This document shows, in pieces, positions 1 through 64,000 of a DNA stretch of 64,000 nt; position 1 is the first letter of the stretch; every line of letters starts with the position of its first letter. A program made the position numbers and the translations under genes. Source of the DNA: Lepidodermella squamata (Eukaryota; Animalia; Gastrotricha). Where the stretch lies: the NCBI GenBank assembly GCA_047495785.1, contig JBLDXI010000020.1, positions 2,480,001-2,544,000 on the forward strand, read 5' to 3'. Under the pieces are notes generated by a model. It worked only from the letters and a program-made list of their open reading frames with translations, did no database searches and was not told the origin of the DNA.

Positions 1-47
1 TACACCCACTTGTAACACTGATTTTGAACTTGTGAATTTATTTTTAG

Positions 48-555
48 GCATCTTTGTTCATCACAGCGGCGAACCAAGAGGAGAAGGCATCGAGCTCAAT
101 GGCTTGCGTAACAGCTTATTACTTCATAGAAATCCTGTTTTTCGATCTCAGCCCGGTTTCATCTGACGGCATTCCCGTTATTTGCATTTTCTTCACATTT
201 CACACGTTCTTTGCACTGTTCACGTGCTTCATGGCCGCTCGTCTGATTCACTACGCCGAGATGGTCGAAGAGCACGAAAAAAAAGACGAGGAAGAGGAGC
301 ATGCTGTCAAGGAACATAAGAAATACGAGGTCAAGATCAAATATCGAAGCCCCGAGTTCTACAACGACCTGTAAGCAACTTTTCGCAAAAATTGGTAGTT
401 TACATTTAATTTCTTTTTCCAGATGCTTGCTGCTTTACGTTGGCATTATTCTGGTGTCTTATGTGGTTGTTTTCGCTTATCTGCCTATCAAGTCGAACAG
501 TGTCAAGTCAGACTATTCCAGCACCTACAAGACGCCAGTGGTTGCAGCCGAATGA
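48..555 (+). CDS. 3' part of an unidentified multi-pass membrane protein gene (5' exons outside the window)
   Basis: Acceptor TTTTTAG at 41-47, exon 48-370, GTAAGC..TTCCAG intron 371-422, exon 423-555 joins in frame. Hydrophobic segments flank an acidic/charged loop (EEHEKKDEEEEH). Confidence 0.6.
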
Positions 556-1124
556 AAATAATCGATTGAACCAATTTTTTTGTTTGCACGCTTCTCAATT
601 TCTTGTGATTGAGCCTAAACATGTTCGCCAATTTACTCGAATAAATGTTGGGGAGCTCCGAGCGGAACGCGTATCGCATGTGAAATATGGATGGGTATAT
701 TAGTAAAACTTTCGAAGAACAGATCGGCTACTAGATTTCGTAAAATTAAGGTAGCTTATTGGTGAAATCGCGGCTAACTGCGAAGACCAAAGTTCTACAC
801 CAGAACCACATTCTGCAAATTTAGCGTTGAAATCTTAAGCTGGACATTTTTAAGCGATTATTCAAGTCTAATTTGAAGTTTGAAAATAGTGTTTCGTCAG
901 ATAAATCGAACGTGATAAAAGTTTAAAAAAAGTCAGTTTCCAGTTAGTTATTTTATTCAAATTTATAACTAGCTGACTAACAAACCAGCACTTAAAATAA
1001 AATGATTAGCACTAAGTTCCAACTACAATAATCGGTTAACGATGTTAACAAAGTCTTTTAGCGAGTCTCTTTCCAAGAAATGTCTGCGTTGACTGGGTAG
1101 TTTAGGACCCTGGAGAAGCGCCAG

Positions 1125-3009
1125 TTATCTGCCATGGCCATAGTGATGCGATCGTGACCGCGGGCTGCGTGATCTCGATCGATAACTGCGCGAATTCGAG
1201 TTCGAATGGCCTCCATTGCTGCGACGGTAGTCGTTGGAACGTCTCGTTGATCGGGATCGTGAGCGGGATGAAGCCGAAGAAACTGATGAGCTGCTGCTCC
1301 ATGATGAGTCGCTGCTTGAATCGACGGATGACGCGTACGAGTCACTGGACGATGACGAACTCGACGAAGAATCAGAAGCATAACCTCCCGGAAAGTAGTT
1401 GGTCACAGACTAAAAAGAAGAATCATAACAAATCAAATTAAATAACGTAATTTCAATTTTTCGATTCGGTGAGCAGCCAAGCAGCCAAACAAAAAAGGTC
1501 CCTCGATATTTTCCTCAATTCTAAGGCTTTTCCTAATTTTGCATCAACCAGAAATTTCGGAATTGTTCTATATTTGACCCTAAATCAGAATTCACAAGTC
1601 AGTCTCATTTGCCAATGTTAGGATTCTTGCATTGCGATGAATATTTTCAAGCAAAATGTCGAAGACTTCGCGCCTCACGAGTTCAAACACTTTCACATTC
1701 CTATACCAAAAATTATTTGAAATATTAGAAATTAGCTAGTTACATTGGGATTTTCGTAAATTTTGAGAGCGACTTCTGCCATTTCTGGCCGAACGATTTG
1801 CAACGCCTTGAGCCATTTACGCGCTAAAATTGGTCGATTTTTCACGGCATGCGCAAAAACGGTAGAAAAATTGCCCGGACTAGCAAAATTCTGCGTCACC
1901 GCCACAGTTGTATCCAAATTTAGGACAACGTGCCACCAGCCAGACGGCACGAATACCGTTTCGCCCGGGTGCTGCACAAAGTGAACTGGCTTGAACTCGG
2001 CCGGCCAGTCCTCGGCAAGAGTCCGCGGGTAAACATGCTTAAACCACGTTATCGCCTCGCCTCGGTTTCGCCACGCCTCAGATCGTTTTGGTTTAACGAG
2101 TTCGCGATCGGCCCCGGGCGGGATTAACGCCCATCTTTTACATCCAACAACCAGGGCATTCCAAGCCGATGTCCCGAGTGGGTCAATATGGATGCCGGTA
2201 CCACTTCGAGCCGGTCCGATGACAATCCAGCGATGGGGAGGGCGTTTCCGCTCGCCGGCATATCGCAGCAGGTCGTCTTGAAAAAACGCCGGAACTTCGT
2301 AGTCTTCCAACAACTTTTTCTTCTTACGATGCTAAATTGAGAAAGAAAAATCACAGATATCAAAATGTGATAATTGCCTCTTACTGAGTAGTTTCGTCAG
2401 AGCCTGAGTGATTATATCACAAGTAAAAATAATAAAAACGCGAAAAAAACGATTTGATTTAATTACCTCGCCGAACCTGGAATCGAAAATGTATAGCGGG
2501 CTGTCGTCTTTTGTGTTATGCATGTACTCTGCGTAATATTTGAACGTCATTTTCACAGAATCTCCAGAATCGTCCTCGCCGACTTTGAAAGGTTGGTTTC
2601 GATATTTTTTAGTCAATCTCTGAATCACAAAAGATTATTTTTTCCACCTTAAAATTGTCAGTTATCTACTCACTTCAATTGTCCAGCGATCATTTGCAAG
2701 CCACGAGTCTTGGGTGTGAAGCAGGATAACAGGTTTCCCCATTCCACTTTCGAAGCGGGATCGAAATTCTTCGACCGTGATTGTTCGAGCATCAATTCGT
2801 TCAATCGCGTCCGGTTCTTCGACCATGAATTTTTCCAATGGGAAATTATCGGCGAAATCGTGGTAAGTCCAGCCTCCAGCGATTCGAGACAGCTCAGACC
2901 TCGCATCTTCCTTAGCTCGCCGGATAACTCGGTTAACACGTCGTTTTTCCATCTCGCGACGACGAAGCCGTCGCTTCTTCCGGCCGTCAGAATTCATTGT
3001 ATTTGGCAT
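1125..3009 (-). CDS. JMJD6: JmjC-domain arginine demethylase / lysyl hydroxylase JMJD6
   Basis: Exons 3009-2674, 2619-2467, 2331-1744, 1409-1125 with GT-AG introns. Motifs [62 protein letters not shown]; poly-Ser tail ([10 protein letters not shown]) as in JMJD6. Confidence 0.95.
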
Positions 3010-3434
3010 TTTTACGCAAATTAACCTAAAATATATTAAAAATTTTAATACTATGCACCAAGCATCACAGTATTTATTATTGAATCGGCGCGTAAAAAGC
3101 TGACAAATAATATCGAAGTAATTCACGTCTTGCACAGCGCAGCGCTCGATTTCAATCTAAATGAATATATATATTCCAGGTGAGCGATTGGTATTTTCTT
3201 TTAATATTATATATCGAAGCAATAACAATAGTAATAATGTTTTCGGCACAACAAAAAAATAACCGGATTTTTTTCCATCTCATCAGCAATATGCACGGGG
3301 GTGAGGTCCAGCTAAATCGGCTCTAAACGGCCATTGCTTGATTTTACAATTATAACTCAAAAATAAGTAAACAACATTTTCGTATCGGAAGAGCATCGAC
3401 TCAGAAAATTGTCATCATTCTTTCTAGTTCTCGC

Positions 3435-3453
3435 TTTCTCTCTCTCTCTCTCT
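3435..3453. repeat. short (CT)n/(AG)n microsatellite just past the GBE1 stop
   Basis: ttctctctctctctctct seen directly. Confidence 0.8.
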
Positions 3454-3455
3454 GC

Positions 3456-6195
3456 CTAACTGACCGGGGCAGCTTTCGGAGGCGTGTTAGCGACAATTGG
3501 TTCGCCGACTGGGGCGAAAACCACGGCAGTACGAGTGGGTAGGTAGATCTGCGTTGAGAACGGGCGACCGTCCCACGGTTCCCCAGCTGTGTAGTGTGTC
3601 TCAGCGGCTCCAGGCAACAGCCGGCCATGACCGCCGAATCGCTTTTCGTCCGAATCTAGGACGATGCGGTAATCCTGGCGAGTTGGAAGCCCGATTTTGA
3701 AGTCGGAAAACGACTGGTTGTTATTGAAATTGAAGGCGAATACGAGACCAGCGCGCTCGAATACGACGACTTTGTCTGCGTTGTGCTTCTTGCTGACGTA
3801 GTGACCATCAGCTCGCAGCCAGCCGTACTTATCTTCAAGAGCGTTCATTGCGCAATCGAATTCGTTCAAATACTAAATTTAATCATTTTTGATTATATTT
3901 AAAGAAATTCAGGCCAATATCAAACCTTGTAACGAAGATTGGGATCGTCAACCAAGTTCCATTGACGACGGGCGTAGTGATACGACGAATTGTTACCAGC
4001 TCGAGGGAAATCCAGCCATTCAGGGTGGCCGAATTCGTTACCGATGAAATTCAAATAACCCTCACCGCCAAGAGCGTGAGTCATTAAGCGAATCATCTGA
4101 AGATTTCGGAATTAGAACCAATTAGGCTTCGATATTTCTACGCAAATTTACCTTGTGAAAAGCAATGCCGCGATCGATGACCGGGTTCATCGGAGAGTTA
4201 TCGCCCATGTTCCAATACATGTCAGCATCCATTAGCCAAAATGCGATTGTTTTGTCACCGACCAAAGCCTGATAACCAACAAATCAACAATTTAAGCATT
4301 GAAAAAATGCAATAATAAAAGAATCCTCCTTAGTAAAAATTTACGAATTTCTCAAAATCCGAGCTGCGAAAACTTCAGCCGGAATAGAAACGGGTCCGAA
4401 AATTCAGGTTCCAGCACTGAATTCAAGCGGCTTGGAACCAATTTTTCAGACCCATAGATGACCCTCACAACTCAAGAATTTTCATTTTAGGTATCTGGTG
4501 CCATCAGCTAGGTAGAAACGCATTCAAGACTTCTAATATCGGAAAAATCAATTATTTGTAAATCAATAATTGGAATCAATATCGGCCAGTAGTAAAATAA
4601 TTGTAATTTATTTTAGATTCTTAATTTGATATCCCAAGGAAGACTTAAAAACCTAATTTTGGGAAAATTTTAGCTGGAACCCAAATTTAGTGCGTCTACT
4701 TTCAATAAAAACCTCGCTAGCGAACTTCTGGTTGGTAAAACAACGGTTTGACCATTCATTTTTCGAAAAATACCTGGTCGTGGCATTCGGCATACGCAAT
4801 GTGGCGTTCACCATAACGACGATTGATCAGAGCCCAAACCAGCTCATCCATATTCCAATCTTCATCCCGCTTATCGCGCAAATACTTGATCCAAATATCG
4901 GGAATGGCCATAGCGAGACGGTAATCGAACCCAATACCACCCTCAGAAACAGAACGGCAGAGACCAGGCATTCCAGACACATCTTCAGCAACCGTGACCA
5001 TAAACGGGTATGACTTATGCAAAATTTCATTCGCCAACATGAGGTAGACAACGGAATCAGTGTCGGTATTCAACGAGAAATACTCATCGTAATGGCCAGA
5101 AAAGCCGTGGCCAACGCCATGAGTGTGGTACAACATCGAGGTAACACCATCAAAACGGAAACCATCGAAATGGTACTCGTCAACCCACCAACGCAAGTTG
5201 GACAACAAAAATCGAAGAACTTCAGGCTGCGAGTAGTCGAAAAGGCGAGAATCCCACAACGAATGAGTACCCTTCGGGCCAGAATGGAAGAAACACGCAT
5301 CAGTACCGTCGAATTCGTTCAAGCCATCGAGAGTATTTTTCGACGCATGCGAGTGAACAACGTCCAAAAACACCATGATGCCCATACCATGAGCTTTGTC
5401 AATCAAATACTTCAACTCATCCGGGGTACCGTAACGGCTACTCGCGGCGAAGAAGCTTGTGATTTGATAGCCGAAAGACGCGTAATACGCATGTTCCATA
5501 ATCGCCATCAGCTGAACAGCATTGTAGCCAAGACGGCGAATTCGAGGCAAGACGTTGTCGGCAAATTCGCGGTAGGTCGCAACTCGACCTTCAGCCGATG
5601 CAATACCTACGTGAGCCTCGTAGATTCTTAAACTGCCCGTTTGTTTCGGGCGCTGGTTTTTGAACTCGAATTTCTCCTCCGGATTCCAGAAAACGTGTTC
5701 GTAAATCGTTGAGGATTTTGAGCAGGTTACGTAACTCGCCCACGGGTCGATGCGGTCCAAAGTTTCACCGTTGTGATTACGAACAGCCAACTTAATAACT
5801 GTTCCATGAGCAATCGGACATTTGCCATTCGGAAGCGCCGGGATATCAAGCACCCATTTCCCGAACTCTTTCGCGGTAAAACGGTATTTCTCATCAATAG
5901 CCCAGTTGTTGAAATCGCCACGCAGGTAGATTTCCTTAGCGCCTGGAGCCCAGATGCAGCAATGGATTGAATTATTGTCCATTTTCTTGATGCCATAACG
6001 CTTGTAGGACTGGGTGAAAGCATCAACGCCGCCTTCCCAGTTCTGAATGGTCTTCAGGTAGTTTTCGAAAACGCCGTAGCGACGACGAATTTCTTTCTCG
6101 TAGCTCTTCAAGTAACCATCTACTTTCATCAGGTTGTCGATATGCGGCACTTGGACTTGCATGCCGTCTAGTGTGAAAGCTGCGAATGAATCCAT
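3456..6195 (-). CDS. GBE1: 1,4-alpha-glucan branching enzyme (GH13)
   Basis: Exons 6195-4774, 4268-4152, 4096-3926, 3872-3456. Motifs [59 protein letters not shown]|[23 protein letters not shown]. Confidence 0.97.
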
Positions 6196-6361
6196 GTTTA
6201 TCAATAAACAAAAAATATAGAATCTAGAAAGATTTAAAATCGTAATTTCATTTTCAAATTTCAGAATTAATACTCAAAAATAATCACCAATAAAGTCACT
6301 ATTTGGGTTAGTCGAAAAATCTCAACAATGATCTACCCGATAGAAAAATATCGTGAATAAA

Positions 6362-8285
6362 CTACAAAGTGGCTGACAAGCTCCATTCATCCGGGTTATC
6401 ACCAGAAATTCTGAGCAGTTGAGAATGAAATTTAGCTAGCCGCTCTGGGCGATGAGCTATGGTAACTAGTGTAATATCAGCTGCTTGGCAGGCTTCGAAC
6501 ATTCGTTGCTCGTATTCGGCGTCCAAACTACTTGTCGGCTCGTCGACGAAGGCAATCAAAGGCGAGTGAAATAGCAATCTTGCAAACATGAATCGTTGAA
6601 TTTCTCCAGGGCTCATAACGTCGCTCAGCGTTGCGGGTGAGCCGCCGGTATTTTGGGTCGATATGCCGTTCTGATTTATAGCAAACACTCGATCTTCAAG
6701 ACCAACGATTTGCAGGACATTTCTCATCAGCTGCTCATCAGCAGGTGACAGGTCACTCTTTAAACTAGGGAAGACAATGTTATCTGCAACCGTTCCCACG
6801 GTTAGATAGGGCGTTTGAGGAAGAAAAAGGCAGTCGATCATATTACTATCCCCACCAGAATGATCGAAAAATTCATATTCACCCCCGGCCATTGGCCAAA
6901 TTCCAGCCAATGTCCTGAACAAGGACGACTTGCCGCAGCCAGATTTACCCGTGATCAAAATATTGCCACCTTTCTTAATATCCAAAGTAAGATTTCTGAT
7001 CAGGGTTTTCGAGGCAGGCGGAGGGCTTTTCACCGTGAGATTACGCAGCTGCAAGATTAGACTATTATTTGGAACAGCACATTTCCTTTTTCGCGAAAAA
7101 TCGACAACGGTAATGGGTTCTTTGACCATGGGTGCAAGTAGCGGTATACTCTGCTCTTGTTGGTCATAGGCTGTAATCAGCTGGTCGCAATGTTTAGATT
7201 CAGGAGACATGCATTCGACTAGCTGGCCAATACGATGCACAGTCCCCACAAATTCGGTGAATTCATCACTCAGTCCGATCAGAGATGTAAAGCAGAAGAT
7301 CAAATACATGCAAACGAAAGAGTTTTTGCTGACTAGAGCACCAATTTCTGATGGTGTTAAATCTGGGTACCAGCCCTGTTGTAGAGGCATAGCGATGATG
7401 CAATATGTAAGAATTGAGCCGGAATATTGCCAGAACCAAGTAGCCAAATCGACGCAGAAGCGAGATATCGAAAGTCGGTACATCGAAACAATCAAAGTAT
7501 TCAAAGATGAATCTAAAGAAGCTTGCTCATAATAAGCACCAGCTTGACCGTAGAAAGCTCCGCTTTCTGCATTAGATCGTAACATCGAATGCTGAAAAAT
7601 CCAAGTTTTCGCAAATCATTAAAATAGATCCAAGTCATACCTTATGACGGAAGTTTCCTTCCTCTCTTTGCTTGATGAAAACACGTCTACCAGCAATCAC
7701 AACCAAAAATCGATTTATCACAGTGGCGACGATGAAAAATCCGACTATCATGCCAGGCGCAGCCCAGCCTGCTGTGTTAACAGTCTGGAAAGTGTAGTAG
7801 CCAATAGTGAACGGCGATATCAAAATCAACGGCACCATCGTGCTGAACGATGTGCAAAATGCATCAACATCACGAGTGATTCGTTGGTCAACGTTGTCAA
7901 CGGCACTGTCAACGACATTCAAATAACAGAAACTGTTCTTGTTCATATATTTTTCATGCAGCTTCATGGTTATGGCCCTGCGCATTGCAATATTTGCCTG
8001 AAACGCCATGAATTGACCGGCGCTCTTCACAAAGGCCATGGCGACGACGAGGCCAAAACTTTGCAGAGAATAAGTTATAAACTGATTCCAGTCTTGGTCA
8101 ATAAGGATGCGATAGTAGCCACTAGATATCAAGCCGACATAATAAGCAAGCATTTGCTCTATCATTCCAGTCGATAGCACAAATAAAGCGACCCACGCCG
8201 CAATGGTCAGAGAACCATTCGAGAAAAATGCCATTGCCATCGTCAATCGAAGGCGCTTGCAAAACTTTGCGTCGATCTTATCCAT
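6362..8285 (-). CDS. ABCD4: ABC half-transporter subfamily D, ABCD4-like (lysosomal cobalamin exporter)
   Basis: Two exons (intron 7592-7640). Motifs DNVDQRITRDV, EGNFRHK|HSMLRSNAES, Walker A GKSGCGKS, FLPQTPY, signature MSPGE, Walker B FVDEPTS. Lacks the long N-terminal region of ABCD1-3. Confidence 0.88.
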
Positions 8286-9147
8286 TACTGAATTAAAATT
8301 CTAGGAAGTTGCATTAGATACAACAAGTTACAGCTTGGAATGAATCCCAGAGCATTGATCACAAATCGCAAGGCATAAGTCATAAAACATAAAAGGTAAA
8401 GCATTCGCGGCGAAGCAGATCGCCTGCAACCATCTACAGCCTGCATTTCTATAACAGATAACAACCATAGATTTTAACTGTCGTTATATCGAAATTCGTG
8501 AAAGCTTATCTCGCCAGATTTACAAGCCCAATATTATCAAAACTTATGAATGAATCTATTTCCTATGACCTATGCTCTTTAGACTAAGACTTTCTAAATA
8601 AGAGATAACAGATAACATGCCGCATGCCGACGATAGCATTGCGGAAGACTTATACATTGCGGTTATGACCTAGAAAGATCCAGAGCTTGGAAATCACGTG
8701 AGCGTCTAACAACCTTGAATGATATTTTAAATTGATTATTTATATTATGCCAAAACTTATAAAATAATCAAAGCCAAGTTTTGTTTTTTTAGCTTCATTA
8801 GCGACCTTGGCTGGTCCTTCATGGAAGGGTACAGGTACATCAGATCTTTTCTACTGACCAACCCAAGCCCTCTTAAATTACCTGAATTGGGTATCCATCC
8901 ATCCCAATTGCAAATTTGGGTAGTTCCTCCATAACCTTTCTGCTAACAATTAGGATCAAGTTGTACGTGTTGGTCCTTCATTTTATTACCATTTAAGCTG
9001 TCATAACTTGAGAGCCGTTACCTACTGTGTCGTTAGGAATTTTGATTTTATTTGCTAGATGGATTGAAAGCAGCGAGTGAATATAGCAAACAGAAAATTA
9101 ATCAACCCTTGGCTGTGCTACTGCTGGATTGTGGATTGTTAAGAAAC

Positions 9148-10603
9148 ATGGGTAAATTTAGAAACGTGTTCTGCTTGAGTTTCGATTATGGTTCCATGTT
9201 AGGTTCGCACCTCTGCTACGATCCACTTTCGAAAGAGTTCGAATTGATTATGGTCGACGCGCTAACTGTTTACGTCCAAGCTAAAATTGCCGATTCTGAT
9301 CTGCGATTGGACAGATTCTTGCTGGACTAGTAAGATTAGCCTTCGACTGATTGAAATTGTAACGCCTGGTTTTTCATACACTAGCTTTAGAAAGGTTAAA
9401 CTAGGCGAGCATGTCTTCCAACGGTAATAATATCCGGTTAAAGTACCTGCTTTTCAAACGAATTATCTTTCAGAAATTTCGAGTTCATATCTGGAAGCGA
9501 CCACAATAAAAAGATGTTCATATCGCTGTTCTGGAAAACTTACCATCACCTGGTAGGTTATAGGCGCGATAACTTTGGTACGGGCAGCAAAGATTTGGTT
9601 TCTATTTTTTCAGGCCTTTACTCCAGAACCGTTGACCGAGGCCGATTACTTCAATCTCCTGTTATTTCTGTGTCCAGACTTGCCAAGGTCTCTCGTATCG
9701 GCTGCGTTCGCCACAATTACGGTGCCGATAGATGACAAATTATATTTCTCAGATTTTATTTATTCGTTCCAACTGTGCTTCTTCTTCAACGTATTCGTTC
9801 AATCTTTCCGTGAGCAGTTAAGGTTCACGGAACGAATTATGACTAAGGAGAGGGTCATTGATACTGTTGTTGCGGTTCATGCTCAGCTTTCAGCCTCTGG
9901 GAATGTTGCTTTGCCACCGCAGAATGCTTTAAAGGCTGCTTTCGTAAACGTGGAGCTGTTTGAAAATTGGAAAAGCGTACAAGATTGCTTGGTGCGCAAT
10001 GATGGAATCAATAATGCTGTTGGCATTTTGCCTCTGAGATCGACAATGGTAGATCATGACTCGCTAAAATCCGTGATACCGACCGACTGGGGTCGAAAGC
10101 ATCCTATCCAACCTACAATGCTTACTCTGAATACTCACACTACACCACAAGGCCCCATGTATGACAATAGCCAGAGTTCAAACATACTCAAAGGCCTGAC
10201 TTCATCTTTGCCAGCGAGTAATAAGCTATTGAAACGGCCATCGCGGCAACTGAAGTTAGCCGTTCATAGCGCAAGTACGATCACGCAAGATTCTGAACCG
10301 ATGTTCTTATTGGATCAAAGCTCTGTGGCTGAAAACTCATCTAGCACTGGCACCACGCCCAACTTCAACAATGGGACATCTCAACCGCAGCAGTCCAGAT
10401 CGAATGTAAAAGCAGCGAATCGCGCTCGATTGCCTAGCATTCAAGCCAATTCAATCGGATCTGCCAACTCGGGCAACGGGAGTGGTAATGCGAAAATGCA
10501 TATGTCAAATAGCATCCCGTCAAGTCTCAGTTGTCAGGTTTTGGACGAGCAATCGTCTTCCGATGACGCTACTTCAGTTTCATCTGACCCTGACAATGAA
10601 TAA
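9148..10603 (+). CDS. CSTPP1: C11orf49/CSTPP1-like centriolar satellite tubulin polyglutamylase regulator
   Basis: Spliced reading MGSHL..RFLLDY|FRKVKLGEHVFQR|NFEFISGSDHNKKMFISLFWK..EADYFNLLLFLCPDLP..FSDFIYSFQLCFFF matches remembered C11orf49 motifs. Long S/N-rich tail. Start codon uncertain. Confidence 0.72.
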
Positions 10604-11442
10604 TGAACTCGTTGTAATCAGAAATTTCTTCTCCGCACTTTCACCTCCAAGTCAAGTATCAAGTGCAACATGTGATAATTTTCAAAATAAAATGCAATTG
10701 TTCGGTTTATTTTTTTCGCTGATAAATAGCTGAACATTATATCGCAAATACCTGGGATAAGCTGCAGATATTACAACGGCCAACTCAAAATGAATAAGGT
10801 TACAGATTTTCATCAGGGATATGTGGCACAAACATCACACACTAGAACGAGACACCAGACATTTTTCTCAGTTAACCTCATTCGAAAAGCTATCCATCAG
10901 AATAAGTAATGCCGTTAAAACAAGCGAAGTAACGGGATTGAACGTTAAAACTATTTCTCTACAAATTTTCTCCGGAAACTGAGAACCAAACTGACCCGAC
11001 ACACAACACACGAATTCAATAAGAATGATGATTATTTGATTGCACCGTTATCATTACCATAGGATGACTAAAATGGGCCTGATGGCAGTCAGAAAAAATG
11101 CTCTCACATGCTGCGGAATGAAACAAAAATCTGCCGCGTGTTGCTCTAAAAACAATAAGCATCATAGACAAACACGCTAAATTGGCAAGTGACGGTAGTT
11201 TCACCACTGAATGTTGATACATGACAGTAAATAAGATCACATGCCAATCACATCGTCGCGTAAAATCGATTAATGGCTATATCGGTACGTTGAAAAATAA
11301 ATTACCACAAAAAACCGCTCCGTAAAGCTGAGCAGCACTTAAATTAATCGTCATAATATAATCATTTCTTGCAAAGGAATGAAATAAATATCGAAATAGT
11401 AAGACATAAAATAGATTTTGAATACTAGTATTGCACCTTTCT

Positions 11443-14400
11443 TCAACCGCGCCTAGGTGGCGGCGGGGGTGGCGCTGATGACGTGGGCGGCATATTCCTT
11501 GGAGGCGCCCTGGGTGGGGGCGCAGGGGCCGAATCTGCAGTCGCCCATGGATCAGAAGGTGGAGCTGGAGGCGGCGCCCTTCGAGGCGCCGGAGGAGGAG
11601 GAGCCACTGCCGCATCGAAGCCATTCCCATTTTGTTCGAAAACATTCGCGTAGTGATGCGATTCAGCAGGGGCAGCGGGAGGAGGCCGAGGGACCGCCCG
11701 GGTAGGCACTTGAGGAGCTCCAAAGTTGTCATCAGGCCACGAAGTCGGCGCAGGCGCATTCGACTCCGGTAGTTGTGAGGTACCCCATGGATCATTTGAA
11801 GGGACAGCCGGAACTGGGGCAGGCGGTGGGGCTCTTCTAGGCGGAGGCATAGCTGCAGGACTTTCATCGGGCCAGCTGGTAACAGGCGCAGCTTGAGCCG
11901 CTAATGATTGCGGTATCGATGAAGGATCACCGACATAGAACCTAACAACAAAACAATCGTTTCATTATTGCCAATAACAAAATAAATTTCGAGGCAGAGT
12001 GCCTAATTTTAGGGCTGGAATCTCATTGGCAAATTTAGACCCATCAAAAACTCCAAAATACTAAATTTCTCCAAAATTATCCTCTAATTCGAAAATAAGG
12101 TGACAAATGAAAATTCATGTCATGACTCACGTGTTGGCTGCTGGAGTGCTAGGCGGTTCAAAATCATCCATCAAATTCTGCCTGGGAGCTGGAGGTGGCG
12201 GAGGCCTCGAGGGCGGCGGAACCCGGGCTGGTGGTACAGCCGGCGCCGAACTAAAATCGCCAATAAGGCTTGGCTCACTCTCACCAGCCATCTCCAACAA
12301 CTGATCGATCGACTTCGAAGATGTTACCTTCGACGGCAAGGCAGGTTTGTCATCACTTCCAGCGCTTTCAAACAACGAATCATCCAACGGAGCGTTAGTA
12401 TGCAACACGCCAACGCTAGTTAGCTTGACGAATTTCGTCGTTTTCGGTACACAAGGCCGGTCTTGAACCACATAAGGCGGTTTCACGTCCATAGCAGGCC
12501 GCGATATTGAGACTGGTAAAATGAACGAAGAAGACGGCGACATGCCAGGCTTTTTCGCTTGAGGCGGCGGCGGGCGGGGTGGCGGCGGTGTTTTCGCGGC
12601 ATTCCGCAAATTTTCCGCCGATTTCGACGGATGCAACGTATTCTCAGTAACAGACAGAAAATTGTCAATTGCTTGGTCGTAATTGACCTCCGAATTATCC
12701 GCAATCGAATTCGACGAATCAGTACCGCGAATGCCTTCATCGCTATACTGACTTTCAGTATCGTCAGGATAGGGCGATTCACTGCCAATCAAATTAGCAA
12801 CTTGAACAGGTTCCGCCAGTAATTTGTTAGCGAAAAAGTCCGGGTATTCTTCCGAGGTCGACGCAACGACCTTTGAAACAGCTTCAAACCAGTTCGAATT
12901 GATAAATTTCGGCTCGATTTTAAACATGGTATTAGTGCGCAATTTCAACGCATCGCCGGCTTCACGCGTGTCCGTAAAAGTAACGACCGCCTTTGAATTC
13001 ACGTATCTCATCACCGAAATTTGCCCACAGCTGTTAACAATCATTCGAATATCACTCGCATCAGCCGCTTCGGCTTGGTCAAGCGGTGTTATAACAACAC
13101 TAGCATCCAGCGGGCCGACTTCCTTCAAAAAATTCGCGACCGTTTGCTTCATTTTGCGTTCATCGATTTGAAACACGTCAATGTCAAAAAGTGCGTAGAC
13201 AGGCCGGTGGTCGGATGTTCGCAATTCAGCGCGGTTATACAGCAATAACCGGCCGCTATTCCACGATGCTTGTTCTTGATTAGCGAGAGATTCGTCGACA
13301 TAGAGCGGGCGACGGGTCCACAAAATGCGATCCGTCCACGCTGGGACGCGATTTTTTTCCGACGTATCGTAATCGTCTGAGAAAATATCGTACTTGTAAG
13401 TGGGCGCAAAGTCAATATTGCCCTCGTTGAAAGTTGACAAAACGCGCTGCCACGTCGGCAACTGATCGGCATCGCCGCCCTGTTCCTCGACGAATTTATT
13501 CAGCGCCTCGTGCGCTTTTAAACACTCGAGACGCAGTTGTTCGTAATTCGATAATTCGCGGTACTGTTTAGCTGCGACCAAATCGCGGACTGTTTGATTC
13601 GCTAGCTGACCGATTCGATAATTAAAATCGCCAAAAAGAAACACATAGTCATGACTCCAAACAGTCCGGCCCTAAAAAAGCAGTAAGAAAAAATTAACTA
13701 TAGACTAACAGAAAGAAAAGAAGAAATAACACTCGGCAACTAATTCAATATTTCAAGCCAAATATTGGTGAAAAAGCGTCAAAAAAACAACGATTCAACA
13801 GACTCTAAATTAACTGAGTGAGAAATTAATTCTAAAATGTGCTTACTCCACAACTTTCCTGATCATTCAAAATGTTGAATATTAAATATTAATAAAATAT
13901 TAAAACTAATTACTTGAGGGAATGATAGGCGATTTGCGATTTCAGCTAGATCAGAATTTCGATCTGAGACTTTATTTTGCCCGGCTGCTAAATGACCGCA
14001 AACAAAACAAATCGAAGAACCATGAAGTCGGAATCGAACTGATACGCCGCCTTTATTGCCAGTTGCACCGCCTAGGCCAGTTTTCACCGAGCTGACAGCA
14101 ACGTCCCTGATGATTTAATTATTAGCTGAATTCATCTAATAATTAGTAGCCTCATACCTGAGATAAGGTGCCAGCTGGGGGCGAATGAAAACAATGAGGC
14201 AAACCCCGACCAGTTGGATACTGGCTAAATAAATGTACTGCCGATCAGGAGAGCAAGAAATTGTCTTGAGAAGACGTTGAGCCCAATCTTCTTGATTCTT
14301 GGTACTACAAGGTGGAAAAAATGGAGTTATTGTTTTCGTTTCAATTTATGATTTTTTGCATTAATTACTCTGCTGAGACAATGTTTTGCGCATTCAAGTC

Positions 14401-16809
14401 AACAATCTCTTGAAATCCGATTGCATAAATATCAACGGGCTGTGAGTAGTCTTTGCCGGGGTCAATGAGTTCAGGCCGGTCGCGGCGTGTCGCTTCGACG
14501 AAATCGGTCAGCCAGTCATTGATTGAATCCTCCTTATAAGCGATCGATCGCGTCCGCTGCCCGCCATTCACGTTCCAACTGCCGACAAACACGCGCAGCG
14601 GGCGCGGATTCGAATATTGCGGATAACGCAATATTAGCTCGCGACACAGCCATATAGGCGCTTTATATTAAAAAGGAAAAAACACACGATACAAGTGAGT
14701 TTTCTAGGCGAATAATCGATAGAAATAAAATGCGAAGCTTACAATAAGGAGTATATTCTTGAATGTAGGCAAACGATCGATCACCCAGTTCCCCAGTAGG
14801 ACAACCACTCTTCAGAATCATATGAATGGCCGAATGCTTAGCCGAGTCAAGAATTCCGGATTGAACAGCTCGACTCGCAGAAGTTGCGACATCCGCGTAC
14901 TAAAAAATTACAAAATTACGAGTAACTCGAAAAAATCAAATTATTCATTTTCGAAAAAAACTGGGACAGAAGAAGTAAATTTTGGTAAAATTATTTGATA
15001 GAATTACCTTCCCTTTGCCGCCCAGCATCGCGCTTGTACCAGCGTAAATTCGGCTGCAATGGTCGCCGTTAGCAGCCCACATTTGTTTGAGAGCATCAAC
15101 AAAATGAGTCCGATTTGATCGACTAGAACGTTCATTGAGATGAAGAACACCGAGTTGCGTTTCTAAAACCTGCGCCGCTATCATCGATTGAACAGCATTC
15201 GTTCGATCCAAGCAATCGATGCAATTTGTTCGAATAACACCAGTTTGTTCACTGAGGAATTATAAAAATTGAGTGCTAATTCGAAAATCGATTTTTTTTC
15301 ACTCACGTTCTGACTAAACCATCCGCATAGTGAAAAATGCCGTATTTAGTGACGGCTGACTGAAGCCGGTCCCACAATTTAGGCAAGCACTTCTCCTGGG
15401 CTCGTTTCCATTCGGCGTGAAAATCAAAAGCGATGTGATCAGTATTTTGAAGTAGGGCCGAGCATTGATGATGTTCCTGGTACCAGGCATTCAGCGCTGA
15501 CTCATCGCCTTCGCAAATCAATTTCAGCTGTTTCCGACTAGCAGCTGCGAGCAGGTTAACTACAGTTAACTCTTTGTATTGTTTAAATAGCCGATAGAAA
15601 TGACGCTCAAAGGCTGGCGCACAGGCTTCGAAACCGCGAGAAAGACGAACGTAATGTTTACCAAGCTAAAGATATGAATAGAATAGATTAGATTAAATTA
15701 AGAAAAACAGCGAAAAATTAGCAATTGATGGAAATAGATGATTTATCTGAATTTCCAGCACCAAGCTTTCCAAGCTCCGATTCTAAATAATACTCACGTC
15801 ATGACGCGACATCAGGTTACTCAAAATCTTCATGTGTAAAGGGATAAATTTCATCAAACTATTCTCTCAACAGCGAGTTATTAAAATCATATTCTGGAAA
15901 GGGTAAAATGCCTAATATTTCACTCACATTGTGACCAACTTGTTCCCATAGCAAAGGAACCGAGCCTCGAATCTGAACAAATGACGACAGTTCCGACTCA
16001 TCTTTGACAATCAGTTGTTCAGTTTCGACGAAATTCGCCACATGGCCAACATCATTACACCCACGGCAGCTGAATCGCGTCCCAGCTCGTTCGCAAGATA
16101 GCCTCGAAATAATCAACACTCGAACAGCGTTGCTGTCAACGTAGACTGTTCGCATTTCAACCCCGCCGCAAATTACACGAACAAGCCAGTCGGATGTGGA
16201 CGAAATTCCGGATGATATGAAGGGAAGCCAGAAGTTTCTGTTCCAGAAAAACGCGCGGCTCATCGGGTCTAAAAACGGTGATGAATAAGTCGTTTGAGAA
16301 ACAGTTTGCCGTTGAATCGACCGAGTGATGTCGTAATTCGATACAGTCGATGGGCAGAAATAGAAAAAGCCAGAGCTGAGAAATTTTCGCACCTCCGACA
16401 AATAATCTGGGTCGTTTTGTTGCTTCGATTTTGTCGATATCATATTAACGGCACTGATTTTGAAAATTTCGGCCAGTGAAAACTTTCCGACATGCGAAAA
16501 TCCCGTGACCATAACCAGCCAATCTTGACCCTCAGCGAGCGAAAAAACTCCGAGGCAAGCGTAGGCATCACTCAATTTTTCGATGGTGTAGCCGCTTGTG
16601 AATCGAAGAGCATCAGTTTCTTCCTTAGCTGGAAAATATATTTCAATAATTTTGGTTAAATAGGAAGTCAAATTCGACTTACTAAGCTCTGTAATGGTTG
16701 AATTAGCGAATAAAAGAGCTTCTATGCTGTCCTTCCGCTCCACAATGAGCGAATACGGAAAGCCTGGTCCTTCCACGCTGCTGACCACAAAATTTCGTGA
16801 AAGCGACAT
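11443..16809 (-). CDS. SYNJ1: Synaptojanin (Sac1 + inositol 5-phosphatase + proline-rich tail)
   Basis: Sac1 motifs [33 protein letters not shown], catalytic CIDCLDRT. 5-phosphatase motifs [33 protein letters not shown]. About 10 exons; last exon 11941-11443. Confidence 0.95.
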
Positions 16810-16957
16810 CTAAGTTAATGTGAACTAAAAAAAAGAATAAACGGTACATTGCAGACAACGAAAAAAAATCAGTTTTGATAAGACTTGGAAAACCATCAAC
16901 GGGTCATTTCAATGAGAGCAAGGCAGCAGAAGTCTTTGAGCAAACACAATTGAGCTT

Positions 16958-18610
16958 TTATTCCTTCGCAAAGGCGACTTTGAAAGCTTCGATCGCGCGT
17001 TTTCTAGCCATATCGTGGTCGACGATTGGTTTAGGATAGCCAAGTTTTGCGAAAACACCAGAGGCCAGCGCGTGAAAAGGATCGTGAACTGTATTATTCT
17101 TCAACGAGGCTAATTCAGGTACCCATTTTTTGATATAATCGCCAGCTGGGTCGTTCTTCTCACTCTGAAGTTTCGGATTGAAAACCCGGAAATATGGCTG
17201 GGCATCGGTTCCAGTCGAAGCCGACCACTGCCAACCGCCGTTATTCGACGCAAAATCACCATCGATCAGATGTTTCATGAAATAAGCCTCACCAAGCCGC
17301 CAGTCAATCAACAGATCTTTCGTCAGAAACATAGCAGTGACCATTCTCACTCGGTTGTGCATCCACCCGGTCGCGTTCAACTGCCGCATACCCGCATCGA
17401 CGATCGGATAACCGGTTTTTCCTTCACACCACCGCTGGAAATTTTCGGGGTCGTTGCGCCATTTCACGTAATCAGACGAGATCTTGAACGGTTTGCCGCG
17501 AACAACTCGCGGGAAAAAGAACATCACATGACGGTAGAAATCACGCCAGCATAGTTCGGATATCCACGTGACAATGCCCTCATTTCCAGTGGTGATTTTG
17601 CTAATTTTAGGCGGGTCGTCCGATTTCGGGTCGGACTTGATGCCAGCAACGATGCACTCACGTACTGAAACAGCACCGATTGACAAATAAGGCGAAATGC
17701 GGCTCGTGCCAGGCTGCGCCGGAAAGTCACGTGACTTTTTGTAGCCAGCTGACTTTTCGAGGATAAATTTGACTAGAATCTCCTTTATTTCAGCATTTGA
17801 TGCCGGCCATTCTTTACGAATTGTTTTCGCGTAGTCAGGGTCTTTCATCTCAAAACCTTCGACAGATTTAGGCACTTCTTCTTTTTCAACAGATGGGAAC
17901 GGCTTGCACACGTTTTTACCGGGCGGTGGCGATATTTTCAAGCATTCTGGGTTTGCTTCGATGTATTTGTACCAGGACGAACGGAAGGGCGTGAAAACAG
18001 TGTAAGGCTTTTGTTCTTTAGTCAAGATGCTACCGGGCTGGGCAATGCATTGATCGTGAGTAGGATGGACTGAGATTCCTTTCTTTGACAAATAATCGTT
18101 GACGTACTTGTCTCGAGCAACTTCATCCACTTCGTATTCGCGATTGAAAAATATGGCAGACGCACCGATTTCTCGACATAGCTTGAGCAAGATTTGAGGG
18201 GTGAGTTTGCTATCAGTTGAGTCTTCTTCATCTCCAGAGGGTAGCTTATCAGCTGGTTCGCCGTTATAAACTCGAGGCAAAAACGAACCATGGCGAATGT
18301 ATAGAGGAATCGCGTAGTTGTTCCATAGCTCTTTCTTCAACTCGGCCAGAGTTCGTAGAATCAAGTCAACCTTACAAGGGGCTAGATCATGGGCTCGATA
18401 CTCTTTTTCGGCGATGACGTAAACAGCAGCAACGCCTTTGCCGTTAGAATGAAGAAACGCGTTATGAAGAGCTGGATTGTCATTCACTCGTAGATCTGTT
18501 CGAAACCACATCAAAGCTGGCCCGCCGGCACTATCTGAAGCATCAGATGCCTCTTTCTTCAAGCGCTTCTTCTCGTGACCACCATCTTCGTCGCCAGATT
18601 TGCCAGGCAT
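16958..18610 (-). CDS. phr: Class I CPD DNA photolyase, copy A (canonical active site), intronless
   Basis: WFRTDLRVNDNPAL, YTVFTPF, TSRISPYL, WISELCWRDFY, GKTGYPIVDAGMRQL, GWMHNRVRM, DGDFASNNGGWQWSASTGTDAQPYFRVFNP. First ATG at 18610 (the ORF track starts at a TTG). Confidence 0.93.
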   Translation of the reverse strand: MPGKSGDEDGGHEKKRLKKEASDASDSAGGPALMWFRTDLRVNDNPALHNAFLHSNGKGVAAVYVIAEKEYRAHDLAPCKVDLILRTLAELKKELWNNYAIPLYIRHGSFLPRVYNGEPADKLPSGDEEDSTDSKLTPQILLKLCREIGASAIFFNREYEVDEVARDKYVNDYLSKKGISVHPTHDQCIAQPGSILTKEQKPYTVFTPFRSSWYKYIEANPECLKISPPPGKNVCKPFPSVEKEEVPKSVEGFEMKDPDYAKTIRKEWPASNAEIKEILVKFILEKSAGYKKSRDFPAQPGTSRISPYLSIGAVSVRECIVAGIKSDPKSDDPPKISKITTGNEGIVTWISELCWRDFYRHVMFFFPRVVRGKPFKISSDYVKWRNDPENFQRWCEGKTGYPIVDAGMRQLNATGWMHNRVRMVTAMFLTKDLLIDWRLGEAYFMKHLIDGDFASNNGGWQWSASTGTDAQPYFRVFNPKLQSEKNDPAGDYIKKWVPELASLKNNTVHDPFHALASGVFAKLGYPKPIVDHDMARKRAIEAFKVAFAKE

Positions 18611-18729
18611 AAAATTCAACAGTTTGTTCAAAAAATCTACGGCCAAAAACAAGTATAGATTCGTTGCATCTCAATATCATACGCACTTTCTGCATATTCT
18701 CAAAACAACCAAAAATAACTAAATAAAAA

Positions 18730-20307
18730 TTACCACCGTTTTCCCGACTTTGGTCTAAAAGCATCTTGGGCTCTATTTCTAGCAACTTCGTGCTCAACCA
18801 TAGGAGCCGGGTAGTTTAATCGAGCAAACTGAGCCGGTGAAAGTGTCTTGTGTGGGTCATGAACGTGTTCATCGCTTAGTGAAGCTAATTCAGGTACCCA
18901 TCGCTTGATGTACTGCCCATTTCCGTCGTACTTCTCGCCTTGAAGCTTAGGGTTGAAAACTCGATTCGGTCGAGGGTCAGTTCCACTGGAAGCAACATAT
19001 TGCCAACTGCCGTTATTCGAAGCAAAGTCCCCGTCGATTAGATGCTTCATGAAAAAGGCTTCGCCCCAACGCCAATCAATTAGCAGATCTTTAGTGAGAA
19101 AACTAGCCACAACTTGCCGAGTCCTATTATGCATCCAACCAGTTGCAAGCAGCTGTCGCATGCCAGCGTCAACGAATGGGTAGCCCGTTTTACCTTCACA
19201 CCATCGTTGAAATTGCTCAGGATCATTGCGCCACTCGACATAATTTGCAGAAGGTTTCAGAGGTTTCCCCTTACACACATGGGGAAAATTATGCATTACA
19301 TGCCGAAAGAATTCTCGCCAGCATAATTCAGATATCCAGTGAACAAGGGCCGGGCTGCCATCAGTAATCAAATTGATGTTTGGAGGACTGACAGCACCGG
19401 TGCAAATGACTGCTCGGATGCATTGACGGACAGATATACAGCCGATAGATAGATAAGGTGACAAGCGACTAGTGTTCTTAGCAGGAAAATCGCGAGAAAC
19501 ATTGTAGTGAGACAATCTTGTTGTGACGAAGTCGTTTAAGAATGATCTTGCCGCATTCGCACCTGGCGGCCAGTATTTTTGCACAGTAGCGAGAAACTCG
19601 GAATCGGGAGGCTCAAAACCATCGAGCTTATCAGGTACTTCGTCGGGTGACGGAGGAATTGTGTCAGGATTTCTGCTCGGAACGGGGGAGACGTTGAGAC
19701 ATTGCGGATTATCTTGAATGTATTTGTACCATACGGTTCGGAAAGGGGTGAATACCGTTAGAGGCTTTTGATCTTTCGATTTTATTGTACCAGGAGGGGC
19801 AACACATTGATCATGGAAAGGATGAACAGAGATTCCATGTTTCGTCAAACACTCCGAAACGTATTTATCACGCACAGCTTCGTCATACTCGTATTCGCAG
19901 TTGTAAAAGAGCGATGTAGCACCAGTTTCGCGGCACAGTTGCAAGAGAATTTGAGGAGTGAGCCTGCTGGCACTGGAATGTATCGCTTCGTTGCCATCGG
20001 GTAGCTTATCAGCTGTTATTTTGTTGAAAACTCGCGGCAGAAAAGAGCCACTCCGAATGAAGAGTGGAATTGAATGATTCTCCCATAGCTCTTTCTTCAG
20101 CTCCTTGACGGATCGCAGAATAAGGTCGACCTTTGCAGGTGAAAGATCATGCGCGGCCCATTCTTTCTCTGCAATGACGAATACAGCAACAACGCCTCGG
20201 TCAGCTGCGTGAACGAAGGAGTTGTGTAAAGCAGGATTATCGGCCACACGCAGATCACTACGGAACCACATCAACGAAGGACCTTTCATCAGCTTTTTAG
20301 CCGCCAT
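18730..20307 (-). CDS. Class I photolyase paralog, copy B, with CRY-DASH-like substitutions, intronless
   Basis: Collinear with copy A (WFRSDLRVADNPAL, TSRLSPYL, WISELCWREFF, GKTGYPFVDAGMRQL) but has NRTRQVVAS and NNGSWQYVASSGTDPRPNRVFNP. Confidence 0.9.
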   Translation of the reverse strand: MAAKKLMKGPSLMWFRSDLRVADNPALHNSFVHAADRGVVAVFVIAEKEWAAHDLSPAKVDLILRSVKELKKELWENHSIPLFIRSGSFLPRVFNKITADKLPDGNEAIHSSASRLTPQILLQLCRETGATSLFYNCEYEYDEAVRDKYVSECLTKHGISVHPFHDQCVAPPGTIKSKDQKPLTVFTPFRTVWYKYIQDNPQCLNVSPVPSRNPDTIPPSPDEVPDKLDGFEPPDSEFLATVQKYWPPGANAARSFLNDFVTTRLSHYNVSRDFPAKNTSRLSPYLSIGCISVRQCIRAVICTGAVSPPNINLITDGSPALVHWISELCWREFFRHVMHNFPHVCKGKPLKPSANYVEWRNDPEQFQRWCEGKTGYPFVDAGMRQLLATGWMHNRTRQVVASFLTKDLLIDWRWGEAFFMKHLIDGDFASNNGSWQYVASSGTDPRPNRVFNPKLQGEKYDGNGQYIKRWVPELASLSDEHVHDPHKTLSPAQFARLNYPAPMVEHEVARNRAQDAFRPKSGKRW

Positions 20308-23300
20308 AACAAGGCAATCTTTCGAAATACAAATTATTCAGTGAAAGAATAATGGTCGAATGAAGCTCGAATCGTTCAACGCTGACGTCCCAGCAAGCGT
20401 ACCACGTGTCAAAAGTCTTCGATATCAAGGCCAAAGCGCAAGTCAAACCAGGCCAAAGACACAACAAAACCAGGCCAGACAAAGCCAAGATTTGGCAAGC
20501 GAATCGACCGCGATAAATCGTAGTTCGATTTTTTGCTATAATTAGCGGCAAATAACAAGTGTGAAGGTCATTGCGCCCTGTAATATTTTATTTCGAATTA
20601 TCTCCTATTTTATTCAGTTAATACACATTTTAAAAATATTACGTAATTTACATGAAAAGGAGGGAAATTTAAATCTTAGATCATCAGCTACCTCGATTTT
20701 GGCCTCGTTCTACTTTCCGTTTAAGCCACTTTAGTTTGACTGGAAGACTAAAGACCCAGCGGCCGCCGATGCTTTTTCCTTGGGGTGCACAGGACGATGT
20801 TTATCGAGACCATTCCGAGTGGAGAGCAATAAAGGTTGAAGTCATAGAACTTGACAAAAGGGAAAGTATCGGGGCAGTAGCTGCTCTTGGGCGATGAATT
20901 CTCACCGTTTTCGATTTCGTTGGTAAAACCACCCTCTGAGGGGATCTTTCTTATAGCGTAGTTAATATGCGGGCTCTTGGAGTGCTCCCTCTCAGGGGGT
21001 TCCATCTTCGAGGGCCCTCTTATTTGGCTTCACTTTTTCTCACTAGAAGTGCAAACCAAACTAGTCTGCTAGATTCTGCACGGCAAAGCGCTTGGCCTGC
21101 TTATTGCTGATTTCACGAAGAAGGGAAGCCGCCATAGAGACTCACCGGAAGGCCTACAGTTGTCTACCATTTGACCACAGCAACATCACCAGCCAGCGAA
21201 ATGTTCTCCACCCTCCACCGTGGCACTAGCCAGAAATGAGACCCGTAAAGCGATCTTTGTAGGGATGAAATACGGCTCATGAAAACTAAAGGCGAGAAAT
21301 GCATCGTGCATAGAAATGGTGTCATCCAGGAGCCGTTGTAGAACCTTGAAAAGCAGCTGTGAAATCCGATTTATTGTATTTGTTTGAAAATGGATCTTAA
21401 TAGCGGTAAGCGGTAATGCGGGTTAACAATCAACGATAATCTTAATAATTGCTTTTTATTAGCACTAAAAATTGCTGCCTTTCTCAACAGGTGCTATCTA
21501 TCTCATTTAACCAACGTATCCTAACAGAAGTATTCGAAAGCTTGACCACTGTCATAAACGTCTTTTCATGTTTATATCATTGGGAAATAAGTAATGCTTG
21601 ACGGATTTCGATGTTTGTATTCTTTTCCAGAAAAAACAGATAAAAATGGTTTCTTTGTGTGTTTTGAAGTGAGTAATTTGATTTTCTACTTGTGAAGAAG
21701 GATGAGAATTGAAAATAAATATTCAAGAAAATCGCTGAAACGGCGTAAACCTGCCACAAATTGCCGCTATTATAATGGCTTGCTCGATAGAAGTATCCCG
21801 AACATTGGAGTCAATCCCTAACCTCAGCTTTGCGACATGGGGCGTAACGACGGCGAAGGCGTAATTTATACCGCGAAAAAACCCAACGTAATCGATTTCT
21901 TTATTCCTCATTTAGTATCGCGAACCTCTGAGACCATCTGCGACATGCAACGCTGGGCTTTGCCATGCCGCGACGAATTATATCTCTCGGAATTTATGTG
22001 ATACGCGATAGTTCAGGGTCGCCATTTTTTTAGCTCTCATTATCTTTCGCGTTATAAGTCACTTGATATATAAGGCGCACATGGCTTAAGATCTGAGGAT
22101 GAAATACGGCAGCTGTCATTAATATACATAATATTTTCTTGATACGTCCCGAGACTATTGCTGTGCGCTGTACTTGCGACATTTCCATTTAGTTCTTTTC
22201 GGATGACTGGCACCGTTTACTCATCATCATGTATAACATGGTCGTCCTTTCCCTAGTCTAATATTATATCCATGATAAGCCTTCCCGTATTTAGTATTTG
22301 AGCTATTTCTGATCATTAACACGAAACTCTACCCCAATTGTCTTTGAAGGTAGCAATAAAAGTTTAATAAAGCAACCAGCTGATCAGCTATCAAGTGCGC
22401 AAGCGGCTCATTGTTCAACCGAAAAATAAGATATAATTCATGATGTACATGTTTTCTTTCAAAGTGGCTCAATACTCAATAGTATGGAATTATTGACATT
22501 CAAAGTACAGGGCAATTTTTTTGTAATTTTGCGTAAAAACACCAACTGTCTGACTACATATTTTCTTGCGAAAAACCTGGCATTCGTTCTATATTATACA
22601 TGCTTACACCTCTTGAACTAATATACATGAGCGGCCATTATTTTATTGACCCGCGAGGCGCAATATAAAGCGTAGGAGTGATGAGCAATTAAACACGCGC
22701 CTGTAAATGATATAGCATACCTATCCATAAAAGCCCCAATGAGAACCAAAATACTTCGGTAATTAAAACGAGGGATGTGGGCTGAACGGAAGTGTACTTA
22801 TCACACTCGAACTCCTATTCCTACCTTTATAGCTGTAGACCACTCGGTCAGTGCACTCGGCACCACTATCAACGAATAGTCGTTTTTCGAATAGTCAGAG
22901 GAGTCTGCTTAGATTTTCAACTAACCCTTGAGGACAAACTTTAATACGGGGACACTTTTCACACGAACGATCCTAACTTATCGAAATCACTAGCAAGAAG
23001 CAACTCCTGCTGTTATAATAAGCCCGGAGCTTACAAATAATTTCTATAACCGTTCTCTTTTCGTCCTTAATCCATAATTATCGGCTTCATGCGATTAAAA
23101 TAGAAATCGATATATCTCTAACAGTTTTTCGGCTTGTTGCTTCGCACTAAGCCGAGGTTTAGAGGGTGTTTGCTCATTATTTGAACAAGCAAACTACACA
23201 GATATATTCAGCGAATTATCAGTTTTATTTTTAAACGAGCTTTAAGCCTTGTCGGAGCTTCGCACTACTCAGGACTACCCCGATCATCGTTAACAAGTAA

Positions 23301-24703
23301 AATTAGAAAGTTTTTTCTTGATTGCATTTAGATCAGGGGAAGTAAATTTTCAGGTTAAGAATTGACAGTTTCATGAATACTAGGTATTATACCAAAAAAA
23401 CCAGAACTGCGCGAACCATGTGCGTAATTCGCCGACGATATCCTTTTTTCTGACATTTGGCGTTGTTGTATATATGTTTTGCATACATACATATTATCGA
23501 CTTTATTACTTGCATATTCCGTATCAATAATAACATTTTACCACGAGGATAGCATTTCTCACGGGAAATCATTATCTTGGAACTACTACGAGAAGAGGCG
23601 CCATTACGAAACCGTGATCGAGGAAAAACACGGCGCTAAAATAAACGAATAAAGTGGTTATCTATTTAGAACACACTTTTTTACATTATATTCGGCCCCT
23701 CCTGGGCATGCGCGGATGTTCATTTTTTGTCTGCTGCTTTGTTCTTTCGCTCCGGGTGTGATCGTTGCTTATAGGTATGTACAAAATATTACCTAAAAAA
23801 TCTTTGCCAAGGTAAATCACCAGGGAGTCAGAATTTGCCGGAAGATCAACAAGTAATTTTCTGATATAATAATAATTTTTTTACCTAGCTTTTATTACAT
23901 GGTCACTCAATTACACGGCGACAAATTTTCGGCGATTTCTTGTTTTTAGTACAAAACTACCTACGAAGCGAAAAACATGATTGAGTAAACATACTTTTCT
24001 TCGCGCCAAATTAATTAAAGCACCTGTGCGTTGCTTTCAACAATCAATAGCTTTTCACGTGCCATGAATTCTGCGTATTGTCAATTATTTGCAAATATCA
24101 GCATAAGAACGTCAGCATCATCTCGTGGTTTATTTTTCATACTGGTCGTGAAGCGAAGAAAAAAATGACGAATTTTCTTTTGGCACTATAGCTTGAGCTG
24201 CCCTGCCTGGAACCTCAAGAAAGATTGAGGATTTCAAGTGCATTTTATGAGTGATTTTCGCATTGCGCATCTTCTTAGAATTTTATTGATTAACTCTTGT
24301 GGGCTCGACTCATGCGTACAAGCCTAGAACCATTTAATTGCATCCGGTGAATTCTATTCTAGGTACAATTTAACGTTAATTATTAAAATTAAGAAACAAT
24401 TTTTCTCCAAGTCGCACTTTCCCCCTTATAAGTGTAACCACACCCCACGATTGAACTCAAAAAGTAGGTTTTTCATTTAGAAATCCATCAGCTTAATGCA
24501 ATTCCTTATACTGTCAGTAACGCCTAATTTTACGAATTGCTTACTTTTTCATCAGCTTTCATCTGTCATCCTTTAAGATTAACTTGGGGAAAAACAGCGA
24601 TTTTATTGATTTTTTTAGGCAATATTTAAGGCCGTTTTCGTTTCGCGAAAATGGTCCGTTGTAAACAAAGTTTGAAATACTAAATTTATCAATCAAATTC
24701 GCC

Positions 24704-27622
24704 ATGGCCTCTGAAAGTGTTTCAGCTCTTAGCACATCGACTGCGTTTTCCTCAGATGCGACGACCATCATCAAATTTGTGAACACCTTCGACGATGAGA
24801 GCGGCTTGATCATGGTCCCTTCCCCGCCTATGGACAGAGACCTCGCGTTAGCTATGCTCAATAGTGGCGATCAATTCTTCAGCGGCTCCAACGGCTTAGA
24901 AATAGGTTTTTCGAACAATGAATCAGCCCTTCAGTTACCGCCATGTCCAAATTTTGCCGATCAAAAAGCCGAATTAATGCTGCTTCGATTTTCACTATCG
25001 GGCGTGTTTCTCAGCGTTGTCTGCCTGCTTGGAGCGTGTTCGAACTTGGCAGCTTTCGCTGTTTTGTTTTCAAGTAAAAAATTCAACCAAAGCGTCTACA
25101 TCTACATGAAATGTCTCGCTTTCAACGACTCGATTATGCTTATGACATTTCTGATGTTCGCCCTATATGCGCTGACTTTCCTACCATCTACGCCGCAAGA
25201 CGTTTACATTACAGCGACAAATGCGATTATGTCCGTTTATCGATTTTGGTTCGCACTTGCAATTATGTGCCAAGGGCAATCGATTTGGTAAGACATGCAG
25301 CTTTATTACTACCACAATTAATTTTTGAATATTTTCCCATCAAAACTTGAACTGTTATCAGAATAAATTCTCAAACCTAAAACCTAGGTTTGAAAAAAAC
25401 CAATCTTTCAAACATTTTTGTCCATTTAAAAATTGTCAGATTTTATTTTTTTAATTACCCGAAATTAGAATAATCTCGGTCTTTATTTTTAAATAATTTA
25501 TTTAATTTATTAAACAAATTAATTGATTAAAAATTTGCTTTTCTAAAAAAATTCTGCAAAACTATGTCTGTGGGTTCAAGTTCATTCGAAAACTTTCCAG
25601 GTCTCTTACGTATATCTGAAATTTAATGAAGGCAGCTAATGAAGGAAATTTAATGAAGACTAATTTAATTTTCTGTTTCGGTCGCCAAATGCCAAAAGTT
25701 GACACGCGAAAAGGTCAATTATATTGCGAATGACAAATGAGATCAATTGAACGTGGAAAAACTGGAATTTTATTCATCGATTTTCCACGAGTCACGTGTT
25801 CCCAACTTTGATTAAATTCGTTTTAATTGAAAGAATTTTATTTATTCAAGGTTCATGTCATTGATCACATTGGACCGCGGTTTTGCGCTTTCGAGCAATT
25901 TTCAAATCCGTGACGCCGTTTGCCGCAAATGCGTCGCCATCGTTCTGTCATCGGCCTCGTTCGTCATCTGGTTCGGCTTCTTCATCGTCAACACGTTCAC
26001 CCAGATGACCGAGCCGTTCTGCGTAGGACACAGTGGCCAAATCATGTATGTATCGCTGCCGACTGATTTCGCCCAGCAAAGCTGGCTATTCCGCGTCTCC
26101 TTCACTATTGTCATGAAATTCATCCTACCTGTATTGCTGACGGTTGTATGCATATCTTACTCGACAGCTATTCTCATCCACACGATTTCGTCAACAGCGG
26201 GGAAAAAACAGCCCCTCTCGGCGAAGACTAGCAACCCTATGGTTGAATCGCTAACGAGTAAGCTGAAAACTCACGGCGAGGTGAATCGGGCGAAAGCGAG
26301 TCGTAAATTTCTCGTCGATACCGATTTGCAAAATGAGAAGCTGAAAAGTTCGATCAATGACGGCAGCCCGGCGCCTTTCCTGCAGCTCCAGGCAGCTTCG
26401 CAGCGGCAACTGCAATCTCAATTGTCCAGTGTCCACGGACGAAACCTCAAAGCAAGAATTCAAACCGCTCACGCGCTTTCATGGGCTATTGCTGCCAGGT
26501 AAGAAATTCGAAACAATTTAAAATTAGTCTTGGTATTTTCGCCACTTAAACTAAGGTTTCAGAAAAGGTTCAGAAAAGGTTCAGAAAAGTTTAGAAAGGT
26601 TCAGGTAAGTTCAGAAAGGTTCAGAAAAGGTTTCAGAAGGTTAAATTGAAGCGCCCTGGCACTGCATTGATTTTCTTGATGCCCCTCTGTGACCCTGTGA
26701 CATCTTATTTAAGCTAGTTGGTTATAGCAGTTTTTTGTTTCAAAGACTTATAACTCGGACTTACAACTTATAACATCGGAAAAATCACTGCTTTGTAAAA
26801 TCGATACGTGGCATCGGGTTATACGAAGTAAACCTGCATTTCTTAGAGAATCCCAATGGCCTAAATCGAGAAGCCTTGCAAACTGAATTCTCTTTTGGGT
26901 GGCAAAGTAGTTTAAAGTTTAAACGGCCCTAAATTTGCCAAATTGTCCTCTTTCCTCAAATCTGCAATAGATTACTTTGGAGCATTTACTCCATAAAATC
27001 CTTGATAATCCCGATATTTGGAAATTTGGACTTCGATTGGCCAATAGCATACCTATTTTCTATGGCCAGTAGATGAATATTTTTTATGTGAATTTTAGAA
27101 TTTTGAAGTTCAGTGTAGATCTTTGAAATACCATTTTTCATCGAAAGCCTGTTACTGGTCATATTTGATTTTCATGCTTTCAATGACCTTTTCATCCTTT
27201 TCAGCATGATTTTCTGTCACCTGCCGGCAGCTGGCCTTCTATTAATTAATGAATTAACAAATTACCGGGTGGCTGGCGAGCAGTGGTTCCAAATCGCCAA
27301 CGAGATAGCCAACGTGCTAATAAGTTCCAGTTCTGCGATCAACTTCCTGCTCTTCTTCTTCTCAGGCAATAAATATCGAGCGGAAATGAGCCGGCTGTGG
27401 AATCGCTTCAAATTACGCCTATGCAAATCGGCCGGGCCACCGGCGCGGTTCCGGTGCTACAACTTCGAACCGAATCACGTTCATCACAACAACAGTTTCG
27501 CCAACAGAAATCGCAAATCCCCGGTTGTACTATCGCCGGTTGAGGCTAACTCGCCTGAAGATCAAAATTCGCCTGTTGAAGAGCCTAAAAATAATCCAGT
27601 GACTATAACACCAGCGGTTTGA
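24704..27622 (+). CDS. Rhodopsin-family GPCR, FMRFamide/peptide-receptor-like
   Basis: Exons 24704-25287, 25851-26498, 27205-27622 join in frame. TM1 GACSN, TM2 LAFND, TM3 LDRG (DRY variant), TM5 FILP, long ICL3, TM6 CHLP, TM7 SAINFLLF. Confidence 0.8.
26553..26642. repeat. intronic minisatellite, about 10-11 bp unit AGGTTCAGAAA
   Basis: About 8 imperfect tandem copies in GPCR intron 2. Confidence 0.85.
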
Positions 27623-28663
27623 AAAATGTTACTGTAATGCTTTTCGCTATGATTTTCCGATTACCCCGAAAATGCTCTTAAATCGCGCCGGTTTCGGCCT
27701 TTGTTCGCTTTAATTTTTCGCTTCAATTGAACTTGCTTTTCTATTATGATAAAATTTGAAGAGACTGTATGATTTGTGTGAAGATGGCGGGAGTAAAACC
27801 GAGTTTTTTTCAAAAAGAAATCCTTCTTAAAGCTGACGCCGTGATTTATTATAATATTCATATAATATTCATATACTCGTCGCAGTATAATAATTAGTCG
27901 ATGTTTCAGATAAAGATAATGCACCTACACGTTTCTTCGCGAAAAAATTGCCAAACACACTGCTGTATGATAAATAATAATAGGTTAGCAATTTATACAG
28001 ACACAACATAACTCCAGGTAAATACTTAATTTTAATCATCGTGCCACTAATAATGGAACACAGATGGATAGATTTCAGGAAAGCGGTTGACATGGAGGCT
28101 TTAGGAAGCCCTTCAAAAGGGAAATTTTGATGCCCGACTGACAGCTATAAACCGACAATAGGGAAATTTTTCAATTTTTACACAACAAATATACCACAAA
28201 TAACCAAGCCATTGAGAAGCTCAGCGAGAAAAAGAAGCAAAGCACGAGAAGAAAAAATTGTGTAAGTATTCAGGCATGTTTCGAAATAAGGCAAGAAGAT
28301 CTGATATTATCGGCAAGGTGAGTTTTGGACAAACCCGCGATCACTCATCCGTGCATGATATAATAAACAGGGTATGTATTATAGGTATATTATAATCAAA
28401 ACAGCAAGAATAAGATAGCAATACTTGGTATACAGCAACGATCAAAAAATCATGACTAGCCATCATAAAGTGCGCGTTTGAAAAAACTGTTTTTTTGCTC
28501 ATCGTCCGTGGTTATAATAATTAGTTAATTAATTAATTATTAATTAGCTAAATTTACAGCACAGCACAAGCTCGATTTTTTTTATAAATTAATTAATTTT
28601 TTGTTTTTACCATCGAGACCAAAAAAGCGATAGGTATGTGCGATTTTTTTTACAGTTTTTTTC

Positions 28664-31600
28664 TCAAAGCCGCCAGCAATAAGGCGAGGTGCTGGCCATA
28701 ACCATACGCTGGGCTAAATCGGCGCCTGTTTGCTGGTCGAAGTTCGACTGGCTTGAGAACGAGCTGAAATGCTGTTGTTGCTGCTGTTGCTGTTGAATTT
28801 GCTGCTGCTGCTGTTGATTTGTAGGTTGCAAGTAGCACTGCGCCGTTTGCTGTTGTTGGCCCTGCTGACCGCCCCGGTTTGATGACGAGGACGAAAGCGA
28901 GGCGAAACCAGCAGCAGCGGCGGCTGATAGCTGATCGGCATACGTGTTATTAGCCGCCGATAGCATGCAGTGGTACGAAGACTGAGCCGCGTGTTGGTTG
29001 ACGGCTTGTTGCACCAACATCGACTGCATCATGCCGGCACCAGCGCCCGCGCTCCAGTTCGACCCGGCCGCCGTCACGCTTGGATCGGCACTCAAATTCG
29101 TGTAGCTGTACAACTGATCCGGCCGGACTAGCGAATTTGTCGAGTTGTAAAACGGACTCGCCGCCGCGGCTGCTTGCATGAATGACCCATTTAAGGTGGG
29201 TAGGAATGATGAGGTCGAGCCAGCCATGCTTGGCGACGGCTTCGGTTGACTGGCCGCAGCAGCAGCCGCCGCAGCTAGAGCCGCCGTTGAAATGCCGCTG
29301 TTTCTCGCCGCTGAATTCAAGTCGTTAGCCTGCTGCTGTTGTTGGTTAGTTGATTGCTGCGGGTTCGAAGTGCTACTACTACCGCCTGAAGAACTGGCGC
29401 CGCTCGACGTGCCGCCGGTGCGCTGTTGTTGGCGCAGTTTGTCCTCGCGGCGCCATTTCGCGCGCCGGTTCGAGAACCACACCTGGATGCGCGCCTCGGG
29501 CAGGTCGATTTTTTGCGATAGGCGCTCCCGTGCGAACACGTCCGGATAGTGGGTGCGTTCGAATTCTTTCTCGAGCGCGTCCAACTGCTCGGCCGAGAAT
29601 GAAGTGCGGTTGCGTTGAAGTTTCCGCTTCAACCGCATTCGCATCTGCTCCTCCTCTGTCGCACCTTCGTTAGGAATGCTGTCGCTATCGGAATTGCTGT
29701 CATCGTTTAGCAAGTCTAAGAAAAAAAAATCAAGCAAAATTATAATCAAATTGTAAATATATGATTGGATCGTTTTCGGCAAAAAAATAAACTAAATCTC
29801 CTATTTCCTTGATCCTAGACCATATATCAATTCAAGTTACTGTTAAACGATTTCCAGGTTAGAATTTCATATATAACGTCTCTAAATTGATTTATTTATA
29901 GCCTAAATTTCCAAAAATGCTTAATGCATTTTTTTCAAGTTAATAGCTAAATTAAAATGTTTCTAATATTTCAAGTGAAAGGTCAAGTGCTCTAATATAA
30001 ATTTGAAAATCTCAATACGAAAGAAAAATAGCCTAAAGGGTTTCGTGCTTCTCAATTTTTCAATTCTTTAATAGAATTAAGCCCCGAAATTTTTTTTTTC
30101 TTCATTAATTTGGCGATGGTATTTTTTATCAAAGCCCTGAACTTCAGAAGCAACGATAATGTCTCTCATTTATATTTGACTTCACCGTGAATTCGCCATT
30201 ATGCCCGGATCTGGGAGGTTTCGCTTTAATTTCTCAATCCTTTGACTTTTTGGCATCATGACAAAATTTTATAATCATTTCACATTTCAATATTTACATC
30301 ATGTTTCAACTGCCAATTATAAACAGGTATCTAAGATTTGCCAAGGTTGAGCGAGCACACCTGCCCGAGCTTATGGACGCGCGAGGCGATAATAATAATA
30401 ATGGCAATAATGTTGTACTCTACCAGAGTATAATAATACACTGATGACGACTGCTGGTCGCGGCTTTTCGGACGACTGGCCAGGCGCGTGACACGAATTG
30501 CGCAAAACGTGTCAATGATCTTGCTGGCGTTGGCGTCGCGCAAGTATACTTGGCGCAATTTAAACCACACTCATTTCACGCCTGTCAATGTTTGCGCCCG
30601 TGTTTCCGTTCAATCAGTCGTCTTCATGTTTCGGAGTTCATCATTTCGAAATTGACGCTGGCGCAACTTCCTTCCCGCGCGTAATAGAGCTTATATATGT
30701 AAGTATGTAACAACGATCTGGCGATGTGTATAGCTTCGAGTTTTACTTCCTGGCGATTTAGTATATATAGAGACCCCTCAAAATCTGTCATAGTCAACAT
30801 TTCGCGGCGCATCACGCGTGAAATTACATTTCGCGTGTTCGGCGACCAACCCAATCATCGCACGGCTAATCAGGCGCGAATATATAGGCAAGGCACTAGA
30901 TAATATCGATAAGCGCAGCCCAGCAGAAATTTTTCACGCATCACCAATTTTTTATGATTATTATATTGTTTATTATTACACTCATAGCCATGTTTTGTGA
31001 TGTCGCGCGCTGCGCCCCGGAAATTAGATCGTGTCGAAAGGGAGCCGCGCCCGAAAATGAGACGACGATAAGAAAAATGTGCGCTGTGTCGCGATTTTAA
31101 GGTGACTCAAAGTTGACTCGCAGCCGTGTTCGGTGCAAAGTCTTCTGAAAGCAGGCGCTGTGACGAGACGACACCCGAATAAGTGCACCGGTTTACAGTT
31201 TTGGCGTGTTTATAGCCTGCTGTCATATAAGAGGACACTTGTCTAATGACATTCTAACGCTCCTTTTCAGCCCTTGACAAGAGACACGCGCGCGCTTTCA
31301 TAAGCCGACTCTATTCACGGGAGATGTTTAAACTTTGTAATCCACGGCCGCTAGCTATATACCTATATAGATTGTCCCGTTTAAGTTGCACCCGGCCGTT
31401 GGGGCAGGGGGTCTCTTTCTTCGAGCTCCCGCTACTATTGTCGGTAAAATAATAAAAGGTAACAACTATCAGGCGGATTACACGCAGCTCGACCTTAAAA
31501 CGGGGTAATTACACTCGACCCGCACCCTAAGGTGTGTGAAAAGCCTCAACTCAAAACGTACCGTCTTTGAGAATTTTGCTGCCTGTGCCGTTTTCGATGC

Positions 31601-33317
31601 CGCCCGACGGTGTCATGGCGCCGTTGTTGTTGCCGCTGCCGAACGCCGCAGCGGCTGCGGTTAAGCTGGCGGCGTACGGCTGGAACGAAGCCGAGTGTTG
31701 TTGCTGTTGAGCGCTGGGCGCCTGTTGGGTGCTGGGTGCCAATGGGCGCTGGAGTGTGGAAGCGGGTTGCACGGTGCCCGTTGACGCGGGCGTCGTAGCC
31801 GGGTACGCCCAGCAGTTTGCCGGCGCTGTTCGAGCCGCCCAGTGGTTATTGCTGAACAGCATCAACTTGTCGTACAAGGCACTGCCGGCCGCGAACATTG
31901 ACTGCTTTTGCTGCTCATTAGCGAGATTGCGTAAAACCCGGTTAATCGAAGAGACCTGAAAAATTGAAAGAAAATGATAAAAAGTTGCACAAATCTGAGA
32001 TAATTTATTTTCTTAATTCAAGTTCAAATATTTATTTTTTTTTTTTTCAAAATGTTTCAATTTTTTTGAAACCTTAAATTAAATTCAACGCCCAAGATAA
32101 TTGTCCTTATTTTCAAGGTTAAAATAATAGTTTTTTCTCCAATATCGATTAATACAGTAATCAATTTTCATATTTTTTTCTCGAATTTGAAAAAATATAA
32201 TTCACATACACTTGGAACGGTGTCAGCATTGCAGTGGCCCTCAGCCAAAAGTCGATCTTTGATTTCCCACGCAAAAATGCTCGGACATTCGCGTTTATAA
32301 GTCGCAATTCTATCGACAACATCCGACGTTGCGACACGTGGCTTCGAGCCGCCAATCGCCCGCGGTTTGATCGTGCCAGTTTCGTAGTACCGGCAGAGAA
32401 TTTTCGAAACGCAGCCGTTCGAAACCTGAAGGATGCGGCTGATATCGCATGGCCGCGCGCCCTGTTGCGCCAACTCAACAATCCGCCCACGTGTACTATC
32501 CGGCAGCGGCCGGCCGTTGACGAAAACACCGCCGAGTTGATTAATACCACTGTGACCTGTAAAACAGGGTGACAACAAAAATTATAATAAAAAACGCGTA
32601 AAGCCATGTGACACCGTGATTTACATCGCATAAAACAGCGGCGGCGGCGGCTAAAACAGATGTGACACATGCACCCCGGGATTAACACCGAAAAGTGCCA
32701 CCGTCGGCGCTTCTTTTTCTAGCCGCGCGGTGAGGCGTTCACACACAAAAAACGCGACACACACCTGTCTCATTAGCGATTCGCGCATTAATTTTTCGCG
32801 CGCGATTTAACGCGAGAGAAACAAAATAGAAATATACCTCGTTTGGGCCGTCTCGCCTTAGCCGGTGTTTCGCCATTCGTCGTACTCGGCCGCGAATTCG
32901 ATGAAGTCGTACCATTCACGCCCGGAGAACCGCCGTGTTGCTGGTGATGGTGATACATAACATCTGAGTGGTGTTTGCCCTGTCTATGAGCTGAAACGGT
33001 ACCTAAAAAAAATTAGAAAAAATAATTAAAAATCCAAAAAATCGTAAATTCTTACTCGAAGTCGAAGAGGCGTCGTCGTCATCGTCGTCATCAGCCATCA
33101 TCGAACCAGTGCCGCTACTGATATCGTTAATATTAGCCATATTCGCCATATTTGGCGACATCATTTGCTGTTGTTGCTGGGCCATGAGTAACGCCGCAGT
33201 ATTAGCCGCTAGTATAGCGTTCGAACCAGCCGGGCCCTGTGGTGTCTGCCACGCCTGCATATTCGGCGACTGCATTTTCGTCAGCGACATAAAAGTAGCC
33301 GTCGACGCTTGCTGCAT
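28664..33317 (-). CDS. PAX6: Paired box protein Pax6
   Basis: Exons approx. 33317-33056, 33002-32838, 32557-32210, 31954-31562, 29715-28664. Paired domain [34 protein letters not shown]; Pax6 linker motif LYDKL; homeodomain [22 protein letters not shown]; C-terminus SPYCWRL resembling SQYWPRL. Confidence 0.97.
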
Positions 33318-34052
33318 TGTGTCCTATACGCACAAACAAGAAATCGGATCGATGTAAAATTATTAAGGTGGAGTCAATTGCTACCTATGATAGTATATCC
33401 TGACGCCCGTAGGGGCCGGAACCTACACTGCTGTTATTAGCCGGGTTCTTAAAAGATTCCAACGAACGCGCGAGACTCAAGAGCAGTGGCGGCGCGCTTT
33501 GACTCACACCGCGATATATCGCCCGCGGGTTCGCGCAAATCGAACAGACGTCAATTATAAGTGAGCGCGTGCGCGTTTTTATGATCCTAAATAGGTCATC
33601 TCATCATTCTCATTGCGCGCACTTTGCAACCGGTGCGGCTCACATGACATATGGCTCGAGTTGATTTGAAAAATCCTCAACAATGCGATGACATTTTTTG
33701 CAATAAAACCTGTCACTTTATTTACTATAAGCAGCTTACCTAGAACGTTGCTGCGCGAAAGGTCAGCTATCATCGTGGGTTATTTTTGATCAACGAAAAA
33801 AAACGTGAGGATATATAAGTGATGAATAATGAGACTTGAAGATACCTTATAGCTATATGATTTCTGTTATATATTTATTTTATTGCAATGATTGCGGGCG
33901 TTTCTCGCGGCTGTGAACAATTTTTTCACGGCCAGTTTAAAGGCCGATGTAATAATTCGAGGAAGGATGAGCGCAAATCTAACACGAGCAGTCAAACACG
34001 CTGTAAAATTTTGCCGCGCGACTGATAACCGAGTAACAAAACGCGGACTTAC

Positions 34053-34460
34053 CTTGCTAGATGAGTCGATGTGATGTCAGGAAATGCGAATTACTGTATC
34101 TGCCAAGCTCGACTGGTTGGTTGGGTTTGTGATCTGGCCTATTATTTCGGGCCGGCTGATTCCTGCTTTTACTTGCGAAAGCAGACGGCACGAAGCAAAT
34201 GACGCGTTGACGGGGAAAAAAGGAGAGGCTGATATCTCCTTTTTATATAGAAATTTCACGGTTAAAAAGAAAGATGCCTTTTACTAGATGCGTTATTAGT
34301 ATAATAGCCGCGCCGTAACGACGTTTTTTACTTGGCCAACGATGTGTGGATGAATTTACAAATGAAGAGCGCACTGCGCCGTGATTGCGCACAGGCTGGC
34401 GCGACGCGCTGCGCGCCGACCAATCAGCGTGCGAGGCGCCGCGCACAGCCGACCAATCAG
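34053..34460 (-). promoter_or_regulatory. Putative Pax6 promoter and non-coding first exon
   Basis: Two identical GCCGACCAATCAG boxes (34415-34427, 34448-34460). Minus-strand TATATAAAA at about 34240-34248. Donor CAAG|GTAAGT at 34053/34052 pairs with acceptor TAG at 33324, just before the ATG. Confidence 0.6.
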
Positions 34461-36929
34461 AGCGCGCGCACTAAAAGTCAGACGGCGCGGTCGTAAATCT
34501 CACGCAGGTAGTATAACACAGACACCTTCTTTGACCCACCGCTTCGCTGTGTTGCCGACGACACATATTTGTCAAGAAAAAATTGCCGCCAACGAAACGA
34601 CAAAGTTAATAAATTAATTCTCAGTTTTTACGAGGGCGTCAGGGAAAAATGACATTTTCAACTCAATTTTTCACGTAAATTGTGACTGGCATCAGTCGAT
34701 TCAGCAGATTGCGGCGAGTCGAGTGGTATGTGTGGGTAATAACGCATTTATTAACCCCAAAATTCGAATTTTCAATTCCATGGACTCACGAACTGCGCGT
34801 TTTTTTATTACTACAGCAAGTATTTTTTATTTCATCGGCAGACAGGTGTTAGTCGTAGTTATGACGCTGAAATATGTGGGGATTGATTTTTATTGTTCCG
34901 ATGGTGAAGTTATAGATGGAGTCGCTGATATCGAGTTGATGTAACTTTTGCAACCGACGACGATGACGCCGAGTTTGACATGTCGCGACACGCGCGACCC
35001 TTCAGCTGCTATATACGGGTGCGTTTTGGGTTTGGCGCAGTAGACATGTTGTACCTATCTCGGCCATCGTCGCTTACTCATCATCTTCATTATTATTATT
35101 ATTATCAAATGCGAGTGTAATAGTAGTATAATGTATACAGATGGGCCGGCGATTTCACGCCGAGTTGGCGCTTTCATAATGTGCGCAGCCGAGCGCGCCT
35201 AATGGCAGAAGGCGTCTGCATGTCATGTTTAGGCTGCTTCACCCCTACTGTCTCTCCCTACTGCTGTTGCTGCTTCTTGAAACCGCCTATTTTTCCGAAT
35301 TTCATGTGTCCTTTTATTACATACATAGCATCGTAGTGATGATGATGACGATGATGGCGACAAAACAGCGTAGTCGGTGTGGACGCGGCGTCGTGCCTCG
35401 TGCACGAAAGCGCTGCGAACGCACCTGCCCATCCCTAGCCGTGGTCAGACAAACCTATAGGACAGGTGAAATGCTGCTGATGAATCCCGAAATGTTGGCT
35501 GTCACGAAAGGCGGCCATTTATCAAGTCACTTCTCAGGATGGCATCCCGCAGCGCGCGCCAAAACGCATAATCACCGCAATTATCCACGGTAATTATGGG
35601 GTTAATGACATTGGAAATGTGCGCTTTCGAACATTCGAAGAGCGTGAAAGGAAAAGAAAACGTCAAAATCTGGCTAGTCAAATTTGAAATAAATTCTGCG
35701 TGCAATTAAATCCTAAACATAATCGCGTGAATTATTCCGCTGTATTTTGTTAGCTGCACCAGAAAACTGGCCAATGGTTTCAGGTTTCAACCTAACAGGC
35801 GTAAAAGGACCGAAAGCATAAAGTGCAGGGTCGGTAGATGATAAATCTTGAAATTACTCAAAAATGAGAAATATGGAAAACACCATTGCGACCTCTTTTT
35901 CTTGAAAAAAGGTTATACTTCCATGGCTTTTTATCAGCATCAGTAACACAATGACAAAATCGAGTCAAACGCAATTTATCTAACAATAGGTAAATGCGAT
36001 TTCTTACTGTTAAATGAACTTTCGCATCCAAAAATGTCATCCAACAACATAGAATTTGACTGAAGTCACCCGACTGAATTGACCATAAAGTCAAAATTTT
36101 GCCAACCGCCTAAATTTCACTAGCTCACTATATAATGCCTTGGAAACTAAGTAATGGGCATTGCTGAAATCGATTATTCCCTGTATATCCGAAACGTATA
36201 TCTGAATAATCCGAAGCTTCGTAATTTCCGAAGAAGCCGCTTTCCAAGTACTCATAGGTATTTCTCAGTCTTGAAGTAAAATTTCCTTCGAGATAAGTTT
36301 CATGTCGGGTAATTTTTAGTCGAATATTTCGGATATAAACAGTCTCATCCGGCATCACCATGAATTTTCTAGACTATAGGTCAATGCCCCGATTTCGAAT
36401 GGGGATGGCAGCCGGTATCATTAGAAGTTGTCTGCAGAAAATGGCAAACGGTGGCAGCCCAATTGTCACTGGATGATCTGCGAATTTCGAATGGTCTACT
36501 ACAATTCTAATCTGCGGAGCAATCTTTTTCGTAGTGTTCTATCGCGCTAAAAATAGGAATCGATTCAAATTCCCGAGGGCATGAGTTATATTAAAAGTTG
36601 TATTATCTTTCTTTTCAAACAATATCGAGTAGTATTCCATATCCCCAACGCATCCTCTGCTGCTTGCGAAATATTTCGTAGTGCGTCAAAGCTATTTCAA
36701 AAAACATCTGAAGGTAACTTAACATTTAACTGTTAACATTTTCAGTTTATTTCTATTTTTTGTCTGGATCACCAAGACAAGTGTACATAGTAAAACACGT
36801 TTATGAGCTATAAATAAAAGGCACAAAATCATACGCGTAAATCTGGTGTAAAATATTGGTATCTCCTCAAATCACAGATATAATAAATTATCACTGTTTT
36901 AAGCGTCTTCGATTTTTTTTTCTCGTAGT

Positions 36930-39900
36930 TTATGAATCCAAGCTCATGAGCAAAGCAGTACCGCGTTTCACCCAGTGATCAGCCGGGCGCTCGCCCGATT
37001 TCAAATCAACCGCCACGACGTAGGACGCGCGACCATTGCGGCCCGCCCTGTTCGGGAAGTAGTAGCACGGGCACGAGTACACGCCTTTCGTAGCCTTTTT
37101 GCGATTTTCGACCGGCTTGAAGTTGATGACAGGCATCGGGCACACGAGCTGCATTGGCGCTGCTTCAATCAGCGTCGATGCTTTGCGCTCCCAACCAGCG
37201 CCTTGCAGGTACAAGCCCCTAACCAGCACTCCGTCCTATTGAAAAATGGAGGGAAAAATCCATTAATTCAACAATAAAAATGGTAAAATTAAATTACAAC
37301 AAATAATGTGCATAAAATTAACGAAATTAGAGCGAGTGCAATTTTCATCTATTTAGTACAAGTTTCCGAGGTGCCCATTCGTCGGGTAAAATTGTAATTT
37401 TGCGATACAGGCTACTATTTAATTTCAACTACAAAACTTTACTTTTCCAATCTCCTGAAGTTCGTAAAATCGTGATAAAAAAATCCGCAATTATTAGTGA
37501 ACATTATTCTCAGAATAATTCACAGGTAGTATAGCGATAGTTGGCACACTTCTAAAAGAATACTACGACAAATGCTTTGACGTGATCGCGCAAAATCTTG
37601 GTTTTTTTCCAGCGGCACTACGAATACACCAAAACAACATCTATTACGACGTTTTTTTTTACCCTTTTGCTTTTCTCCAATTCTTCCTGTCAAGCAAAAT
37701 CGAGGATAGCAAAATTAACGAATAAATCGATATAAATTAACGAATATAATTGCAAATTAAACTAAAATGATAGGGATGTTTCAAACGAATTCGAGGGTCA
37801 ATGACAGACTAAGTTTCAAACGAGACGCTTTACCTGCTGTTGTTGAAGCTTTTTAGCCTCCGCCCGTTTAACGGCAGACGGCGATTTACCCTGCGTACTT
37901 TCAACTACTTCCTCCTGCTGTTTTCAAGGCATTAATGTGAGAAATATGTTAACAAAGCGTTAAATGTGATCACAAAAAGAATTAAGACTGAAAATTTAAC
38001 AATATTCACCTTTGGAATCGGTATAGCATTCAGATCGTCCGTTGTTTGAACCGTAAATTCCCAACTCAGAGTATCGATGGAAATCTGAAAAGAAAAAAAA
38101 CCAAGTTTTCCCAGTCAATGATTTTTTTTAATAATTTACGCCGTGGAGACGGGCAGATGACTGGAGCACAGCTGTCAAGAAGCCAGTCGGGAATGTGAAG
38201 GCCGAAATCCAGAAGAACTTCGGGGGTCGCGCTGTTCCGGCCCAAGTTGCGAAAAACTCGACGCGCTGAACTAAATCGCGAACCCAAGATGCAAGAGGCT
38301 TCATCGATGGATAAGCAGTTTCCCACACGGGTGGTACACGGCCGTCGTACATGCACTGGAATACCGTTTCCAACTCACTGGACATCACCACAAGACCTGA
38401 AATAACCAAAAATTATATGAAAAATGTGGTAAACTTTTTTAGTGCAATTTTTCTCCCTTCGTGAAAAATCACCTTATTACATAAACATATTTTTTATTCA
38501 ATTCGAGCTGGAAACGTTAAGGAAATACCATTGGACTAGTTTTCGGTTGATAAAAACCGAAAACGGGGTTCCGAAACCTTGCCATCATTTTCCGCTTGGT
38601 TATTGGTGAAGTGCAAGGGCCTCAAATTAAAAAAAACTCGAAAATCGACCTAAACCTAAGCCTAACATTAACCATGAACCCTAACCCCAACCCTAACCCT
38701 AACCCTAACCCTAACCCTAACCCTAACCATAACCCTAACCCTAATCCTAACATCGACTCCCAACCCTGGCCTCAACTACTAATCATCGCTTTGCTGGAAG
38801 ACATAATTTTATGGAAAAATATGTACGAACGGTTAAATTTCATAGCTAAATATGTATGAAAGAACACTCTTTGATTTTTTAAATACCTTGAATGCCCTTA
38901 TCTAGATCGATCAAAGCTTTCCGCATCAGACGCAGAAGATTGTTGTAGCGCTCGATTTCTTGAAGGAGGACGACGTTAAGTGGAGATGGGTCATTTGATA
39001 GCAATTTAAGCGTCTGTTCGTAGTCGATATCGCCGGGTAGTTGTTTGAAAATGGTCTGCGACAAATCTCGAACTTTATCCTCTCGACTTTGCCCCTCGCC
39101 TCCGCCAGTCCCACCGCCCGTCTGCGGTTGAAGCGACAGCAGGGTCTCGAACAGCATTCGAGATTCCTGAATTTGCGACGCGATATCAGCGTTAGGATGC
39201 TGGCCGAACGCCTCGGGGTGGTCAGTTTGCGGTAACATGCTGATGTACTCCTTGTAGGAGGCCAACGGGCCGTCACGTGGGATGTAGTAGTAGGGCAGCG
39301 ATGACAGTTTGTAGAACTGTTCTTTAACGCAGGCATCGCAGTAGTAATCGTTGATGTAGGTCATCAGCAAACGCCTGTCCCAATCATCAGTCACGTGACC
39401 TCCGTAATTGATGTTCGCGATCAGGTACTTCAACGCATCCCACGCCGTTTCTTCGTACTCGTCCAGGTAGATGCTGAGCAGGGTTTCCGAGACGAGGAAA
39501 TCGGCGTCGTTGAACTCGTAAACGATATTCCAGCCGAGGTTCAAAAACTTTTTCCTCTCCAGCAGCACAGAGTGGAAGTAGCAGAGGGAGAAGAGCAATT
39601 TTCGATACTTGTCCGGCTTGCGGCACTTCGCGAACATTGGCTCTGAGATCAAGTTGTAAAGACGTTTCATATTCGCCTTCAAACCCTTCGGCGGCTCGGT
39701 TGTGATTTTGATTGAAGATTGCAAGATTGCGATGGGGAATTCGGGGTGAGGGGCGGAGCTTAGCCACAACCGGAAATCAGGGTGAGGCTGGGCTGATTTG
39801 CCCTGCAATTGATCGATAATTTTGTCGAGCTGAGGCATCCAGCTCAGCGATAGATGGCAATTAGCTAAGAACACCCAGTGGCCGCGTTCTAGACCATCTT

Positions 39901-42900
39901 TGATGTACCGTGTGGCGGTTGGCGCCTGGCCCTGACCGAGCGACAGAGAATGAAAACGTTCGAACATGCCGCAGGTTTCGGCCAATTGAATCAAGGCGCT
40001 AGTTGGGTCAACACCAGGTGACAGCACGAAAATAAGCGGCGTTCGAGACGTAGAATCGTCCAAAATCGATCGCTAAAATTAAAAAAATTAAACCTAGAAA
40101 ATTCCTCCTTAAGAAAAATTTACCATGTCCAAAATAGGAGGCTCAACGTATTTCGAGCCCAGATTGTTGACAATGAAGGCGGTTACACAGAATGAGACGC
40201 GATCAGGTCGCAGCGATCGAACAATCAACATTTTTTGCAATTCATTCGCCGCGTTGTCCCATTCGCCTGGCAGCGATGCTTTTTCCGGCTCAGCGGCCGT
40301 GAACCATTGATTCCAATCGCGGGTATGCTGCTCGAATGACGCGATGATTCCGTGGAAATTCGGCAACTTTTCCAGCTCGGAAATGTTGTCCCAAGCGGCC
40401 TCGGGTAGCCAGGACGAGCAGGGATTATCGAGTTGGTTCTCCTTATCCAACACAATACCGCCGCGGAGGAAGAAATTGTACTCTTCCATGTTAAGTTTCC
40501 CGGCATTTTCTTGAATTCTCGCGCACATATGAAACGAGAATAGCAGCTTATGGCGTTCGAAAAGAGCTCGGCACGTGAATCGATAAACTGCGAACGTGTG
40601 ATGGTCGTTCAAATTAACGATTCTCTCCTCAAGTCTCGGGCTTCGTTTGCTCTTCTTGATACTCATCCTGAAGAGATCAACGTAAGAATCGAGCGAGAAC
40701 TGGTACATCGGATCGATTTGGCCCATGTCGTTGAGTACGAAGAACAAAATCGAGGCACGAGTCGCCGAAGACCGGTAACCCTCGCGGGCAGCGTCGATTT
40801 TCGTCTCCGTCTGCTCGGCGGTCGCGAGTTGTTCCGAAACCTCCTGTGAGGTCTGTTTCGAAGTCTGCAGGGTGTTCACGAGGGTTACATCGTCTAGCAA
40901 CGAGCCCTTTGTTTCGTTGAGAAGCCGCAAAATCTCGTCTTCCAACTCGACCAACTTCTTCTTGCCAGCAGCGATTGACGTGACTAGCGTATCTTTCTGC
41001 TGTTCCAACTCAGGCCGCTCCTCGCCGACTACGATACCGAGTAACTGAGCCTCAAGGCCCTGTTCCTTGATCGCAAAGTTGACAATGGTAGTTTTGGCTG
41101 CGACCTCAGGCGCGTAATGCGGATTGCTCAACTTTGTCGTGATATAAAACCTGAAATTCTGGTTATACTCAATTTCGTTATCGCCGATTTTGATCATCGG
41201 AACACCGCCGATTTTCACTATGGCCTTATTCAGGATCGGGTCAAGTGATGGGTCGAGTTTTTCCTTCACGTTCTGCAGCAATATGGCTTTACCCATGCGA
41301 ACAGCCATCTTAATGCGTTCGAGGTAGTCATTCATCTGCAAATCGATGATCATTTTGTCGTCCAGTTGCTCCATGTTTTTGATCCAACGCATTGCCTGGC
41401 CCTGCGGATCGACCATTAACGGCCAGCGACGGCCTTGAGTGACAATAATACCATTTTCGGTACTAAAAATAAAAAGTCAAGAATTATTCTCATTTTTAAA
41501 TTGAAAAATGAATCATGAATTTTTTTAAAATCTCAAAGTTCAACACAATTTTTATTTAAAAATTTATTTAAAAAATAAGATTTAAAAACATTTTTTTTAA
41601 TTCAAATTGTTAAATTTAAAATTCGAAATAAATTTCAACAAATTTGAATAATAGGTTTTTAAATCTTAAAATTGTTAAAATTTAAGAGACTCACCTGAAT
41701 TCGTCACTTGGCAACTTTTGAATGTTCCACTCTCGAACAAGGGTAGGTTTGACCATGAAAGTCGTAAGATCAAACGTAGCACTGCATGGTAGGCCGAGCT
41801 TTCGAATCTCGACAAGCCAGATTTTCTGCAACATTTCCTCTCGGTATTCCGACAAAAACGGGCCCATATACGACAGGAAACCCGCAGATAGAAGGCAATC
41901 GCCGGGTAAATAGCCCATTTGTTCTTCCAAATCAGCCACAGTGGCAACCCATCGTTGGTATTCCGATGATAGACCATCGACCAATTTGCTAGCTCGATCT
42001 AACATCATTTCCGTGTACTCCGACTTTTTGCGTAATTCCTCCTTTTGAGCCAATTTTTCCTCGTATTGCTTTTTCAGTTCAGCCATCCGGTTTTCGACCT
42101 CGCGCAGCTTGGCGTAAGCCTCGGCCAATGCGTCCTGCTTCTCTTTCAACGCAGACATGGCCTGGTTGAGGCGCTGGCGTTTCGGCTCGACGACACGGTA
42201 AATGCGACCGTACATTTCCATAGCGCGTACCCAAAGACACAGCGATCGAGCGGCATTAGACACCTTACCGACGATTTCAGGGTCGAAGTCCTTCTGGGCC
42301 ACGTACTGCCCGATTTTCTTGAGAACACGGTCTGAAATGTTGTCTTTCGGGAAATTTACGAGCTGTTTAATGAAATTAGGCTCGCTGAGTTGACGCTTAG
42401 CTTCAGCCCATGTCGGTTCGCCGTTACGCAACACCATCACAGCTTCCATGACCTGATTTGAAATGAGAAAAAATTTGGTAATAAAAAGTAAAAAAGGGTG
42501 AAAAATTTCCGCGACAATGGGATAATGGCATTTCATCATTAGCCGACCGCAGTCGAAATTTCGATTTTCGAATTTTTTAAATTCTTAAAATTTTCAAATT
42601 TTCAAATTTTGAATTCTCTGATTTTTAAATTTTTAAATTTCAAATTTTCGAATTTTTGAAAAACCTGAGAAATTATAAATTTCATGTAGAAACTAACCTT
42701 TTCGACAAGAGGAGGCGGTTTCGCATACGATTTAATTTCAGTTAAATCGTTCTTGTTCAGCGAATTCAAGGCATCCATAGCAGCTTCGAGAGCCGGCATC
42801 GCCTCTGCGAGATCAGACTGAGCCAAATCGGCCAACTGCTTGCATTTGTACTCTTCCTCGCCGATTTTCTCGCTCTTCTGCTGCACAGCCTTTTGCTGCT

Positions 42901-45900
42901 CGTCAGCCTCACGCTTTTGCTGAACCAACACAACCAAGTACTCCTCGCACATTTTCTGAAACTGAGCCACCTTCTGCTTGTCCTGCTCGAGTTCAACACT
43001 CATCTTCGACACTTTATCACGCGTCTCCTCAATTTTACCGAGACCGTTTTTCAACTTATTCGCAGCTTCTGACAGCTCTTTCCGTTTCGCGTACAGCAAA
43101 TCTTTGTAGCCAATTACGAGTTCGAGGTAATTGGTGGGCGTTACGTAATTTTGCCGTTTCAACTGCGCAAACATTTTGCGCGACATTTCGCCTACGCTCG
43201 AGTGCATAAGCGCGAACATTTTCGCAATATTCGGCTTCAGCCGCTCTTCATCCTCATCTCGCATTTCGATGGTCTGAACGTACTTATCCGCGACTTCAAG
43301 CAACGCCTCGGTCGGCCATTCCGTGAATAAATCAATAGTCGTGCAATTTACAAAGGCTGGGTATTGACGAATTCGGTTCCTGAACGCCTCGCCGACTGGG
43401 CTCATCGCCAGCACGACGTGAAGGTTCGCCCGGATACGGTCGAGTAGATACGTAAACATCGCTAGAGGGTTATCTTCAATGTTGTCCTTCTTCGCGTCAT
43501 CGGCCAGCTGATTTTTCACATCCTCAAACTCGTCGGCCTTGTACAAATTCGGAACTTCGCCCGAGCTCAGGACGTTGTTGATGTCTTCAAGGAAGGCCTC
43601 TTCAACCACCTGCATGTCGGTGAAAAGGAACAGGGTCGGTTTGTTCTCGACACCGGCCAATAGGTACAACCGTTTGATGTCTTCGCGGAATTCTTGTTTC
43701 CGGTAATTTTTCGACACCTCGATCTGGAAGACATTGTAGTAGCAGATAAAGGCGGCAAGGCGGGTTAGACTTTGGCGGCCCGAACCTCCGATACCGATCA
43801 GCAACATGTTGCCTCGTGGTTGCCGAATTACTCGTACAATTCGAGCAACTGTGAAATTAAATAACAAATTTTAATAAATTTTAAATTTCGAAATTTTCGC
43901 TCAAAAATTAATAAATAATCTAAATTAATTAAAAATAAATAAAATTCATCCACTAACTTATTATTTATAAATTTCATGAATAAAATTTCAACTCACTGTG
44001 CTCAATCGCATCTTTGAACAAAACAAGATCCATTGCAACAATGTTCGGCGAATTGTTGTACTCATCCAACACGCCCTGCATGTGTTTCTTGAGCGCCGCT
44101 GGGTTTTCTAAATCTTCGTACAGCTCATCCGCATTCATGAAATCACCGAAAACCGGCGGAACGCGGTTCTGGCAAATGTTGTGGTACGTCAAATCGAACA
44201 TGATGCCTAGTTTTTCGCTCAAAATTCCAACAAAGGCCTCGCGATCCTTCTCGCCGACCAAACGGTCGCAGAACACGCGGAAGCACTCGTGAATCCAGAG
44301 ACGGACGAAAGCTGGTTTCGATTCTTGATACTTCTTACTAGCCCGAAGTAGACCTTGGAATACCTTCGAAATGTCTCGTAAATTGAACAAGTAGTGAATT
44401 TTCGTGGGTGTTGGCAAGAATTTCGACACAACGTTGTCGTACAACTCGATAGTCGCGTCTGTTACAATAGGCGCCAAATTTTTCACTTCATCCTCGAAAT
44501 CGTGGAGTTTCTGCGTAATCATCGAGCCGAAAATTCGCTTCAATTGCGACTCCTGCGGGAAGGTCATGTTGATTAAATTGAACCGGCTCTGAAGTCGCTG
44601 AGAAATCTCCTGGCGACCACCTCCGGGTGGGCCCATCGCTGCCATCAGCAACATGTCCTTGACCGAGACAACAGCCTGAGTTTTCCGGTTGTACCAAAAG
44701 CCGTAGTCGAGCCACATTCTGATCAACTCTAGCGGAGGTTGAGATCCGTACCGATCCTTGACCGGCATGTTCAAATCGTCGATGAGGGTCAACATTTTCT
44801 TACCACCGACCGGGACGAACACGCCCTTACCACGCTTTTCAGTTCGAGATTCAATAATGTCCTGAGTGTTGTTCGAAGTCGTTTGCGCGGACATATTGAC
44901 GATGAGAACGGTGTACTTCTCCAGGTCGAGGCTGTTCACAACAGACTGAGCGACTGAAGTTTTACCCGTACCAACAATACCGACCATCATAACAGGGTAC
45001 GCACGGGAGATTAGGGTGGATACTAGGTAGTTGTATCGAACTGTGTCAACAGTTGGCACGATAATTTTGAAAAATGGAACGTTCGGGTTGTATTGCCAGG
45101 GTGTTTTCAGCTTTTCGTCCCAATGCAGCCAGCCGTGAGTTTTCGGGTCGACGAAATACTCGTAAACTGCGTCCTTATTCGGGAAGGAGGATTCGATCTC
45201 GCGGAGGTATAGATCAATCTTCTTGCGGCCTTCTTCATTAACCGCAGCTAGAACTGACCAAATCAAGCAGAATAAGAACCAGTTTTCGACAGTTCGCTGG
45301 AAATTGTCACTATCAGCCGGGTCGACGCCGTTTTCAATTGTCATGTAGCACTCAAGTAGTCGGCACAGCGAGATGACGCCGTTTAACTCAGGGATCGGAA
45401 CCAACTCCTGGCAATTCAGGCGTTTGAATTCCAGCATTCGAGGCAGCCATTTGTCGAAAAGCCGCTTCAGCTCCTCGACCAACACGACCTGCCCTTCAGC
45501 TGTCCGCCGTTTAAGCCACGACTCGACGTAGGGCTGCCAGCCAAGGTCGACGTAGTCGTTGAAGACCATGCCGCAACGTGAGACGGTAGCAGGTGAAGCG
45601 ACGGCCAAATCGCCGACTTCGAATAGCAGGGAAACCTGTTCAGGCATACCGATACGCTCACCGTTGACTAGGGTCAAGATTTTGTTGTCGTCCATGACTG
45701 AGTTCATGTTTTCAATCCAAACAGCGTCAACAGGACCGTCGAACAAAATCCACTTCTCCTCGGATGTAGCAGCTAAAAATTAATACAAAAATTAATAATA
45801 TATCAAAAAAACGAAATTAAATAAGGTAATATGGATATTAAAAAATTATAATTGCTTCAGGAAATTAGTGCCATTGTGCTTATCGAATTTCCAATCTCGA

Positions 45901-48900
45901 ATTGAAACTTACGATTTCTCACAAAATCTTCAAGTTTAATCAAAATTTACTCAACGCTCAAAATTTTGGCTGGAATCATAAAACGGAAAAGGAATTTTCA
46001 ACTTACATCCGCAAGTTTGGCGCATAATCGTCGACAGGATACCATCAGTCCATTCGCTTGAAGCCAGATCGAACTCACCGTAAAGCTCGCCCATAGACAC
46101 GGCTTTAGGGTTCATCGGATACTCCTTAACTGAGTTAAAGCCCGGCTCCCCGGCCTTGGTCAGCCTGGTTTTGGTCGCCGCGAGCATTTTCCAGGTAACC
46201 GATTTACCCGACAGAGTTTTACCGACAATCATGACTGAGTGACGCGAGTTTTTAGTTTCGAACAGTTGAATAACCTTCGTGATCATATGCTTCGTCGGGA
46301 TCAGATTAGCGTCATTCATTTCGGCGGTAATAGCCTCGCGTAACTTGGCGTAGTCGACAGTCGGAATTTCAACGCCAGGGAATAAATCCGAGACAATGGC
46401 GTTGAAAAGCGGCAAATCGACCGAAGTCAATTTAGCGACGTTCATGTCCCTCATAGCCAGCAGAATAACCTCGTCGTCAGGCATATTTGGCAGATCTCGC
46501 TTTTTGCGGCCACCGTAGCGTAGCAGGGACGTAAGGGCACGCAGACCGAAATCGTAATGGTCTTGTTTCGACAACTGCTGGACGGCAAGGGAGTAAAGGG
46601 TGAAGACCTTTTTAGCCAAGCCTTTGCAATTGCTGAAGCCTTCGCCGGATAGGATGATTTCAGCAATCATGTTCGAATCTGGCACGACCATAGCAATCGG
46701 TCTGAACATAGACTTCAAGTTATCAGGAAGTTCAGTACGACCTGAAATAATAAATTTAAAAGAATCAACAATTCATTTTCCTATTTTACCTGCATAACCA
46801 GGGTTCATAGTGATGAAAATACCGCAGGTGTGAGTTAACCGAATTTCCTGACCTTCGAAGACAAATTTCGTTGAATGAGCAGAGAGGGCGCTCAGAATCG
46901 ACAAAATTTGCTGGGCGACGACGGACAATACCTCAATGTTGATACGATTAAATTCATCAAAGCAACCCCAGGCACCAGTTTGCGCCAGGCCCGAAAACAT
47001 ACGGCCCATTGACATGAAATCAAGACCCTCAGAGCAGTTGATAACGATGACATACATCCCTAAATTTTTGCCCAAATCCTTAGTTGTCTCAGTTTTTCCG
47101 GTACCAGCAGGGCCTTTTGGCGAGCCACCTTTATGCAAATGCAAAGCTGTGGTCAAAGTGATGTAGCAACGATCGGTAAGCGGCGTGATGACAAGTCGAC
47201 CCGAATTTCCCAGGTACTCATACTGGTAAAACGTCGAGGTAATTGTTTGTTTAATCACGCAATCGTCGTCCTGTTTGTCCCAGTAGAATCGCAGCTGAGA
47301 GTTCCACTCAAACGCGTTCGGCTCTTGAATGCCAATTTTGTACATTTTATCGACGATATCGCGCTGATGAACTTCGATAGTGACCATCGCCACGATTTTC
47401 AACCGCTCAACTTTGTTCAATTTGCCTCGAATCGCCTCGGAGTATTTGTTCAACATCGAAATCTGCCGCTTTTTCACACTTCTCATCGGTCTCCGGTCAG
47501 ACATTTCCTTGCAGCGACCCAGGGCTTTTGTAACATCAGTCGTCCATTGAATTTGGCTGGCGGTTAGGCAGAGTTGGCCAGGCCATTTTTCGTCCCGAAT
47601 CCATTTATCTCGCTTATTCAAGCACTTTCTCAGCTCGTTTTTGCACTCGCGTAACCGATTTCGCAACGTGTCTTGCATCAAAACTTCGAGTTTTGACAGC
47701 CAAACTTCAACTTGACCTTCCATAATCAAGACTGAGGTGAATTCAACCTTTTCACCGTCACCTGATATCATGACAGTCGCCTCTTTCCGCTGGGGTTCGA
47801 TAACCATTTTAAGATCAAACAAATTGTCGAACAGTTTTCGTAGATGAGGACGAATTGTTTCTGGGTTTTTGGCTTCGCCCAAAATTTTCAACAAATCATC
47901 GTTGGAAATGAAGTAGAACCGTGGGAAAGCTTGGCGTTTAGTTTCGAGGTAAGTACTCAACGCCTTATTGATATCTTCCAACCTTCGATTCATCGCGATG
48001 AGCTGTTTCGCAATGCCAGGTCGATGGGTTGAACGTTGAGCGTTCCTTTCCGCATTCGTTTCAGTCATAATTTTTTTCCACTCAGCGCTCAATAGGTCGA
48101 ATTCTTTAGTCTCGCGAGGTAGTTGCTTGCGAATATCTTCGCCCATGAAAATATTTTCCAAGTAGATCCATTGCTTTTGAACCTGGAGCAAAGCATCGAG
48201 AACGTCCATAACTACGGTGAGAGTTTTCTCCCAATGCGTGACTTCTTGCTCGAAAGCTTTCACGAAACGGCTAGATTTCATCTGCGACAGCTGAGCCTGG
48301 CCATCTTCAAGCGCCTGAGTGACTTCATCGGTTGAAACGAGTTTGAAGTGGCCCTTGTCTTTGTAGGGCAGCACCTGCAGGGTGAGACCCTCCCAAATTT
48401 GGCGAATATTCGCTAGACCGACCTCGATGATGTACTCCTTCGAGGCGGCTCCAGACAGTTCAGAAATGAAATCGGCATATTGATCGAAATTATTTCCAAT
48501 AATGTATTCCAGGGTGTACTCGTCGGAAGCTTCGTCGAAGAACTTGTTCATCTCATCCTGTTTTGGTTTAAATTAATTTTTTTCAAAATTCAATTAATAA
48601 TTTTACCTTAATTTTTTGCCAGTGACGGGGTCGCATGGCTTTGTTTTTCAAGTCCTGGATGAGGGGCATAGTTCGCCTGAACTGGTCAACCTTCGCTTTA
48701 GAAATATCGACGATTTCCCAGTTCTTCTCTTTCAGCTCTCGGCTGAGTTTATGCAACTTTTTGAAAATATCCGATGAAATATTCTCCATTTGCTTGGTTT
48801 GCAAATCCGCAAATCGGCCAGACTTCCATTCACCCCAGTATTTTTCCCAATCAGCCGTCAGCTGCCAAACCAGTTCGATTTGTTCCAGCTCCTTTTCTAG

Positions 48901-51900
48901 CGCGGCGATGTCTTTCGACGGAGGGAAGTCCATCTTAAACATATTCAATCCCTTTCTGATCATCGCCTCTTGTTCTTTGAAGGCCGCGAGTTGTTCGCGG
49001 AATTTAGCACACATAGCCAGGGCGTCGCTGGATGAAATCGAAGCCGCGAATGGGCCCGTCGTCCGAAAATCGCTGAAAATCGATTGAGCAGTTTTCTTCA
49101 AGTCCTCCTGCTGCGACAACAGGCCGACCTTGAACTTTTCTTTCTGTTTCTTGATCATCAGATCAGCCTCTTCCAAAGCGGCGCAGAAATGTGTCCAACG
49201 GCCACTTAACGACCCTAACAAATCTCGAACTTCTTGCGGAACTTGCACCTCGTACTTGTCAATAATCGTAAATTGATCTTGCAGAGGTTGGAATTTCGCC
49301 TCAATATTCGGCACATCGGCCGTCATTTTCTCCCATAGTTCGACGCAAGACCCCAAATCATTTAGAGTCTGTGGAACCTGGACTACCCGGTAAGCACTGT
49401 CCTCCAAATATGCAGCTAATTCTTTCAAGCTTGACGTAGCAAGGTCTCGCAGTAATGAGGTAAATTTATTTTGCCACTCCTGGCAATGGCTCAAAATCGA
49501 GTTTTTCAACGGCGAGCAGTCGATATGCATGAATTGAATCGTCAGAATTGTATCATTAAGCTGGACGTTATTCGCAACCTCAGTGTAGCGCGCGATATCG
49601 GCATCGAACGAGGCGACGGGCGGGTTTTGACGCGCATAACGCCGAATAAATGCGTCTTTGTTGACCTGCCAGATTTCTTTGAACGAGTCCCAGGTTGTCA
49701 GATAATTTCTCATCGCCGTCGAATTTTGCTGCAACCCCTTCAAAATTTGATCTTGAGTCTTTCGAATTTCAAAATCTTTAGTGATGACGTCGCAAATCGG
49801 CGGCTTCGAGGGCTTTTTCCTCGTCAAAAGTTCAGGTAAACGTTTGATCCCGGTTATCGATTTGATCAACTGCTCATTTATGCTGGTCAACACTGCAGCT
49901 AGCTGACCCAAGGTAGGTGCAAAATCGACTACATCCGTATCCAAAATAACTCGAACTCGGAATAACGGATTTGGAGGAGATTTTCCATCCCCGTTGATTC
50001 CGCGATTCAGCTCTTGAAGCGACCATTTTACGTTGAGCCGGAATGCCTCTTCAACCATTCGATCGGTTTTCTCGGTAAATTTCACCCACTGGTTCTGAAC
50101 ATCGGAGCCGTCGTCTTTGAAAACGTCATACGTATGCAGCATGAGTTTGACAATTCGATCGTGCAAGTCGGCCAATCGCTCTTCAATATTAACGCGGTGG
50201 TTTTGTTGTTCGGTGTCGAAATCGAGGTTCTCGTAAGTACGTTTCGGGTCAATGTGTAAAAGTAGGGACTCGGAGATTTTAACACAAGTTTGCGAAATAT
50301 TGAGATTCGCGATTTTATAGTTGTCCACGATAATTTGAAGCTGTTTAAAAAAATCATGTTGATCCCTGATTTTATATTTTTGAAAAAAAATTACCTTATT
50401 GGCATGAATTCGACATTCTTGGACGAAAGATTCGCACAGGCCTTTCGAAGCCCAGGTAATTTTAGTCATTCCTGGGCTGAGCTTTTTGTCCAAGAAGCGG
50501 ATTCGCTCTTTAAATAGGAGTCGCTCTTCGGGTTTGAGCGACATCAAAACGCGGTTGTAGTCTCGAATAACCAACATGACAAGCTCACGCATACAACGGA
50601 ATTCTTCAATTCGAAGGTAAATGTCAGCTATGTGACGCGGTGCTTCAAATTGCAACCGTTCGAAATAGAAGCATTCTTGCAGTAATTTCAACAGATTTCG
50701 ATCGAAATTGATGTCCATCAACTGAGCAACCTCTGAGCTCTTGCACATTAGCGGAATCTCCAAAAGCTTCTGGGGATCCTAAAAACAAAAGAAAATAGCA
50801 AAATTTAGCCTGAGTTCCCATTATTTTCCTGGTAAAAATGCAAATTAAATTTTAGGCCAATTCTCGATAGGTAATATAAATAGGAGCAAATATTCTCACA
50901 CACAATAACGAAAATTAATAAATTATTGGGGCACTCGGTATTTTTAGGGTTTATCAAATTCTCACCCGTCGAACTTCCCACAATATCTATAGCAGTTAAT
51001 CATTAATCAACAATGTCGATGCCGGTGAAATTAAAAAAAACTCGAGAAGCAAGGTAAATGAAAAACATACCCTCTCTGACTTTTGGTTCCATTCATTGAA
51101 AGCTTTCTTGATGTAATCATCAATGGCTGCTACAAGCTGAAGATATTGAGATCTTGCGTCGTTACCAACGCCAGTTGGTGGCAAGAAGAACGCTCGGTCG
51201 AGCAACTAATAAAAAACTCGAATAAGCCACGAATAAAAATAAATCCAACCACTAACCATTCCCAGCCTTTCAATTCGCTTTTTGAGCTGGCGAGCCCAAT
51301 GCCCTGTTCCACCATAGTGAGGCTGTCCTAACCCATAGAAAACGTTCTTTTGCGTAATTTCTCGCTTGACAGAATTGAGTTCATCAAGGAACATTTGATG
51401 TACTTCGACCGTTTTCTTGTCAATCGTACGGTGAATTGCTTCTCGTGAAGACATGCACATGAAAACGTCGAGAATTTCAATGCCTCCCTCGACCGTTCGT
51501 GTGGTCTCGAAAGCTTGGTTAATCACGCTCTGCATCATAACTTCCAGCTCCTTCACGCCTTCACGGAAACGACTGTAGTCGTCGTGCCAAGTTGTCGTTT
51601 TAACCTCTAAAATGGTCGCCTTCTTCTCACGAAGCCTAGCCAAGTGCTTCTGGAATGCAGCGTCGATTTGAAGTAAGCCTCGAGCTATTTCCGGGCCTTT
51701 GTGACCCGCGAAATGCGGAACTTCAGCTTGTTCGCCTTCCTCAAAGCGGCAGAAGTGGTTCTCGCAATTGCAAACTTCGATCAAATCGCGACAACGTTGA
51801 ACAAATGCGTCGATTTGAGCGAAAATAGTTTTCCTATCCAAGTTCCATGGCATTTTGGAAAATCTTGTGTGCATCTGCTCAGCCTAGATATAGCAAAATA

Positions 51901-53447
51901 AATAACTAACAGTTTCTCTTTCATAGGCAATTCTCAACTAACGTGATTGTAAATTTCCTTCCACTTTTCGCAGCATTCGATGCAGCTATTCAAATTCTGC
52001 AAACTGGATTGGACGTAACCATCGAAAATTCTGTCCAATGAGATGGCTTTGCAACACTGCTTGATAATTTGGTTGCTGATCTTTTTGAACAAAGCAGTCA
52101 AGCGATCGGGTGTTTTGTAAAACTCAGAATTCGTCCAAATCATGCGAATCAAGTTGACCAGCTTAGGAAGCTGACGGGGGATGTCTTGAGGCGTAGCATC
52201 CGCCAACTCGTAGCAGGGATCTTTCAAGATCAGCAGGAACTTCAAGTTGCTCTCGGCTTGCATGCTGCCAACTTTAATTTCATCGGCTATTTTGATAAAG
52301 GCTTCCAAGTATGCCGATTTTGATATCTCCAGAATGCCACAAATACGTTTAATATGTGGATTATCGAGTTGCTTGCTGATACCCGTCAGGTCAGCGCAAC
52401 GGTTTTTCCAAAATTCGATTTCCGCGATCGGTCCAGCAGATTCATCTACTTGAAGAGATTCTTGGGCAGACAATACCTCGCGGATTTGGCGAGTCCAATG
52501 AATAGCCGCGGCTGAAATATGAATTAAAATGATAGATCAGCTCATTTCGAGAAATATTATGAAACCTACCCTCTAATCGCTGGACAAACTCCTTGTCTTT
52601 AGCTGCGACTTTGGCATCGAGATGCTTCCCTTCCATAGGAATATACAGCACAGTTTTACCCTCAATCTTCCATTTTGTATCAGAAAGACTTGACAGAAAT
52701 TTGTGAAGTCCAGCCGTAAAATCACTTCTAATACTGTCTGGCCAACGCTGACGCTCGAAAATCGTCGGCGCTATGATGTTAGACATTATTCGAAGAAGCG
52801 AATCCAAATGGCTCAGCTTTACAGTCATGTACGTTATCAGACTGTTAAAATTTTCCGGCGTGACTTCCTCGTCATTCCGGTGTTTGAAAAATATCATCAT
52901 GTCTTCACTTGGATTACGAGGTAGCTCGAAACTCAGAGAAAGCGAATCCTCCATATAAGCCACAAGAAGCTTTCTGCCAGGGTCATCAACAAACTTGGCA
53001 ACCCAGTCATCGTGATCTTCAAGCCACATGTCTGGCTTGTAACCAGCCAAGGAAACAGTGTTTCTAAATCTTATTTTCTATATAAAAAGTGGCTTTACAG
53101 ATGGCAATCCAGTGAATAAATTAGCATACCAGTTGGTCGATACGCGATAGCTCGGGAGGTGCAGCAGCCACTTGACTTTGCTCCTCGATATTTTCTGCGG
53201 GATTTTCTTCTGTTATCAGAAGGACTTTCATAAATATTTCTCATAAAAAACGCGATGTTATACCAAGAGTCATTTCTCCTTCGGGTTTTTCGCTATCTGG
53301 CCTACTGGAAAGCATTGCGCCAGTATCACCTCCAACTTTACTCGCTCGTCGGCTTGAGCTGCGCGATCCACGACCCGACTTCGGAGCATCGCCATCAGCA
53401 GGACTCGCGGCAGATTGACCGCGGCTCCCTTTGCCAGCTTTACTCAT
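36930..53447 (-). CDS. DNAH2: Axonemal dynein heavy chain, DNAH2 (inner arm I1/f beta) type
   Basis: Multi-exon, all junctions traced were GT-AG. FPRFYF, AAA1 GPAGTGKT and CFDEFNRI, AAA2 GKTLSGKS, FDGPVDAVWIENMN, AAA3 GIVGTGKT, AAA4 GIGGSGRQSL, stalk coiled coil, C-terminus HWVKRGTALLMSLDS. Confidence 0.92.
38677..38751. repeat. interstitial telomere-type (CCCTAA)n tract in a DNAH2 intron
   Basis: About 12 hexamer units, mostly perfect CCCTAA, with degenerate units upstream. Confidence 0.9.
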
Positions 53448-53768
53448 AACAGATTAGGTCGTTTCAGTTTCAATATAAGTTTTTTATCTAGAAACGGTTG
53501 AATCAGCTTTATTTGACGCTAGATGGTAAAATGGGCGATTGATAAAGTAACTCAGATCCTTCACGCAAATCTTGATATTGCATGATCTTGCGCATATTCT
53601 AACCTTCCCTTCAGTTCTTGACCATAACCGTTTAATTTGGCTCGAATAGAATTTTGCAGTACAATGAATAGCGGACGACACTGACCCCGAGGCGGATTCA
53701 GCGGTTCAAGGCGCCACCCGGCAGAATCAACAGGGTGTTTGGAACAGGGTTGGCAAAATGCATGTAAC

Positions 53769-53782
53769 GTCGTTATGGAAAC
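53769..53782 (-). promoter_or_regulatory. RFX X-box upstream of DNAH2
   Basis: GTTTCC-AT-AACGAC on the minus strand fits RYYNYY-WW-RRNRAC, about 320 bp upstream of the dynein ATG. Confidence 0.6.
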
Positions 53783-54616
53783 TGCAAAATGCACTTGCAC
53801 AAAAATAGAATAAAATAATATAAAAACTAATTTTGAAATAATTTACATTTTAAAATGTCATAAGCAAATATCTCATGAAAAGACAGATCCTGTTTTTTAG
53901 AACCTTTTTTTTGGCCGCCGAAAAGCCGCTTTTGGCAACCCGAGATTTTGCCTGTGGAACCGGGAAACTACACTTGGCGCTTGGCGCGCATGTGATATTT
54001 GACAATTGGTAACTTTCTGCCAGTGCTATGATGTTTGCGTTTTTTACTAGCTGTTGTCTCTGGATCGCAGGTCGCAGTCCATCCATTTAGTCATGATGGA
54101 TTTGTGGTCTCTGATTTCATTTCGGTGTCACTCGCATACTCGAAGTACGGATGACATCGATTGACTTGAAATGTAGGTGATTCCTACAAACTGCTGCTTG
54201 TAACTTTGAGTGTTGCTTGGGACTCTATGTTCGATGGAGGAAAGAGGAAAGAGGAAAGAGAAACTCTGGCTAGTGAGTTATGAATAAGTCAGAAGGGAGG
54301 AGTGAACACTGAGCACTCAGCCAACACTCGGACGAACCTGAAGTTTGGTATTGTTATTTTTGACACATCTCTTTTTGGTTATTTTTGCCCTGCGCAACGC
54401 ATTGCCTGACGCCTGACTCTTGAATAGATTAATCTCTTATTTACTTCAGCGTACACTCGCGATCTGTAGCTCTGTTCTAGCTCTGAAGGCTCTGTATTTT
54501 GGGAAGAAGCCTGTTTTATTTAAACCCGATCTTTCGTTTTATTATAGGTTCCGTATTTATTACATATCGATATTCATTGATCAAACTATAATTGCGACCA
54601 CGCCTGAAGTTTTACA

Positions 54617-56925
54617 ATGGATCAGGGTAGACAGTCGCTCTCAAAGCGGCGAACAATATTTTCGTTTGTGATTCGGAACGAATTTGAGCATGAGAATCGT
54701 TCGGGCGTTAATGCTCTTCAGTTTGATCCTTCGACCAATCGCATGTACACTGCTGGAAGGGACAGTATCATTCGATACTGGAACATTCGATCTAACCAGA
54801 TTTCGTTCGGCCAAAGCATGGAGCATCATACTGATTGGGTGAATGACATCATACTCTGCTGTAATGGAAAATTCCGTAAGATCCAAGGCACAATTTAATA
54901 TTTTTAATTTAAGCCTTTCATTTGCAGTTATATCAGCATCAAGTGATACTTCTCTCAAAGTCTGGAATGCTCATAAAGGCTTCTGCATGTCGACTCTTCG
55001 TACTCACAAAGACTACGTCAAAGTTCTTGCGTATGCTAAGGATAAAGAGCAAGTCGCATCGGCTGGTTTTGATCATTCTATTATTCTATGGGATGTTAAT
55101 ACATTGGCTGCTCTGACGACCTCCAGAACTACTGTTACCAGTTAGTGGTGTTTAATGTTAGATATTGGAATGACCATTCATCTTATTTACTAGCTTCCTC
55201 GTTGAGTGGATGCAAAGGCTCAGTCTATGCTCTGACTATGAATCCTAGTGGATCAATCATAGCCGCTGGCACCACGGAGAAGGCTGTTCGAGTCTGGGAT
55301 CCTCGCAGTTGCGAAAAAATTATGAAATTGAAAGGTCATTCAGATAATGTTCGATGTCTTGCGCTCAACAACGACGGAACTCAGCTTCTCTCTGGAAGTT
55401 CGGATGGAACGATTAGATTATGGTCTTTAGGCCAGCGACAATGCATTCAAACGTATTGCATACATGGCCAGGGTGTATGGACCCTCAAGGTACGATCATA
55501 CCCTGTCTCCTAATATCATAAGCATAATTGTTATCCTGAAATTAGACCGATCCGGCATTTACTACTGTATATTCATCTGGCCGAGACCAATGCGTTTGGG
55601 CCACTGATCTCTACAACCCAGAGAAAAGATTTCTTATATGCGAAGAAACGAATCCAGTTTTACGTATCGAACTTGTAAAAGAAGGCAACAAAACTGCACT
55701 CTGGACTGCAACAACTGACAGCACAGTGAAAAAGTGGAAATTTGACAGCTCAGTAGATCACACTTTACTGCCAACGGACGGTCCTGATGTTACCCCTCAG
55801 GCCGAAGAACCTGAAATTATGATAAAAGGTGCTCCAATAGTTAGAAAATTCCGCGTCCTGCCAGATCGACGTCACATTTTAACTCAAGACAGTGAAGGGA
55901 CCGTTTTTGTTTACGATGTTCTTACTGCCCGTCTTCTCGAGACATTGCCTAACTGTGATATGGACGAAGAGTACGCCCGCCGATCAACTTTTCTTCTGTA
56001 CGTGCCTACATGGTTTACAGTCGACCTAAAAATTGGCATGGTCATGATTCATCTAGACGAATCGGACGTCTTCGCTGCTTGGCTCAGCGCAAAGTATACC
56101 AATGGATTAAATTTCCCCAACTCAGATGCTGCTGATCAAAAGAGTGAGTGATTAATAATAACCTTAAAGATAAATTCTAATGTATTTTTTAATAGTAAAT
56201 TATGGAGTGCTATTGCTACAAGCACTGCTTGAGTACTGGCCGAAAACTTATTGCGCCTCGGATCAAAATTGTGAGCTTTGGTTTCTATTTTTGTTTTCTC
56301 TGAAATTACTGGAATATTTTTAGTCCCTGAAAGGAAAACTCGGTTCGGAAATGGGGGTTATTTCACAGTTCCTCCGTTCACTCCGATCTTTATAAGCGAA
56401 GCAAATGGCCGTAGCCTAGCTCGACTGCTTGTCCGAGACGCGGCTGTAGATATCGAGCAACAATTATTGAACGATTACGTACCTACTTGGATTACAGACG
56501 TTACAGTTCAGAGAACTCTGCCTCGCTGGTGCCGGCTCCAATTCGTATTACAGCCTCACCCATCTGTTGCCAACGCGCCTGGTTACAGGCAAAAGCAGCG
56601 CGACCGACTCCAGGCGAATGATACCGTTACTGTTCGCAAAATTGCTGAACATATTTGCGAGAGGGTATGACCTTATTTTTTTAAAGACACTCATTTTTAG
56701 GTTATAACTTTGCAGATTTTGAGTGATCCTGCGGTGATATCAGACATGCCGAATCAAGGCGATGGACTACCCGGGGGCCAGTCATCAATACCCTCGCCAT
56801 CTGAAATCGAAATATTCTGCGGCGAGACTTTGCTCAACACTGAAATGGACCTACGGACGATAAAACATCAGTATTGGAAACAGTCCGGCGATCCAGTTCT
56901 ACTTTACAAGCCTATGGGCAAATGA
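54617..56925 (+). CDS. WDR48: WD repeat protein 48 (UAF1, USP1 cofactor)
   Basis: [78 protein letters not shown]. Seven exons with short GT-AG introns. Confidence 0.95.
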
Positions 56926-57139
56926 ACATTCTAGTCCTTATTATTTGTGTAATGTTATTGTAATAATGTTTTGCATTCATTCCGAAGGTATTGCTCATAC
57001 AGCAATTGTCGAAAAAAGCAAATTCGCACGGCTATTTTTTACTTGAAAAAAATCGGAAAATTTTAAGCTGGAATTGTTTTCTAATTTTAGATTATTTAGT
57101 GTAAATTCGTTATGGTTCTAAAATTCTAAGGCTTTCGTC

Positions 57140-60100
57140 ATGTCGTTTCAACCGATAGAAGGCAAGTCTCTTCGTTTAGAGTTGGGAAGATTTCAATAGT
57201 CATTTCTGTTTCAGCCGATGACAAAGACATTCTGGTTTTTCATGACATTTTGAGTCAGGAATCAGTAGGGAATTCGCAGGCATCACAATCCAATGTCCCG
57301 TCATCAGCTAACAACTATTTACCTGCTCCTACCCAGCCAGTCCGTTCGTCGAGTCCATCAGAAGATTCCCCGTTGAAAGCACACGGCCAAATCGGCCCGA
57401 AAAAGCCGTCAGTCGAGTGTTGCGGGTTCGGCATTGGCGCAGTTGTTCTTGTGACGGCTTCTCTAGTGCTAGCATTCTCGCTAAGTATCGGCCTGATCGC
57501 ATCTATTCGATTCGGACCACCGCAAATTCCGCCATTTGGCGCTGTTGTCTCGCCGGCGAGGGAATGTTCAGAAATCGGCTTGAAGTTGCTTCAGGAGAAA
57601 AAAGGATCGGCAGCTGATGCCGCGATAGCGATGGCATTATGCGCCGGGGTTGTTCGAGCCGAAAGCTCCGGGCTAGGTGGCGATGGCTTCGCAATATATC
57701 ACAACCATAGGCATTCGCAGCAAGAAGTTTACAACGGCAGGTCGTGTTCTCCAGACGATATTAGTCCGATAACGACCGCACTAGCCGCTAAACCAGCCCC
57801 AACTGACAATACGTCGAAAAACGGTTCAAACCAGCCGAGCTCGGATTTATCCGCATATCGATTGACCGGCTGGGCGGTAACTACACCGACTGAATTAGCC
57901 CTACTGGCGGCTTTACACCGAAAACGTGGCACCTTATCATGGGAAGAAGTTGTCACCCCGGTAGCTGACTTGGCTAAAATCGGCTTCAAACTGACCGAAG
58001 AAACGGTTGCTATTCTTAAAACCATTAATTTAGCCGAATTGCAGGCGAAAGCGCCGAAATTAGCTGGTTTGTATCTGGTAAATGGTGCGATAAAACCGGC
58101 TGGGTCGATCATTCAACGCCCCGATTTGGCGGAATTACTGCGGAAAATTGCGACCAGCCCCCAGAAAGAGCGATACTTTTACGAGAATGAAACGGCCCAG
58201 AATATGTATTCTGCTATCAAGGATCGATCTCCGAGTAATCAAAGCCTATTTTCAACCGCGAATTTCACTGGGAAATGCACTGCTAGTATAAAAGAGAGGG
58301 ATCCGTTAATGTCGAATTTTAGAGGCAAGTTTCTAGATTTTTTTTAAATTTATTTCGTTATTTTTATAATGGGAGATTTGAACGGCCGGATTATGAGTGC
58401 ACAAAAATCAAAAACTGTAGGCCCTTATGGTGATAACATTAGAAATGATAAAGGAGATTTATGGATTGAATTTGCAAACAGCAACAATCTGTGTTTTATT
58501 AATACGTTTTTCCCCAACATTGGGTACACATGGCAAAGGGGCAACGGAAAAACCCTTCGTAGATCCTTCTTAGACTACATCTTGGTCGATAAAAGCGAAA
58601 AAGATAAATTTGATGTTTGCGACGTTCAGGAAGAACCCATACTCGAATCAGATCATAGGCTAGTTCGTGGTGTTATTAAGTGCCCAAACTTTCAACGGAA
58701 AAAGGTTGACATTAAAAAATCAATTAAACATCATTTGCTTAGGAATGAGGAAAACAGTTCCAAGTTTAATGAAATTTTAGCTAGCAACATCGCAAATGAA
58801 AACGAAAACCCTGTCTCAATAGAAGAGAAGTGGGTGAACACTAAATCTAACCTACTGGATGCTGCCAGATCCTCCTGCGGTGAACGAAAAGTAGGCAAAA
58901 TTAGCGAAAAACCGCTCTGGTGGACACCATTAGCCAACAAAATCATTCAAAAAGGTAAAGAAAATTTTAAAAACTACACCAAGGGCCACATAGACCGAGA
59001 GAATTATACAATAGCTAGAAATGAGAAAAATCAGGCCCTTGAACGCTTGAAAATTATTAAGGATCAAACTGAATTTTCTGAATTGGACAAATTACTTGAA
59101 AATCCGACTGATTATGATAATATCAAAAAATTCTGGCTGGAAATAAAAAAATTGAGGGGAGAAAATAGAGAGAAAAGCGAACCCAATCCTCTTGAAAAAG
59201 AAGACGGCTCACTTACCAGCGGAATTGACGAAATATTAGAAGTTATGAAAAAGTATTTCATTGATCTTCTACAAGGACTTGAAAAGGAACCCAATAACCC
59301 CGACGATGAAATTCTATTAGATAAAAATCCAAATTTAACGGAAATTACTCTCACCGAAATTAAAAATGCCATCGACCACATGAAAAACGGTAAAGCCCCG
59401 GGTATAGATGAAGTAAGACCCGAAATGATCAAAGCTCTGAGCGAGGCCAATATTGAATGGCTCAGGGAAATTTTGAATCGAGCTTGGATAGATAAGAGGG
59501 TCCCAGAAGAATGGTCAACGGCTATAATTACCCCAATTTATAAAAATAAAGGTGAGAAATCAAAATGCCAAAATTACAGAGGCATCAGCCTCTTAAGTGT
59601 TGTAGGAAAACTCTATGCCATTATTCTCGAACGAAAATTGAGAGCATTAATTGGGTCAAAAATTTCTAAACTGCAATTTGGTTTTCAACCCCTCAAGGGC
59701 ACCAGAGACTGCATTTACGTTCTCCGACAAATTATTGAGAAAATTATATTCTTTAAGAAGGAACTCCACCTAGTCTTCATCGATCTCGAAAAAGCCTATG
59801 ATCTGGTGGACAGGGAAAAAGTATGGGCCGCCCTCCAAAATATGGGTGTAGAACCCAGCTTAATTGAAGCTATTCAAAGTCTATATAAAGTAAATAAAGT
59901 TGCTGTTAGAGTCGATTCTGAGCTCTCAGATTTCTTCTATGTTACCAGGGGACTAAGACAGGGTTGCCCGTTGTCTCCTTTGCTATTCATAGCGACCTTC
60001 AACAAAATTTGCGAAAAAATATCTGCTGAAAAATTAGGCTTTCCTATTAGCGAGACCGCAAACAGCGAGACCGCTATGAGCGAGACTGATTTCCTAAATT

Positions 60101-62499
60101 TACTAGCGTTTGCTGACGACGGAACACTTTTAGGCATGAACCACGACGAAATTTCACGACTACTTCACATTTTCGATTTGGCTTGCACCGAATTGGGTCT
60201 GAAAATTAACGCGGCAAAAACTCAATATATGATTATTTCTAGAGACGAGTCAGCCACTCAAAATTACGAATTGGAATTGAACGGGAAAAAACTTGAAAAA
60301 GTGACCAAATTTAAATATTTAGGGAGCATTATTACCAGTGACGGCAAAATCGATGAGGAACTAAACTACAGAATTTCTAAGGCAGGCAGTGTTTTCGGCG
60401 CCATGAATAAATTCATGTGCAACAAAAGTCAGGTTTCCATAGCTACAAAACTTAAGGTACTGACATGTGTTATAATACCTACCATCATTTACGCCTGCGA
60501 ATCGTGGAACATATCGATAGCCCAAGAAAATAGACTAAACACTATAGAATATCGATGGCTTCGATCTATAGTAGGTGTCCACCTAATGGACTATATTCCA
60601 AATATAGACATTCGACTTGCGTTATGCGGAGGTCTCATTGAAGTGAGCCGCATTGTTGAAAAACAAAGGCTAAGGTATCTAGGGCACATAATTAGGTCAC
60701 GAGACTATGACGTAGAAGGACTAATACGCAAAATATATATTTGGACGCCTCCGCTTGGGTGGTTTGCACCCAGAGGCAGACCTCGAACCAGATGGATCAA
60801 CGGAGTGCATAGAAGCCTAATTAAAGTAGGTCTTACTAAGGAAATTCGCCGGAAAAAGAAAACCAATAAGAACAATAAGGTCAAGGATAAGAAAAATAAA
60901 GCCACTAAGAAACGAGAAAATAGAAAAAATCCCGGCGAAAAGGATTTTGAGATCAAAATTATTCCCGATGTCCAACTAGCGGAATCGGTTTCTTTTGTAA
61001 AAGATGAATGGCGCATGGTTGTTAACTCGATTGAAAATTACGAATTCTATACAAAAAGCAGAATCCTCGACTGTGGGGGTGGGTGAGGATCATTCTTCGC
61101 CTGCCTTCGCCCTCTTCAAAACCGGAAACGGTACACGACGCTCAGTCCCGAAGAGGATAAATAAAAACATTATTATTATTATTATCGTTATTTTTATTTT
61201 ATCGAAAAACCCTAAATATGAGTTTGCCAAATAGTTCCAACAGGAAATGGAAATAAATCTTTTGATGGTTTGTTGCTTAATTTTCCGGAAGAGTTGAATT
61301 CGATCCTTGAAGAGCTTTTAAATGAGTGGAAGCTGGTTTAAATCTGCCTTGATAAATTTATAATTGACCAGTTTTATTAATTTGTGTCTATTTTATTTTC
61401 AGAATATTCGCTGATTTATCCTGGCCTGCCTAGCGCTGGAATTGCAGTGGCTGAAATCGTCGGAATTCTCGCGTTAAATTACTCCAAGTCAAAAATGTCG
61501 AACGACCAGTCTGATATCCACCAGATCATCGCTGAAGCTACGAAATTCGCTTTTGCAGATCTATTCCAGCTTCCTTCTACCGCATATTCCGACGCTCAGC
61601 AGCTCACTAAGTTTGCCAATTTTCTAAAATATTTGATAAGTTTTATTTTTCTTATGCTAAAAATTTAGTGAGACTCGGTGGAAAACAATATTATCAATGA
61701 TCGACCCTTCAAAAGTTCCTACAGAGTGGGACAAATACTCGCTGCGTGGTGGTCAGCTATCGGCACTCCCTCAGGCTGAAACCACCGGAAATTTCATATC
61801 GGCTCTCGATGAGCGGGAGCAATTTGTTGCGTTGACCCTCAGTCTGGGATCTCCATTCGGCTCGATGATATTCACTCCCGATGGCTTTGTGCTCAATAAT
61901 CACATGGAAGCATTTTATTACGATAATAAGCTCAAGTCACATGTAAATTGTATCTAATATTTTTGATTATTTTTATAATAATTTTTTTACAGCCGAATTT
62001 TGTTGCTTCGAACAAGCAGCCGTGGTCTATTCAAGCTCCTATTATCGCTCATGTCCCCCAAAGTTGCAAAATCCGAGCGGCGGTAGGTGCCGTTCCTTAC
62101 GTCCCCACCGAGTATTCGAAGAAATCGTCGGATAAAGTTGAAAAAGTGGCTGTTTCTTCTGCCTGGCACGTCATTCCAAACACAGCCGAGGTGATATCTC
62201 GACTTCTATCGGGCAAAGAAGCCGCCTCAAAATCGCTAACGCGTTGGCGGTATTCGCCGTTGCCGTTAACCGGCGATCCCCGGGTTTTGTTGGTCGAAGG
62301 AAATTTTACGAATGCAACGCAATACTTCGGACCTGGAAGCAACGCAATGAAAGGGCTGGGTCTATACGACATTGCGACTCAGGAAAGTCCGATGGCAATA
62401 GCTGGGTTGGTTATGAAAGAATCTGACCACATCCTGGACAAATCGGACCCTCGAGCGCCGTCCTATGTGCCGCTTCATTTCGGCACTGATACTTCGTGA
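57140..62499 (+). CDS. Gamma-glutamyltransferase family protein (GGT7-like, type II membrane), probably catalytically degenerate
   Basis: Exons 57140-57161, 57215-58324, 61403-61610, approx. 61668-61943, 61993-62499. TM anchor, GSAADAAIA, SSGLGGDG, RPDLAELL, SPFGS..GFVLNNHM, DPR. Confidence 0.8.
58368..61184 (+). mobile_element. 5'-truncated RTE-clade non-LTR retrotransposon in GGT intron 2
   Basis: Uninterrupted 905-codon ORF: partial APE (GDLN, LDYI, SDH) plus RT (KAPGID, NYRGISLL, DLEKAYD, GLRQGCPLSP, FADD, KYLGS, GRPRTRW). (ATT)n tail. 13-bp TSD TCGTTATTTTTAT at 58355-58367 and 61185-61197. Confidence 0.95.
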
Positions 62500-63189
62500 T
62501 TCCAATCATTATTCATCATGCATATTTTCTCACTTCTTTCGCAAATTCCTGTTTAAAAAAGAAACTGATGTCATTTTTTCTTCTATGTGTGCCTATTATA
62601 ATCTGTAGACTATTCAATCTCAACGTGCGATGTTTGTGCGGATCGGGTTGTTATTTTTTCAATGAGGGGTTTTTCGGAATATTTTTATTTGTGCAAATCG
62701 AATCTTGTTCGGGAATAACATCATTTTTTGCCTGATCTTTGTAATGAAAAAAAACGTTTTATTTCGACCGGTTATTGCGAAAAATCCAAACGACATGAAA
62801 ATCGAGCGGCTTATTACCCTCTCATATTTTTTCCTAATTACTGCTTGGTAAAAAAAAACTGAAAAATAAGCTTTTAATAATTGAAATTCCTAATATTTTA
62901 ATAGCCATTGAGTGAAACGTAGATGTGTTTGGTAGTTTTTGTCTTGTGATATTTGTTGAGTTGCCGAACGTTTGGTTATCAAGAAGATTTATATCTAATG
63001 GTTGTTTAGTTTGTGGCGTGTTGAAACTGTATGTCACCCCTGTATTTATACATAAGTTTGCGATATCGAGGCAGCCGTCCAAATGTGTATAATAATTTTG
63101 TTATAATCTCGACTTCGGGTGCTTTATGAATGGTATATTATTCGGCGGAAATTTGCGGAAAGTCGTTGGATCTGAATAAAAATGGGTCA

Positions 63190-63550
63190 AAGCAAGTTAT
63201 TTCTTTTTAATGTTGCTGCTGACGTGGTTTTTTTGAACGCTTTGCGCTGTTCAAAATCAGTGCTATCATGTGACCAGAGCTGATCGAATTTCTTCGCCTG
63301 AGGAAAGATAGGGCGAGGTCTAACTGACAAGGCCTTTATGGTCGAATGGCAGTATTGCCTAATGTCCGATGGCATTAATGGCCAATGCCTGATTCAGAAA
63401 TTATTGTTCCGAGAAATTTGACCTCTTTTAGAAATCGATAATTCTGGGGCTTCAAGAGCATTCCTGACTTGAGAATCCTCGACAGGACTTCTCTTATGGT
63501 CTTTCTTAGTCTTTCTTAGTCTTCGATAGTGTCTGCCTAAATACAGCGTG
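63190..63550 (-). mobile_element. Decayed Ty3/Gypsy pol (RT C-terminal) fragment
   Basis: Manual translation gives TIREVLSRILKSGMLLKPQNYRFLKEVKFLGTIISESGI (typical post-YxDD/primer-grip segment), then a frameshifted W..FE..K..TSA segment. Stops and frameshifts present. Confidence 0.6.
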
Positions 63551-64000
63551 TCCAAGAGGTTGCGCAACTATTCAAATTCAACTAATTTGTTTAAATCAAC
63601 CTACAAAATTGACCTAACCGAAGAAATCAACAATTTACCGGAGAAACCCCGGAAAACCCCGACGGTAACTGGTTCGGTAATTTTCGGTATTTTACCCCGT
63701 TGTACCAAATTTTTCCGGACTTTTTTAATCCCATTAACAAGTGACATAATAAGACTTAATAAGTACTTGATTACTATTCTCGTGATTTTAGGAATTTTCT
63801 GAGGCCTCTCATTTTAGATTTTCTGAGCCCTTTTCCATGTATTTTCTTTGCTTGCGTTATTTACGTGACACGCTGTATTGATGTCATCATGTCCAACGAC
63901 ACACGTATTATACAAGAGGCCGTCAAGAAGTTGGTTCACATGATTTTGCATGTCATTCGATGCATTTTTTATTCCGAATTGCATTCGAGTACAATTTCTG

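Follow-up and report, generated by a model that had tools for sequence, protein, structure and literature searches.

The 64,000-nucleotide stretch of Lepidodermella squamata DNA analyzed here (the window) holds an intact, 525-codon gene for a class I-type photolyase with a DASH-like lesion pocket (copy B; positions 18730–20307, minus strand), as delimited by its open reading frame and Pfam matches. Copy B arose long ago as a duplicate of a neighboring class I CPD photolyase gene (copy A) and has stayed intact, and in its lineage the pocket appears to have been remodeled by four substitutions, Y281F, M345Q, G381S and W384Y (E. coli numbering), together with a shortened and more polar ridge loop. 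We hold with good confidence that copy B is a class I duplicate with a faster-changing FAD domain, that its pocket was remodeled by convergence, and that a second lineage repeated this remodeling independently. The explanation as a whole, in which the remodeled duplicate also shifted its substrate preference, strikes us as evenly balanced; the shift of preference taken by itself, as read from the sequence, would be plausible but doubtful.

Copies A and B are two open reading frames arranged head-to-tail on the minus strand with 119 bp between them, 63% identical over their whole length, and each encodes DNA_photolyase and FAD_binding_7 domains (Pfam). In copy B, the N-terminal α/β domain matches PF00875 at 5.8e-37 and the C-terminal helical, FAD-binding domain matches PF03441 at 4.5e-79. 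Copy A is a canonical class I CPD photolyase gene of 550 amino acids (16958–18610, minus strand; first ATG at 18610, with the listed open reading frame reaching a TTG at 18652). The 64-kb window also holds synaptojanin, an axonemal dynein heavy chain, a homeobox gene and a reverse-transcriptase open reading frame, which identify the genome as that of an animal. The sole close relatives found were an A-type (P0001) and a B-type (P0002) photolyase in tandem on a metagenome contig of one related species, which is represented on two such contigs (L001 and L002); this pair lies upstream of synaptojanin, among other animal genes. Scanning the JGI metagenome contigs at the protein level brought up no close relative of copy B.

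The preliminary description of this DNA had drawn attention to copy B motifs within positions 18930–19135, and the motif positions confirm that observation: NRTRQ lies at 19114–19128, GSWQY at 18997–19011 and the DNA-ridge loop TDPRPNRVF at 18955–18981 (all minus strand). The homologous sites of copy A, on the same strand, read NRVRM (17342–17356), GGWQW (17225–17239) and TDAQPYFRVF (17180–17209). The copy B loop is one residue shorter than that of copy A or E. coli photolyase; it has the length seen in A. nidulans class I photolyase and in DASH proteins, and aligns without gaps to the A. nidulans structures 1owl and 1tez. Contigs from three public runs, belonging to three studies, list no alternative letters or indels at the copy B motif codons, and their agreement rules out an assembly error at the pocket codons.

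When copy B was aligned residue by residue to E. coli photolyase (1dnp), Q398 fell on M345, S434 on G381, Y437 on W384, F334 on Y281 and N431 on N378. Gln398 is encoded by CAA (19114–19116, minus strand), where copy A has ATG, and corresponds to Gln395 of Arabidopsis cry3 (PMC5812317). In the S434-W435-Q436-Y437 stretch (18997–19008, minus strand), S434 occupies the position of G381, which is Asn in DASH proteins, W435 that of W382, and Y437 that of W384, which is Tyr in DASH proteins; the Tyr437 codon is TAT, compared with TGG in copy A. Phe334 (TTT, 19306–19308, minus strand) replaces Tyr281, is shared with the B-type P0002 and is the residue found in 96% of our DASH set. Five key pocket residues have been compared between E. 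coli photolyase (E274, W277, N341, M345 and W384) and cry3 (E325, W328, N391, Q395 and Y434), and the changes from M345 to Q395 and from W384 to Y434 are the two differences in that five-residue set (PMC5812317). The starting point of the preliminary description, that Met345 and Trp384 are Gln and Tyr in DASH proteins and likewise in copy B, thus holds for Q398 and Y437 by that published equivalence. The Trp triad (W359, W412 and W435, equivalent to E. coli W306, W359 and W382) and the FAD-N5 Asn are retained in the alignment to 1dnp, as had been proposed. Copy B also keeps E274, W277, N341, R342 and R344 (as E327, W330, N394, R395 and R397), Asp372/Asp374, Asn378 and every FAD-binding residue.

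Sequence profiles, phylogeny and the predicted fold all place copy B in class I and not among the DASH proteins. Among NCBIfam profiles, it scored 434.7 bits against class I (NF007955), 352 against the 8-HDF type, 269 against plant cryptochromes, 226.2 against DASH and 46 against class II. The cut-off of the DASH model (TIGR02765) is 317 bits, and ten of ten reference DASH proteins tested on it scored 355–622 bits, compared with 226 for copy B. The class I equivalog cut-off of 506 bits was missed by copy B, by copy A (470.8) and by P0001 (483.4); this threshold was set for bacterial PhrB and excludes even the canonical copy A, so that copy B is not singled out by it. Our DASH reference set comprised 78 full-length open reading frames from bacterial and archaeal genomes, retrieved by a back-translated NRGRQ.V.SFL pattern that fixes NRGRQ.V.SF and a Leu- or Phe-type codon, such that Gln is present in 100% of the set by construction; separate support for Gln395 comes from PMC5812317. 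Sequence matches to solved structures were led by 1dnp (350 bits), with Synechocystis DASH at 178 and Arabidopsis cry3 at 145. An AlphaFold2 model of copy B (pLDDT 94.7, pTM 0.94) likewise retrieved 1dnp as its best Foldseek match (TM 0.91), with structures of class III and of cyanobacterial class I enzymes next in rank; 1np7, the DASH protein of Synechocystis, came 13th, and cry3 33rd or lower. In the tree, copies A and B shared a clade inside class I with 100/100 support. Of 16 columns by which DASH and class I proteins can be told apart, copy B shows the class I state in 11, the DASH state in three and another residue in two. Based on these results, we rejected the idea that copy B is an ordinary DASH protein, and the assignment as a class I paralogue of copy A (435 vs 226 bits, 63% identity) stands.

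The residues found in the copy B pocket are rare among class I proteins. Conservation was assessed in full alignments of 475 other class I-type proteins, made up of the 120 nearest to copy B, the 119 nearest to its pocket segment, 147 representatives of an exhaustive search, and the neighbors of a later-found variant. At position 345, 469 of the 475 have Met and three have Gln; at position 384, 444 have Trp, 22 have Phe and six have Tyr. Gly occupies the Gly381 position in 463 and Tyr the Tyr281 position in 461. Gln345 and Tyr384 occur together in one of these 475 proteins other than copy B (L138b, which also has Ser381). Moreover, an alignment of about 384 class I proteins contains 57 positions with a conservation of 95% or higher. 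Copy A and P0001 have the conserved residue at every one of them; copy B deviates at four (Y281F, M345Q, G381S and W384Y). All four lie among the eight of the 57 columns at which the DASH consensus differs, and three of the four are changes to the DASH residue. The hypergeometric probability of four departures falling in those eight columns, calculated post hoc, is about 2e-4. The DASH-like pattern in copy B exceeds chance.

These counts also bear on the reading that the residues are ancestral, or common among the nearest class I homologues, or that copy B is an ordinary DASH protein after all. Short loops occur in 110 of the 475 class I-type proteins, and the short DPR loop is present in 107 of the 119 segment-nearest proteins, which are cyanobacterial class I enzymes with an ASSGMDP[RK]PLRIF loop. 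The idea of a common state is thus correct for the loop, and for the loop only. All of these segment-nearest proteins have Met and Trp, however, as do nearly all of the 120 nearest homologues of copy B (Met in 119, Trp in 120), and Met345, Gly381 and Trp384 are present in copy A, in P0001 and in every outgroup. Taken with the DASH profile score below cut-off and the 11 of 16 diagnostic columns in class I state, this leaves the reading hardly any credibility. Its loop component has a consequence of its own: the shortened DPR loop, which the preliminary description had taken as a DASH signature, is normal in cyanobacterial 8-HDF class I photolyases, and these repair duplex DNA. In the comparison of A. 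nidulans K401-P402-L403-R404 with cry3 R443-E444-D445-R446 (PMC7610064), the copy B loop reads R-P-N-R and thus keeps the photolyase proline, with Asn in place of the hydrophobic Leu403.

Convergence and segmental recombination had both been offered as the origin of the pocket. Recombination of a DASH segment into a class I gene finds some encouragement in a tree of residues 380–460 with the trait columns included, in which copy B was placed beside the DASH stem, albeit unsupported (74/87). In addition, an AU test of the same segment without trait columns returned p=0.30 for copy B beside DASH, although with 74 columns this alignment is too short to reject any placement. With the eight trait columns removed, however, copy B nested with P0002 inside class I, and on the whole protein a clade of copy B and DASH was rejected (p=0.002). 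Copy B residues 386–456 are 80% identical to copy A and to P0002, compared with a maximum of 63% (mean 55%) to the 78 DASH proteins, and all 120 database proteins nearest to this segment are class I proteins with Met and Trp. Seven DASH-diagnostic columns in the segment (385, 391, 393, 416, 420, 426 and 440) keep the class I state, and three of them, the class I-diagnostic E416, M420 and G426, sit between Q398 and Y437, interleaved with the changed residues. Finally, P0002 already has Y281F, G381S and Asp-Pro-Arg, but lacks Gln345, Tyr384 and the loop deletion; since it holds part of the copy B set only, stepwise substitution is suggested. A chimeric origin is thus very improbable. The comparisons support the view that the pocket changed by point substitution and not by taking up DASH sequence, so that, of the two proposed origins, convergence appears to stand, supported by the interleaved class I columns, by the 80% identity and by an independent repeat in another lineage.

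That repeat was found on eukaryotic contigs. P0110, the only Gln345 variant among the 120 nearest homologues of copy B, is encoded 19 bp upstream of another photolyase, L138b, with which it forms a tandem pair. L138b carries Met345Gln, Gly381Ser, Trp384Tyr, TDPR and the short loop, which is the copy B set. Both L138b and a further protein, P0271, have lost Glu274 and Trp277, and in L138b the pocket changes probably accompany a loss of CPD chemistry. In the tree, the L138b/P0110/P0271 group joins a protein of the fungus Umbelopsis (100/92) and lies away from the quartet of copy A, copy B, P0001 and P0002 (100/99), and a single clade of all pocket variants was rejected (p=4e-14). The combination of Gln, Ser, Tyr and a short DPR loop thus appears, by phylogeny, to have a separate origin in a second tandem pair of eukaryotic class I genes. 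Five additional proteins (P0243, P0422, P0430, P0462 and P0473) keep Met345 and have Trp384Tyr, some of them with Gly381Ser or Gly381Ala. As the L138b group and the P0243 group fall into separate clades, class I paralogues have moved toward the DASH state at these positions more than once. When class I-like Gln345 proteins were sought by a pattern scan, one clade only was returned, GC-rich and bacterial-looking, in which Trp384 is kept.

The duplication that gave rise to copies A and B appears to be older than the split of the two species. This dating rests on the groupings in the FAD-domain tree, in which copy A joined P0001 (96/89) and copy B joined P0002 (100/99; 95/88 and 100/94, respectively, without trait columns), and on AU tests, which rejected a grouping of copies A and B both in the FAD-domain tree with all columns (p=0.0004) and over the whole length without trait columns (p=0.03). 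In the whole-length tree without trait columns, P0002 fell outside a group of copy B, copy A and P0001, (B,(A,P0001)), with weak support, and a pairing of copy B with P0002 was not rejected. The tree of the N-terminal domain did not resolve copy B between copy A and P0002, and the orthology of copy B and P0002 would accordingly be one of the catalytic domain. The preliminary description had envisaged a two-enzyme system. Given that the B-type of the only related species found keeps Met345 and Trp384, the Gln/Tyr pocket is late and lineage-specific and does not represent a conserved two-enzyme design.

Rates of change speak both for and against a different reading of the pocket, in which copy B is a redundant duplicate: copy A would do the repair, copy B would drift under relaxed constraint, and the pocket changes would be a tolerated loss of fit. 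Among strain or allele differences in contigs of public runs, copy A shows 24 synonymous and no nonsynonymous changes, copy B five synonymous and eight nonsynonymous (Fisher p=3e-5). For copy B this gives a pN/pS of about 0.47, which does not differ significantly from the neutral value (p=0.19), and its recent variation is compatible with relaxed constraint. On the longer scale, B-type FAD domains carry 20–38 unique changes and A-types 4–17 (about 2–8 times more in the B-types), an asymmetry that is not seen in the N-terminal domain, and the persistence of a B-type in the related species, where Met and Trp are kept, did not depend on the DASH-like pair. On the other hand, the 525-codon frame is intact, and dS has reached saturation in every comparison among the copies, with dN at 0.24–0.47, which indicates long-term purifying selection. 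All eight nonsynonymous variants of copy B map to residues 86–318, and none to the FAD domain. Moreover, drift would have had to change just four of the 57 most conserved positions, all of them DASH-discriminating and three to the DASH residue, and an independent lineage bears the identical Gln/Ser/Tyr triple. We consider the drifting duplicate unlikely, but a contender that deserves weight.

Copy B, as a remodeled class I enzyme, most likely continues to use FAD and light to split cyclobutane dimers, since its FAD residues, Trp triad, Asn378, Glu274, Trp277, Asn341 and Arg342 are all kept. Its more polar pocket and less hydrophobic wedge loop would be expected to weaken its grip on a dimer that has been flipped out of a DNA duplex. 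With such a weaker hold, copy B may prefer damage in nucleic acid that is single-stranded or unwound, or may serve as a weaker back-up, while copy A would perform the bulk of duplex repair. Copy A has an N-terminal extension with a nuclear-localization-like basic motif, KKRLKKE (18551–18571, minus strand; motif match). An extension with a K-R-x-K motif is present in copy A and the A-type P0001 and absent from copy B and P0002, which hints at a different localization of the two types. The neofunctionalization proposed in the preliminary description, toward repair of ssDNA or RNA or toward photoreception, is best treated as a hypothesis. A bolder formulation, that eukaryotic class I duplicates repeatedly recreate a DASH-type lesion site as an adaptive switch from duplex to single-stranded or unwound substrates, is one we put forward tentatively and would not, on balance, expect to hold. 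DASH proteins resemble photolyases in their chemistry, yet their repair of cyclobutane dimers is described as confined to single-stranded or looped DNA, a specificity whose basis has been called obscure (PMC7610064). Giving cry3 the loop residues of a photolyase failed to bring back duplex repair, and with Met in place of Gln395 the computed electron-transfer coupling was similar to that of the wild type (PMC7610064); furthermore, duplex repair is carried out by some DASH proteins of fungi (PMC10056346). With the determinants of DASH specificity in this state, substrate preference is not readable from pocket residues (PMC7610064, PMC10056346).

Another possible role for copy B is that of a cryptochrome-like light sensor or regulator with little or no repair activity. 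A change of Trp384 to Tyr also occurs in plant cryptochromes, copy B lacks the nuclear-localization-like motif of copy A, and the parallel variant L138b is without Glu274 and Trp277. Copy B, however, has Asn378 instead of the Asp or Cys of signaling cryptochromes, retains Glu274, Trp277, Asn341 and Arg342, has no C-terminal extension, and at 269 bits falls far short of the 604-bit cut-off of the plant-cryptochrome model. A sensory function is thus improbable, and retained dimer repair by a remodeled class I enzyme would be the better reading of these residues.

Among the most conserved positions, copies A and B differ only in residues that separate class I from DASH proteins. Together with the independent lineage, the pair offers a small set of proteins for probing what sets DASH substrate choice. 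If the adaptive switch is true, copies A and B, 63% identical and with four differences at conserved positions, would constitute a natural minimal system for single-strand specificity; if copy B is simply a duplicate that drifts, what is left is an instructive example of substitutions in parallel. The locus also shows the diversification of a probably horizontally acquired repair gene inside an animal genome. A literature search found no paper on a diverged photolyase pair with a DASH-like pocket.

Several known systems can be compared with copy B. It shares with class I photolyases (E. coli PhrB, 1dnp; A. nidulans, 1tez/1owl) the two-domain architecture, with its best sequence and fold match, and the FAD residues, Trp triad, Asn378, Glu274, Trp277, Asn341 and Arg342, as well as the A. 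nidulans loop length; it differs in Met345Gln, Trp384Tyr, Gly381Ser and Tyr281Phe and has Asn at the position of A. nidulans Leu403. With CRY-DASH proteins (cry3, 2j4d/2vtb; Synechocystis, 1np7; TIGR02765) it has in common the Gln of cry3 Q395, the Tyr of Y434, Phe at Tyr281, a polar residue at Gly381 and a D-P-R loop of equal length. In contrast to them, it shows the DASH state in three of 16 diagnostic columns and scores 226 bits where the model requires 317, and its loop keeps the equivalent of Pro402 and lacks the acidic Glu-Asp pair (PMC7610064). The L138b/P0110/P0271 group belongs to a separate clade and, unlike copy B, includes members, L138b and P0271, that have lost Glu274 and Trp277, whereas the P0243 group, again a separate clade, shares W384Y with copy B but keeps Met345. 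Horizontally acquired photolyases are known from small desiccation-tolerant animals, the Panagrolaimus nematodes (PMC6889759), and CPD-I enzymes from some nematodes and Nematostella (PMC9498864). Like those acquired animal genes, copies A and B are microbial-type class I genes among animal genes; they differ in forming a diverged tandem pair that appears to be older than a species split and in which one pocket has been remodeled.

Copies B and A and synaptojanin lie in that order and in a single orientation in the window (15859-20307), and on L001, a metagenome contig of a related species, an A-type gene, a B-type gene and synaptojanin likewise share a single orientation, with A and B swapped relative to the window (L001:3341-8186). 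Our guess is that the tandem array was once longer and that the swap arose because different copies were lost from it. The two photolyase genes are separated by 119 bp in the window (18611-18729) and by 94 bp in L001 (4967-5060), short spacers that are compatible with co-transcription.

Among named organisms, the closest relatives of both copies (16958-20307) share 41-46% identity with them and come from Phycisphaerae bacteria and early-diverging fungi. The genes on either side are animal-type, a combination that fits horizontal transfer of the photolyase pair. Neighboring ORFs on the minus strand at 12127-16809 encode pieces of synaptojanin (Syja_N, Exo_endo_phos2 and DUF1866), and a homeodomain ORF (28664-29782) and, at 38879-50763, long exons from a gene for an axonemal dynein heavy chain also lie on the minus strand. 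On the plus strand, an ORF of 905 aa (58369-61086) includes a reverse-transcriptase domain.

At 18341-18464 and 19820-19929 the reference form is accompanied, in most or all of the three public runs, by alternative contigs that differ from it at four or five sites. The five differences in the former region, in copy A, are each synonymous; those in the latter, in copy B, comprise C153Y, K148R and two synonymous changes, one of them within the K148 codon. These contigs may represent alleles or a second genomic copy.

Class I photolyase genes form a second tandem pair, independent of the window's pair, on eukaryotic contigs (L138:1987-4974 and L139:6001-8442), where they are spaced 19 bp apart and adjoined by MyTH4-type myosin genes. 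Both members carry Met345Gln. The downstream copy has the complete set seen in copy B (Gln, Ser and Tyr at positions 345, 381 and 384, TDPR and the short loop), and additionally lacks Glu274 and Trp277.

In a bacterial-looking photolyase clade on 15 JGI metagenome contigs (L123-L137; GC 56-68%), with the motifs WMHNRTRQ..ASFL and GGWQW..GTAPDPNGNFRVF, the Met345 position is Gln and Trp384 is retained. The class I-type proteins P0243 (L140:937-2508), P0422, P0430, P0462 and P0473, all from Logan assemblies, show Trp384Tyr in a DASH-like WQYGAGVG context with Met345 retained, and the sister of this group is a canonical clade (P0075 and relatives).
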